64,000 nt of DNA from Ruditapes philippinarum (taxonomy: Eukaryota). Shown in pieces: positions 1-64,000 of this stretch (the stretch's first letter is position 1; each line of letters opens with the position of its first letter). Location of the stretch: assembly GCF_026571515.1 (NCBI RefSeq), contig NW_026867118.1, forward strand, positions 124,001 to 188,000, read 5' to 3'. Both the position numbers and the translations under genes were made by a program. The notes beneath the pieces were generated by a model, which did not search any database, had not been told where the DNA came from, and saw nothing but the letters and a program-made list of their open reading frames with translations.

Positions 1-545
1 TTTGGGCATAGAATGCTCCGCCTTGCGGTGCTCTTGTTTCCCTAAGTATGACCTTTACCTTTAACACAGACACCTGAATTTTTTTGTGCAACACTCCGCT
101 TCACTATGGAGAACATTTATCCCAAGATATATCAAAATCCCTCAATGCATTCATACGGAAGTTACGCTTTGGACACAGATTTTGCGCTAACTTCCAAGTT
201 TGAACATGACCTTTGAGAGGCCTGGGTTTTGTGTGCAACGCACCACCCCATTATGGTGAACATTGTACCAAATTATTTTGTAATCCTTCAAAGAATGATT
301 AAGATACAGGGCCAACAAACAAATTTTAATATTTTGACCTTAGACCACTTGTGACCTTGACATTCATTTTGTGTGATACAATTCAATTCAACATGGAGAA
401 CATTTATGGTAAATTATATCAAAATCCATCCATGTATAAAGAAGTTATACTAGTCTTGAAAATGAAAGTTTTATTTTAAATGCAAGTTATATTGCAACTG
501 TTGCCAGCGATGGTTTAGCATTGATGAGTTACTTCTTGTTTTCAG

Positions 546-3500
546 GAGTTCATGTTGTGTAAGTCAGAGAATGGGAAAGATCCACGTCCATGTTTAAATG
601 AGGGCAAAGAGGTTACCCGTTGTGGTATGGAGTTCTTACAGAAAGTAAAGAAAAGCTGCGCAGAAAGCTTCACTGACTATTGGAAATGTCTTGATACGCA
701 GCATGAATTAAAATTTAGATTGTAAGTAATTAACTGCACTTTATTGATTTTACTTAATTTAATTGATTTTGAAGTTTTTCTGACCTGATGCTCTATACTT
801 TTGACAACGCAATTTTTGTATTTTTATACTATTTTTAACCAGGTTTTCCGAAGGAAAAAACTGATTATTAGATTGAGGTATGTCGGCAGCGGGCGGGCCG
901 ACGGACGGGCGGGCGTAAACAATTTCTTCTGTGCGCAACTCCTCATACATTTCTCAAAAGATTTTGACCAAACTTTCACAGAAGCTTTGTTATCAAGTGC
1001 CCTGGCGCATATTGTCAGGGTTTTGTGATTGGATAATATTTGACCTAATTATGGCCCTTTGTTTTTTTCCTTATATAGAATATATAGTAAACAATTTCTT
1101 CTGAGTGCAATTCCTCCTACATTTCTCAACAGATTCTGACCAAACTTTCACAGAAGCTTTGTCATCAAGTGCCCTGATGTATATTATTAGGGTTTTGTGA
1201 TTGGATAACAATTGACCTAATTATGGCACTTTGTTATTTTTCCTTACATAGAATATTGTGATTGGATAACAATTGACCTAATTATGGCACTTTGTTATTT
1301 TTCCTTACATAGAATATACAGTGAACAATTTCTTCTGTGCGCAGCTTCTCCTACATTTCTCAAAGGATTTTGTTCAAACTTTCACAGAAGCTTTGCCATC
1401 AAGTGTCCTGATGTATATTGTTAGGGTTTTGTGATTGGATAATTTTTGACCTAATTATGGCCCTTTGTTTTCTTTATGTGAACAATTTCTTCTGTGTGCA
1501 ACTCCTCCTACATTTCTCAAGGGATTTTGTTCAAGCTATCAAAGAAGCTTTGTCATCAAGTGCCCTGATGCATATTTTTGGGGTTTGTGATTGCATAATT
1601 TTTTACCTAATTATGGCCCTTTGTTTTCTTTGTACAGAATATATAGTGAACAATTTCTTCTGTTGCGCAACTCCTTCAACATTTCTCAAGGGATTTTGTT
1701 CAAGCTTTCACCTTCAAGTGCCCTGATGCATATTGTCAGGATTTTGTGATTGGATAAGTTTTGACCTAATTATGGCCCTTATTATGTTTTTTCCATAAAA
1801 TTTAATTATTAGTGTAATATATCCTTTTAATCACAACAAACTTTATTAAGTTATAAAACAGAAACTCTTTAGGTTGTTGCATGCCTGCCAGCTCATCTGC
1901 CTGCTTTTTGGTCCTGTAATGTCAAAGTCATTGTTGCTTAAAATAGAAAATCTGTTTCCAGTCAGGTCACTGTTACAAAAATAGAAAATAGGTTTCCGGT
2001 CAATAACTAGTTCACAATAAGATATTTTTATGAAATTTGATGTAAAGTAAGTTTTTATAAAGACCTCACTTGGGATGGCTTTTTGGCCCCAATAGGGTCA
2101 AGATTACAGTTACTAAAAATAGAAAATTCATTATTAATGATTTACATTGCACATAGTTAACTTACATTGTTTGTTGCTTGTATTTGTATTTCAACTACGA
2201 CATATTTATCTACAATGGTGATAATTGAAAACCTGGTTTCATGGCATTGCCATGTTTCTTGTTATCCCTTGAACTTTGAATGGGCTTCTCCATATTCAAA
2301 GATGGGTTAATCTTGAGCACAGATTCAAATTTTTAGGTTAAGGGGTCAAGTATTTAAATTCTTCTGCTGATTTTGGAACCATTGAATAATCACTCTTATG
2401 TATTCTGATATTGACACCGCAGAATAGGGCAGGAAGGTAACGATCTGCGGCTACATGAAGAATTGATTTGAGTACATCAGATGCGAAGAATTATATTACA
2501 AAAATTCACAAGACTCAATACTAGGTCAAGGTCAGCAGAGATTATTAAATGTCGAAATTTGTAGGGAGAATAAATGTGTTCTAAGTGCAAGGATGCCATG
2601 GATAGTAAAATTATTTGATACAAATGATTACTGCTATGAAAAATAGCACCCAGAAACCAGGTTTCTTGATCAAAGGTCAGGTCACAGTAAGAGGTCAGAC
2701 AAAATACTTGTCCATAGTAAAGCTCCTCCAATTATTGAGGGATTATAATACACATTGGCACAAATTTTCACCTTTGTTATAGGAGGAATATTACTTGCAT
2801 ATTCAGGTCTCTAAGGTTAAAAGTCAGATAAAAAATATATATAGTCTCAAATGGAGGAATTATACTGTATCAAAAATGTTCAAAATCACAATCATGAGTG
2901 TTAACAGCATAATCATTTTTTTCAAGGTCATTGTATGCAAGGTGCAGACTATGTCTGAGCCATTCATGTATCTTCTTATATATTAAGTATTAAATTGATA
3001 AGAAGTTAGACGTCATCACAGAAAAAGTGTTGCGCATATAAAAGTAGTCTTAAAAGAAAATGCTTGTTAGGAGAAAAACTTCTACAAGAATTTTAATGTA
3101 ACTCTGCACAATTTTCACCATTGTGAAAGAAGCCCCTTGTGGCTGAGAGGTTGGGTTCAATGGTTGAGGCAAAAGAATCGCAGCAACCATTTATCAGTAA
3201 TTATCATTGTGTGATTGTAAAAGGCGACTAAATGGGATAGAATAACTGGAGCATATGCATCTCTTAGCTCCAGCAGGTCAGGTTGTTTTGAACTCTGTTT
3301 GTAACAACCGAGGTTAAACAAAATCATCTTTCCTTTTTTGTTGCCATATAGCCTGTGCTGTGTTGTTGTGCTGTAAAACCAAACATTTAACAAATGAAAT
3401 TGTGAAGCAGTGTTTTGTGCAAAAATTCAGGTCATAAGGTAAAGGTCACCTGCAGAGGTAAAAAGTTGGACAAGAAATATGAAAACATGTATCTGTAGAC

Positions 3501-4522
3501 AGACATAACAGTGGAATGTAGTGTCATGGGGACACATTTCTAGATTAATAACTCTTTTGATGCTAAATATTATGACCAATGTAAGGTATTTGTGCAGATT
3601 TTTGATAATCTTTAGAAACAAGTCTGTGTTGATATTTTTGGATTTTCTTTTAGTCATGCAATATATAAATATAACTACAACTAAGTAATGAATACATTAA
3701 ACATGTATTTAATTATCTTAGGATATTTTTAGTCTCATTTTTTGTAACAATTAACATTTTTGCAATGTTCTCAACAGAGGTGTTTACTTGACTCAAAAAA
3801 TGCCTCCAGATTCATGCTAAAAATGTTTTAAAGAATAAAAGATTGTCATATGAACAAAGAAATTTACGCATAAAAACAGCTTTTAAAATCTATGACAATG
3901 ACCAAAAAATGGTCAAAATACATGTATGCAAAAAGTTCTGCAAGGAAGTAGTAACATGGTGGTTAATACTGCAAAATCAGTCATTAATACCATGTAACAT
4001 GTTAAATTATTTCTTGAATTGTTAATGTTTTTACTTTTCTTAACATCTTGGTACACTTTTTGTCAAGGTTGATTTTCTTGAAATATTTTGGCTGGAGGCA
4101 TGTAGCTTTAACCAGCTGGACAGAAAGCCAGATTAGCCTTTCGTCACTGGTATAGAGCTAGGCTGGCCTGCATTTCTATGTAGTCAGACCAGCTATACAC
4201 TGTTGATCGACTAACTTGATAATTTCATCTAAAATAGATAGCCATGGAAAGCGAGTGTAAGAAATCCATCAGGTTATTAATAGTTAATTTGTTGTTCTTT
4301 TTTCTATTCAGTTGTAGGAAATATCAGACCATATTTGACAATTGTGTGGAGGAGCAAATAGGACTAACTAGACCCGATATAATGCACTTTATGAAGATTC
4401 GCCTACATAAAACGAATAGACCGAAACCTGAAGAGCCAGAATTACCTGCCCCGTTAGCAGATCCAGATCTTAACAGAGAACCTAGTAATCCACACTACAG
4501 ACGCTACGGCTTTTCTAAATAA
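546..4522 (+). CDS. NDUFA8: NADH dehydrogenase (ubiquinone) 1 alpha subcomplex subunit 8, last two coding exons (5' exons lie upstream of the window)
   Basis: Exons 546-721 (EFMLCKSENGKDPRPCLNEGKEVTRCGMEFLQKVKKSCAESFTDYWKCLD...) and 4312-4522 (CRKYQTIFDNCVEEQIGLTRPD...KIRLHKTNRPKP...stop). Canonical AG/GT ends and a compatible phase-2 junction. The CX9C cysteine pairs and the EFMLC..E..DPR.CL.EGK motif match NDUFA8. Confidence 0.93.
832..2263 (+). mobile_element. HINE (non-autonomous Helentron-like) element with an internal ~150-bp tandem array
   Basis: Subterminal inverted motif AACCAGGTTTTC (837) / GAAAACCTGGTT (2227), a GGGC microsatellite near the 5' end, about six copies of AATTTCTTCTGTGCGCAACTCCTC..., and a terminal hairpin CATGGCATTGCCATG followed by TTTCTTGTT. 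Confidence 0.75.
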
Positions 4523-5980
4523 TTTCTTGGACAATTTCGAAACTGTATTTCTGAAAAGAAATAATATTTGAGTAAAGAAACAATACACGTATTTCAGGAT
4601 GCAAAGAATTATGGCCGTGTAGGGTGTTTGATTGTTTTTGTTATGATCTTAAATATGTACATTTATACTTACATGTATTTGATTGAATGTCAAAAGTGCT
4701 TTCACATGTTTTCAAAATTTTAACATTTAGCAAACAAGTTACATAATGATATTTTTCAGGTTTTTACAAGATTAAAAGAGATTTCAACAATTGAGAAAAA
4801 GTGTGCTGTATTTAGTTAAAAGTTATCAAGTTATTTGAAAAAACATGTGCTATATTATAAACTTACAAGGTTTTTTATTGATTATAAAATATTTATAAAT
4901 GGAAGAAGTTGTTTATTTTATTCATCCTAATGTAACTTGTTAATTACCCTGTAAGCAATTTCTGGTATTTTACTTGGTCTGCATTGAACTTATATATATA
5001 CGAATACGAATTTGAACTTATATATATGGCCTTTGTAAATCAATCAGGTTTTCAATTTTGAAAAAGCTTGTTATTAGATTGGTGTATGACGACAGGTGCT
5101 CGGATAGAGGTCGAACAGGTGATTCTGATCCATAACTAGCAAGCATTTCTTAGTGTCACCATGGGTCAGATTATCAGACTTGTTCCCAATTGCAAAACTT
5201 TAATTACTGCTTTGTTTCGCATAAAAACTGTTTTCTTCTTCTTCAAAAAAAAATCCTAATCAAACTGAAATTTCTAAAATCAAAACTGACTAATTTGCAG
5301 AAATTTATTTTTTTATCATTAGGAATGAAATATTGTAATCAAACTATGGTATATGGCAAGCTTGTGCATAGACCTCACTTTGGATTGCTATAGGGTCCCC
5401 TAGGGTCAAGGTCACTAAAAAGAAAATAGGTTTCCATGCTAACAGTGTGCATACTGTGACAGCAAGGTTTTACACAGCCACCCCCAATGAAATATCCACA
5501 GCTGCTGCAGGAGATACGGATGTCCGTCCTGGTCCTTCATTTGGCATGAAGCATCAGCTTGTGGTCTTTTACAAAAGTAAAATGTTTAATGCAGTCTACT
5601 TCTTTTGAGAAATTACAATGCCAAGAGTTGAGAGATTTGGCATGTACAATGTTATGCTGACAAAGAGTGAAATATTTTTACAAGACATGGGTTTTAAATT
5701 GTATCAATATTCTAATTTTAGAATCAGTATTAAATCAACTGTTTAATATCTACAGGGTTATTTAATGACAGCCCTATCTACAAGTTTATATATAATATAT
5801 TATGTTCCTGAGGTCAAAACTGACCAAACCACGAGGATCAATTAGTTTATGCACACATTTAGAATGATATTTAGACCTTGTGGAAAACTACATGTATAAT
5901 GCACAGTGCTTTTATATTGATTACATATCAATACTTAACAGTGAAGTAATATAGTTTTTGCCAGATTTTTTTTATGCTGC

Positions 5981-6061
5981 AGCATTTGTGATGCAGTGGC
6001 ATATAGCAATTCACATGTGTTACACATGTGAATTGCTATATGCCACTGCATCGCAAATGCT
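5981..6061. repeat. 81-bp near-perfect palindrome (40-bp arms)
   Basis: AGCATTTGTGATGCAGTGGCATATAGCAATTCACATGTGT-T-ACACATGTGAATTGCTATATGCCACTGCATCGCAAATGCT, one mismatch. Confidence 0.95.
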
Positions 6062-6959
6062 TAAGTGTTTAGTGTGTAATATAGTGAACTTAAAAAATCT
6101 TCTTGTGAAAAACCACTAGTCCAATTTAAACCAAACTTGTCAGGATTGTTCCTTGGGTGAAGGGCTTCCAAATTTGTTAAAGAATTCGATTCCATGCAAT
6201 TATCTGGTTCACAAGATCCTATAGCATAGATATTTTGCATAAGTTAAAATTGGCCCTGCAAAGGTCAATGTTATATGTGAATTTCTCAAATTAAATGTTT
6301 AATCCAAGTATAAATAAAGTACATGTACAGCTGTACATCAATTAATAATATGAATTAAGAGAAGCACTGACAGCCTGACAACCAGATGGCTGCACAGTCT
6401 CAAACAAGTATACCCCCCTTACAATTTGTGTTCTAAAATATTTATATTATTGCTTTTCAATGCTGAACTGAAAAGTGGGCCAAAAAATTACTTAACTGTG
6501 ATGAACGGTACATAAATTTTATTTTTAATGTCAAAACACAGAAATTTCCTAGAAAATCATAATAGATATACATAAGAACCTGGAACTTCTTTATTGTGAA
6601 ATTAAAAACTTACCTTATCTTAAAAATTTCAAACATTTATTATGCGAACAATTGTTTAAAGGAAATACAAAGCTGAAGTTTTGAGAATGTAATAAAATCC
6701 ACAGCATTTTTTTACAGCACGTCATTAAGAAACGTCCACAATTAGTAATTCCATTTTAGACCTTACATTGAATACTGGTCTAAAAGTAAATCATTTACTT
6801 CTGCAAATTTAGATATTGTTTTTTTAAAGCTCTTTTTACCTAGAAATGCCCACAAGTACTCCCTATTTAAGATTCTAACATCGAAGACTGATCTTAAAGT
6901 AAATTTTTTCAACTTCTGCAGATTTTCGTTTTAATCAATACATATAGTCGTTACACAAA

Positions 6960-9900
6960 TCACACTTTCATATCGTTAAAAAGTTTGTTGAGATCTTTTT
7001 CTTCTTTCTCGATCATCTCAAAAGCTTTCAAAACAGCGTCTGAAAATTGCACGTCTTCTTTAAACAACAGATAATTGAGTATCAGTTTTGGGGCATGTAG
7101 TTTATAAACTGATTTCTTTGAAAAATATGAACATTTCATCAATTGTAAAACAATAATCTTCCGACATTGACTCTGTAGACTGTGTACCTCACCTAAAATA
7201 GATGAAAATAAAGTTTTATTACATATACCTGCACTGTATACGAGTGTCACTAAGGTTTGTTGATATACCTTCTCATGGCAAATATTATTTCAGTAAAATT
7301 TCACTAAAGTAATTATACTGATTTCATACAAAGTTATTATTGGAGATTGCAAAACTTTAAAATATAAATAATGATTGTAATTGATTGTAATTAAAGTGTT
7401 GGGCCATGTGGTTAAGGTTGTTGACCTCAAATCACTAGCTCCTTGCTGCTGTGGGTTTTAATGGCATCATGGACCTTGAATTCTTTCAAGTGAGGTATCC
7501 AGTTAACTTATGGAACATCGATGGTTCTACTTGGGTGCTCAGTTGTGCTTGAAATAATGCACAGAAGGGCACCTGATGCCTTCACATAACCTTTATAACA
7601 CAATCCAAAAAAAAATGTTTATGAACACTTTTTTTTATGAACACAATTTATATCATCTAGTAGATAGAAAATAAATATTTCATGAGTGGCAAATACTAAT
7701 ATTTGATCATTTTCATACCACAAGATGAAAACAAGAAACATGGCAATGCCATGAAACCAGGTTTTCAATTATCACCATTGTAGATAAATATGTTGTATTT
7801 GAAATACAAATACAAGCAACAAACAATGTAACTATGTGCAATGTAAAACATGAATAATGTAGGAGGAATTGCCACTGAAGAAGTGTTCACTATAATATTA
7901 TGTATAAGGAAAAAAACAAAGGGCCATAATTAGGTCAAAAACTATCCAATCACAAAACCCCGACAATATGTGCCAGGGTGCTTGATGACAAAGCTTCTGT
8001 GAAAGTTTGAACAAAATCCGTTGAGAAATGTAGGACGAGTTCAGCACAGAAGAATTTGTTCACTATAATTATATTGATAATTCTGTATAATGAAAAACAA
8101 GTTACAAAGTAGACATGAAATAATATATCATATCTTTTTTAAATTACCTCCAAAGATGATATGACCTTTGACTGCCAAATCAAGTTAAAATCATGTAAAC
8201 AGGATTTTCAATGTTAATGTCACTGTGACCTTGACCTTGGAGCCAGCCATGCGGAACATGCGTTCTGCACGTCATCTTGATGTGGTAAACATTTGTCTGA
8301 AGTTTCATCAAAATTCTTCAAAGGGTTGAAGAGTTACAGAGCGGACAGGATTTTCAATGTTAATGTCACTGTGACCTTGACCTTGGAGCCAGCCATGCGG
8401 AACATGCGTTCTGCACGTCATCTTGATGTGGTAAACATTTGTCTGAAGTTTCATCAAAATTCTTCAAAGGGTTGAAGAGTTACAGAGCGGACAGGATTTT
8501 CAATGTTAATGTCACTGTGACCTTGCCCTTGGAGCCAGCCATGCGGAACATGCGTTCTGCACGTCATCTTGATGTGGTAAACATTTGTCTGAAGTTTCAT
8601 CAAAATTCTTCAAAGGGTTGAAGAGTTACAGAGCGGACACAATTTCGTTTGACGCCCGCCCATCCGCCCAGCCGCCCATCCGCCCATCCGCCCGCCATAC
8701 CCCAATCTAATAACCAGGATTTTCAAAATTGAAAACCTGGTTAATAATCCTGTATTTATAAACTTGAATTTTCTATTTATTATACATGTATACACTGTTT
8801 TACCAAATTTTCTGTAAAATTATTTGTTTCCACATGATAGCTTTTGACTAAGTTTATATTTGGCATGCCAGTAAGCATATTAAAAGACAAGTTTGATTTT
8901 CGGTGCAATCAAAATATTATTGAAAGAGTTATGCCCCTTTTAAAGCAAATTTTCTATAAAATTATTGGTTTCCCCAAAAATAACTTTCACAGCGAGTTTT
9001 CTCAAAGATAACTCAAAGGATTTACACTGAAGGCATTTTTTGTCAGCGATTTTGTCTTTTATTTGCTTTTGGGCTTTATAATGTTGCCCCAATTTTTAGC
9101 AGAGCTCTTAACTGAATGCTTTAATATTCAAAATACAGTAATGCTATATCTATGCACAAATTTGGCAAAAAATGCTTGAATTAAAGCATTACTTTTTAAA
9201 GTAATTCACCCATATCAGACAACAGTTGTACATCTTCTTTCACCATCAAACAAAAAATCCAGCAAATTATGTGTCACAGACTTGTAAGAGTGTCTTTACC
9301 TGAATTAAGCATATTCTTAAATTCTTTTCCCATTTTCTCTTTTAGTTTTTCTTCTCTTTTGACAGTTGCAGTATATGTAGTCAAATATAACTGTAGTTTA
9401 CGTATACAAGATTGCTTCACTGGAATATTACAAACAGACGTGTCATCATCCAAAAGTCTGAAAATTAAAATTGCAAGCATCGAGAATATTTTCAGATTCA
9501 TTTCTAAATCCAATGTGCATGCAACATTTTTCTACTCATCTCTTAAATTCTTCACTTAATTACAAGCAGACAAGGGGATTTTTTTTAAAAATCAAAGAGA
9601 GGTTATCAAAATTCATTGTGAAATCCTAGAGAGGTTATTAAACTCATTGTTAAATCAAAGAGAGGTTATCAAATTCATTGTGAAATCCTAGAGAAGTTAT
9701 TAAATTCTTTGTGAAATAATAGAGATGTTATTAAATTCAATGTGTTATCAAATTCATTGTGAAATCATAGATGTTTTTAATTCATTGTTAATTTATAGAA
9801 AGGTTATTAAATTAATTGTGAAATCATAGAAGGGTTATTAAATTCATTGTGAAATAATAGAAGGGTTATTAAATTCATTCACTGTGAAATCATAGAGGTT

Positions 9901-12900
9901 ATTAAGTTCATTATGAAATCATATACCAGAATTAAAGAATTAATACTGAATGTTGTAAAGAGGTAATACAGTTCTACTAAGGGCAGCACTGTGGAGGTTA
10001 CACTGTATATACCATTTGCAAAGTACAATGTTATCTGGACACTTACTTGTGTGTGTCAATAATTCCCCTACTGCTATTTCCTTTCACTGTATACTTCAAC
10101 ATAGCACAGAAATACCCAAGAGCGCATGGTGCCATAGAAACATGGTCAAGCCAATATCTGGGAAAGTGAACATTTACACCAAGTCTCAACATTAATATGA
10201 ATACAGGAAAATACTTATAACCATTCTCAATAACACATCCAATGCATTTCCGTAATGCAAATTCATCCCTTCTTAAACACTCCTCTAAGAATGGTCTAAA
10301 CTTTTTTGTTAAAAGCACTGCAGGTCTTGTCCTAATATCAAAACTAAAGGGATTTCTTTCTGCCAGGTAGTTCAAGTTCTTTTCTCCACTATAAAGATTT
10401 GAAAAGAATGGATTGCCAAGAAGAATTCTGAGGCACTCTTCGGAGTCTAGACTTGCTGCTATAGCTACAGGGTTAAAGTTTACTCTTATTTCAGGATCAA
10501 AATCATTCATCTCCCATATGAAATTTGTAAGATCAGTTGCAGGTGTTAAGATCTCAACACATCTGAAAAAAAGTTGAATCTGTATGTAAATAAACTAAAA
10601 CCAGCAAATAATAAGAAAATACAACTATCTTATACAAATATGGATAGAAAATGTATGAACAAAATATATGATCCTCGACCTAATTTGAAAATTCAATGAC
10701 TTGACCTACTGGCCCAAATACCCACTTAGAAAGTTCTTTGACCTACAGACCAACATTTACTACTATCAAGTTCTTTACCCTTCTGACCAAAATAGTCAAT
10801 GAGCAAGTTTGTTGAATTGATATTCCCAAACGTACAATGAGACTCACTTGAATGAATGAATGAATGAATGGCAATAGAGAATAAGTACAGTAGCCACATA
10901 AGTATCCTCTAGGAAGTTAATTAAGTCAGACAAACAGAATATCCCTTTTTTCGATTTTTAATGGCAGGGGATAATAAGAAAGATTCTTGACCTATAAATC
11001 AAAATAAATACTAGAAAATACCTTAACCTACTGACCCATCTATACACTTTGATAGTTTCTCAACCTACTGACACAATTACTCAATTACAAAAAGTCCTTG
11101 ACCTACTTACAGAAATCATTATTTAAAAGTTCCTCGACCTACTTACTTAAAACGCAAATTTATAATATCCGATAATAAATGGCAATATTACTTTTTTGTC
11201 ACAAGTTAATACCATTCTATTGTTGGATCTTATTTGACTCTCAATCACCTTGACTTTTGATCTGTTTGCTACAAAAAGTCAAGGTCACTTAATGACCTAA
11301 TTTTTATAATTGAAAATTCTATAAAATCTCACAGAAAACACTTGCCACTTACTGATGAAAAAAAGAATGGTCAGTCATGACCAATATAAAATACTTACTC
11401 CTTGTTACCTCTATATAAAGCCAACAGTAGGGGTGTATAGAGAAAGCCTGGTTTTATGTCTTCAGCACTTATACCAAGATCAGCATCAGCTCCATTTTGA
11501 AGCAGGATTCTGACACAGTCCACATTATCATTCTGCGTGGCCAGGTAAAGTGGAGTAGCTAGGTCAAAGGCTGCTTTGTTCACAAGCTCTTTCTTGAATA
11601 CATTCCCTACAATTCATATAACAAACAAGACCTGTTAGTGGGACTGCATGCTTGAAGATTCTAAGTGCTGGATAGTAAAACAAGAGCCTGGATAATGTAT
11701 TTTTTTTAAGTTATACTCGTAAAAAGGGCTATAATTCTGTCAAAATCAAAGTTAGAGTTATTCGCTTTGGAAATTTACCTTCCATTATGCTCTAAAATAG
11801 GTATGTGAAGTTTCAACCAATTTTCTTCAATAGTTTTGGAAATAGCAACTTGCACACAGACACTTAACCAAAGTGTGATACTGATGCCTCTGTGTGATAG
11901 CTCTCTCTTTTTCTTAAAAAAATCGAGCTAAAAATCACTGATAAATGTATTATAATGTGACATTATTATTTTATCTTACAACTTGTGGTGTATTATGTAT
12001 TCTATTGCCAACTCCTAACATGCATATTGGGAAAAAAATTATAACTTACAAAATTACAAGACAGAATAAGCATACCTATTAATCAAGTTATCCTTTTAGA
12101 ATTTACTTTGTTTCATGTGCCTGCAGTATTGTCATGCTGGTAAAATTGTATCCATAATGCAGCATGATTTAAGCATTTCAAGGAATTATCGTGGTTAATG
12201 AAATTTGTGACTTTTGTTTATTTAAAGCACCAGACATTTATTTATATATTTGGGTTTTAAGTCACTCCGCCACTCATGTACTGTAATCATATGTTAATTT
12301 CCAATTTTACTGATAGAGGACTACCTCATGAGATCAGGTACTCCATATGCAATATTTAATACATAAATGGGGACCTTAGTAGAACCACTGACATCCTGTA
12401 ACCTATCTTAATGGCTTCCTTACATGATGAAAGATTGTAAAGTTCTTTGCGAGATTCAAATTAAGGGCTTAAGTCAAATAGCTTGGCCAGAGATGCCCCT
12501 GAACATCAGACATTGTGATTCATAGAGATGCCATTTTAGAGAAGGATTCTGACAGTCAACATTTTCATTTTCAAATGTTAGCATCTCAAACAGTTATTAC
12601 TGTCTTTTTTATGAGGGAACAAACAGTTGTAATTCGTAAGTCTGAAAATTATGCTTTAAAAGCACCTGGTAAAATTACTAATCTTAATACAATGTATCTG
12701 CAAATGATAATTATAGGCATTTATACTACTTTGATTACCTCTATCATGAGCACAGGTTAATATATACTGTAAACATTTTGTCCTTCCGAACTGGGCAGCA
12801 GTAAATACAGCAGTTAGACCAGATTCATCTTGTAAAGTAAGGTTTATACCAGCCTCCACCAAACATTTGACCAATAGTAAACTGTTACTATCGTCATGGT

Positions 12901-15900
12901 GATGTATCACCGCATGTAATGCTGTATCTAATGTGTAGATTTTTCCATTTACATTGGCACCCGCACCCAGTAAAAGCTTCATACATTCTAAACTCCCGTT
13001 AACTGATGCTGGAATGTAATTAGCATTATCAATTTCCTTAAATCCTTTCATACAAGGTTACTTATTAAACCATTATATCATAATATACTGTGAATTCACT
13101 AAATTTCGTTAACATGAAATTTTGTGATTTTGTCACAAAGAACATTTTCGTGGGTTATAAAATTTGTGAACTGTTTATTTTTCCAAAAGGTAAAATGTAA
13201 ATTATGTCATGCAAAATATATTTTCAGCAGATGAAATAAAATATTGTTGGATCTTGAACTTTTTTAATTCACGAAAATCGCGAAAATTAATTCCCCACAA
13301 ATGATAATGATTTTGCAGTATCTTTATTTTCCTGCATCAATCAATAGTATGGGGACTTTGTTTTACCTACCTTCCCATAGTGGAGAATACTCCTCATTTG
13401 TAGTGCTGTTAGGGTCTGCACCAGACTTGAGTAGACAAGATACACAATCAGAATGACCTTTCTTACATGCTAACATCAAGGCTGTTTGTTCCTCAAATGT
13501 TCTACTGTCAACATCTACATCTGAACAATGATAATAATAATAACAATAATAATTAAATAACAATAATTATAATAACAAGAGGGCCGTGATGGCCCTGAAA
13601 TCGCTCACCTGTGTATAGGATCTTGGGGCGGGCTAATTTTAACCAAGGGGCTTTTTCTTAACCAACTTGGTAGGCACCCATTAGAAGATGTTTCATGATA
13701 AATATCTAAGCTCAAGCTCTTGGGGTTTTTAAAAGAAGATTTTTTTAGTTTTTACTACAGACATATAAGGAAAATCAGACACCCGGGCAGGGCAAATTTA
13801 ACCCTGGGGCTTTTATTTGAACAAATTTGGTAGACACTCAATAGAAGATGTTTCATCTGAAATATCTAAGCTCTAGCTCTATGGGTTTTTTAAAAGAAGA
13901 TATTTAAAGTTCTTTTCTTTCGGTTGCCATGGCAACCAGAGTTCTGCATGGAATTAAATTCTTTGAACAATTTTTAAAAGTGACCACCAAAGGAACATTC
14001 TTGTGAAGTTTGGATGAAATTGGTTTAGCGGTTTATGACGAGATGTCATTTAAAGTCAAAGTTTACGGACAGACGCCGGACGAAAGGTGATCACAAAGGC
14101 TCACCATGTCACTTTGTGACAGGTGAGCTAATAATAATGATGATAATAATAATATTAATGATCAACATTATTTTTTGTCCAATCACATTGTAGTATTTTT
14201 CAAATTTCTGCTTTGTCTAACTTTGGTTAATGTGTACTAACTAAATAAAATTCACTTAATCTGTCGTCTAACCGCAGTCTAACAAATTTCAATAATGCAT
14301 TATATCAGGGAGGAGTTAGAGGTATGGTTTGCACTCTGATTTGTAAAATGTCAAGGTTAGCAAAACAATGCCAACATAAAAAAAAAATAGTCGAGGTCAG
14401 GTGTTTTCTAAATGTGAGGATACAATGAACTGATTTATTACATAGATAATACATGTTGGGTACACAGAGACAAATGATTGCATATTAACTTTTTTAAATC
14501 CTTTGAACTCTAAGAAAAATGACTATTATAAATTGCTGACTGTTTTAAACTTTATATTTTATAGAAAAAGTAACCAAAACATTATTTTCTTTCACTTGAT
14601 AGGAATAAACTGCATTAACAATCATTGATATCAAGAATACAATGATTACATTTTTTGGCTGGAAAACTCATTGAAAATGGACCCCCTTCACACAGAAAAA
14701 AAATGAACTGTTTTTCAAATGAGCAAATCAATAGGGATTTTAAATGTTAGTGAATAACTTGAAGCTAATAACGAATTTGTATCAATGAATAATCTCTAAT
14801 GTATTTTTTTCTCACATTTTCCATTTATTTTAAAAGGATGTACACATTTCATTAACTCCATTGTTTTTACCTAATTGCATCGTTTTTCGCTGTTTTTTCC
14901 AGACATATTATAAACATGATAGTCTTACTGTAGATAAAGGTATAAATTCTGTGACATTTCAGTAAAAAAATGTGCCTGGGCCATTTAATTAGCTTATCTA
15001 AATGTGACATGTAAGCAACTTAACAAGGTGTAGACATGTTGTAGAGCGAAAGGGCGGAGCTATAGGTGATTTAGAGAAATGCCTTGTTGTTAGTTGAAAA
15101 AAATAATGTTGATCATTAAATAGGTTAATGTTTAATAATATGCATTAACAAAAATAATTGGTCGCCTGCCTGCGGCAGGCTTGACCAATTATTTTTGTTA
15201 ATGCATATTATTAAACACTAACCTATACATAATTATAACAAATAATAATATTTACAACAACAACAATAGCAACTGTCCACATCAATCTACACATCAACAA
15301 TGATAATAATAACCAGGGCTACAGATAACATTTTGTGTATATTGGGTAATTACCCCTTATTTTGTGATCTATTGGGTTTTTTCTATTTTCTTTGAGTTCT
15401 TTCTGTCTTTTTTACCCTACCCCCTTTAACCAATTTGGGTTATAAAGTACAAGTTCATGCATTTTACCCAAAATTTTTGACCTTCATTGTAGACATTTGT
15501 AGGTTTTGTACGGTTATAAAAAAGCTACTTTCTACTTTGCTTTATGGTTTATTGGCCTAGGAGATTTCCAAGTTGCCTTATATAATTTAAAGGTTAAAAC
15601 AGTTTGAAACAGTATGATCTGCCTGATGTACGCGTTAAGTAATAATTTTCGTCATTACGCACCAGTTCAAATGTAGTTTGTATAAATAAGAATTCATTTA
15701 CTTTTTCTTACCCTTAGTTATTATTTCTATTGGGTTTTAAGACATTTTAATTGGGTAATAACGCAAATACGCATGTTATCTGCAGCCCTGAATAACATAA
15801 TTAATAAATAATTATTAATTACAACAACAACATAAATAAATAATAGCAGCAGCAGTAACAACAACAACATTAAGCCCTACAATGTGCACATTTTTCACAA

Positions 15901-16943
15901 GTATTTAAATATTGGTACAACAGTAGAAATATATACTATCATTTAGATATTGATATAAAGTATTTCTTGAAAAAAAAAGCAACAAAAGTTGATAAAAGCA
16001 TACTTTATTTCATTCCCTGGTTGATTCCGATATTCAATAAAAATGAAATTAAAACAGAACATATTAATACGAACAGAATTATTTAATTCAAACTCACCAC
16101 ATTTGAGGATTTCCTTGAGACATGCAATGTTACCATGGAATGCAGCTTCATGCACTGGTTGCCAACCTCGATTGTCTTTAACATCAACTGCTTTACCTGT
16201 AAAATAATATTTTTCTAATCTGTTTGTTTTTCTGTTTTTACAACCATTTTAACACATCTTTAGTCAGATTTGCACATGTTCCGTAAGCTAGATTTAATTA
16301 TTGTCTGAGAATCTGTAATGCACTTGTACTAAATAACTTTTCTGAGCCAACATTAAAAGCACATTATGCCCTAAAATATTATAATACATATTTTTTAATT
16401 CTTTAGAAGTGGATTTAGAGAATGTTACATGTTAAACAATCAATAAAAGTAATGCTGAATGTGCAGTATTGTAATGTAAAAGTAGCAAAATGTAAACATA
16501 GTAGTATTTCGACTTCCACACAAAATTCTAATTCAATATGAATATACTAAATGCTAACAAAGCAAAATAATCAAAGATAGTTAATCTATAAGGCAAATGA
16601 GTTTTATTTTGGAAACTGTAACAAAATACCAAAAAAAGTTTTTTATAAAAGAAAAATGCTAGTATTTCTGAGGTATAATGGGCCTTTAAAGCCCCTACAG
16701 TCTCATCTGACATCATACAACTGACGACAAATCAAGCATTTTTGATATTGAAATTTTCTTGCGCAGAATTTCCTGACGAATTTGTGACCTGACTCAAAAA
16801 TTATAGCCAATGAGAGGCCCAGCAAGAAATGCATGTAAGAATGTACCTGATCTAATTAATCTTTTCAATAATTTATTATCTCCTGACAAAGCTGCTGCTG
16901 CTACAGAGGAACTTGTATCTGGATATGCCTCTTGAAAATTCAT
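6960..16943 (-). CDS. ASB3: Ankyrin repeat and SOCS box protein, ASB3-like (8 coding exons, 576 aa)
   Basis: Exons 16943-16847, 16196-16098, 13520-13371, 13008-12739, 11606-11399, 10562-10047, 9457-9300, 7192-6960. All GT-AG; total 1731 nt, in frame. N-terminus MNFQEAYPDTSSSVAAAA...G.AVDVKDNRGWQPVHEAA resembles ASB3. Multiple ankyrin repeats (TALMLAC, SPLWEA, TALHAV, TPLYLA) and a C-terminal SOCS box (VHSLQSQCRKII...LHAPKLILNYLLF). Confidence 0.85.
7730..8747 (-). mobile_element. HINE-like element of the same family as 832-2263, in opposite orientation
   Basis: 7730-7860 is the reverse complement of ~2135-2263. A CCGC microsatellite lies at 8653-8697 and GAAAACCTGGTT at 8731. Confidence 0.75.
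8199..8638. repeat. 146-bp tandem repeat, three nearly identical copies
   Basis: Units start at 8199, 8345 and 8491 (ACAGGATTTTCAATGTTAATGTCACTGTGACC...). Confidence 0.95.
9595..9925. repeat. ~30-bp minisatellite
   Basis: About 10 copies of AAATTCATTGTGAAATCATAGAGAGGTTATT-like units in an ASB3 intron. Confidence 0.85.
13088..13318. mobile_element. Tc1/mariner-type MITE
   Basis: TA|CTGTGAATTCACTAAATTTCG ... ATAATGATTTTGCAG|TA: degenerate TIRs with TA flanks. Confidence 0.55.
13574..14131 (-). mobile_element. HINE-like element inserted in an (AAT)n tract
   Basis: AACAAG-AGGGCCGTGATGGCCCT hairpin and subterminal GCTCACCTG at one end, CAGGTGAGCTAA at the other, a GACG/GACA microsatellite, and a duplicated internal unit. 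Confidence 0.8.
14155..15225. mobile_element. Non-autonomous DNA element with 22-bp inverted repeats and a 105-bp terminal hairpin
   Basis: TTAATGATCAACATTATTTTTT (14155) / AAAAAATAATGTTGATCATTAA (to 15119), followed directly by a palindrome at 15121-15225 centred on GCCTGCC-TGC-GGCAGGC. Confidence 0.65.
15314..15790. mobile_element. MITE with CAGGGC termini and a 6-bp TSD (hAT-like)
   Basis: TIRs CAGGGCTACAGATAACA / TGTTATCTGCAGCCCTG, flanked by AATAAC on both sides. Confidence 0.75.
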
Positions 16944-17002
16944 TTTGATTAAATTCCTGAAGACTAAATAAGACATTCAAATTCAGAATAAAGATATAAA
17001 AT

Positions 17003-17301
17003 CACAGACACTTGGGGTTTGGAGCTCAAAACGCCTTTAAAATCCAAATAAAATGCATATATGTCAATCCCAGCACATGTACTGATCATATATATCAAAA
17101 AAACTTAATATAAGCCGTTTTGAAAAAATTTCATATTTCAACATCTATAATTATTATAGATGTTGAAATATGAAATTTTTTCAAAACGGCTTATATTAAG
17201 TTTTTTTGATATATATGATCAGTACATGTGCTGGGATTGACAAATATGCATTTTATTTGGATTTTAAAGGCGTTTTGAGCTCCAAACCCCAAGTGTCTGT
17301 G
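17003..17301. repeat. 299-bp near-perfect palindrome (~149-bp arms, essentially no spacer)
   Basis: CACAGACACTTGGGG...CATCTATAA-TTA-TTATAGATG...CCCCAAGTGTCTGTG. I found a single mismatch between the arms. Confidence 0.95.
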
Positions 17302-18235
17302 TATAAAATAGTCATTCTTGATTAAATTATTTCAATTGCAGAAATTCATTGAAATCTATGAAATTCTTAGTGAATATGTCTAATTTAAATAAAAGAATGA
17401 GTAAACTATGTATAGGGTTTGGGAATGTGCATTCCTATTGCAGGTCAAGAAAAGTTGGTCTTTTCTTTAAAAAAACTGCCAGTTTTTTTAATGACACTTT
17501 ATATTCTTATCGTGACCACTTTAAGTGTGTAGAAGTTTAACCATAACATAATTATCTACTTTGTGTGAAGCCAAAACATGTTTTATTTTATATTTACAAA
17601 GAGAACTTGGAGCAATTATCAAAATTTTCTAATATCAAATTTGAGAATAGTATATTTATTTTAAGTTAGTGTTTGGTAATGGCCAGGTAGAAAGAAATTG
17701 AAATTTATATAATAGTGAGATGAAAAATCACTTCTCAAGGTAGACTGGGTTACTAAGCTTAATAACGTTTGTTGCATGATAGGACTATTAGGTTCTTAAC
17801 ATCTATTGTGTACGGGAAGACAAGAAACAGCAGGAATGTGAATAAAACTTATACCCTGGGACCCTGGTAACAGCTATAGTATTTCATGGAAAATAGATGA
17901 TATTTGTATATGTCTAAAGCTGTGAGTTAAGATTTAAACTACCCTTTATTCTGACTGGCTTCATTATTCATAAGGTGGATAAGTTATTTGTTTCCAGTAT
18001 GTAATACATATTTTTACTGACAACTCTAATAGTCGTATCTGCAATGCTAATGTATAAGTGCCGACAAATATTGTCTTGCCAAAGACATATTGTCTAAAGG
18101 GCTAGCTATCTAGCCCTTCATTCTATCTTTCTCTTTACAGTTTTGCCACATTATGTTTTGTTATTTGAGTCAAAATCTAATAGAAATTTCACTATAACTC
18201 TTTTAACCGAAATGATAAATGTAAACAGCTGATTA

Positions 18236-18857
18236 CTAGAGTGGGTGGACCAACGCTCGGCGTAAAAATACTATATTTGATATGGCGAATTCAAATCAAC
18301 GTCAACAAACCTCAATGTTATATGTCCATTTTCAAGACCGATGATATTGTTTTAAATAGCCATTGTGTAAAATTCGCTAATCACATAATGATGTGCATGG
18401 CTGGAACTATAGATAGTCCGGATAAACAAGAGTGGTTTGCGTGAAATTGTACCATAGCTCGGCGTACAATACTACATGATGCAGAATTGTTTTTCGAATA
18501 AAATCTCTTTTTTATCTTATGAAGAAAACACATTGAATAAATTGTAACAACCAAATTAGGTTCATACATTTACAAGTACCCAACCTTTAATTTAAATTTT
18601 ACAGCGCCAGAACTCTAGTGTTAAAAGATTTTAATAATTTATATGTTGCGGATTACGTACGGTTGTTTGTCTGCTATTAGCATTGTCACATGACTTTACC
18701 AGCAGTGAACCACACCAGGATAAAATGGTGAAAGATGTAAATAAAAGCACCAGTGACCTAAATCGGCGATAACTCGAGACATTTTCAGATATTCTAAAAA
18801 AAAGATTTTTTTACGCCGAGCATTGGTATGCGCCGAGCATTGGTCCAACCACTCTAG
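18236..18857. mobile_element. MITE with ~30-bp TIRs
   Basis: CTAGAGTGGGTGGACCAACGCTCGGCG ... CGCCGAGCATTGGTCCAACCACTCTAG. The CGCCGAGCATTGGT motif is duplicated at the right end. Confidence 0.75.
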
Positions 18858-19353
18858 TGTACCGGTTTTGACAACAAAGGTGACATGAACTAGTGACTGC
18901 TAATACCACAGCATGCACAGTGGGACAACACAATGCTAGGATGGAAATTTTTTATCTGTCAGTCTTTTAAATTTTCACTTCCAGTTAGATGATATAATAA
19001 ATTATTTCTTTTTTTTTGCTATTTTCAAACCAATACAATGGCTTTCTGTAGTTCTGGCTTCCATAACTTTATATGTCGCTTTTATTTTGATTTTGAGTGA
19101 CAGTAAGTATACTGTAGCAGTACTATAAAACCTATTTGCTGAAGTCTCTTTAGCTACTGTAGCTTTCTGAAGGGGGAAATATAGCATGATTGATCAGAAA
19201 TGGGGGAAAACTTGTAATCAAATTTAACGTGCATGATTTGTCTATCTGATCTCTAGGGACAGCTTTCTGTTTCAGAGTAACTGTAAAACACTGTAAACAG
19301 GTAAAGATTCGAAAAGTTAAAAAAGAACAAAAAAAACAACAGGTCATTCTTAC

Positions 19354-19954
19354 CCTTGCTTGCTCTAATAACAAACTGTCAATTTCTGACTTTACCCATT
19401 TACATTCGTAGAAGTGTTTGGTTGTGTCAAACAGTTTGAACAGTTTATTGAATAACATTTGTAAAATTAATGGCGTCGCAAAATATAAGGGGCGTAAATG
19501 TGTAAGTGACATGCTCAATCAATCTCCCACGGTTGCTAAGGGAAGTAATCACTGTGACATACTCAACAGCGATTACGTCCCTTTCAACGTATTTCCATAT
19601 GCATGACTGAAAAAAAGTTTTTATATTATTCTATTAAATCTACATAGGTTTTGGTAGAGCTATTAATTTATTTCATATTCTAAGATTTTTGGTACAGACA
19701 ATTCGCGCTTAAATAGAAATTCTATAATTAAAATGTAAATGATACATTTTCATTCAATCACATGATTTTCCCGTGCTCTGCTTGGCTTTTCTACTTTTAT
19801 TTTGTAACCACGACCCTACCCCTTTGGAAAGTCTAGGTTTAACCTTGAGCTGTAATTTAACCTTGAAAGTCCAAAGTGCCCATACTTCCGAGTCATTGCG
19901 GTGGTTTTAGCGCCAAAATGGTCGGAACATGACCACACGTACCGAGCTTCTGAG
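19354..19954. promoter_or_regulatory. Probable bidirectional promoter: ASB3 first non-coding exon (-) and an unidentified + strand exon
   Basis: Locally CpG-richer. Minus-strand donor (GTAAGA) at ~19353, X-box-like GTTGCTAAGGGAAG at 19532, ETS-like ACTTCCG at 19884, YY1-like AAAATGGTCG at ~19915, strong + donor GAG|GTAAGA at 19954/19955. Confidence 0.45.
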
Positions 19955-21761
19955 GTAAGAAAATAAAATGCTACTGTTTTCTCTATAGTTTTAACTGTTA
20001 CCGTGGATCTAATTTGACCTGCGAGTTTTGACTGAAATATAGAAAAGAAACAGAAAAAACTTTCAAATAGAAAACCCCCTGTTTCAGAACAATTTAGTTT
20101 GGAAAAAAATCACACTTTGTCGTAGCTAGGTTAAATTGTGATTTTGTTGTAAATGTTGTGACATTAATATTACACCTGGAGATAAACTTTACAGGAATGT
20201 TGTACAGCATGTGTAGTTTTACACCTGGGGGTTTGCTTGTGTATTAATTCAGCATTTGCTCTTGACTCAGTAAAATTGTTATGCACATATTGGGGGGGGG
20301 GGGGGGTCTTGTGGATTTATTTAGTATTTGTAGAGTTATTGCCCTTGAATGAGCATTGCAAAATTTCAAAAGTATTTGACCTAGAGTTTTGAAACTTTAC
20401 ATGAATGTTGCTCAGTGCACTTGGGTTTGGCTTGTTTTTATTTTCTTTTAACATAAAATTGAGATTTAGAATTCCTGCAGCTCTATCTTTGGAGAAATCA
20501 AAATGTCAACATTGGAAAAATTATGTCATTTTCTATGCCCCAACCACTAATGGGTAGGGAGAGTAATGTAAAATTTCCTCTGTCTGTCTGTCATACTTTT
20601 TTGCTGTATGTCAAAAGAATGACAAAGCAGTGAAAATGTGGGGGCATCCATGTCCTATATATGGACACATTTCAAGTTTTTTTTTATATTTTTACTAGCA
20701 CTTAAAAATATTATGAAGACCATTGTGAATATCATAATCTGGCACAAGATTAATGGTTTCGAATTCTTGACTTGAGTAACTCTGCAGTGAGATACATTCC
20801 ATATCCACTAAAACCAACACAATTATTTTCTATACTGTATACATGATTCCTGAACACATTCATCAAAACTAGTTCAGCATTTATCCTGGTGACAGATTGA
20901 AAGTCAACATCTTAAGGTATTTACATGTAGCAAAACATCAGATTGGTCTGAATACATTTAATGGCTGTTAAATTATTGCTGAAAGGTTTTTAAAGAAGCT
21001 CCACTGAGGTCAAAAAGCCTAAAAACATAAAATTTTGAAATTATCACATAGATTGAATGAAACACTGAAAAATGGAATAATTAACTCAGGATAAGATCGA
21101 ATATCGAATTTTGTGCCATTCTAAGCCTGAATTGAGTGACAAGTGTTGTAACCCTTTTCATTTTTGGGTCATTTTTCACAATAAAAAATGATTATTATGA
21201 AAAATATAAAGAAGGAATGATCTGAAAATTTGGCCACAAGTTATGAGTCAAGACCTATGGTACAGATATCTGGGAAGTCCTGTCAAGTCAAAAATCCTCA
21301 GTTGAGTCCCTTTAATACAAGTATCAAAGAAAAATTAAACAACAACACTATATATGTAACATTTTATTTTTTTTTTGTAAAAAAAGAATCATGCAAAATG
21401 GAATTCAATAAAGATTTGAATGATAATAGATAAAGAGCAGTTCATATGTAACAAATTCACAACACATTTAGCTGGGACACAAGAAAAGTACTGTTATAAT
21501 GAGCAACTTGTCCAGAATTCCTACTTGTCAGATTTGACCTATATTTGGTAGCCTTTGCAATGAAACGCATATTTCACAATGGTGCATTGCTGATTAAAAC
21601 CACTATTACATGTATCATCAAAAATGTAATACTGTTATCGTATTCCTTTCGTTAGATATATATTTAATATATAAAACATCTAAGATATATAATAAATATT
21701 TTATTTTATTATCCGTCAGTTTTAAAAGAATGTGATAAATTAATTAAATATTGTTTTTTTT

Positions 21762-24700
21762 TTATGATTCTGCCGGAGTCTCTTCTTGATTTCCAGAATC
21801 GGCTGGTTCCTGTTTCTGCTCGGCAGGTGCTTCCTCTTCCTGGTTCCCTGCACCATCTTCATTTTCGGCTGTTTTCTCAGCCTGAACTGGAGATGGTGGT
21901 TTTTCTGCCTGTTCTTGTGTCTCAGTTTGTTCAGGTGTTTTTGCTACTTCTGAAATAATGAAACATATTTTAAATACAAGTTGTATTCACAATTCTTTTT
22001 TCTTCATTGCAGGTTATATGAATAAAAATCAAATTTTATGCATATTTTTTTTCAAGACTGTATTTGGTAATTTTATAAGTTTGCAGTAATTTTCACTGAA
22101 ATTTGAGAAAATTTTCAAATTGTATCCACAGTGTGAAAAGAGATATATCATTGTGGGGAAATAGATATCAATTTTGAGTGCATTGTTGTAACATTATGCA
22201 CAATTCGAGTTCAAACGCGGAGAAATACAATCACCAAGGCCCATTTCTTGACAAAATTCAGTTATGACTTTTGTGATTCTGAACTTATTAGACTCAGAAA
22301 TATCTAAGTTAACTTAGTACTTATGTGAAATATATATATTACATAAGCATTATATGTAAAATTAATAAAAAAATCAGCATTTCCAGATCAATTCTAGAAG
22401 ACATATTATTATAACTTTTCTAATGAATAAAGTAAACATTATGAAATTTATAAATACTATATAAAATATTAATATATGTGTATAAAAAATAATATTAAAA
22501 AAAACCCAAGAAGAGCCTCATCCCAAACACCCCACAAATTTATCATAAAGTCTAAAAACAAATTGAAAAATAGAAATTTTTTACAGAATAATGTTTTATC
22601 TATATGTATGAAATATATGTATGTGGTAGGTAAGGATTTTTTTTGATTTTTGTGCATTCATACATGTATATGGTATAACTGAATATGAAAGTCAATAAAA
22701 CAATGGGAAATTTGATAAATTTAACAGAAGAAAACAAACAATGCTCATGCAAATTACATAACCTGAAAACATACAAAAATTGGGACAGTAGCCAGCTAAA
22801 TCAATCAACTCAAACATTAGCAACTAAGTAGATATGCTTCCAACATCCTTAATCTTTAACACACCTAGAAACAGACTTGGCCTTTCTACCTCACAACAAC
22901 ACCTTTATACTTGTACTTTTCAGTATAATTAGGGTATATACATAACTTGTTTATGAATTTATACTTTCACTTAACATTTCACAATTTAAAAATGTTTAAT
23001 TAAATGTAAATACTTAAATTGAAGTCCTTTGTTTTCTTAGAGCCAATTTATTTATTTTGTTTCCCCCAGTTTGCAGTTTCAAAGGCTGAAGGATTTTATT
23101 TTTATAAATATTAAATGTGTTTGTCAAATGGCCTACTCTCAATGACAAAACTCAGAAATTGATTTCTTTGGGATCTTACTTAGCAATAAAAGGGACATAA
23201 GTCTCACATAATTATGTCAAAGTACACAATAGTTACATACTCTTGCCTTACAATGGGTGAAAAAGTCACCCATAAGTATTACTAGTATAAAATAATATCT
23301 TAGTTTTGTGAAAAAGTGTTGCAGTACCAACAGTAATAGAGAAAGTTTAAGTTGACAAAGGGGCATAATTTTGTCAAAACTCATGATACAGTATTATGTA
23401 CCTTGCAAATATGTGGAGGTGATGGTTTAAACAAGTATTCAATGTTTCAAAGCTGCCAGGTTTCAGGAAAAAAGTGGAGTTGGAAAAAATGAAAACAATA
23501 AAAAGTGGCACTGATGCCAAAGCCTTAGTGAATAAGTATACATAATTTTTATCTTTTAATTAATAATTTAAAAAGCCCATTCATTTCATTATAGAGTGCA
23601 ATTATTTAACTGAAATGATTAAATCCACTGCCTCAATTTTATTAATTACTAAACATCTTTTTTCGTTTTGTGTTAACTTCTTAATTTTCCTCTCAGCCAT
23701 GTTAAAAGTTTACCTTCTATACAAGTAAGAATATCATTATATTAATGAAGTAAGGAGGAAATTTGTTCCTGATATATATATATATTGAGTTCCCACCTGA
23801 ATTTCTATGAAATCAACCTTTAACTAAGCAGAAAAAATTGCATATTTTATACCCTGTTTCTTTTAAGGCCTCAATTATAAATGCAAAGTAGAATCCTCCT
23901 TAATTTTTTAGGCACTTTTGGTCAGAAGTATGAGCATATTTTTTTTTCTTGTATGTGATTCTCTCAATTAACACTATAGTAAAAGCTTTTGACAAAAGAC
24001 ATTCAAAGATATAAATTTGTTGGTATTTATCATAAAATAACTAATACTTGATCCCTTGAAATGAATTTTGAAAAATTGTGCATTCAATTAGCAGACAAAA
24101 AAGGATGGGTAAATATCACTGTACCAATTTGATCAACACAAACTCCACCTAAAGCACAATAACAGTGCTCTAGCGAGCTCAAAAATAAAACAATGAATAC
24201 ATAACAAAAATAATATATAAATTTAGATATATGTGTGTGTTTGTTGTTTACCTGTTGTCTAACTACTGTTCTGAGTCCTCTGTTAAAACAACAACAACAA
24301 GGATAGAGAAAATCAGAATTATATAGAGAACAATATGTTGTTAAGAAAGATAACTCTTTAAGTACTCTTCCTTTGGGGAATTATTAGTATGCAGTGTTAT
24401 TTCCCCTCCTTTAGATGAATCCTGTAAAATTTAATGAACCCATAACAGACCCATTCCAAAGCAATTGAATTTTTTTTTACCAAAAGTTTGCCAATGCTTA
24501 TTCAAAATCTGGCTTTTGTTGAAAGTCATTTTTCTCCAAAATATGCATAATTCCATACATCAAAAATTACCCTTTTTTGGTGGACTGCTTCCTAATGGGT
24601 GGGAAAAACACTGTTTAGACTTATACTACATCAAGTTAAGAACCAATCAGTGTTATTTTTTAGGAGTTCTAATATCAAAATACTTAGAATTATTATAACA

Positions 24701-27700
24701 ATAGAAGATTTTTGTATCATTTTTTCTTAAAAAATAAATGAACTTAAAGCAAGTTCCTTACATAATATTTGGAAATGATTTGTCCTAACATCTTACAAGT
24801 TTTCAAATTAAAAAGTGGAAACAGTACCTTTAATACAAATTTGTTAATATCAAGCTTCAAAGCCATGTAAGATATGACAAGCATAAACTAAAAATCACAA
24901 GAGAGAATAAAGAAAGAAGTCAGTTCACACAAGAAAAGACAAACTGTGTTTTTTCAATCAGAAAGCATAAATGCAATTTTCTGTGCTTTAAAAGCTTTAT
25001 CACAACACGAGAAATGCATTCCTTGTCTTGACACACTACAATCAGAAAACATGTGAATTCAATTTAAAACATATCTTTAATTCAAATTACCTTGTTCTGA
25101 GGGTTGTTCGTCAGTCGCCGTCGTTCTGCCCTCTGGCTGAATATCTTCTAAATCATCATCTTCCGAAGCCAGGTGTATACCTGTTGTCTGCCCAGCTTTC
25201 CATTTTGAGATTATATTTACCTGGCCTTCATCTTCCTCACCCTTTTCTTCCTTATCCTGTACGAAATTATAAGATCTTGTAATGTATTTTCTTTGACAAG
25301 TCAACTATTTAAGTACATAAGTTGTTTACAACATTTAAATATCAGAAAGTTAGGATTCAGAAGGTAAAAGTAACCAACCATATTTGCAGTGGTAATTATT
25401 ATCAAAGATTACTCTCTCACAGTACTTGAAGTTAAAAGTTCAAACAGACTGCTTCCTCAATGAGTGTAAACCTTCTACAATCTTACCTGTTCAATGCCAA
25501 GATATTCACCATGCTGTTCACATCCAATATCAAATACATATTTGCCTTTTCCCATTGGCTAAAACAAAAGATAATAGAAAATCAATAAAATTTCTAACTT
25601 AGATGTAACTTATTTAGAATTTTAAAGGATTAGCCAATTAATAATTATATTCTTTATTTTTTGGTTGTTTTTAAAGTCATATTGGCAGTAGCTGTAAAAA
25701 GTCAAAACTTTCCTGATGTAGGAAGACTGCAGTGTCCCTCTGTATAATATTTCAAGCACAAGAGGGCACCCAAGTAGAACCGATGACTTTCTTTAAATTA
25801 TGATAGTAAGATAGCTTGAATTAGCTTCTCACATGAAAGAGAATCTAAAAGAATACACAGCCCCTGGTGGGATTCAAACCAACAACAGTAAAAGGCATGT
25901 GTTTTTGAGTAAGTGACCCTAACCACTCAGCCATGTGACTTCTATTCTAACAGAGTACCATGAAGCAAAATCAATGATTCACTGTAAAAATATTTGCATG
26001 AAGTTTTTGCAGAATCACTTATAAATATATTTGTGACTAGAGTTAATGCTTATTACTGGTGTTACTTACTCTATCTTCACGGAAAACTCCTACATATTTA
26101 TGATTGGCATGTACAAGTTCACCATGTCCGTCTCTCTTTCCAGTGTTCCATGTACCTACATATTTAGTTCCGGTAGCAGCGTATGTGTAAGTACCTTGAC
26201 CGTGTCTGACATGATTCAACCATTCTCCCTCGTATATATCACCATTGACGTAAAAATATTTACCGAAACCACATCTTTGGTCATCTACCCAGCTGCCTGT
26301 TGAATATTCATAGAGAACTTTTAATCACTTTTAATAGTAAATTCTTAACATATTTTTTACTCAAAGGACTTAATCAGATATTCATATTATGAAAAATGTT
26401 TCAGAGCCTTAAGTATTATTCACTGGATTAATTAACATTGACAAATCATAGGGTAAACATCACTGAAACTAAGGAATAATTCAAGTCACTGTCAAACTAT
26501 TTTTTGTCTTTTAGGCCATCCAACTCATTAAGATATATCTTAATTATGGTAGTTATAATAATATTCTAAATATTATAAACATCGGTGGCGCGATAGCTCA
26601 GTTGGTTAAACCACTGATTATCACTCCTGAGGTCCCGGGTTCGATCCTGGGTTACACCCTTGGGATTTTTCAGAGACACTTTCAGTGTTTCCCACCTACC
26701 TAGAGGTGTACTGGTAAGAAATCCAGGTAATCCTCGCATGTATCAGTGCTATACACTGGGCATGTAAAAGAACCAAGGGGTCTATTCAATAAGAGCTAGG
26801 GACTGGTTCCCGGATTCCCTTGTATCTTAAAAGCTGTTTCTTAAATGTATACAATGTATACCTGCTTATAGTAATCGAAAACGATTTTAAAGCAGTATGA
26901 TGTAAAAAAAAAAAAAAAAAAAAAAAATAAATATTCATGGCTTGTCTTGTCATAATTGTGCTGTTCATATTGATTTCATTTATGAAAATACTTATAATTC
27001 ATAATTGATGCAACTTCCACAGTCAATGTCAATTACCAATTGATATTTCACTTAAAGTATTAAAACAAAAGTTAAACTGCTGTCATTAATTACATATCCA
27101 ATAATTTTTAACATCTAGAAATTTATAGAAGCCTCTGTTCTCATCTAAAGTTATGAAAACAGTTGTTAACATACCTTCATATCTTGAACCATCTGGATAT
27201 ATAAAGGTTCCATTGCCATGTTTCTTATTTTTTATATATTCACCAGTGTATCTTGAACCATTCTTGAATCTGGAAAATATTTGTGAAATAATGCTTATTA
27301 TTATAAAATCAAAATACAATTAATGTAGCATACAAAAATGTACATCATAGTGTTCAGTTTTACAGCAACATGTGCTTTTATTTAAGGTAATTTATAGATT
27401 TATTAACTTTAGAACAGAAAATGATAAGCATCTTTCTTTAAACATTATAAACACAAAACTTGAAGAATAAAAGACAAAATAGTTGAAATGAATATGCAGA
27501 TTTTTAAATTTAAGACCAAAATATATACATTTATACATTCAATAAATCAATTCAAAATTTTCATAGTTATGTATATAAAATGGGAGCACTCCTAAATACA
27601 CATAATTATATAAGCCAACATACCTGTAAATGCCATGACCGTGTCTTTTACCATTTTCATACATGCCTTCATATGTATCACCATTTGGCAGTGTAGCTTT

Positions 27701-28988
27701 TCCTTGACCATGCCTCTCATCTCTTTCATTTCTTCCCCCTTCATATTCCTATAATATCACATTAAAATATTACTTGAAATTTAAAATATAGCCTGAAATT
27801 TAACCATTTGCCTCCTGGCAGATACAGGATTCTAGCACTGTGACAAGTGCAGACCAAGATCAAACAGCACAATTTGATCATAGTCTGCAATGTTCTCTAT
27901 TCAGTCAGTACATATTTTGAAATCTTTCCTAAAATGATTAACTGATTTGTCCAGATTGAAAGACCAGGACAAGAACAATTCTAAGATTATTTAGCATAGA
28001 AAAGGTTATAAATATATAACACTTAAAATTTTATTTAAATCCTTATGTGGTCTGGATTCACCTTTTTTGACAACAGGAACTATTATAAATTGGGTAATCT
28101 GTGGTAAATAAAGGCATTTTTTTTTTCAAAATAAACCCTTATAAACCAGAAGATGGAATATTGTCACCTTGTGACAAATCATCATTGACACTTCATAAAT
28201 ACATGTTTCATTTGGAAACAGGACAACACTTGGGTATATTTTGTGGCGGAACTTAACTGAGGTTGTAGGTTTGAATAAAAAATGTGAGCCTCTCTTTTGA
28301 CTTCCTCAATCTAATGTTAATTATTACTGGTTATGACACAAGTGGAAACATGCAGTCAAGTGGTGTGAGTCCCCCGAATTGGGTTACACTGAGGAAGACA
28401 TCTAATTTAGCAGATTAGGAAAAAATAAATTATAAGCACATTTGCTTGGCCTGTTATGTATTTGCACTTGCTTATTTGGGGCAGTGCTGCCTCCAGTATT
28501 CTATTATAATTTACATTTTGTGTATGTCAATAAAATGCAACAAAATTCAGAATACACATTGTAACAGAAACCTGTTTTTTAGAGTTGATTCTACATATTC
28601 CTAGTATCATGGTTTATATGATTTTGCTTTAAGACATGCTTAATTAAATTTAAACATTGCAGAATGAATACCCTGCAGAATTACAATTTTAATTTGTCTA
28701 CTGTGAGTAGCCTTTAGTAATAGATCTATATAAATATATATGAAATGTAAGTAAAAAGCATTACAAAGTTAAGTTTTAAATAAATTATTTATATAAAACG
28801 GGTAAGTTAAACTAGATGATTTTGTTTTACAATTTCATCAAGATCTGAACATAATGATAAATTTCACAGAAGTTGCCAACTGTTTATTTTTTTTTATAAA
28901 AACAACTGATTCAAATAATTTCAACAGTACTTACGCCTAAGTATGGCCCCTGCTCCTCATCCATTTCTTCAGATCCCATATCAGACAT
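21762..28988 (-). CDS. RSPH1: Radial spoke head component 1, MORN-repeat protein (7 exons, 308 aa)
   Basis: Exons 28988-28935 ([18 protein letters not shown]), 27748-27624 ([28 protein letters not shown]...), 27269-27175, 26296-26070, 25558-25487, 25256-25091, 21949-21762. All GT-AG; total 927 nt, in frame. MORN repeats (YEG.W....RHGQG.Y.Y) and an acidic C-terminal tail. Confidence 0.93.
26584..26930 (+). mobile_element. tRNA-derived SINE (Deu/Nin-like core by inference)
   Basis: Box A TAGCTCAGTTGG, box B GGTTCGATCC, central CATGTAAAAGAACC...AATAAGAG segment, and a poly(A) end. Confidence 0.75.
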
Positions 28989-29295
28989 TTTGCCGATTTA
29001 ATTTAACGATGAAACGGAATAAAAAAAGACAGCTACACTTGCCAGTGTTAGAATAACGAGTAATCAAACGGTTGCTACGATGTAATAACATCCGGTTGAC
29101 TGTGTCCAATACAACAATTTTTCAGAAGACTTTACCGCGTGCAGTATGAGATACAGTCTGTAACACCGGTTAGTTTGTTTACATTTTTGACAAGTGAGAA
29201 CGAGCTGTCTCATGTCCAATAGATGATTTGATATAATTTTGCGTAATCCTTATGTTCAGTGTTATTTTTTACCGGGACTTCTAATTGAAACATAG
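28989..29295. promoter_or_regulatory. Bidirectional promoter shared by RSPH1 and PIH1D2
   Basis: About 300 bp separate the RSPH1 ATG from the first + strand donor. The interval contains an RFX half-site GTTGCTA (29071), ETS-like CATCCGG (~29089) and forkhead TGTTTAC (29176). Confidence 0.6.
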
Positions 29296-30858
29296 GTAAA
29301 TCTTATGGTTAATTTGAAACAAAAGTCTTCTAGATATATACATATAAAACGTTTTATATTCGGTTATGTAGCGATTCGTCCCACTCACATTTCGCCCTAT
29401 TTTACCTTATTTGATATATTTTATTTTTCATTTCTATACTTATTCAATTATTGGACTAAATTTATTCATACATCTTAGTAAGGTGATAATGAAAGTCAAT
29501 ATAACATTGATGTCTGCAAATTCAATATATAGAGGGATGATTAATATTAGCCCCCCCCCCCCCGCATTTCCATTCTATTTTCTTCATTTCAACAACTCTT
29601 TTTATCCTTTCATCCGTTTTTTGATTCAGGCATGTTTCATGTTCCCATAAAGTGTGTTCAATTTTAATAGAAAAATAAACATAGATTATGATAGATATAG
29701 ATAATACAAATAGAATGGTCCCCATGGTACCACTGTTCTTATTATTTCCAGCAAATTGTACAAATAAAAAGAACTTATATTAACTATTTTATTGAATTGT
29801 GTTTAGCTGTCGCATCTTAACTTTAAAATACACATGTCATTCATGGAATATCTCAATGATTTTAATTAGAAACATCTATGCGCGATCAGCCATGTTTAGA
29901 ATGGGAGCTTATACAGAGAGCACTATGGTACCGTGGTATATTAATTGATGGGCCTTTTTGGCTTCAGTATAATTTTTTGTAACAGAATATGCTGTCACTA
30001 CAGTTTCAGCAGACGACCTTCACGTGTCGGAATATGAAATTATAAGTTTAACCGTTAAATATGGGGTAAAATAAAGAAGTTTTTTCAGCACACACAGGAA
30101 GCTTTGGATTTTCCTATCAATAACAGAATTTATTTGAAATGAAAAAATTTCTAACAATTTCTATCCAAATTCACGAAAAGCAGCACTTCCACTTATACTA
30201 TAATGGTGGAAACAGTATTTGGTAGCATTCAATGTGTAAAGAAACAAATTTCCTATTACATCGGAATTGGCAAGGACGCGGTACCCGCGGGGAGTACTAT
30301 ACCATGACTGTTAATAGTGTGATTATAGGCCCCCTTAATTGATACATATGTACTACATGTCATGTAATTTGTGACTTCCGACTGCACATTAACATAATTT
30401 TAAGCTGGCAAATTTAATTTAAACTTCACACATTTTCTAAAAGACGACATTTTATAATGATCATTTCCAAAGTGTTATTAAATACTCTGATATTATAGTG
30501 CAACTTTAATTACAGCCTGGTGGTTATGAATAATTTAACAAAGACAATTTCTGGAACATTTTAAAATAAAAAGATAAACTGTGTATAATGTTATGTTATT
30601 GTTCATTATTTTTTTATAAAACTTCTAATACATTTGCTTTTCTCGAAAAATGAAAATTTAAAAAATCATGCTGAAATTTATTGGCCCTATTCCTTCAATG
30701 GAATAATTATGCAGTTATATGAAAGTGTGAAGGTTATATAACCACAATGGGAGTTTTTTAGCTGTGTATAATATGACTATCACAATGTCAATACTATTTG
30801 AATGGATGAACATTAATATAAATGCATGACAACTCTGATTCTGTTTCTGTAGGCAAGC

Positions 30859-33800
30859 ATGGAAGGGGAATACAGCAGTGAATCTATGATGCAACAGGCC
30901 CAGCAAGTGTGGTCAATGCTGGACGACATGGCTGATAATGATCCTGGTGCATATAAAGCATTTATAGACAAACAGATGGCAGAGAGAAACAATTTTATGG
31001 CACCACCAGAGCCACATATGTGTGTCAAAACAGAAATGGTGGTAAGTTGATTTAACAGTTAATCTACTGAATTTCACTTTGTGCAATGGGTAATGGGTTG
31101 TCTCTGCTTTGAATTTGTAAGTCAGTTCAGGGAATTACAGTATCCAAATACAAGAATTTACAGTTACTTACCATATATATAATATAATACTCTGGTCAGG
31201 GTGCACAGACATGAAGGTCTCAGGCTCTTTACTGGTAGCATTAAAGGTTAATTACTTCCGGTTTCAGCAGGTTGCTTTTTACCAATTTATTTCCTCCTTT
31301 TATCCTTCCTTTCCATTTTCCTTCCTTCATTTCTTTCTTATCCTTTTTTTTTCTTCCTCTTTCTCACCTACTTATCATCTTTACATCATTGTGTAATATA
31401 ATTTTCGCTTAAATAATCATATGTTTATTTGTTTGTTTGTTTTGGGTTTTACATCACATCGACACAGTATAGGTCATATCGCAACATTCCAGCTTTACTG
31501 GTGGAGGAAAACCTCAGGTGCCCTTACGTGCATTATTTCAGGCACGAACCGGCACCTGAGTAGAACCACTGACGTTCCGTAAGCTAGCTGGATAGCTTCC
31601 TCACATGAAAAAATCCAATGTCCCTGTCAGGATTCGAACCCACAGCGGTGAGGGGCAAGTGGTAATCATATGTTTATAAAGATTTGAAGTCTTGTGTTGT
31701 TTTACATTAGCTTCACCTTATACTATTTGGTGGTTACCCTTAAAAATTTTCTGATAATCTTATCACATAAATTTAGATATTGTATATTTTTGCTTTCAAA
31801 AGAAGGTCATGAAGGAAATGATAAGCCACTTACTCACTTGTTTTTTGATATAGGGAGTTGAGCACTATGGCTGTAAACTGCATGTTGAAGTATTTCATCT
31901 AATTTTTATGCCCCCACAAAGTGGGGTGCATATAGCGTTACACTTGTCTGTCCGTCCGTCTGTCCGTACATCCCGAAATCTTGATTTTTTCACTATATAT
32001 CGTATAGAAATTTATGAACGCAACTCCTCTTAAACCGGATGGCAGATTTTGCTTAAACTTCCAGGGATGAACAACCTTAATGTGTAGATGGTAATAAAGG
32101 AATGAATTTTTGCTGCGACTTAATTTAACAGAATTATGGCCCTTTATTGATTTTTTTCACTATGTAGAAATTTTGTGAACGCAACTCCTCTTAAACCGGA
32201 TGGCAGATTTTGCTTAAACTTTCAGGGATGAACAACCTAATGTGTAGATGGAAGTAAAGGAAGGAATTTTTGCTGCGGCCAAATTTAACAGAATTATAGC
32301 CCTTTGTTGATTTTTTCACTATATATCATATAGAAATTTATGAACGCAACTCCTCTTAAACCGGATGGCAGATTTTGCTTAAACTTCCAGGGATGAACAA
32401 CCTGAATGTGTAGATGGAAGTAAAGGAAGGAATTTTTGCTGCGACCAAATTTAACAGAATTATGGCCCTTTGTTGATTTTTTCAATATATATCCATATAT
32501 ACATGTATGTTGTCAGTGGGGGCATCCGTGTCCTTTGGACACAGTTTTAGTTATACTTAAATCATCATTGAAACCATAGAACCCAATTTTGATTTTTTTA
32601 ACAACATAAAAAACTGACAAGATTTTTGTTGTAATTCAAGTCAGGGATAATTATAAGGGCCATGGGTATAGCCTGTATATTTTTAGAAAAATTGTTGGTG
32701 ATAACTTAATCATCAGCTAATAAACAGTATTGTAATTTCTTTTTTAGTCAAAAATATTGCAAAATTATTTATAATACCTTATACAAGCATTGGGTGTGAC
32801 TTGGCCTATACATATCTAACAAACAGAATTTTGGTGAATTTAGTTAAAAAGACACTGAGAATTGTCTAGTAAAACATGATTGTACCAGTAAGCACTTTTC
32901 TGCATTAAAAAATTCAGGAAAGCAAAGTATAACTTCTTAAATCATCCTTGGAGTCATAAGCTAGCTTATATACATTGTATTTGTGTTATGTTTCTTACTG
33001 TCAAAAAATTAATTATTTTTTAGCATTTGTAAAAATAAAATTTGTATTTTTGTTTACAGAAGCCTGAGAAAATAAATTTCTACATAAATTTTTGCTCCTG
33101 GAAGAGAATACCACCACCAGCAAATGCGGAAGAACCAGTTAAAGTGACTGGTTGTGCAGTTAGTCAAATTAAAGAGGGTAAAGGTGCGTAACTGTTGCAA
33201 CATCATGTTGTACTTTCACCTAATTGTCTCCCTTGAGTAAAAAACAATTCTGAAATGAGAAATAACTTCCAAATGATTTTACAATCTTTTTTTAAAAATA
33301 TACACTTGACCGTACATTTGATATGTTTTAGGCCTTGATATACTCGCTGCCTTTGATTTAGCCCTTTTTATATTGCAAAATAGATATTGATATGTCAATG
33401 ATATGTTTGTAGTGATAGACATTTGTTTTAATAGATTTATTAGAAAGGTCTTTCAAATAGAAATTGCTTTTGTCCTCAAAATTGATAATGATTGCCCTAA
33501 TCTTCATTATTGCTATTAGAATTATTGCCCTCAGTCAGCCATCAGTTTGCTATATGATTGCCCTTATCTTCAAAACTGCTTAATGATTGCCCTCATTTCC
33601 AGTTTTGCAAAATGATTGCCTTTCATTCTGAAAATTACAAAATGTTTGCTCTTTTTCTCAAAATTGATCGATTGCCATTTATCTCAAATGTGTAACATGA
33701 TTGCCCTTGTCCCATAAGTTGGTAACTGATTGCCCTCATCCTAAAAAAATGCATGATGATTACACTTACCTTAAAAATTGCTATATGATTGCTCTTGTCC

Positions 33801-35564
33801 TCAAATTTTGCTAAAAAATAATAATTGCCCTCATTTTAAAAATTGATAAATGATTGCCCTTGTCCACAAAAATAACTGAGCAATTGCCCTTATCCTCAAA
33901 ATTGCCAAATGTTGACCCTAGTCCTTAAAATTGCTCAATGATTACGCTTATCCCACAAAATTGCAAAATGATTGCCATCATCCTGAAAATTGCTTTATGC
34001 TTGCCCTTGTGCTGAAAGTTGCTAAATTTTTGCCTTCATCCTTGACCTGACATTTGCTTAATGAATCCCCTTGACCTCAAATTTGCTAGATGGTTATATT
34101 TGTCCTCAAAATTGCTAAATGAATTCTCTATTGCACTTGACCTCAAATTTGGTAATCAAATGTCTTTGTCCTCAAAATTGCTTAATGGTTGCCTTATTTA
34201 CATTTGTTAAATTTCAGGTACTAAGACTGCCACTTCAGTGGCTTTTAATGGAAAGATCTTAGATGAATGTGGGAGAAATCCTGTAAACAAAGAAGATCAG
34301 CATGTTCTTATACAAATAGCCATGGACTTTATAGAGAAACAAAACCCACATATTGTTCTGAAACGAAACTATAAAATACTTGAGCAAGCACATATGGGTA
34401 ATGTTAAACAACTTCAAGAAAGTTTACTACTGTCTTTTAATAGCAAGAATAAGAATCAGGAAGACAATGTGGAAAATGTTCTCAAACATTTTGCTCCTCC
34501 AACTGTTGAATTGCCAAATGAGTTCAACAAGGAAACAGAAGATATTTCAGGGATAACTCTGAATACTAAACCTGTGAAAAAAGGCCTAATAGAGGAAGTA
34601 TCTTCTACAGCAGTTACATTACCGGAACCAGGTTTTGATTTGAACATTGTTCAGACTGACTCAAAGACATGCAAAAAATTAGTGTTGAAAGTTTATTTGC
34701 CTGGTGTGAAGTCTGTGTCACAGTGTGAACTGGATATATCACAGGTATAGTATTATAGTGCTAAACCTTCTAAACTTGTAATGTGAAATCCTCCAGCTTT
34801 GAATTTGGACCAGTAGATGACTTGTCCTAAGTCTAAAATCGGGCATAAGACCAAAACGGAGACAATTTTGCGTTTCAAAGAAAATGTCCTAAATTTTGAC
34901 TCCTATGTTATGACTCTCTGAATAGCAATGCTAATGGGCAGTAAAGCTACACATTACGAATAAAAGGGTCTGTCATTGTATTTCTAAACTTTCTAAGGAG
35001 AATGCATTTATTTATTGTGTTGAGTATTTGACTGATAATGAAAAGGTCTTAAGTTAGTCCTGAAGTTGGTTTTATATCCTAAGACTTAGGATACACATAG
35101 GATTTTCTATGAAATGCAGCCCAGCTCATAAGTATATTAATGGATTTCAATATAAAGCACTGAGATCCAGCATTCAGCAATCAAACTGCATAGATCACGT
35201 GTAAGCTGGTCTGACCCTAAAGTGATAGTGGTAATAAGTTATTATCACCTTAATCACTGAATAACACTATATCATGCTGAATATCTTGACTGGACTTGTC
35301 CATCTTCCAATCTGAACAATATAAACCGTTACTTTGTCATCTTTAGGGAACATTTCAAAATATATGCAGATTTTTGTGTGTATATATTTATAATTTTTCT
35401 TTATTTTTTTATTTATTCTTTTTCAGGATGATGTATACCTACTTGTAGAAGGAGAGTACGAGCTAAAACTTCCACTCCCCTGCCATATAGTCTACTCCGA
35501 AGCTGCAGCAAAATTTATCAAAAAATCAGAGACTCTGTCCATTACCTTGCCAATAAAAGAATGA
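30859..35564 (+). CDS. PIH1D2: PIH1 domain-containing protein 2, axonemal dynein pre-assembly co-chaperone (4 coding exons, 323 aa)
   Basis: Exons 30859-31041 (QVWSMLDDMADNDPGAYKAFIDKQM...PPEPHMCVKT), 33060-33183 (KPEKINFYINFCSWKRIPPP), 34218-34744, 35427-35564 (DDVYLLVEGEYELKLPLP...AAAKFIKKSETLSITLPI). Total 972 nt, in frame. PIH1 N-terminal domain plus C-terminal CS domain (LVLKVYLPGVKSVSQCELDIS). A probable non-coding first exon ends at donor 29295/29296. Confidence 0.9.
31429..31662 (-). mobile_element. 5'-truncated SINE (Meta-core-like family) with a 15-bp TSD
   Basis: Homologous to 52161-52412. TSD TAATCATATGTTTAT at 31414-31428 and 31663-31677; (AAAC)n tail. Confidence 0.85.
31903..32552 (+). 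mobile_element. HINE-like element with three ~170-bp internal repeats
   Basis: TTTTTATGCCCCC start, (GTCC)n microsatellite, repeated GAACGCAACTCCTCTTAAACCGGATGG units, and a GGGGGCAT-CCGTGTCC...GGACAC end hairpin. Confidence 0.8.
33460..34200. repeat. Degenerate ~31-bp minisatellite (>20 copies)
   Basis: Recurring TGATTGCCCTTGTCCTCAAAATTGCTAAA-like units, ending ~17 bp before the PIH1D2 acceptor at 34217. Confidence 0.85.
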
Positions 35565-36469
35565 TCCTTTAGTTACATGAGCAAGAAATGAAAATGATTG
35601 AAAGGTATTTAAGGAGGAAAAAGAAGATTAATATGATAACAAGTAAACTCATTGGCAGGAGTTTCAATTCCTCTTGGAACATTTAACTCTGTTTTGTGAA
35701 CAAGCTTGTCATAAACTAGCTGTGGTGGTCAGATGCAGACTGTTACTCGTTCCTGAAGGTGTGCACAAAGGTGCATCCATGTCACCTGCATATTCTTATA
35801 TAACATTTATATTGTTGTTTTTAGTAAAACAACACCAAAAATAACAAACTCATCAGTGGTTCAAAGAACAAAATCCAACATACAACTTATTGCTTATAAA
35901 AAAAGTATGAAAACTGTTTTCTTAAGTTCCATTCATGCACGGCTCCATTTTGAGTCTTTTTGTTATAACATGTACATATTTTAGTACATGAGTTTTAAAA
36001 TGCATTTAAATATTATTTAATTAATAAAAACAATAATAACAATTTACAGTTGTTAAAGTAAATTGATTGCATGCCTATTCAAGCTATTGTAACTTTCTGT
36101 ATGGTCATATTTTACTTTCTATTTGTTGATTTGTTTGTTCTCTAGTCAGGTGCTCCCTAATGAGCCATGTCTTGAAATGACAAAGTTTGAAAATCTCAAT
36201 GAAGCAAGATTTAAACTACATGTATTGTATTTTGTATTGATTATACAATAAGAATTAAATGAAATTTCATTACGTATTCCATGGTTATAGTTAGTGGCTT
36301 CTCACTTTATATGTCTTGAAGCCACAAATGATGCACGCTAGTCCAAATGTGTATGTCTAGTTATTTCCCTTTGCAAATGTAACTTCAAATTTGTATTTCT
36401 AGTTATCTCCCTTTCTCAAAGCAAGTCTTAATGTGTATCAATCTCCTACGCAGTGATCTTCCCTTATCA

Positions 36470-36820
36470 GGCCATCCTTAAAAAAATGTTTGTTTGCAGT
36501 AACGCGACCGACTCACAAAATTTGCCCCCACTCAAATTTTTTTTCTTGGTCTGGATAAAAAATTATTTTTTTTTGAATCAGAAAATTATGCCTTGTGCTT
36601 TAAGGTTAATAGAAGAAATAAAATGTAGTTCTTATTAAATTAGAATTCAGTTATCAATTTATTAATTATTACCAGATTATCAAAGCATATATTGTCCAGC
36701 ATTTTGAAATTCCATGTTTGGGAGTACAGTTCAATAATAAAAAAAAAAAATCGACCTACCTACCCACCTTGAAAATTCTGGGTCGGGTAACTGCAAACAA
36801 ACATTTTTTTAAGGACGGCC
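36470..36820. mobile_element. PIF/Harbinger-type MITE
   Basis: ~40-bp TIRs GGCCATCCTTAAAAAAATGTTTGTTTGCAGT / ACTGCAAACAAACATTTTTTTAAGGACGGCC, with a 3-bp TSD TCA. Confidence 0.8.
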
Positions 36821-37508
36821 TCAGTACAGAGATACAGAGGCTTGCATAATGATTTTATTCAACTTGTTCAATAAATTTAGTATTAAACTTTCACTCATTC
36901 AATATCCTCTATTTATCTCCCTATTAAAGCAAGTCCAAATTTGTATTTCTTGTTTTTGTGATCATTGGACTTATTCTAGCTAAATTATGAAAATTTATAA
37001 AGTATAAGAAACATACAGATATTTACAATCTAAATATAAACACTTTCCACATAATATGCAAATAAATTATGAGTGAATTTACTATAAGTCCAGGGGCAGG
37101 GCCAATATTAATACAAAGGGCATGATTATAACCAGTTTTGTAGAGGCATAAATGCAATGTATACCAACTTTATTAACTAATTAAGTGACCCCCGGCCAAG
37201 GGACCAATTAAGGGGCATGATTAATACCAGTTATGTTGTGATCCACAAAGGTGATGTTATATGCCGAAAAATCTAAGCTCGAGGCATCGTTGTTTCACAC
37301 AGTAAGTCTTATACGGTATGTGTGTTTCCTATATAAGTCAATAGATATATTATATATAAATTAAGTGACCCCTGGGGTGGGGCTAATATTGAACCAAGGG
37401 GCATGATTCATATCAGTTTTATAAAGGTAAATAAAGCAATGCTACATGCTTAATATCTGAGCTCTAGACATTTTAGTTGCACACAATGAAACTTAAATGT
37501 GTTTTCCT

Positions 37509-39279
37509 TATTTATTTATTTATAAACAAAACTCATGGCCCTTAAGGGCATAAGAGTGAACAATCAACAAAACAAAAAATAATAATACAAACATGGCATG
37601 AAGTAAATAAGTAAATAAGGAAGATGACTTATTGAAATTTCAGCATTATAGCTTTGACAAAAATGGCTAGATTAAATAAAGTATTTCTGTTGTCGCTACA
37701 CATAAGAGCCTGAAAATTTAAAATACTAGGAAACCTTGAATAATAGTTACTGATATACCTGTGTCTTTCATGATTAAAATAAGTACATTTAAAAATATAA
37801 TGAAATTCATCACCTATTTCTTGCTGATTACAAAGTGAGCATGTTCTATTTTCTCTTTCAATACCAAAATAGCGACCTTTCTCTATAGGAATATTAGAAT
37901 TGAGACATCTAAATTTACAGAGAGCAATTGCTAAATTTCTTGGTAAACATAGTAAATAATGTTCTAGTTTAAATTGAGTTTTATATATTCTATAGTTTAA
38001 ACACTTAGCAGAATCAAAAACATCACTATTCCATACTTGTAAAAACTGATCACGTAATCGTGATTTTATTACATATTTAAAATTATTAAAATTTGCAACA
38101 TTCTGAGTTATCCAAAAATCAGAACAACCAAGATTATTCAAAGTAGATTTTACTTTCTCGATCCACTGACAATGTAAAATACCCTTTTCATGAAGATTAT
38201 ACATAGTGCGGTACAAAGAAGCACATATTTTATCATTTTTACCATTAACTAATTTACTCCAAAAATTTAACATTCTGCAAGTAATATCATTTTCAATAGG
38301 AAATGCACCTAGTTCTCCCAAGACCATAACCGAAGGAGTTGACATCTTAAGTTTAAGTATATATTTATAAAATTTTCAATTGAAACTGAGAAATAATAGA
38401 ATTATTTTCAGATCCCCACACCTCCGACCCATACAATAATATTGGCTTAACCATACTATCAAACAACTGTAACTGAATATCAATTGGCAAACACAATTTC
38501 TTAATTTTAGTTAAAATACTAAACATAGCCTTCCTCGCTTGATCTGTCAAGTGCTTTTTTGTTTTATTAAATTTACCATTAAAGTTGAATATCACACCTA
38601 AATAACTAAAATCATCTACAGCTTCTAGAGGTGCATTATTGAAATAAAATACAGGCTTATTTCTTAATTTACCACGAGAAAATACAACAACTTTTGTCTT
38701 ATCGGTATTAACAGTCAAATGCCATAATTTACAATAATCAAGCATGCAGTTTAGTGCTGTTTGAAGGCCAGTTTGACTTTCCGCGAAAACAACTGTATCA
38801 TCAGCATAGAGTAATAAGTGCAACTTCAAGAATACATCAACTTCATCATTACTTAACTGTTCATTTATCTGGTCTGATAAAAACTGCAACCCTTCACAAT
38901 ATGTAGACATATAAGAAACCAAATCATTAAGGAAAATTGAAAACAAAATTGGAGAAAGATTTTCTCCCTGACGGACACCTAAACAGCTTACAATTGTATC
39001 TGACAATGAATTATTCACTTTAACACAATACTTAGCTTTGTCATAGATATTATGAATAACTTTAAGTATTTTCCCATCAATATTATGTGCTAACAATTTC
39101 CTCCAGAGAGCAGTACGGTTTATACTATCAAATGCTTTCTTGTAATCAATAAAAGAGCAATACAATCTCTTTTTCTTCGATAAGTAAATATCAATCAACA
39201 TTTTTAAGGAAAAAATATGATCCGTAGTTCCATAACCATTACGAAACCCTGCCTGTTACTCAATTAATAGGCCATAGTC
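37509..39279 (-). mobile_element. 5'-truncated, frameshifted non-LTR retrotransposon (RT plus C-terminal CCHC-type finger; RTE-X-like by inference)
   Basis: ORFs 39201-38365 (FIDYKKAFDS, GVRQGENLSPILF, LLYADD) and 38345-37629 (CSLC...IGDEFHYIFKC) are joined by a one-base frameshift in an A-run near 38370. The upstream QAGFR motif lies at ~39240-39260 and a (TAAA)n tail at ~37509-37523. Confidence 0.88.
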
Positions 39280-40572
39280 TATATAAATCAAGTAATCTAA
39301 CGGGCGGGGCCAATTTTGATCTCGGGGGGGGGGGGGACCCAAACCCGTGTTCTGCACACCGTCTCATTAGAAGTAATATTTGTGCCAAAATGTTTTAATT
39401 TTTTTCTATCCGTTCAAAAGATACAGAGCGGACTTGATACGAAATACAAAGTGTGACCTTGCCTATGACCTGAGGAATGTCAGACCTGCGCTCTGCACAT
39501 CATCTCATTATAGTTAACATTACTACAAGTAGTTTCAATTTCCTTCCATGTGCAAAATGTTACATATATACGCAGAATTTGTTTTTTGGAGTATCAAAAG
39601 TTGATCGTGGTTCCGCTTGCGGTGGCTTTTGTTTCAAGTTTTTTTTAAGCAAGTTGATTTATCAGAAGTGCTTTCATATCAATAAGGAAAAAAAAATGTA
39701 AATTTGAAATCTCATTCTCATGCTTGTCTAGTTAAACTAACCTATAAGATATCAAAATAGTCATTGACTTTTTTGTTCGCAGAGTTAAACATAAGGACTT
39801 TTGAAGTACGACACATCAATATGATTATATACTAGCATGTGTCAGTATGATCAAACGTCATTCTTTTACAGATTTTAATACTAAGTGCCGTGTGGTAGCG
39901 GTTAAAAGTTGCCCCGTACTTCACTTTAGTGCGTTTATTTTACATATTTTTCTGTTCCAGACGTGAAAGACATTGCCCTCAATAAAACCGTGTAATTTTG
40001 TTGTTTTCGTTGCTCCCGACGGACCCTCCCATCTCAAGATTTGTAATTTCATTGAAAATGAGGGCTGGCATCTGGCCTTGACTATAAATAATTTCCTTTT
40101 ATAATAAAATTTTACCACCTTGTATGACAGACTATCTGCAATGCACACAATATTATGTTGTTGGATACTTCTAATGGTTATCTAAAAAGTTGGCTGCATA
40201 TTGGAAAAAACAATATGTGAAACTAATTACATAGTTTTTGAAACAAATGTCTACATCGAGTCACATTAATAAGTTAATGTTAACCAGCATTAAAAATCCT
40301 GTTACTCAATTTTTTAAGTTTTTTTTATCACAAATCTGATGCTCAAATGAAAATCTATCAATATTGTCAGTTCAAAAAAGCATTTTTTGCAAAGATATTA
40401 CCGAATTCACAATTCATGTAAATAAAGGGAGGTAATAAGAAATCTATTTTCGAAAAGGTCTAAATAAAAAATGAATGCATAGACTTTAATGATTACTTAT
40501 AATGCGAATAAACATTTGCAATACATAACATATTCTTGGATGTTTGGATTTGGAATTGTTTTAGAAGAATAA

Positions 40573-43500
40573 TTATTATTATTATTATTATTATTATTTA
40601 CCAAACTTATATAGCGCCCTTTTCATATACATGTTCAAAGGCGCTTTACAATGATATAAACTAATAACTAATTACAGCAGTACAATTTAAAAACTAAAAC
40701 AGCATTCACATAATAAATCTACGACATAATAAGAACAAGAATATGAGACAATCAATTAAAATGTGGTATTTACCGTTTTACAATGATATAAAAACTAATA
40801 ACTAATTACAGCAATACAATTTAAAATACTATAACAGCATTTACATAATAAATCTACGACATACTAAGAACAAGAATATGAAACAATCAATTAAAATGTG
40901 GTATTAACTTAGTCGTTTAGAATTAAAATAATTGAATATCGACAACATACGATAAAATATTCTAGCAAAATTTCTAAAACACCAAATTAGAAATAATGTA
41001 TTTTATAATCAACACCTTAATTATTTGTAACTGTGTTAAAAATATTAGCAGAATTAAAACAAATTGTAAAATTATGGTTGATATCACACAGTAGTCACAC
41101 AGTTTTCTAAAATCACTGTCTCAGATTATTCACGATAAAATATAGGCTTGTTTGAAATAGTGTGTTTTAAGTGCACGTTTAAAAGAACACAATGAGCTCG
41201 AGTCTCTCACACCAGACGGCAGATCGTTCCACAGTTTCGGAGCTGCATATTCAAATCGTCGGTCGCCAAAGGTTACAGTTTTACTCGTTGGTACCACTAA
41301 AGTAAGTGCTTTGTTCTGAGATCGTAGATTCCTTCGTGGTTTGTAAACACATAACATTTCTTCCATATATTCCGGCGATTTTCCATTTAAAGCTTTGTAG
41401 GTATGTGTTAAAATTTTAAACTGGATTCTGTATTGCACCGGAAGCCAATGTAATTCTTTAAGTACAGGTGTAATATGATCGTACCGTGAAGTTCTGGAGA
41501 TGATGCGGGCAGCTGTATTTTGAACAATCTGCAGTTTGTTTATTAATGTTTGAGGTACTCCATACAATAATGCATTGCAGTAATCTAGGCGCGAAATGAC
41601 CAATGAAGTGACAAGTTGTTTAGATGCATCAATTGTCAGATATTTTCGAATTCTTCCTATTTGTCTAAGCTGATCATAACATGATCTGCATACCGAATTG
41701 ATGTGATCTTCCATGTTCATGTTTGAATCAAAGATGGCACCTAAATTTCTAACATTGACCGATTTGTTTATTTTAGAGTCACCCACGGTTATCGATAGAT
41801 CTTCAATGTGTTTGGAGTTATACGGAGATGAGAACATGATGACTTCTGTTTTATCAGTATTTAGTTTAAGCATGTTTTCATTCATCCATGATATTATGTC
41901 TCGGAGACACGCTTGAATGCGTTGTAATGTTTCTTCCTTAGAAATGTCATCTAATGGTTTGAAAGATAGATACAGCTGTGAGTCATCGGCGTAGAGATGG
42001 TATTGCAGTCCGTGATCTTTGCAAATGGCACCAAGTGGTTTAGTGTACATAGTATAGAATTTTGGCCCTAAAACGGACCCCTGTGGAACACTAAAATTAA
42101 GTGTGACCGGCTTTGACAGCACACCGTTAATGTATACTGTCTGTTTTCTATCTTTAAGGTATGATGTTATCCACTCCAGTGGTTTTTCAGCAATTCCGAA
42201 AACATTTTCAAGTCTCTGTACTAAGGTTTTGTGATCTATTGTGTCGAAAGCTGCTGATAGATCTAGCATAACTAAGATTGTCACATTTCCATGGTCAAGG
42301 GATTTTAGTACATCATTTTGGACTTTGATAAGTGCAGTCTCTGTCGAATGGAACTTGCGATAGGCTGACTGATACTTTTCTTGAAATTGATTTGTTGTCA
42401 CATGTTCATCAATGCGAGAGCTTACTACTCTTTCAAGTGTTTTCGATACAAACGATAAATTTGAAACAGGTCGATAGTTTTTTAAAATGTTTTGATCCAA
42501 TGTTGGTTTTTTCAGAAGGGGTTTAACATAAGACCTTTTAAACTCTGCGGGAACATTTCCTGTACTGAGAGAGATGTTGATAATGTTAGAAAGAAATGGT
42601 AAAAGTTCATCAAGGCACGATTTTAATAGCCATGTTGGTATAGGATCCAGTTCACATGATTTATTTGAAGAACTATTTATTATTTTCTTAATTTCTTCTT
42701 TTGATGCTTTCTCAAAGCGAGTCAGACTATTTTCAACGCCCATCTGTTCCGTTTCCACGTCACCTGGGTTTAGAACTAATTTTGATTTTATTTCATCCCT
42801 GATGGTCTCTATTTTCTCAACAAAGAAATCACTGAACTCTTGTGGCAATTTATCAGTTTCTATGTTTGTGGGTAAAGATGTCTCAGTTGGACCATTCATT
42901 AGGTTATTGGTAATTTGAAACAATTGTTTTTGATCTCGACCACAGGATGTTACCTTATCAGAATAATGTTTTACTTTAGCCTCAACCAACATTTTATTTA
43001 CTTTTGCACATTGATTTCTATATATTTCGTGGTCTATAGTCAATTTAGATGATTGCCAATTTCTTTCTAACTTGCGCCGCATATGTTTTGCGTCATGTAG
43101 CTCCTGGGTATACCAAGCACAAGAAGGTCGTAACACTATTGTTTTAGTTTGAATTGGAGCGTGCTTTTCGAGCAAGGTGGAAAGAACATTCGTATATTCT
43201 CCTACAAGTTGTTCGAGATCGGTGTGTTCAAGATGTAAGAGTGTTGATGATTCAATATCACTCTTAAAGGAATCTATATCAATTGAGTTGAGTTTTCTAT
43301 ACGTCACTGACTTTCGGATAGGCGGAGGTTTTTCAGCAATGGTATTGAATATAATTGCATAATGATCTTTTGTCACTTTTCCAGATTTGTTGTCTGATAA
43401 ACCTGGATCAACAACCTTAATGTTCGAAATTAAGATGTCAGTGTCCCTAGTAATGACAACATCAAGTGTATGTCCAAGCACATGGGTTGGTTCTCGAACA

Positions 43501-44423
43501 TGTTGTACCATTCCACATGATTGTAGAATGCTTGTGAATTTGATTGTGTCAGGTTGAGTGGGGATATCCAGGTGGAAGTTCAGATCTCCTGTTATTATAA
43601 TGTTCTTATCAGTCACAGCAAATTGTGCTAGGAATTTTGCCCATTCTTCTAGAAATACACTAGTTTTTAATTCATTTCCTTTAGATGGGGGTGGTCGGTA
43701 AACAACAGCTAACCTCATTGAATAATTTTTGATTGTTATCTTGCAATCCAAATGTTCAAATGTTGAGTACTCACTATCATGAGTTGATGCTAGAACCTTA
43801 ACATTTATATTTGACTTATAAATCACGGCGACACCACCATAACCTCTCCCACCAGGGCGCGGGGCATGTTTTATCTGATACCCCTCTGGCAAAAGTTCAT
43901 TCAGACATACTTTGTCAACTGAAGTTCCAAGCCATGATTCGGTGATTGCAACCAAATCGAATTTGTAGGAAAGTATAAAATCACAAATGGCCAGAGTTTT
44001 ATTTTTAACTGATCTTGGGTTAATGCAACATACATTTAACTTTCTTTGGCCTTTAACTGCAGAAATAGGTTCGTACTGTATTGTGGTCAGTGTCTTAATT
44101 CTAATCTGATCATTGTCATTTTGTGGTATTGTATTATATCTATTTGTCAATTTTACTGTTGAAATTGCCTCTGGTAAGTATTGCAGGTTTGAAAAGTTTA
44201 CTCCATCATTGCTGTCCCATAATTATACATATATAAAATTTCACTTAAGTGTTGTTACATCCTTAATTACAACATACACTCAGGATCTTTAATATTTTAT
44301 AAACATTTCGATAGTTCGAGTGCGCGGAAACAAATTAGGAAAATCCGCCGAAGATAAATCAGTTTCGGTCAATATGATCACTTATAAATAAACTTGCTCT
44401 GTGTAAAAATACAAGTTAACGTT
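40573..44423 (-). mobile_element. Near-intact L2/CR1-group non-LTR retrotransposon with a single EN+RT ORF
   Basis: ORF 44150-41130 (1006 codons) has APE endonuclease motifs (NPRS, LVAITESWL, GDLNFH, HTLDVV, DH) and RT motifs (QSAYR, LDLSAAFDT, VPQGSVLGP, YADD). The 3' UTR ends in an L2-type stem-loop (GCGCC...GGCGC) and a (TAA)n tail at 40573-40600. Candidate TSD AAGAATAA at 40565-40572 and 44424-44431. Confidence 0.92.
41130..44150 (-). CDS. LINE ORF2: APE endonuclease plus reverse transcriptase
   Basis: Uninterrupted reading frame with complete EN and RT motif sets (see the element entry). The frame stays open to ~44223 but has no in-frame ATG before the EN domain. Confidence 0.9.
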   Translation of the reverse strand: MTNRYNTIPQNDNDQIRIKTLTTIQYEPISAVKGQRKLNVCCINPRSVKNKTLAICDFILSYKFDLVAITESWLGTSVDKVCLNELLPEGYQIKHAPRPGGRGYGGVAVIYKSNINVKVLASTHDSEYSTFEHLDCKITIKNYSMRLAVVYRPPPSKGNELKTSVFLEEWAKFLAQFAVTDKNIIITGDLNFHLDIPTQPDTIKFTSILQSCGMVQHVREPTHVLGHTLDVVITRDTDILISNIKVVDPGLSDNKSGKVTKDHYAIIFNTIAEKPPPIRKSVTYRKLNSIDIDSFKSDIESSTLLHLEHTDLEQLVGEYTNVLSTLLEKHAPIQTKTIVLRPSCAWYTQELHDAKHMRRKLERNWQSSKLTIDHEIYRNQCAKVNKMLVEAKVKHYSDKVTSCGRDQKQLFQITNNLMNGPTETSLPTNIETDKLPQEFSDFFVEKIETIRDEIKSKLVLNPGDVETEQMGVENSLTRFEKASKEEIKKIINSSSNKSCELDPIPTWLLKSCLDELLPFLSNIINISLSTGNVPAEFKRSYVKPLLKKPTLDQNILKNYRPVSNLSFVSKTLERVVSSRIDEHVTTNQFQEKYQSAYRKFHSTETALIKVQNDVLKSLDHGNVTILVMLDLSAAFDTIDHKTLVQRLENVFGIAEKPLEWITSYLKDRKQTVYINGVLSKPVTLNFSVPQGSVLGPKFYTMYTKPLGAICKDHGLQYHLYADDSQLYLSFKPLDDISKEETLQRIQACLRDIISWMNENMLKLNTDKTEVIMFSSPYNSKHIEDLSITVGDSKINKSVNVRNLGAIFDSNMNMEDHINSVCRSCYDQLRQIGRIRKYLTIDASKQLVTSLVISRLDYCNALLYGVPQTLINKLQIVQNTAARIISRTSRYDHITPVLKELHWLPVQYRIQFKILTHTYKALNGKSPEYMEEMLCVYKPRRNLRSQNKALTLVVPTSKTVTFGDRRFEYAAPKLWNDLPSGVRDSSSLCSFKRALKTHYFKQAYILS

Positions 44424-45193
44424 AAGAATAAGAATTTCACGAATAAGAAAACTCTCTTAAATTGTTAACAAAAACTCCAAATGAAACACCTAGCCCGCCC
44501 ACGGTCGAAACAAAATTTCATACGAACGCACTTAACAAGCTAGTTTCCGTTTGCGCGTCTATTGTCAATTTATATAAATTAATGAAGAAAGCACTTGAGA
44601 TTGTGAAACACAATACAACATTTCATGTATTCATTTAACAACTTTGCTGAACTTTTATATTTTACACTTACTTCCTTGTCGAAAGAAAGTGATGTGTCAA
44701 AATGAGCAATAATTCAATTTACATTGTATAATGTATTTTTGCACCCCCCCCGCAAAAAAAAAAAAAAAAAAAGAAAAAAAAGAAAGAAAAATAACAACAA
44801 CAACAACCCCCAAAAAGTACCCAACAACAAATGTACAAACAAACAAACATGAATGTAAAATTGTATTTTCATTTTTTTTTATCTTAATTTTTATGTTTTT
44901 TATGTCATGTATATATTGAAGAAACTATCGCATTCATTCAGAACCACGGATAATCACGAAAGTTGGGCGATTTATGTCGACATTAATAGTAATTTGTCGA
45001 GCCTTACGAATTTCGTCTACATTTTGCGGTAATTAAGATTTAACTATAATTATTGTAGATAAATATCATCATTCAAGTGCATCCGCCAATAACTGCGACT
45101 ACACTTAGTCAAACTTAATAAAATTTCCTATGTTCAAAGTGTAACATTTACGGCGAAGACGTTTTAGAAGGAAGTGAATATGAAATGTGAAGC

Positions 45194-48100
45194 ATGAAAA
45201 TGGATTTATTCTTTTTATCTGTCCTGGTCACCGTATTTCAAGGTAAATATGTTCATTTGTTTTTCCTTCGTCTATTTTTTCGTTTAAGAATTAGAATTAT
45301 CATAGTTTTAGTTTTAGTTTTATCATACATAAGTTAACAAAATATAATGTTTAATCATCGAAATATTGATAAACTATATGGCTTCAAGAACAAGCTATGA
45401 TTGTATATTCGGACTTAGTAAAGACATAGGACTTTTACGACGTAATACTGAATTTTTTATGCTTAAATATGATTATAAAAATGGGTGAGGGATTAACGAA
45501 TAAAGTTTTTTTACATCAACATATCCATATCAACGTTTGTTTTTTTCTTTTAAAGAACTTTGAACTTCATTCGAACACGTGGGTGCATGTGATTTATGTT
45601 TTTTCCTTTGCGTCTTAATTTTTATGTTTGAATGTCTCCAACAATGACTTTCTTTATAAGATGACAAGTCAGTTTTAATATAAAACTTCCTTTTACAATG
45701 GGTCGTTCGTGACCAAGTGAGTAAGGTCGTTGGTCTTAATGCTGTTCTTCCCAACTCGCCAGTGTATGTGGATTCTTTTATGTGACCAAGCTATCCAGTA
45801 AGGTTGTCCTACTCAGGTGCTCGTTTGTGTCTCAAATAATGCACAAAAGGGCACCGAGGTCTTCCTCTACCAGTAAAGCTGTAAAGTCACCATATATGAC
45901 CTCAAATGCGATGTAAAACCCGATAAAAATGTCAAACATTGATACACAGAAAATATCTAAAGCATAATACACGTCATGTATCTGTACGTAAAAAGCCACT
46001 GCAGTTAAGACAATTGTATTTCCATGCCATTTCAGCTTCATGGTCCTTCTTTGTTTCAAAATCAACACTGCAATGGTCAAGGAATAGAGATGGATGCGAG
46101 ATAGCAACACCAACCATACAATATGGCCAGAAAGACCTTACCGTTGATATGAATGGACAAGCTATAGAACAAGAAGTCTGGGTCGGTTACTATCAACAAA
46201 CTGCCTTGTTTGAGTACATAGGTAAATTCAAGTAATTTTGTTTGAAATAACAAATATCTATGTACAATGTATAATTCTAAGCAATATTCGATATGAAATT
46301 ATACTTTTTTAACGTCATGGGTTCTTATGAAAATATGGGTCTTTTGATTTTGATAGCAATGTATATTCATAATTTTCCCTTCAATGTCAGGTATTTATGC
46401 CAACAAAGCCATACATTGTCCCGTCTATCGGCAATCTGTATAATGAAATTATAATAACGCAAATTGTTATTGACGACTAGTACATAAGAAAACCAAGCAG
46501 TTTTAGACTGTTTTCAAAGAACGGTGGGAAAATGTCGCACGAAAGTAAGATGACGTCAGCCGTTCAACGGCTACGTGAACGCGTGTAAAGTCATCATACA
46601 ATGCTGAAACGCATTAGAAAAATAGCCGGTCATATATGTAATATATATGTAAGATATTCTAATTTAATAGCTTAGAAATGAATAATTATCATGTTGTTTT
46701 TATCTAGGGTGCATGAGTTCAGATGACTTAGATATACAAATACCTAAAATACAACTCGGTGAACGGAATATCGGACGGTGCTACTCTGCTTGTTCCCACT
46801 CGCCTTTTATCGGGATACAGAAGAGTAAGGTAGAGCATTGTTTTAACGATAATCTTCATTCAATTTAGAATTTTTCTACAGCATTAAGACATTAGTTTTA
46901 CAAGTATGAATGTTAACAAGAGCCACCGCCTTTCTAAATTCAAAACATCGGAGGAAAAATATTGTAGCAAAGAATTCTTCAAGACAACATCATTTGGTTT
47001 GCAAAAAAGTATAATTACAATTAAAATTTCATACTTGACATTGACAGTCAATGTCATTTACACATTAAGGTTATACCTAAATTATTCATCATAGTGGTAT
47101 TGTTATAAGCGTTGTTTTGTCAAAATATGAATCAAACCTATCCATATAATTACTATTAAAGTTATGATATAAACATTTGAACAAGTCGGTCAAGGTCAGT
47201 TTAGTTTTAAGGTTAAACTTGAATTAAACAACATGTTCAGTTTTAATTTCAACAATAAGCTTTGTTTTGCCCAAGTATAAATTCAATCTATAAAAACATA
47301 TTTTGATTTCTATAACATTTGCAAACATTTGCATTAAGAAAAATATTTTCACCTTCGTGATCAAGATCATTTTAAGGTCAAGGCCCTGTTTGATTTATAC
47401 AATACATCTATTGTGTCAAATATGGCGTATATAGTTTATATTTTATTCGTAAATGAATTACAGTCATGTCAATTTAAACTAGATTAAATAATTTGGCCTT
47501 GATGGTCAAGGTCATTTAAAGCTTAAGGGCATATTTGAATAATTCAATATATCGGTTTGGTCATAGTGTTCTTCTGTCAAAGTATGAATCAAAGCTGTAT
47601 GACACTTTAGCATATTTCAACAATTTTACACTCGAGGTCATTTTTTATGATCAAGGGGAGACTATTTTATGATAATATAGACAAATGTGCCTAAAGCCAT
47701 TGGTCGGGTCTTGACAGCTGACCCCGAGTTTTAAACGTTTTTATCTTTTGTGAATGTGTTTATTTCAAATGCCTTCTGAAAGTAAAGAGGGCAGTGGTCT
47801 GCTTTATTGTGTTATCTCTAATGTTTTGTATATGCTTTTAGAATGTACATAACATGACTATGGTGCTTTGATATGTGAATACTAGAAGGTTCCTTGGTTT
47901 AACTAGCTGTAAATGAGTATCAATAGTCGGCTTATCAAAAACTATGTCTGTTAAAATACTCTTCTTTATAAAATATCTGTTACTAGGATATTTTATGAAT
48001 AGTGTCTAGATAAACTTTTTTTCGGCAGATTAGCAACGGTTATAATATATAAAGACCACAATGTTAAAATTATGTGACATAAATTGTATGCCTCTTGAAG

Positions 48101-51100
48101 AACCCTTTTAGAACAAGGAAGATGAACTATGATTTTTGTTTTACGGGTGGAGGAAAACCCCAGGGGCCTGTCTGAAGATACTTTCAGGCACGAACGGGTA
48201 CCTTAGTAGAACCACCGTAGTAACTTTACATGGGTATATTTAAAAGCTCTACAGCTTGCTTTACTTCTGTTTTTATCATGAAATGAAAGACACTGGGACC
48301 AACACATACGGGAAGCAACTGCCTAGTTGTTAATTTGTTAAAACAGATATTTTTTTGTTCTAGCCCCACTGAGGACATAACCATGTTGATGACACATGTA
48401 CTAGTAAGTTCTAGAAAGTAAGCCCGAAAGTAGTTTGTTTAAGATATCGGGTTTTATCTCAATGGGGCTTAGATAGATATTTTAACGTAGATTCAAACGA
48501 ATCAAAATCTATCATACAACTCCTTCCCGCTAAAATGACATTTGATTTGAAGTTTGTAGACTTTATTCTGATATCTACATGTACTAGCAAATCTGACAAT
48601 AATGTTTTATGGTTATCTATAGAAAACATTGGCCCTCCCAAATTTTGTAGAATAAAGGGGGTCTAGAAATTGACACCGTCCGTCTGTACGTTCGTCCGTC
48701 TGTCAAACTGTATGTCTGTCCGTCACATTTTCGTGGCCGGTCCATAACTGTTTCATCCATCAAGGGATTTTGATTATACTTTGCACAAATGTTCACAATA
48801 ATGAGACAATGTGACATTCGCCTAATCAACTACCTCCAAGGTCAATGTCGCATGTAGAGGTCAAAGCTTAACATGGTCTGTTATAGGGTAAATTTTGTGT
48901 CCGTTTCATAACTTTTTCATAGAGCAAGGGATTTTGAAATTACTTAGCACAAATGTTAACAATAATAAGACGATGTGTCATGCGCAACATCCGGACCCCT
49001 AACTCAAATGTCAAGCGCACACGGAGAGATTAAAGCTGCACATGGTTTATAATAGGGTATTTTTGTGTCCTATCAATATTGTTTTATCGACCAAGGGATT
49101 TTAAAATTACTTGGCACAAATGTTCACAATAATCGGACGACGTGTCACGCATAACAACCGGAATCCTACCTTCATGGTCAAGGTCATACTTAGGGATCAT
49201 CTTAACATTGTTAGTTAATATAGGGTATATTTTGTGTCAGGTCAATCTTTTTTTCCCCCAGTAATTAATAGATTTTAAAATACCTCGGCACAAATGTTTA
49301 CAATAATTACGGACCCGACACGAAACATACCCTGTAATAGACCAAACCCTGTTTTGATTTTCTATTTGTTACATTTTATGGCTTTGAAATAGTGATAACA
49401 ACTATATATACAAACGAAATTTGTTGAAACATACACAGGATTTATTTCATTCTATATCTTTAATGAATTTATTGTTGCATGTGCAGAGTAGCATTGATAA
49501 AGAGTTTGCTCTGAAAGTTCGGATCCATATCTCATTCTTTTGAAATAGCACAATTTTGTACTGCATGTAAAAAGGGGACGTAGGTCACTCTGTTACAAAT
49601 GCTTGTTTACAGTGTTATTGCATACCAGACATACCAAAGAAAAACATAAGACAACTTGGCTGCAATTATTGGTGTACTGACAGGTATAATGCTGCTTGTG
49701 GAGGACACACTTTCATTTCAGTGTACAGAATGTTATCTCACAACGGTACGTAAAGGATTACGTTTTGCCTTATGCTTTAACAAAATTCATTTTAACTTAA
49801 TTAGAACTTCAAACCACTTGCCCTTCACCGCTCTTGGATTGTATTGCGCCACGGTCTTTAGAGGAAGCTATCAAGATAGTTAAAGGTACATCTGTGGTTG
49901 TACTTAGGTGCCCGTTCGTGACTGAAATAATGCACGGAGGGTTTTCTACCACTAGTTAAGATGGAAAGACGTCATATGACCTATTCTGCGTGTGCTTTCA
50001 TCTAGTAAAATATAGTAAAGTTAACAAGCAAAGTAATTTAAGTCTATTGTTGATTGACTGTTTAGTCATGTTTTGTATCCGGGAAAAGTGATGGAGGAAG
50101 ATATCAGGTACCCCTTCATGACTCTCTTACGAGCGGACAACCAATCGCATTCTTTCGACCATATTCGTCAAACTTCGGATAAGAGCCTCAAACACAATAG
50201 TAAGAATACTGTATTTCGGTTTTACCTACGCTACACTGTCGGGTACTTGAAACGGTGCAGATTTTCCGTGATACGGTGCTTCCATCCAAGATCGAGGAAG
50301 GTAAACAACAAGAAGGTTCATATATATCATATGTCATATCATATGTAACATACATTGTGAACTTATTGATCTTATTGTTACATTACATGCAACTATTCTT
50401 CTTTTACAATATAAAACGGATTTGTCTAAATACATAGAAATAAAATGACACGTGCATTCTTGTTGTATACCTTCCTCCATCATGGATTGAAGCACCCTAT
50501 CACGGAAAATCTGCACCGTTTCAGGTACCCGACAATGCTCTAAGGAACTTAACATGTAAACCAATAGTAATTTATTGCTAGGAGTTAAATTTATTCCAAT
50601 ATATCGGGTAAAAGTCCAGCAAAAATAAGAAATTTAAAGGTATGAAAGTAAACAGTATATTATGTACAAACTTATTCTAATGGTTGTAGAAACGGAAAGT
50701 ATTAAATATATACATGTCGACATTAATTCAGATTAAGATACAATTGTACATCGGTGGGCATTTTCTAAATTGATTATGATTGTGATTGTCAGACATATTT
50801 TCAATCATAATTTTACCGAAATAGACTATATTTTCCTTTGGATTTCAAATATATATATACATTCGCTACACATCACCAACTATTACACCTCTGTTTTTGT
50901 TTACATATAAAAACCACGTAGTAAAACTACTTTCAATCCGTAATAATTCCGGGGTTATTATGAATAATAGCCGAGATGTACCGATTGGTGGACACATAAG
51001 CAGCACAATCGACCTTCCGGAAGCAAACAAGATAGCTTCCTCGCATGAAATAATATAAGTCTCTGGAGGGAGTCGAACCCACTAAGGCAAGGGACAAGTT

Positions 51101-54100
51101 GTTCTGTCAACAATTTGACATCTCTGCTGATGGCTTGAATAGAGACTGACAAAAAAGTTTTATTTTTGAAATTTAGATTGTCATTCATATAGATGTATAC
51201 ATGCAACTTCAACTTCATGTTTATGTCCTTATCGGTAGACTCTAGACATATTCCTGAAAAACAAGAGTACAAAAAAAGATGTCTCAGATTAGATATCGAC
51301 CAAACAGGAAATAAAACATATCAATGGAGACTTTGTTCCGACGAAATGTGGGTATTTTGTACGTCTGGTGAGTTTTGTTTATATTATAGCTATGATATTT
51401 TCCAGGTATATATGACTTACTGCACAATTTTAATATCATCTCAGCATTTAATAACGTTTAACTTAATAAACTTTAAAAGGCAATCTGATGTACGTAAATG
51501 GTTACAAAAGGAGCGACATGTTATAAGGGGAAAATTACAGCATGTATGTAAAGCTTTAACCCAACCTGCGTAAATGACCACGGGCGCAGCAATTTCTAAA
51601 CATCTTTATATAACGGATTTATAATACAGCAAGATAAATTTATTTAAGGGGAAACGAAAATAATTCACTTTATAAATTATCAACAACCGTGTATATAGTT
51701 AATACAAGTTTGCGTCATTAAAAAATTAGAATGAGAGGTCTTTTTCATCTTGATTGCTCAAATGTCGAGAAAAAAGGAATTGAAAGGTTGAATTGCATTT
51801 GCGAACAATTGCGGCTATTTCTGTCAGTCTCCGAATAAGTTCTTATAAGGAATAATCAAGTTAAAGGAGTAGCAAGTACACGGTTTACACAGCCATATAA
51901 CAGTGCTTGGTGTTATTGTAGCAATAAAGTGTTTACTGTGCATGGAAACAAGAAATAGTAAAACGATATTCAGAAAACAATTATCAATTTATACAGATGA
52001 AAAGATAAAAAACGGAATGAACCACTGTCCGTAGCGTAATGTAACATAAAAGATATTTCCCACCTGTTCTTTTACCGATTTTTTCTCCTCGATGTTATTT
52101 TGTCTTTTGAGTAGTATCGTGTTCTAGTCCGGTTGCAGCCGACAACTGTGGAGTGGATCTTTTGTTTTGGGTTTTACGTCACATCGACACAGTATAGGTC
52201 ATATCGCAGCGTTCCAGCTTTACTGGTGGACGAAGACCTCAGGCGCCCTTCCGTGCATTATTTCAGGCACGAACGGGCACCTGAGTAGAACCACCGACGT
52301 TCCGTAAGCTAGCTGAAAGAATCCAAAGTCCCTGTTGGGATTCGAACCAACAGCGATGAGGGGCAAGTGGTTTGAAGTCAACGACCTTAACCACTCGGCC
52401 ACGGACGCCCCATGGAGTGTATCTGATAACATCTCCAATAACCATCACGATTATCCAGTGAAAAGCGACGATAAAAACGTTCACTATTATAAAATGTTTT
52501 GACCCTGTTTACATGTACTGCTGCATTGTACGGATATGTTGAATGTCAGATGTACTGTTAAAATAGTAATGTTGTAAAAAACTTTATGTGTTTTTTTTAG
52601 ATTTTAACCAATCAGTCAAAATTTGTTATAAAAAAAAAAGTTGGAGGAATGCAGCGTCACTGTGTTTTCAAACACATGGTTATCCGATTGGATATGAAAA
52701 CGTACGGAATGTGATTTTCGTGGCCAAATACGGCTGGGCAGGGATCGTGTGGAGCGATGTAATTTTCAACGATAATGGTATTTTTTTCCATAAAATAATG
52801 TTTTCAGAAGATTGGAACGATTTTTGTAAACAACTACGTAAAACAAGAAAAAAGTTTCAAAATCCGAATTCCACACTGAAAAGCTCTAAATCATTTTGGT
52901 TTAGATTTCTGGATAAAAGAGTCTCCCAAAATCAAATACATGCAATTAAAGGTTTTCTTATATTATTAATACGTTTATGCGTAAATAACTAATACATGAA
53001 TACATTCATGTGTAAATCACCAATGACCAATTAAGAAAACGCATTTGTTGATTTTTTATCTGTTTATTATCAGTAGTTACTTCTTTTACTTGAAAGAGAA
53101 ATTAAATATAATCTAAATTATGCGATTCAGCAATTTGATTTTGTTTACTCATTTTAGATTTAGAAAACTCGAAAACTTTGTTGGACATCAGTTATGGGTA
53201 TTTGAAATATGTTAGTCCTTACGGATATGTTTTACATTTTTCAAAAGAAGACACAGGAAAATATATTCTCTGCAATGGTAAGATTATTTTATTTATATTT
53301 ATAAGTGTATTATTCGATTAGGTCAATTACAAAATATGTACAGGGCAAATTTTAATCATGCAATTGTAATGCGATCTTTCATTATGAAAACAAAAACAAA
53401 AGCAAAACAAACATAAAACCGAAAGAGAACTTGCAAATAATTTAGCGAACACTTTCATGCCGGTAAATGCAGTTTATTATAGTGCAAATAAACTTCTCGA
53501 TTTTTCATTGGTCGAAACGTCCTTTTTATCATCATTGAATCTACGATTTATCAATTCAAGAGACCCTTTTGTCTCCTTACTTAAATAGCAAATAGCGGAC
53601 ATTCGTTGTTTCAATTTTTAAATCACCGTATCTTTTTGTCAGTCATTTTGCGATAATTACAAGTTTGATGATTGTTGCTCACTTTAAACATACTTTGTAA
53701 CAAAAAAAAAAACACTTATTTTTGTACACGTACGATTATATATAATCACGAGGATGCACGATTTCGTTGATTTTGACATGCTTAAACATCTCTATTCAAA
53801 ACCTTTCTAACGTTATTAACACGAGCCATCAGCTTAAAACAGTTTTAAACTACAAGAAATCGCAGTTTTAATAGAGTAAGTCGATGACTATTGTTGTAAA
53901 AATAAAATGGTCTGGAAACGGTTTGAGAATACATGTATTGGAGAAATAAGAGCTTAAGTAATGGTTCGCACAAAACTCCGTTATTCAGTAAAGCACATTT
54001 TTACTGATTTGGTGGAGGTAAATGTGTGTAATAAGGTATGAATGGGGAACAAAAATTCTGACTGGCACAACGGACCATGAGTTCCAAGAAGGTCATTTAT

Positions 54101-57100
54101 TGAATATTCTTCTCCCGGGAAGGCAAACGTGTTTCATGTCGGTATTACCGAGATTTAACGCTATAAAAGGTCATGAAATATTGTCAGAAACTACGCCATG
54201 TCGAGATTTAGGTATATTCGTCTATTTCATGATAACACCCCATCGCATACATCTAAGATTGTGAAGTCAATTTTGTAGTTTGAGAAAATTACCCCTTTAC
54301 CACACCAGCCATACTCTCAAGATCTAACCCCAAAAGACTCAAAAAGTTCTTATCATGTCGTCGACACAAGCCCCGACAGACCCTCAGTTAACTCATCAAT
54401 CAATGCCTCAGAGGTTTACCTAAATCAGCGTACAGTGACACATTTCATAAAAGGATTCAGAGCTATAAATTATGCACATTGTATCATAAACTGCGGATAT
54501 TTTTTTTTGAAAAAATGTCATTTTCATTCGGCAATTTTGGTCGCATGCTTTTTGAATAATATACAGCACATATTTAATATTTCATTATTATTGAAAATCA
54601 TTAAAATTCGTTAACGAGCATCACTTGAGAAATTCCTCTCAACAGGAATCATTGGAAATAACAATAATTGAGTTTTTAACAATTGATAAAATGAACTTGT
54701 TAAGATTTGAGCTTTGTTATGTATTACTGTACACCTAGCTCAGTTAATTATCAAGACAACTGGCGATGCTAACTATATAAACAACCGGAATTGTATTTCT
54801 ATAAACGATCAAAACTATATATTTCTGTTCATAAAACAGAAATGATTTTTTGGCTACTAAGTCTTTTCTTCATGTAACCGGTGCGTCAATAAAACGTTTC
54901 TTTGGTTCAGTGGTTTTAAGCATTGTATAACTTTGCATGTAAACTTTATTATTGCAGTCTCTTGTTCCGTTTCTTGTCAAATATGTTTAACGTCTTTTCA
55001 CAGATACATCCGTGAGAACAGAAACAACAAAATTGACAACTATCGCTCGTGATACTTCGAGTACAAAACGTACGCATGTAACCTGTGTGTGATTTATGCA
55101 TATATCTGTTCCGAGAAATTAATTTTAAATTTGATTATTAATCAATAATAATTTTAGGAAATTTAAGAAACTTATTAATTTCAAGCAATTATTATAATCT
55201 CATTTATAGATATCAATCTAACTTACGGAAAAAGTAATATTTATTAACAGTTATAAAACAGTAAAACAAGCTAAATTGTTTCATTATAAACAACCGCAAT
55301 GGTATTTGTATTCACAACATGATTGGTTTTGTATATATAACCCAAATGTGTTTTTGTCTGAATTATCAAAACGATATCTATTCATATGACAGGAATGTTT
55401 TTGTAACTAATAAAGTCTTTCCTTCATGTAATCAGTGCGTCAGTAAATCGTTCATTTGGCTCAGTGGTTTAGAGCGCTTCATTAGATTGCGTTTAATTTT
55501 CATTGTACTAGTCTTGAGTTTCGTTTTAAGCCAATAATGTTCAACATCTTTTCACAGATACGCCTGTAGAAAAAGAAACAACACAATTGACAACTATCAC
55601 AAGTGATGATAACTCTTCGCCTACAAAACATACTCATATAACCAGTATATGATTTATGCATTTATCCGTTATTATTATTTAAGAAAGTTATAATAATTGA
55701 TATATTTTGAAGATTAAATAACCTTATTGATTTCAAGCAATCATTATAACCTCATTTAACGGGATCGACCTATCTAACAGAGTAAGAAAATATTATAACA
55801 GGTATTTAACAGTATATCAATTGTTCTGTGATAGGCATTGTCATTAATATAATATTTTGTGCAAGTATATGACTGTATTAATACTGATGTTCGGATATAT
55901 ACCATGTCTAAACTTATTGGTGTTTACAATGATTACAGCAACGACAACAGAACGACTTTCATCAACATCTTGGTCAAACACACCAAATACACACGTCTGT
56001 TTCGTTGGCTGACGAGATAAGAAAGTCACACAATGACTCATCAACCAAAGGTAAAGGACAAATCAAAATCGATTTAGTGCCTTTGTTTCATTTTCACAAT
56101 GGTTCATGTGAGTGTGTAAAAGCATTCTCAGTGACTTGGATTGATATTTTAATAAGCAAGAATCAAATATTAGCAATACAAAAGAGAGAAAGAAAAAAAT
56201 GGGGTGTGTAAAATTTTGAGCTGATCAAGTGGTGGTTGAGTATAAGAAAGAAGCCATTGTAAATGTGTAAACACTTACAAACCTAAATTCATTCTACATG
56301 TATTACTGAATCTTTTTCTTTAGCAGTATTTCTTGGTTTACAGGCATTACTTGCCTTTCTAGCGTCGATCTTTAGCGTTATTATTAACTTAAATCTCTAT
56401 GAATAAAGACCGATACATGTTTATTTTCAGATACTGACATACCTGTCATTGTAGGCGTATCAGTTTCAGCTATCCTGGTTGTCGTTATAATTGTGATCAT
56501 TCTGATCCTAGTCAAACGGTATGTTTCCTCATTTGAAAGGAATTTAGATACTATAAGCCTCCTTAGATGTTTTCATAGTGCAACGTAACTTACTTCTTGG
56601 TGAAGTTTACAAAAATATCAATGTTTCTTTTCCAAAACAGGATTGAAGTAAATCTTTTTCACAAGTATGTGTTGATATTTATGTATTTATGAAATATGCT
56701 TTATTTTATTTATCTGCTTTAGCATTTAAATAAAGTAATTCTAATTGGTTTTACATTTGTGATTTATTCTTCTTTTCTGCTGATACATTTTTATAGGAAG
56801 AAAATACGTTGTTGTACTGAAGGAAAGCAGTTAACTGAGGTGGCTGATCAAAAAAATTCAAAGACTAAAAATCCTATTTCACACGTAAACAATTCTTACG
56901 AGCTTGTTGATGCTGAATATATAGATACAGCTATCAAAACAACATCTGATTTGTGTGATGGCACTTACAACATGCCCGAACAAGAAGCAGATGAAGTAAA
57001 CACAAACGTAACAACATACGACATCGCTGGTACCGACAGACAAACATTAAAACAGGAACACGACAATATATATAATAAACTGCAATCTGAAAGCAGTCCC

Positions 57101-57319
57101 ATATATGATCACACCAATGATAAATCTAAAACTGGAATTCAAGCGTCTGATGATACATACAACACAACGAAAGATATATCAGCGAATTCTGGATTTAAAC
57201 TTGGCGGCAATCATGCAGTTGGTATGAATACCATTGAAGAAAGCCCTTACAATCACACTAACTCTGATCCGTTTGAACAAAAACAAGTAGACAATGTCTA
57301 CAACACTGCTAGCTTTTAG
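45194..57319 (+). CDS. Uncharacterised type I membrane receptor, paralogue 1: signal peptide, split C-type-lectin-like domain with nested WSC domain, second lectin-like domain, Thr-rich stalk, TM helix, Tyr-rich tail (~564 aa)
   Basis: Exons 45194-45242 (MKMDLFFLSVLVTVFQ, signal peptide), 46036-46221, 46708-46829, 49613-49745, 51239-51367, 52601-52777, 53158-53277, 55004-55084 (or 55069), 55558-55644, [55939-56050, frameshifted], 56431-56518 (IPVIVGVSVSAILVVVIIVIILILVKR, TM), 56797-57319. In frame when the bracketed exon is skipped. WSC signature YIGC...C...C...FIG.Q...CYC...C...C...CGG...SVY. Confidence 0.82.
48657..49320 (+). mobile_element. Degenerate HINE-like element with an internal tandem array
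   Basis: (GTCC/GTCT)n microsatellite followed by about four repeats containing CAAGGGATTTT...TACTTGGCACAAATGTT. Confidence 0.65.
50237..50534. mobile_element. Foldback MITE with ~78-bp imperfect inverted arms
   Basis: TGTCGGGTACTTGAAACGGTGCAGATTTTCCGTGATA... (50237-50314) mirrors ...TATCACGGAAAATCTGCACCGTTTCAGGTACCCGACA (50457-50534). Confidence 0.75.
52161..52412 (-). mobile_element. Essentially full-length tRNA-derived SINE (Meta-core-like)
   Basis: Box A TGGCCGAGTGG, box B GGTTCGAATCC, core GGTGGTTCTACTCAGGTGCCCGTTCGTGCCTGAAATAATGCACGG, and a 12-bp TSD TGGAGTG(G/T)ATCT. Degenerate copies lie at ~7400-7590, 12240-12500, 25660-25935, 45700-45920, 48140-48220, 49810-49990 and 50960-51130. 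Confidence 0.88.
54265..54510 (+). pseudogene. Decayed mariner transposase C-terminal fragment
   Basis: Translates to EKITPLPHQPYSQDLTPKD (compare the mariner HPPYSPDLAP.D motif), then after a frameshift LKKFLSCRR...QCLRGLPKSAYSDTF.KRIQ, with a stop. Confidence 0.7.
54780..55810 (+). repeat. ~550-bp tandem duplication, each copy carrying a Thr-rich exon
   Basis: 54780-55260 aligns with 55330-55810 (AAGTCTTT.CTTCATGTAA.C.GTGCGTCA..., TCTTTTCACAG|ATAC..., TTTCAAGCAAT). Confidence 0.85.
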
Positions 57320-58739
57320 TAAAATGTTGAAAGGCAGGAACACGCACAATTCAATTTATAAGCTGATACAGAAGATTGATGAAATATAGTACAAACTGTA
57401 TATTGTTATGCATTATTATATTTGTTATAAGACATTACGGAAAGTTATGTTGACATATATTTTATCTTTTGTAAAGCAAATTCCTTCTACGGTTATGAAG
57501 CCGCTCTAACACTATTAGTATATCGAGGAATGTTCGTAGAAAATATTCTTTATTCTGCATGACCTCTGTGTGGCATTGATTGCAAAAACGTTTTGAGCAG
57601 GTGCTCTAATGAACGCTGTAAATGATGAATGACCATTTTGTTTTGGTTTTCTCTGATCTTCTATGACCTGTATTGACATTCTCAAATAAATGTTTTTAGG
57701 AGGAACTCATAAAATAAAAATAGAGTCTATTGTCTTTTATGTGATAGGCTTATTTTTAAAACGGGATAGTAAATATAATAATCAATTAAGATTGATCGTA
57801 CAGATTCAACAGATGTATTTACTAATTCCTTTACAAAGCTATGGACTATTCAATTGTGCTAATTAAGAAATACAAATCTGCAACGTGCTCAAGATGAGGT
57901 ATTTTCAACACTCGCCTCCCGACGTCTGTCCGTTCGGGCTTGAGGGATATTATGGGATGAATATCCTTGTTCATTATGTACAGCCTTGTGGGGGTAAAAG
58001 TTTGCTGATGAGGTGAAAATATGTTGCTTATTGGGTTTCAGAGATCAAGGAAATAAGCCCATAATGGGAACTGAAGGAGAACATCCGTCCTTCCACACTT
58101 CTTTTGTAAACAACACCCCCTTAACCATTTGGTTAATAATACAAAAAACTTTGTAGGTTTTATTGTTAAAGTTAACGTTTGTGCTTATTTAATTATGAAA
58201 GGAAATATGCTATTACACATCAAACGTCTATTCCGGTAGAATTGCTTAATTTGTTTAATATTTTTTTATAAAGGAAGTAAAGGGTAAAAGAAGTTAAATC
58301 AATAAGTCAAGAATTATATTTTGTTTCTCAACCTTGAAAGTAAAGTGTTCATCACTTATATAAATATATAATATATTTTAATGTAAATACTACATGTAAG
58401 TACAAGGATTGTCCTAAAAGATCGCATAAAGTTCCGTAATGACAATTTTACATTTCTGAGGAAACATTTGTATTTACTATTGGAAGTCTCACGGCAAATT
58501 GTACGAAAAGTAGTATATGTCATTCAATCAAAATTTTGAAAAAATACACTAATACGTTCTTACAGCATACACAATTAACTAAACCAGATACAAAGAAAAG
58601 ATAATCAAACATGACGTGGTTTGACGATAACGACAAGCGCAACATAACGAAGTTATGTGCATCTCTTTAAATATTGTCAAATTTTTTTAATGTATCAATC
58701 AAAATGATAATCAAAACAGATTTGAATATCTAGTACGGT

Positions 58740-59760
58740 TTACAAAAGACACGGGTTTGTGATAAAAACCACAGGCGAAACACCACGTGCACAACAAAAT
58801 TCCTGTAGAGTTTCATGACCCTAGTTAAAATACTTTTGAGCTATGTGTGACACAAGTTGGAGATTACAAACGTTTAGTAAGTCAAGGGCAAAACATTTGA
58901 CAAAACAAAATAAATCCACAAGTTAAACCCTAGGTGCATAGACTGAGCAACATTCCTGTAAAGTTTCATGACCCTAGGTCGAATAAGTTTTGAGCTACAT
59001 GCGACGCAAATTGAAATTTGCAAATTTTTACTTTGTCAAGGGCAATAACTCTGACAAAATACTTAACTCTACAAAAACTAAATAAATCCACACGAACATA
59101 CCCGGGTGCACATCTCAATCTAATTAAAATCAGCTTTAAATAACGCTCCGCTTTTAGATCTAACAGTGACCAAATACAAAGTCATTTCTGGTAACCTTTA
59201 ACACAGCCATTCATCGGCGAGCTTTCATAATTTTGAAAGCGATGCAGTTTCTAATTTTAACCCTGGGAAAGACAATACTGAATAGGTTATTTTCACGATT
59301 TCAAGAACAAACATGGCGTTGTCATCAAGTTAACTGGCAAAAATAAAATCTTTGCTCATTAAAAATTGACTCTATTTTTTCAAGTTAATTTGTTAAAAAT
59401 TACTTCAAACATTTTTTTTTCAACAAAAATCAACAATTTGTTAAATTTCCACGGATAACCGAATTTTGATAATTCGTCTACTGGCTATCTGTCAAAACCG
59501 ATTTGATTGCATTGCTAAAAATAGCTTTCTCGGGAAATCCGAATTATAAAGAAGGCGAACCATATTCGGTCGTCATTAGATGCACAGGAAATAAATAAGT
59601 AGATCTGAACTTTAGTCACATTGGTGCACAACTACACATGCTGGGCAACATCCATGTAATGGTTCATGACTCTAGGTCAAATACTTTTTGAGCTACGTGC
59701 GACACAAAATGAGAACGGATGGACGGACAGACGGACAAGGGTCAATCTAAATGCCCCCTT
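58740..59760 (-). mobile_element. HINE-like element interrupted by a ~510-bp insertion
   Basis: Repeated GTTTCATGACCCTAGGTC units, (GGAC)n at 59716-59738 and an ATGCCCCC end. The insertion 59113-59622 is flanked by GGTGCACA. Confidence 0.6.
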
Positions 59761-59998
59761 ATAGTGAGAGCACACAAATCGTCTTCCGTATATCAGTGTG
59801 TAATGACGGGAAATGACTAACGTCCGGCTAAGTTTGTGAATTAAGCAATAAGTGTTACTAAAGACATATACTACATACATGTATATCCTATAGTTCGTGC
59901 ACAGCTACACGTACTTACCATTAAATTTCCTTATGTATGCACCAAGTTTGAATAATTTCATTTTCGGAAAAGACTCTTATAGAAGAATAAAAGCATAC

Positions 59999-62900
59999 AT
60001 GTGGAGAATGAAACTGGATATACTCATTCTTTGTACTATAGAGATCATATTTCAAGGTAAACTTCTTTATTATTTGTTGTATGTTGTTTTGTCATATAAA
60101 TAACTTATAATTGATACTTAAATTAAATATATTATAATTGGTACTTAAATAATGTTTTAATAAAGACTTTGAAACGTTAATTTCTAATAACAGAGTTAGT
60201 TTAAGTTGAACCCATATAACCCGGATGGCTTCCGACATAAGAATTTATTCTGTTTAAACCTGTTTAAAGTTGGTATCCCGGTTACATAAATTTTCTGTAA
60301 TAAAATAACACATGAACCATAGGTATGATATTTAACTAAAATGGAAGGGATGGGGAATGTACAGTTTACAAATTTGGAAAGTTTTTCTTTTGTGTCAACA
60401 TGTCGATATTGCTATTGATAATTTTGAAAGAACCGTGTTGGAATTTCTTTTATCGCGTGAATCAATCTGCAAATTGTCTTTGCAATTTAAGTTTATGATG
60501 AAATATCTTAAAATAATATATGATAAACATAATCAACAGGGAAAGGCGGCGTTCAATGAACGCAACCCCCGCATGACTCTTCTTTTACAAGTTGACAAAT
60601 TGAATGACGCTTAACAAATGTCAAGTATTTGTTAAAACAATTGTCAGAGGACCACCAACAGAATAAGGTTATTCAATTGAATTAAAAATATCCTTTGAGT
60701 AATTTCATGTTTGTTTTAGAGTCATGGTGTTATTATGTTTCGAATACAACATTTACATTGACAAAGAAGAGCAATAATTGTGAGATAGCTACACCTGCTG
60801 TACAATACGGTAACCAAAAGCTTACAGTTGATATGAATGGACATTCTATAAAGAAAGAGGTCTGGGTTTGTTACTATCAACAAACTGCTTTGTTTGAGTA
60901 TATTGGTAAATTTTACGTTTTTATTGTTAAAATAAACAATTTTCTATGGAGCTTAAAAATCTGAAACTACATTTTACCTATGCGGGAAAGGTGGTATTAT
61001 GCTTTGTAAAACATGACCCAAACATATATTTATAATTTTCTTAGACTTTCGAGTTGTTCAGAAAAAATATGTTAAACTTGATGGGGAATCGGACGATAAA
61101 GTGGATTGCCTCCGAAATTTTATTCATAACCAAATGTAAAATTTTTATTATTTATATAATGTTTGTTTTCTGAAGTATGCAAGAAAACATGTTTTCTCTA
61201 TTTCAAATGTGCCGGTCACAACTGATATATGAATGCCTATGTTGTTGTTACATATAGGTTGCATGAGTTCGGAGGACTTACAAATACCCAAAATTCAACT
61301 CGGTACACCGAATATTGGACGATGTTATTCTGCTTGTTCCAACACGCCTTTTATCGGGATTCAGAGGAAAGAGGTATAGCATGATCGTTCACCTTATAAG
61401 CTTTAGCTGAGAGAACAGATGATACAGAGGTCTTTTCCACTGTAGATGTTTTGAATATGTTAATACCGTAACTATGACAACGGAATATGATGGCTCTTTT
61501 TACCGTGGCATATTTTATTAATAAGGAAATAAGTAGGAAATTGGAAATATGACATGTTAATTTTAAATAATAAATATTTTAACAGATCTTGTAAATTTTG
61601 ATGAGTATATATGAAAGCTGTTTAGATTTTGTTATTATACTGAGGGTTTTGAAATATTTAATCACTTATGAATTTATATACATTAACATGAAGTAAATCT
61701 ATTCTCTGTCTTTATAGTGTAAGCTATTTGGCTTCATCCTTTAATCACAATAAGATTTAGAAAGAAATATTAACTTTATATTTTAAACAAATCAAAATGT
61801 TCTCAGCAATATAGGCTAAACAATAACCATAAACCAGTTTTTAAAACAGACGGGTTGAAATATATTATGTTAAACTTAAGGTGGAACCCAACTAATAAAT
61901 ACCCCCGCTTTGAAGAGTATTCAATAGGCTTACTATAGTAATCAATTTTAACTGAGTGGCGTGGTTCCCCAGAGAGGGCAAAATTTGTTCTTTTTTCTTT
62001 TAACATTATTAAATTAATGGATCACTCAGATCCATTTTGGAAAGAATAAAGTGTTTAATTCAATTTATATAATAATTAAAGGTGTTAATTGGCTAAATAA
62101 TGCTTTATTTATTGACAGATATGGTACCTGATATTTTCAAGTCAAATGAAATATTAAATACTCGATAAAAGTACATTGAACCTACATACTTTTGAGAAAA
62201 TTAAGGGAAACTTTGATAATCCCCATATTTTGGTTATTTTTGAATTTGAATTAGGCTCTCTAAAAGAAAAATGGCTAAACAAGTGTATAAAGTGATGAGG
62301 TAGTGTAACATTTGTATACATATTTCAAATATTTTGAGCAAAATCAATTAATTTGCTCGGTAAAAGTACATTGAAAATTAAGGGAAACTTTGATTATCCC
62401 CATATTTTGGTTATTTTTGAATTTGAATTAGGCTCTCTAAGAGAAAAATGGCTAAACAAGTGTATAAAGTGATGAGGTAGTGTAACATTTGTATACATAT
62501 TTCAAATATTTTGAGAAAAATCAATTATTTTAATGTTAATTAAATGTTATTATTTGTTACTAAACACTGATCAGTAGGAAAATATTTTTCGTAAGGATGT
62601 TATTATAGATTCTTAAACTGAAAATTAACCCTTCTTATATCTAAAAAGTGCCCTTAACTAGTAATTCGTAGGTATATTTTGATTACATTTTGCACACCGG
62701 CGTTCTTTGTTGACTGTTTGGCAGTTCCTTATAGTGCCAATAACAAGGGTCATACAACAAGAAGTTTTGTTTTGTTTTTTGTTTTGCCTGCAGGATGCAA
62801 GCTGAATAATCATCGTCCGAACCCTCTTCCCCATGAAATAGCTTTTTTGTTTTAATTAAATTATTGCATCTATTATGTACTGAATTTTCTACCACATTCT

Positions 62901-64000
62901 AATATGTAAACTCTGGGACACATTGTTATTTACAGTGCTACTGCATATCAGACAAACCAGTTATAAGTAGTATCAGAAATCCAAACTGCAATGCTGGATG
63001 TTCTGTTTTTTATAACGCTGCTTGTGGCGGAGACAAGGTCATTTCACTGTACAGAATGCTACCTCACAACGGTAAATACAACATTTTTTATATTTCATAC
63101 ATACCATTCATGTTTTAAATGTTATTTATATACAAATGTATTTTTATAGATCTATAATTGTAAAAGTTTAGACAAGTGACACAAATAATTTAAGCTATCA
63201 TCATACACTAACAATAAATTTAGATTACATAATTTGTGCCAAAATACACAAAAAGTAGACATTTCTACGGAAGTAAATGGTTAATACATAGCGATAAAAA
63301 TAATATGATATTATAATTTACATATATTAAGTAAAGTTATACGGACAGCAAATTAGAATATATATTGATTTATAACATATGAAACATTTGCTGAGGAATT
63401 ATTTTTTGATCACATTGAGGCGTTGAAATTTAAGTATATTTATCATTATTTTCGGAAGAATCTAAACATATTCCTGCTGCAAAACAGGACAACAAAACTT
63501 GTCTCAAAATAGGTATCGACAAAAGTAAAGGAAACAAAACGTATGAATGGAAATATTGTTCCGAACAAATGCCGGCACTTTGCACATCTGGTGAGTGTTT
63601 ACTAATTACAGAGTTTTTACTGCAGTATGCTTTATATGAAAGCCGTTCAATGTATAAAACTGTACAAAGAAAATAAATATAATAAATAAACATAAATGTT
63701 TATCCATGTTAAATTTCACAAATGCATCTTTATTACTACAATATACACATTTAGAATTCTTACTTTTTCATTCGAATTAATGAGATTTCGTTATATGTTT
63801 TGGGATAACTCGTTTATATTACAATATATAATGCTCACAGTTGCTGCAAAGCCGAATCAATCGAGTTATTGTGGGAATATGAATAATGTTTTCTATAATA
63901 TATATAGCTAGCAAATATTTCACATTTCTTCTTTCCTGCTTTTGTAAGATTCAGACCGATCAGTACAAATAAATATGAAACAGAAAAGCTGGATGAATGC
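59999..64000 (+). CDS. Tandem paralogue 2 of the WSC/lectin-like receptor (partial, runs off the window end)
   Basis: Exons 59999-60056, 60720-60905, 61258-61373, 62936-63071, 63459-63590, 63949->64000. Same exon order and phases as paralogue 1, with shared peptides (CEIATP, LTVDMNG, YYQQTALFEYIGCMSS, NIGRCYSACS, YNAACGG, YRML.HN). Confidence 0.85.
62166..62528. repeat. ~180-bp direct duplication
   Basis: AAATTAAGGGAAACTTTGAT...ATTTCAAATATTTTGAG occurs at ~62198 and ~62375. Confidence 0.9.

What the first reader, a model, noticed from the sequence alone, without database searches (positions are those of the whole stretch)
45194..64000. Tandem array of lectin/WSC receptor genes: candidate lineage-specific glycan-sensing receptor family
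Seen: at least two adjacent same-strand paralogues with matching exon order and phases. Paralogue 1 is complete: signal peptide, lectin/WSC, second degenerate lectin-like domain, Thr-rich stalk, TM, signalling-type tail. Known: bivalves expand pattern-recognition receptor families by tandem duplication. Inference: an undescribed immune or particle-recognition receptor cluster that probably continues beyond the window.
Basis: partly seen in the sequence, partly recalled or inferred. Interest (0 to 1): 0.7.

Follow-up and report, generated by a model that had tools for sequence, protein, structure and literature searches.

The report
Clam receptors with interlocked lectin-like domains
Two neighbouring Manila clam genes belong to an uncharacterised family of cell-surface receptors whose two lectin-like domains lack the usual sugar-binding site and appear to fold interlocked around an inserted WSC domain, an unusual design whose ligand and role remain untested.

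Summary
There are two same-strand paralogues (Ruditapes philippinarum LOC132734900 and LOC132734904) with identical intron phases, 59% protein identity and dS about 0.5. A third copy lies on a contig of the same length, outside the window.

Corrections:
(1) Paralogue 1 is not cleanly complete. Stalk exon 10 has a 4-nt excess and a stop, and the RefSeq protein ends there without a transmembrane helix. The membrane form needs that exon skipped.
(2) Both lectin-like domains lack EPN/QPD and WND, so glycan sensing is unsupported except possibly through WSC.
(3) The family is far older than these copies: 33 five-module relatives plus one double, mostly 20-35% identical.

New here: the WSC domain sits inside the long loop of a split C-type-lectin-like domain. 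The AlphaFold model (ectodomain pLDDT about 92) pairs the exon-2 half with the exon-7 half in 46 of 46 lectin-fold matches. That implies a circularly permuted inner domain from exons 5-6. Cys37 and Cys304 are lost together in relatives, as this crossed topology predicts. A truncated model can also close uncrossed, so the crossing is likely, not proven. Tails are rich in tyrosine motifs. Ligand and immune role are untested.

The parts
45194..45242 (+). P1 exon 1: ATG and signal peptide (LOC132734900)
   Evidence: P0001 match
46036..46221 (+). P1 exon 2: N-half of lectin-like domain 1 (beta1, alpha1 with Cys37, WVGY = WIGL-type beta2), running straight into WSC strand 1
46708..46829 (+). P1 exon 3: WSC domain, first part
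49613..49745 (+). P1 exon 4: WSC domain, second part with CGG motif
51239..51367 (+). P1 exon 5: C-half of lectin-like domain 1 (Cys178, Cys196, Cys204); first half of the inferred inner permuted domain
52601..52777 (+). P1 exon 6: N-half of lectin-like domain 2 (Cys228); second half of the inferred inner permuted domain
53158..53277 (+). P1 exon 7: C-half of lectin-like domain 2 (Cys304, no C2-C3 pair); pairs with exon 2 in the model
55004..55069 (+). P1 exon 8: Thr-rich stalk (end as in RefSeq X2; an alternative in-frame donor follows 55084)
55558..55644 (+). P1 exon 9: Thr-rich stalk, a local duplicate of exon 8 (54776-55269 vs 55332-55820, 71.5%)
55939..56050 (+). P1 exon 10: stalk exon with a 4-nt excess near the AC run 55989-55994 and a premature TGA at 56010-56012
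56431..56518 (+). P1 exon 11: transmembrane helix (24 of 28 residues identical to LOC132752592)
56797..57319 (+). P1 exon 12: 173-aa cytoplasmic tail with 9 Tyr, stop TAG (163 of 173 identical to LOC132752592)
60008..60056 (+). P2 exon 1: signal peptide (LOC132734904)
60720..60905 (+). P2 exon 2: N-half of lectin-like domain 1
61258..61373 (+). P2 exon 3: WSC, first part
62936..63071 (+). P2 exon 4: WSC, second part
63459..63590 (+). P2 exon 5: C-half of lectin-like domain 1 (open frame, purine-rich acceptor; absent from RefSeq model P0004)
63949..64000 (+). P2 exon 6, start only: N-half of lectin-like domain 2, cut by the window end

Best explanation
A recent tandem expansion, in the Manila clam, of an older molluscan family of single-pass receptors. 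Layout: signal peptide, lectin-like N-half 1, WSC, C-half 1, N-half 2, C-half 2, Ser/Thr stalk, TM, tyrosine-motif tail. SHOWN by sequence and model: the WSC domain occupies the long loop where a C-type lectin binds Ca2+ and sugar, and neither lectin-like unit keeps that site. STRONGLY INFERRED (about 0.7): the two lectin-like domains fold crossed. N-half 1 and C-half 2 form an outer, membrane-proximal domain (Cys37-Cys304). C-half 1 and N-half 2 form an inner, circularly permuted domain (Cys204-Cys228, Cys178-Cys196). The result is one rigid three-domain head. INFERRED: the head binds a macromolecular ligand without Ca2+, more likely a protein or complex surface than a simple sugar. Clustering then leads to phosphorylation of the tail tyrosines and recruitment of SH2-type partners, in recognition of non-self or of other cells. 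Skippable phase-1 exons, duplication and exon exchange between copies vary the head. In this assembly P1 yields a secreted head when exon 10 is included and a membrane receptor when it is skipped.
For: Nesting: the family profile matches C-type lectin N-halves at positions 13-82, WSC at 75-166 and C-halves at 161-209; relative P0110 has Lectin_C 16-82 (profile 3-70 of 107) followed by WSC 90-144. Model of P0001 on 56 sequences: pTM 0.77, 10-residue blocks 79-97 over residues 21-300, five models within 79.3-81.3; long strands 64-82 and 250-263; hairpin 200-206/212-219. VIA-align: WSC to yeast Wsc1 Z 11.0-11.1; all 46 lectin-fold rows of the 50 shown span model 1-20 to 306-315 with 87-109 residues aligned, best Z 8.5, rmsd 3.7. 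Cysteines in 39 near-complete ectodomains: C178, C196, C204 and C228 in 39 of 39; C37 in 36 of 39; C304 in 35 of 39. Two of the three proteins without C37 have Phe at 304; the third has Ala at the motif position and a Cys six residues later. Relatives P0095, P0066 and P0060 keep N-half 1, WSC and C-half 2 while lacking or degrading the middle (P0095 and P0060 read by eye). 36 of 48 relatives covering exons 2-5 have a TM; in 33 tails YxxPhi occurs 145 times against 48 +/- 6 in shuffles (0 of 200 reach it), ITAM-like pairs in 11 of 33 and ITIM-like motifs in 15 of 33. dN/dS between P1 and P2 is 0.49.
Against: The N1-WSC-C1 protein P0002 also closes into an uncrossed nested domain (46 lectin-fold rows spanning 8-18 to 204-214, best Z 9.0), though only one of five models was confident (84 against 69-71.5) and helix alpha1 was lost. 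Cys co-loss rests on at most two independent lineages, and AlphaFold saw the same sequences. Some relatives or isoforms lack only C-half 2 (P0007, P0019) or only N-half 2 (P0047, P0051, P0055), which fits neither topology neatly. Lectin-fold Z-scores of 7-8.5 lie near the tool's stated background. The window's own tail has only 2 YxxPhi motifs and no ITAM or ITIM. No data on ligand, tissue or challenge response.
Confidence: 0.5

Rival explanations
1. Ligand rival: a glycan-sensing pattern-recognition receptor, with the WSC domain binding beta-glucan or a similar polysaccharide and the lectin-like domains as scaffold.
For: WSC domains occur in a fungal beta-glucan-binding lectin and a glucanase (PMC9024836 passages). 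Yeast aromatic cluster 1 (Y22, Y24, Y107) maps to F75, Y77, Y157, aromatic in 46 of 51, 49 of 52 and 56 of 56 family members. A 'WSC domain-containing protein 2' is among gill-specific mussel transcripts (PMC4581086 passage; identity with this family not tested).
Against: Cluster 2 keeps 1 of 3 aromatic positions and cluster 3 almost none. The same paper says the Wsc1 surface lacks an apparent pocket and that Kremen1 WSC binds a protein. The cluster-1 residues lie next to the lectin-like junction and may be structural.
Confidence: 0.3
2. Topology rival: an uncrossed nested domain (N1-WSC-C1, Cys37-Cys204) followed by an ordinary degenerate second lectin-like domain (Cys228-Cys304); the crossing is a modelling artefact of tandem homologous domains.
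For: The truncated protein P0002 folds this way in its best model. Crossed states of tandem domains are known as misfolds (PMC4660218 passages).
Against: 46 of 46 lectin-fold rows span exon 2 to exon 7 in the full model. C37 is lost without C204 in 6 of 6 testable proteins, and clear C304 loss occurs only with C37 loss while C228 stays. The C204-to-beta1 link is a short hairpin.
Confidence: 0.3
3. Role rival: a non-immune receptor for adhesion, development, gamete recognition, mucus particle sorting or mechanosensing.
For: The WSC + Ser/Thr stalk + TM layout recalls yeast Wsc1 mechanosensors, and Kremen1 uses WSC in Wnt signalling. Overall dN/dS is below 1.
Against: Copy-number growth, 60-85% identity between neighbours and exon mosaicism are more typical of recognition families (general knowledge). 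ITAM- and ITIM-like motifs are enriched across the family.
Confidence: 0.3
4. Status of P1: the exon-10 frameshift is an assembly error, or a null allele of a decaying copy, rather than a source of a functional secreted form.
For: The excess lies at a dinucleotide run. If exon 10 is spliced on to the TM exon, the stop lies about 126 nt before the last junction (from coordinates), which by the usual rule (recalled) invites nonsense-mediated decay.
Against: RefSeq ends the protein at this stop under an ordinary name. An AATAAA lies at 56402, before the TM exon. TM and tail exons are intact, and the sister locus has an isoform skipping the stalk exon (P0009).
Confidence: 0.4

Closest known systems
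Bivalve CTLD-containing proteins with WSC domains (PMC10140915, passages and section 2.1 read)
   Same: C-type-lectin-like and WSC domains in one bivalve protein; expanded repertoires.
   Different: The paper names the combination in one sentence, and the passages read describe no nesting, crossing or tail. The P1 protein gives no Pfam Lectin_C hit and only 6 of 49 relatives do at E up to 0.05, so Pfam-based surveys would miss most members.
[quoted passage not shown]
   Same: Two lectin-like domains joined at their long-loop poles by swapping; EPN/QPD and WND lost; protein ligands.
   Different: Snaclecs are secreted heterodimers of two chains that swap only the loop. Here one chain appears to exchange the whole beta3-beta5 half, carries a WSC domain in one loop and is membrane-anchored.
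Strand-swapped tandem-domain states with a circularly permuted central domain and a terminal domain (titin I27; PMC4660218, passages)
   Same: Exactly the inferred wiring: central domain from the C-part of domain 1 and N-part of domain 2, terminal domain from the outer segments.
   Different: There it is a misfold of Ig domains that evolution is argued to suppress. Here it would be the native, disulfide-locked state of lectin-like domains.
Yeast Wsc1 sensors and human Kremen1 (PDB 7pz2, 5fws; PMC9024836, passages and section 3.3)
   Same: WSC fold with 8 Cys and CGG motif (Z 11.0 and 9.0); single-pass protein with Ser/Thr stalk.
   Different: Their WSC is not embedded in a lectin-like domain. 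P1 shows no other Pfam domain, so no kringle or CUB (Kremen layout recalled).
Non-sugar-binding CTLD receptors (CD72, LLT1, CLEC5A, Ly49) and the mannose-receptor family
   Same: Best lectin-fold matches (Z 7.6-8.5); CD94-type domains have lost carbohydrate binding (PMC2792708 passage); tyrosine-based signalling (recalled).
   Different: Those are type II single-domain receptors or linear arrays of self-contained domains; sequence identity is only 7-19%; no orthology.

Membership tests
WSC domain (PF01822) | Pfam score above the gathering cut-off | tested here: met
   P0001 29.4 bits vs 27.8; P2 protein 24.7, below the cut-off
WSC domain (PF01822) | Eight cysteines and the CGG motif | tested here: met
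   C80, 103, 107, 120, 122, 136, 140, 148 and CGG, aligned to 7pz2
WSC domain (PF01822) | PAN/apple-type fold | tested here: met
   7pz2 Z 11.1, rmsd 2.4, 86 aligned
C-type-lectin-like domain (fold) | beta1-alpha1-alpha2-beta2 / beta3-beta4-beta5 fold | tested here: met
   46 lectin-fold chains among the 50 rows shown, Z 6.8-8.5, about 90 residues aligned; Z is near background and alpha2 is not seen in N-half 1
C-type-lectin-like domain (fold) | WIGL-type motif on beta2 | tested here: met
   W65 in 47 of 49 and G67 in 46 of 49; WAGI/WTGI in N-half 2; the two N-halves are homologous (hhalign probability 89.9)
C-type-lectin-like domain (fold) | C1-C4 and C2-C3 disulfides within one contiguous domain | tested here: inconclusive
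   Six cysteines give two C1-C4 pairs and one C2-C3 pair; the pairing appears crossed; bonds not measured
Ca2+-dependent C-type lectin (sugar-binding CRD) | EPN/QPD motif in the long loop | tested here: not met
   Absent in P1 and P2; EPN or EPD occurs anywhere in the ectodomain in 3 of 56 aligned proteins, QPD in none; loop 1 is replaced by WSC
Ca2+-dependent C-type lectin (sugar-binding CRD) | WND motif on beta4 | tested here: not met
   W193 kept (47 of 55) but positions 194-195 vary freely; W-R-L in P1
Ca2+-dependent C-type lectin (sugar-binding CRD) | Ca2+-dependent sugar binding | not testable with these tools
   needs a binding assay
Snaclecs | Secreted heterodimer of two chains with loop-only swap | tested here: not met
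   single chain with TM and tail exons
Kremen / polycystin-1 type WSC receptors | Kringle-WSC-CUB, or LRR/PKD/REJ multi-pass layout (recalled) | tested here: not met
   Pfam finds only WSC in P0001; one TM
ITAM/ITIM immunoreceptors | Canonical ITAM or ITIM in the tail | tested here: not met
   None in the window's tail; present in 11 and 15 of 33 relatives' tails
Bivalve pattern-recognition receptors | Microbe binding and immune-tissue or challenge-induced expression | not testable with these tools

The most novel reading that the evidence does not exclude
A mollusc-wide, undescribed receptor family whose native ectodomain is an intramolecularly domain-swapped pair of C-type-lectin-like domains: an outer split domain and an inner circular permutant, locked by crossed disulfides, with a WSC domain grafted into the former sugar-binding loop. 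It would be a natural case in which a classic tandem-domain misfold became the functional state. It would act as a diversified recognition system with activating, inhibitory and soluble forms, varied by exon skipping and exon exchange between tandem copies.
Probability: 0.55. Interest if true: 0.72.

Novelty: new variant of a known kind. Interest (0 to 1): 0.55.

Why it matters
Expanded lectin-like receptor clusters are common in bivalves, so the cluster alone is modest news. The architecture is the interest. A whole domain replaces the sugar-binding loop, and the two lectin-like domains seem to be natively crossed, the arrangement described for titin as a misfold to be avoided. One disulfide-mapping experiment tests it. 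The family mostly escapes Pfam Lectin_C, so published counts of bivalve lectin-like receptors probably omit it. With tyrosine-motif tails and paired soluble and membrane forms, it is a concrete candidate for how a farmed clam couples extracellular recognition to signalling.

Tried and rejected
Pfam on 12 single exons found only a weak WSC hit; no Lectin_C hit for any R. philippinarum copy. Foldseek on the full model gave no match at E up to 0.001; best was Wsc1 at 0.0048, and lectin folds did not appear among the rows shown. The Atlas search with P0001 gave only leads under 0.9. The third homologue search added no named species beyond R. philippinarum, so the range rests on one Atlas cluster, which may be P0017's own. 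The cluster-member look-up could not be made, so the other three sequences in P0001's cluster, and whether any carries the TM, are unknown. Rejected: uncollapsed haplotypes for P1 and P2; a third copy within the window; a classical Ca2+-dependent lectin; orthology to Kremen, polycystin-1 or mannose receptors. hhalign did not relate the two C-halves (probability 10.7). Literature searches (listings only unless stated) found no description of this family, of a WSC inside a lectin-like domain, or of a permuted one. The library lacks most subscription journals. Only one supplementary file of PMC10140915 was held, with no WSC hit; its domain-architecture tables may list such proteins.
Full report
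OBSERVATION. Exon models sliced from the window give two same-strand genes with GT-AG introns and matching phases (1,1,0,1,1) over exons 1-5. P1 runs from ATG 45194 to TAG 57319. P2 starts 2,689 bp later at 60008 and is cut in exon 6. They share 121 of 204 aligned residues and 75% of exon nucleotides, with dS 0.52, dN 0.26 and dN/dS 0.49. Self-blastn pairs only their exons. They are therefore paralogues, not haplotypes. No third copy lies in the window.

IDENTITY. P1 exon 2 matches Ruditapes philippinarum LOC132734900 X2 at 100%, and P2 is LOC132734904. Named relatives are all from this clam and fall on three contig lengths: 213,736 bp (LOC132734900, 901, 904), 62,730 bp (LOC132752592, 593, 594) and 90,490 bp (LOC132751570, 571). 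That LOC132734901 shares the window's contig is inferred from the equal length and neighbouring locus number. Whether the other two contigs are alleles or separate clusters is unresolved; identities between copies run from 37 to 87% per exon group.

P1 IS BROKEN IN ITS STALK. Exon 10 is 112 nt and shifts frame, with TGA at 56010-56012. The sister protein P0010 aligns across it in two frames and implies 108 nt. RefSeq's P0001 stops there, at 380 aa with no TM. The TM and tail exons are intact, 24 of 28 and 163 of 173 identical to LOC132752592. Skipping exon 10 gives an open 564-aa receptor, and the sister locus has a stalk-skipping isoform (P0009). An AATAAA at 56402 could end a secreted form (inference). 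An assembly error is not excluded.

FAMILY. A profile of six clam copies found 176 proteins at E up to 0.001 and 67 at 1e-10 among 1.84 billion representatives; the best 150 were returned. Many of these match through WSC only. Of 155 proteins held, 48 cover exons 2-5, and 36 of those 48 have a TM; the other 12 are 380 aa or shorter. Module profiles find the order N1-WSC-C1-N2-C2 in 33 proteins and twice in tandem in P0013. Most are 20-35% identical to P1. The seven named clam proteins placed in the tree form one clade (support 0.99; 56 sequences, 280 columns, midpoint root). The library gives no names. One member matches an Atlas cluster of 60 'uncharacterized' proteins, all Mollusca, with no common Pfam family (score 0.97); this may be its own cluster and gives no species range.

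DOMAINS. WSC passes Pfam's cut-off in P1 and aligns to yeast Wsc1 by sequence and fold (Z 11.1, rmsd 2.4). The flanking exons are halves of C-type-lectin-like domains. The family profile matches lectin N-halves at 13-82, WSC at 75-166, C-halves at 161-209 and N-halves again at about 210-257 (individual E-values are weak). The WSC thus follows the WIGL-type strand and precedes the C2-C3 cysteines, the position of the long loop that carries EPN/QPD (PMC6468738 and PMC2792708, passages). EPN/QPD and WND are absent at their positions. Nesting holds in both structural models.

TOPOLOGY. AlphaFold2 on P0001 with 56 sequences gave pTM 0.77 and 79-97 pLDDT per 10-residue block over residues 21-300; the stalk is disordered. 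Against 48,161 chains, the 50 rows shown are 4 WSC chains and 46 lectin-fold chains. Every one of the 46 aligns from model residue 1-20 to 306-315 with 87-109 residues. A self-contained domain would give about 17-206 or 210-306. The simplest reading is that N-half 1 pairs with C-half 2, leaving C-half 1 and N-half 2 as a circular permutant joined by the hairpin 200-206/212-219. Cysteines agree. In 39 near-complete ectodomains (of 56 aligned; 17 dropped for over 20% gaps) C178, C196, C204 and C228 are invariant. C37 is missing in P0023, P0035 and P0042. C304 is Phe in P0035 and P0042, the motif position is Ala in P0023 with a Cys six residues later, and P0019 and P0148 lack the segment in the alignment. 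Including fragments, C204 is retained in 6 of 6 testable proteins that lost C37 (read by eye). These losses are at most two independent events. Against: I could not inspect coordinates, and the N1-WSC-C1 protein P0002 closes uncrossed in its best model (46 lectin-fold rows spanning 8-18 to 204-214), although four of five models scored only 69-71.5 and alpha1 was lost. Both states may be accessible, as is usual for domain swapping. I put the crossed native state at about 0.7.

TAIL. In 33 family tails of 40 aa or more, Tyr makes up 5.8% against Phe 1.6%. YxxPhi (145 vs 48 +/- 6), ITAM-like pairs (12 vs 0.8), ITIM-like motifs (23 vs 9.8) and YD[HT] (40 vs 3.9) each exceed all 200 shuffles; ITSM does not, and YxN is depleted. 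The tails are related, so these are not independent counts. The window's tail has 9 Tyr, 2 YxxPhi and no ITAM or ITIM. Phosphotyrosine signalling is inferred, not shown.

DIVERSIFICATION. Except between exons 3 and 4 and before the last exon, introns are phase 1, so most modules can be skipped in frame; annotated isoforms do so. LOC132751570 sides with LOC132734901 in exon 3 (8 of 9 informative sites) and with P1 in exon 5 (9 of 10); max-chi 11.4, reached by 58 of 5,000 permutations. This suggests exon exchange, on protein data only. dN/dS is 0.32 in WSC and 1.16 over 46 codons of the exon-5 region, a noisy hint of relaxed or positive selection.

MECHANISM. Most likely a Ca2+-independent recognition receptor: a rigid three-domain head on an O-glycosylated stalk, signalling by clustering and tail phosphorylation, with soluble forms as decoys or opsonins. 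Shown: gene structure, WSC, loss of the lectin site, nesting. Inferred: crossing, ligand class, signalling, immune role. A glycan ligand remains possible through WSC. Yeast aromatic cluster 1 is conserved but clusters 2 and 3 largely are not, and WSC domains bind either glucans or proteins (PMC9024836, passages and section 3.3).

COMPARISON AND NOVELTY. Lectin-like plus WSC proteins in bivalves are mentioned in one sentence of PMC10140915 (passages, section 2.1 and one supplement searched). It works like snaclecs in pairing sugar-blind domains by swapping, but is not one. The inferred wiring equals the central and terminal domain misfold of titin tandems (PMC4660218, passages). PMC514892 (passages) and PMC4581086 (one passage) add context only. 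Ten searches found no description of this family or topology, within a library that lacks most subscription journals.

VERDICT. A real cluster of an uncharacterised molluscan receptor family; a new variant of CTLD-containing type I receptors. Interest 0.55.

Noticed in passing
window 41130-44222 (-): Uninterrupted 1,030-codon frame with endonuclease (PF03372) and reverse transcriptase (PF00078) domains: a young-looking LINE about 1 kb upstream of P1.
   Followed up: partly
window 37629-39255 (-): A second, older LINE fragment with an RVT_1 hit, split over two frames.
   Followed up: partly
window about 6960-16250 (-): Exons with ankyrin repeats and a weak SOCS-box hit: an ASB-like gene.
   Followed up: partly
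window 26043-26324 (-) and 34211-34750 (+): A MORN-repeat exon and a weak PIH1 CS-domain exon in divergent orientation; possibly two ciliary genes (gene identity not tested).
   Followed up: no
window 54279-54420 (+): Short frame in P1 intron 7 resembling a mariner transposase C-terminal motif (recalled); no Pfam hit.
   Followed up: partly
window 17003-17301, 15084-15266, 5981-6061, 50234-50537: Long self-complementary stretches: 99% over 299 bp, 81%, 96% and 72%; the last lies in P1 intron 4.
   Followed up: no
window 7402-7583, 31430-31663, 45769-45938, 48140-48217, 49806-49991, 50993-51102, 52161-52400: A dispersed repeat of about 200 bp with several copies inside P1 introns, SINE- or MITE-like.
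   Followed up: no
window 60720-60905 and 63459-64000: P2 has Cys in place of the WIGL-type Gly, a second extra Cys on strand 1 and lacks the conserved Trp30. Its RefSeq model stops after exon 4 although exons 5 and 6 are open; the exon-5 acceptor is purine-rich.
   Followed up: partly
protein P0013 (unnamed relative, 838 aa): Carries the whole five-module cassette twice before the TM, so the cassette duplicates as one unit.
   Followed up: no
LOC132752592 (P0009, P0010) versus window 56431-57319: Its tail is 94% identical to P1's, but its ectodomain is 85-87% identical to LOC132734901 and about 60-75% to P1: possible head-tail exchange between copies.
   Followed up: partly
ESM Atlas cluster, 1,246 aa, WSC 93% and Lectin_C 11% of members: Second-best look-alike of a family member (0.87; Rotifera in the 3 members with a known phylum); a lead to a related architecture outside molluscs.
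   Followed up: no

Follow-up and report, generated by a model that had tools for sequence, protein, structure and literature searches.

Among described proteins, group V-type C-type lectin (CTL) receptors such as CD72, LLT1, KLRG1 and CLEC5A (PF00059) are type II membrane proteins, and in Ca2+-dependent CTL domains EPN or QPD and WND are the motifs of Ca2+ site 2. In the polycystin-1 ectodomain, WSC and CTL domains occur within one membrane protein, as separate domains in series. Swapping is a known property of the CTL fold and takes the form of a loop swap in snake-venom CTL heterodimers and mannose receptor CRD-4. It extends to the swapped CTL dimer of BDCA2, cited in PMC4090677, and to a segment swap between tandem subdomains of collagen IV NC1, described in PMC3779223; the former paper also places the Ca2+ sites in the CTL long loop. 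The clam protein described here resembles the group V-type receptors in its predicted lobe fold (Z 7.8-8.7), its W..A...C and WIG-like motifs, its four-cysteine pattern and its lack of sugar motifs. In contrast to these receptors, its repeats are predicted to swap halves, an 85-residue WSC domain replaces the long loop, and the protein encoded in the window has no Lectin_C match. It also differs from the known swaps, in that the predicted exchange takes in a whole C-half and stays within one chain, one lobe is predicted to be circularly permuted, and a foreign domain sits on the crossover. With yeast Wsc1 (7PZ2) and Kremen1 (5FWS) it shares a complete eight-cysteine WSC domain (Z 12.2 and 10.3), and with Wsc1 also the cluster 1 aromatics and the order of WSC, Ser/Thr stalk, single transmembrane (TM) helix and tail. 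However, the clam WSC lies inside a CTL repeat rather than on its own or in a row with kringle and CUB domains, and the clam family mostly lacks the cluster 2 of Wsc1. A description of this architecture, a foreign domain at the CTL long loop on a predicted swapped tandem pair, was not found in the searched full-text literature, which did not include most subscription journals and supplements.

The window, the 64,000-nucleotide stretch of Ruditapes philippinarum DNA that we analysed, carries the gene LOC132734900, whose exons 1-7 were read directly from its sequence; all features given below lie on the + strand. The spliced product of these exons matches residues 1-305 of RefSeq isoform P0006 without a difference, the introns between them are all GT-AG, and the reading frame is open throughout. 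The ectodomain runs in the order CTL N-half, WSC, CTL C-half, CTL N-half, CTL C-half, and all of its modules are of phase 1-1. Exon 1 (45194..45242) encodes the signal peptide (residues 1-16) and matches RefSeq P0001. Exon 2 (46036..46221, phase 1-1) encodes the N-half of CTL repeat 1 (N1: beta1, alpha1), with C37 at 46095 and the WIG-like W65 at 46179, and its last codons supply the first four WSC residues. Exons 3 (46708..46829; C80, C103, C107) and 4 (49613..49745; C120, C122, C136, C140, C148, Y157) encode the first and second parts of the WSC domain and together form a phase 1-1 cassette. Exon 5 (51239..51367) supplies the C-half of repeat 1 (C1: C178, C196, and C204 at 51358), with exon 6 as its putative partner. 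Exon 6 (52601..52777) encodes the N-half of repeat 2 (N2: W221, C228 at 52663, W252) and is homologous to exon 2; in both, a phase-1 intron follows at 14 residues past the beta2 Trp. Exon 7 (53158..53277) encodes the C-half of repeat 2 (C2: C304 at 53271), is the predicted partner of exon 2, and has lost its inner disulfide in the clade of the window protein. The layout of exons 2-5 given in the earlier note is thereby upheld, but that note omitted the second CTL repeat in exons 6-7, with which the predicted fold becomes a different one.

Splicing was assessed in assembled contigs from four runs, one from each of four studies, whose RNA type is an automatic guess. The joints e1-e2, e2-e3 and e3-e4 are each present in 4/4 runs, as is e4-e5, which falls exactly at the predicted acceptor in three and is a variant with 8 letters between in the fourth; e5-e6 is found in 2/4 and e6-e7 in 3/4. 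Some of the RNA contigs show several mismatched letters against the window sequence and may represent alleles or close paralogues. Among raw RNA reads compared with 45-64 kb, intronic repeats dominate, and the 15 joints listed include no exon joint; of these reads only the indels in the stalk were informative.

Downstream of the ectodomain, two Thr-rich, alternatively spliced stalk exons (55004..55084 and 55558..55644) were placed by mapping RefSeq isoform P0007 to the window and by their splice sites. A further stalk exon of 112 nt (55939..56050) is out of frame in the assembly, giving a stop at codon 330 if included, and RNA reads carry 5 more bases in it (X23: +9 and -4; X24: +5). The TM-helix exon (56431..56518) is in frame with exon 7, and in the paralogue models P0012/P0013 this helix is attached to the same ectodomain; the exon 7-TM joint is inferred by frame and is absent from the reads. 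The cytoplasmic tail exon (56797..57319) encodes a tail of about 170 residues. Of these, 9 are tyrosines, some of them in YELV and YNKL; compared by eye with the canonical consensus motifs, the tail has no exact ITIM or paired ITAM. A TM helix is present in 40 of 47 family members, most of which have tyrosine-rich tails. Judged by its sequence, the protein is a type I receptor-like membrane protein, whereas the group V-type CTL receptors are type II.

Our profile searches, with a family profile of 81 sequences, confirm that exon 2 is the first half of a CTL domain and exon 5 a second half, as had been claimed. The exon-2 part of the profile matches the solved structure of CLEC5A (E 0.0016) and the exon-5 part the solved CTL 1wk1 (E 0.001). 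The motifs quoted in support of that claim are found where it placed them (W30, C37 and W65-V-G; C178, W193, C196 and C204), and the family consensus has the alpha1 W..A...C and beta2 WIG-like motifs and the terminal C..W..C...C pattern. When the WSC segment is deleted, the profile gives the expected lectin match: 89 columns align with a contiguous CTL repeat at Prob 95% and score 44, whereas the highest score among 30 column shuffles is 15.3. Because each half separately matches solved CTLs and the WSC-deleted profile beats its shuffles, the CTL resemblance goes beyond chance. All four halves, those of exons 6 and 7 included, are homologous to CTL domains. The N1+C1 and N1+C2 profiles score alike (44.0 vs 45.5), and the deletion test therefore cannot decide which halves pair. 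Pfam reports no Lectin_C match for the window protein; Lectin_C matches 8/81 family members at E<=0.1 and exceeds the cutoff in P0106, P0116, P0122, P0140, P0071 and P0152.

The WSC domain is complete, as proposed, with eight cysteines (C80, 103, 107, 120, 122, 136, 140 and 148) and the CGG motif. The expectation that a standard scan would report WSC alone was also correct: Pfam gives only WSC (PF01822; residues 77-150, model 1-82), at 29.4 bits against a gathering cutoff of 27.8, and on single exons it returns nothing but a weak WSC match in exon 4. The modelled domain has a PAN/apple-type fold (7pz2, Wsc1: rmsd 3.9, 93 aligned), and Foldseek matches the full model to 7pz2 with prob 1.0 and E 4.4e-3. 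Its position at the start of the CTL long-loop region is borne out by P0152 and P0071, divergent homologues with the WxWxD-G/N/K motif intact directly before the WSC domain. The idea that the first WSC strand is the CTL WxWxDG motif was rejected as the ancestral state, as P0071 and P0152 have both in series; the overlap of the two in 6/14 members of one clade looks like later shortening. The first WSC cysteine follows the beta2 Trp at a distance of 16 residues in 33/33 members of one clade and of 17 in 13/14 of the other, a near-constant spacing that is expected of a rigid joint. Each CTL repeat is interrupted by an intron at its long loop, and the architecture may have originated when a phase 1-1 WSC exon cassette was inserted there; it would then be a clean example of a symmetric exon cassette bringing in a domain.

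The earlier note had further proposed a single domain closed by exons 2 and 5 through a C37-C204 bond, and this is probably wrong. Our AlphaFold model of the full ectodomain (P0006, alignment of 81 sequences; mean pLDDT 88.4, pTM 0.85, five models 86.2-88.4) pairs exon 2 with exon 7. When the best of the five models was searched with the wide aligner, 46 of the 50 structural matches listed were CTL-fold chains and the other 4 were WSC domains, with collagen IV NC1 absent from these 50. All 46 listed CTL-fold matches span model residues <=20 to >=306, that is, exon 2 to exon 7. Their Z-scores of 6.8-8.7 are middling on the aligner's own scale, CD72 being the best CTL match among those listed (Z 8.7, rmsd 3.9, 92 aligned); for E-selectin the values are Z 8.1, rmsd 3.6 and 93 aligned, and residues 1 and 120 of E-/L-selectin map to W19 and 307. 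With the full model, Foldseek returned nothing at E<=0.001, and the matches it listed include no CTL chain. The model has two long strands, 64-82 and 249-263, which could cross between lobes. Exon 2 is thus predicted to pair with exon 7 from the AlphaFold model and the structural alignment ranges, with support from cysteine co-loss, and exon 5 would pair with exon 6 as a circularly permuted lobe, a short hairpin joining the two. The putative disulfides, read like the inner lobe from alignment ranges and secondary structure, are C37-C304, C204-C228 and C178-C196, and alignment ranges and co-loss point to the first two. The short C204-W221 linker was rejected as proof of the hairpin, as P0016 has an equally short Cys-to-Trp link between units. 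ESM Atlas feature scores were all <=0.81 and serve as leads only.

Of 47 complete ectodomains, 4 have lost C37 and 3 have lost C304, and all 3 without C304 belong to the 4 without C37 (Fisher p 2.5e-4), which ties C37 to C304 and not to C204, in a signal drawn from the same family that fed the AlphaFold model. These losses represent 2-3 independent events (two clear lineages and one ambiguous on the tree), and C178, C196, C204 and C228 are lost in 0/47. Two of the three co-loss members have also lost a WSC cysteine pair, and the internal control was mixed: the WSC cysteines C140 and C148 disappear together, as they should, but 5 members lack C136 and still have its partner C80. Mutual information over the whole alignment gave no block-level enrichment for either pairing; it ranks C37-C304 second and C37-C204 352nd, ranks that are distorted by invariant columns and not independent of the co-loss test. 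A third homologue search, with a 43-sequence alignment, returned 3 matches of which 1 was new, so the alignment is too shallow for contact prediction. In the P0063, P0073 and P0096 models, a recognisable exon 5 and most of exon 6 are absent, and C37 and a C304-type cysteine are kept. Gene-model variants are noisy, and there are also models from which exon 5, exon 6 or exon 7 alone is missing.

Read in the simplest way, the sequence would have exons 2 and 5 form one CTL domain (C37-C204) with the WSC domain looped out, followed by an independent CTL domain from exons 6-7, a reading that we consider unlikely. For P0002, in which exons 6-7 are missing, AlphaFold does pair exon 2 with exon 5 (best Z 8.2); this model has 46 non-WSC matches, almost all CTL domains, that span residues <=19 to 204-214. 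Since AlphaFold yields each pairing depending on exons 6-7, both are sterically possible. The same reading gains from the whole CTL repeat matched by the WSC-deleted profile, although the profile scores show no preference, and from distant members in which exons 6-7 are a contiguous Lectin_C domain. However, the full-length model picks the other pairing in every listed CTL match, and the P0002 model is weaker over residues 21-70 (blocks 70-85 vs 85-96) and lacks the first helix. In addition, C204 is retained in 4/4 members without C37, and the exon 2-5 unit alone is found in 0/72 rows of single-WSC members with a TM helix. It is highly improbable that both pairings exist, with exon skipping or folding conditions switching between closed and swapped forms and skipping giving functional variants. 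Uniform phase 1-1 modules and the modelling of both pairings would allow such switching, and there are database isoforms without exon 5 (P0163) or exon 7 (P0010, P0088) and other models without exon 6 (P0050, P0054, P0060). Whichever topology holds, however, skipping a single exon leaves one half unpaired; such skips may reflect splicing noise or mistaken predictions, and the 15 of 35 RNA joints listed include no exon 1-7 skip.

The picture of one glycan-binding module inside another was not sustained, in that the insertion replaced the loop carrying the Ca2+/sugar site and the window protein is without EPN, QPD or WND. The pair of EPN/QPD and WND was found in none of 47 members, with scattered matches only, in 7. 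Because these motifs are absent, the CTL scaffold is probably a pedestal and the WSC domain the sensing head. At the three cluster 1 positions of Wsc1, aromatics are retained in 41, 36 and 46 of 47 members, and those of cluster 2 are mostly not (I115 aromatic in 0/47, I154 in 4/47). The cluster 1 aromatics adjoin the scaffold and may be buried. For the putative ligand site, we give roughly even chances to a glycan on the WSC domain, a substantial minority share to a protein on that domain, and a small share to the scaffold surface. As a complete account, a swapped pedestal that binds a self or pathogen protein through WSC or CTL surfaces, in the manner of Kremen or of NK-type CTL receptors that need no Ca2+, appears doubtful. 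It would accord with the top structural matches listed, among which is Kremen (Z 10.3), with the best listed CTL matches being the non-sugar-binding NK-type CD72, LLT1 and KLRG1, and with the mostly missing cluster 2. WSC domains also bind proteins, as in the contact of the Kremen1 WSC with Dkk1, and Wsc1 has no apparent glycan pocket, according to PMC9024836. On the other hand, fungal WSC proteins such as SiWsc3, cited in the same paper, bind beta-glucan, and the cluster 1 aromatics are conserved. Microbial recognition would suit the tandem expansion and rapid divergence of the family, which do not separate a glycan from a protein ligand.

Taken as a whole, the model of a swapped two-lobed pedestal (exon 2/7 and exon 5/6) that presents a WSC head and signals through a tyrosine tail is, in our judgement, slightly favoured to be correct. 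The CTL repeats would swap halves to give one rigid two-lobed pedestal, with the WSC domain held out as the part that binds the ligand, most likely a glycan on a microbial or particle surface, and receptor clustering would then probably lead to phosphotyrosine signalling through the tyrosine-rich tail. Such a protein is a concrete candidate for a receptor with which bivalves would recognise microbial surfaces and pass on the signal. We hold it to be improbable, in a broader form, that these are an undescribed family of bivalve, possibly pan-mollusc, innate glucan sensors with tyrosine signalling, in which a beta-glucan-binding WSC domain replaced the Ca2+/sugar loop by exon shuffling and the repeats were locked in a swapped, half-permuted pedestal. 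If true, this would be a natural, stable intramolecular tandem-domain swap, and other multi-CTL proteins with short linkers may share it.

Members of the family occur in clams, scallops, oysters and ark shells, and Pfam labels 49/81 members with WSC and 8/81 with Lectin_C. Database names are 'uncharacterized protein' (RefSeq, several bivalves) or 'WSC domain-containing protein' (UniRef, Tegillarca granosa, P0171); they record WSC at most, and none of those seen mentions a split CTL. Because scans label these proteins as WSC-only or not at all, this expanded receptor family of farmed clams, scallops and oysters is likely uncounted, and counts of bivalve lectin repertoires likely miss it. Within the window, paralogue 2 (LOC132734904 region; 60720..64000) retains the layout, as the earlier note had stated, with e2 (60720-60905), e3 (61258-61373), e4 (62936-63071), e5 (63459-63590) and the start of e6 (from 63949) free of stops before it runs off the window. 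Elsewhere in the family, P0016 and P0071 duplicate the whole five-part unit.

The window contains a multi-exon eukaryotic gene, in which seven forward-strand exons (exon 1, 45194-45242; exon 2, 46036-46221; exon 3, 46708-46829; exon 4, 49613-49745; exon 5, 51239-51367; exon 6, 52601-52777; exon 7, 53158-53277) splice at GT-AG sites into an open frame. Its product shows full identity to one of the RefSeq isoforms of LOC132734900 (Ruditapes philippinarum) across residues 1-305. In contigs assembled from four RNA-type runs of four studies, exons 1-5 are joined in all four runs, exons 5 and 6 in two and exons 6 and 7 in three; the runs are classed as RNA on the tool's guess, and alleles or paralogues may account for some of the contigs. 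Downstream of exon 7 lie alternatively spliced Thr-rich stalk exons and a transmembrane (TM) exon, and the tail after it contains nine tyrosines in ~170 residues. The predicted joint of exon 7 to the TM exon is in frame (509 aa), and paralogue models make the same link. The RefSeq models are truncated because a 112-nt stalk exon (55939-56050, +) is out of frame in the assembly, with a stop at codon 330. In two RNA runs, reads have a net gain of 5 bases in this exon, which maintains the frame into the TM exon; the difference would come from an assembly error, from an allele or from reads of a paralogue. The receptor frame is likewise preserved when the exon is skipped.

The C-type lectin (CTL) and WSC motifs quoted in the earlier note are present where it placed them and, as it anticipated, a Pfam scan reports only WSC (residues 77-150, above cutoff), with yeast Wsc1 the sole significant solved relative in a single-sequence search. 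Exons 6 and 7, absent from that note, supply another CTL-like repeat, this one free of any insert, and the ectodomain order is therefore N1 (exon 2), WSC (exons 3-4), C1 (exon 5), N2 (exon 6) and C2 (exon 7), N and C being the halves of repeats 1 and 2. Using a family profile, the exon 2 part, the exon 5 part and exons 6-7 separately match solved CTL domains. Removing WSC, as that note proposed, still leaves a lectin match: the deleted profile of one clade aligns over 89 columns with the other clade's contiguous second repeat (Prob 95%, score 44, against at most 15.3 in 30 shuffles). Because an N1+C2 profile scores the same as the deleted N1+C1 profile (45.5 vs 44), this test is silent on which halves pair. 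The neighbouring paralogue 2 (60720-64000) retains the layout without stops. Its exon 2 (60720-60905, +) has no Trp before alpha1 and two extra cysteines, one in beta1 and one in place of the WIG glycine.

The original observation is confirmed and its interpretation is supported in part: both flanks of WSC are CTL halves, but exons 2 and 5 do not make up one split domain in our full model, which pairs exon 2 with exon 7. The structure is probably stranger than first proposed, since the nest would be a swapped tandem pair instead of a single split domain. The full-ectodomain AlphaFold model (pLDDT 88.4, pTM 0.85) was searched against 48,161 solved chains; among the 50 matches listed are 46 CTL folds and 4 WSC domains, and all 46 listed CTL matches span model residue <=20 to >=306. 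By structural alignment, selectin residue 1 falls on W19 and residue 120 on 307, three residues past C304. Selectins are not known to have a strand before beta1, and with their residues 1-120 mapping to W19-307, exon 2's first strand is predicted to pair with the final strand of exon 7. The second lobe, we infer, would be a circular permutant built from exons 5 and 6, in which a turn of five residues connects strand 200-206 to strand 212-219, and the C228-bearing helix follows. In P0002, a natural paralogue model without exons 6-7, exon 2 folds with exon 5 (selectin 1-120 on 17-205); its best CTL Z is 8.2 and its pTM 0.69, with exon 2 confidence lower throughout and the first helix missing.

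Family cysteines also bear on the pairing. All four halves are filled in 50 of 84 aligned rows, of which 43 have both C37 and C304, 3 have neither and 4 have just one of them, and C204 is present in 5/5 rows without C37. Four entries were dropped (P0020, no C2; P0091, N-terminus cut; P0096, misaligned; a near-duplicate P0016 unit) and P0088 was added, its longer isoform carrying the terminal cysteine. In the final set, C37 is lost in 4/47 and C304 in 3/47, all three within the four (p 2.5e-4); the fourth member, P0025, has a cysteine shifted by five residues. C178, C196, C204 and C228 are lost in 0/47. On a quick tree, two of the co-loss events are clearly independent and one is ambiguous. The internal control is mixed: C140 and C148, a known WSC pair according to excerpts of PMC9024836, are lost together, but C136 is lost five times while C80 stays. 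Three models without the inner lobe retain C37 and a terminal cysteine, the N1-WSC-C1 unit alone occurs in 0/72 single-WSC transmembrane rows, and two proteins carry the complete five-part unit in duplicate. As counter-evidence, single-exon losses of every kind are also seen among the models, and mutual information gave no block signal for either pairing. On balance, a half-swap between the two CTL repeats is probable. In family members P0045 and P0115, which are without the exon 5 half, N2 has gained a cysteine immediately ahead of its beta2 Trp; C228 might thereby have a substitute for C204, which fits the swapped pairing. An Atlas structure search with member P0139 found a mollusc cluster (60 members, 248 residues aligned, TM 0.60) and chordate multi-CTL clusters with 202-210 residues in a single superposition (TM 0.44-0.52), the latter a hint that predictions for other proteins may show comparable two-lobe geometry.

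With a profile search against 1.84 billion representatives, 178 matches reached E<=0.001, 150 of them being listed, and 81 proteins were hand-picked for the family alignment by similarity extending outside WSC. The 20 matches looked up name Ruditapes, Mercenaria, Mactra, Mya, Dreissena, Pecten, Saccostrea and Tegillarca, so the family covers both main bivalve groups; source names found are all uncharacterised, hypothetical or WSC-containing. WSC is matched in 49/81 members and Lectin_C in 8/81 (E<=0.1). Two divergent members, P0152 and P0071, exceed the Lectin_C cutoff and have an intact WxWxD motif immediately N-terminal of WSC, which puts the insertion point where the long loop begins. This loop carries the Ca2+ sites in true lectins, according to excerpts of PMC4090677. 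P0016 (Mercenaria) and P0071 each contain two tandem copies of the complete N-WSC-C-N-C unit; P0071 is without a TM helix and its CTL sequences are near-canonical. Exons 2 and 6 are homologous and both end in a phase-1 intron 14 residues past the beta2 tryptophan, and exons 3 and 4 form a phase 1-1 cassette. In the simplest history, a two-repeat CTL gene would have received a WSC cassette in the intron that divides its first repeat, after which the joint may have been shortened and stiffened. The first WSC cysteine lies 16 residues from the Trp in 33/33 of one clade and 17 in 13/14 of the other; the C2 inner disulfide is kept in 1/33 of the first vs 13/14.

The protein belongs to the WSC family and the CTL-like fold superfamily, and is no Ca2+-dependent lectin. 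Swapping within the CTL fold occurs in venom proteins and mannose receptor CRD-4, and polycystin-1 has WSC and CTL in series. Swapping is also known for collagen IV NC1, in the available part of PMC3779223, and for BDCA2, by reference title (PMC4090677, PMC6218473). A WSC inside a CTL repeat has no description in the main texts of the mostly open-access literature searched; in the parts available, a bivalve paper mentions a WSC protein just as one of its gill transcripts (PMC4581086) and a sponge paper names WSC in a figure key only (PMC8242945).

Although the earlier placement of WSC at the loop holds, its reading as one glycan binder within another is weakened: the scaffold is without an EPN, QPD or WND motif and the sugar loop is gone, so that its role is most likely structural. 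All eight cysteines persist in the WSC domain, as do the three cluster 1 aromatics of Wsc1, with cluster 2 mostly not kept. A recognition receptor would fit the tandem gene clusters and marked divergence of the family, its variable stalk and its tyrosine-rich tails, with a TM helix in 40/47 members. In the favoured reading, the putative WSC head would bind a microbial or particle-surface glycan, and the receptor would signal through tail phosphorylation upon clustering. Close behind comes a protein ligand, and excerpts of PMC9024836 offer precedent for each, with beta-glucan bound by the WSC of a fungal lectin and protein by the Kremen WSC.

Elsewhere in the window, a 1030-codon open frame (41130-44222, -) presumably represents the endonuclease and reverse transcriptase (RT) of a LINE retrotransposon, and more RT-like fragments lie at 37629-39255. 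Intronic or intergenic repeats at ~52160-52412, which we take to be a tRNA-derived SINE, and at 58950-60580 have very high read depth in RNA runs. Further exons may encode an ankyrin-repeat protein (10043-16248, -), a MORN-repeat protein (26043-26324, -) and a PIH1-domain protein (34211-34750, +).
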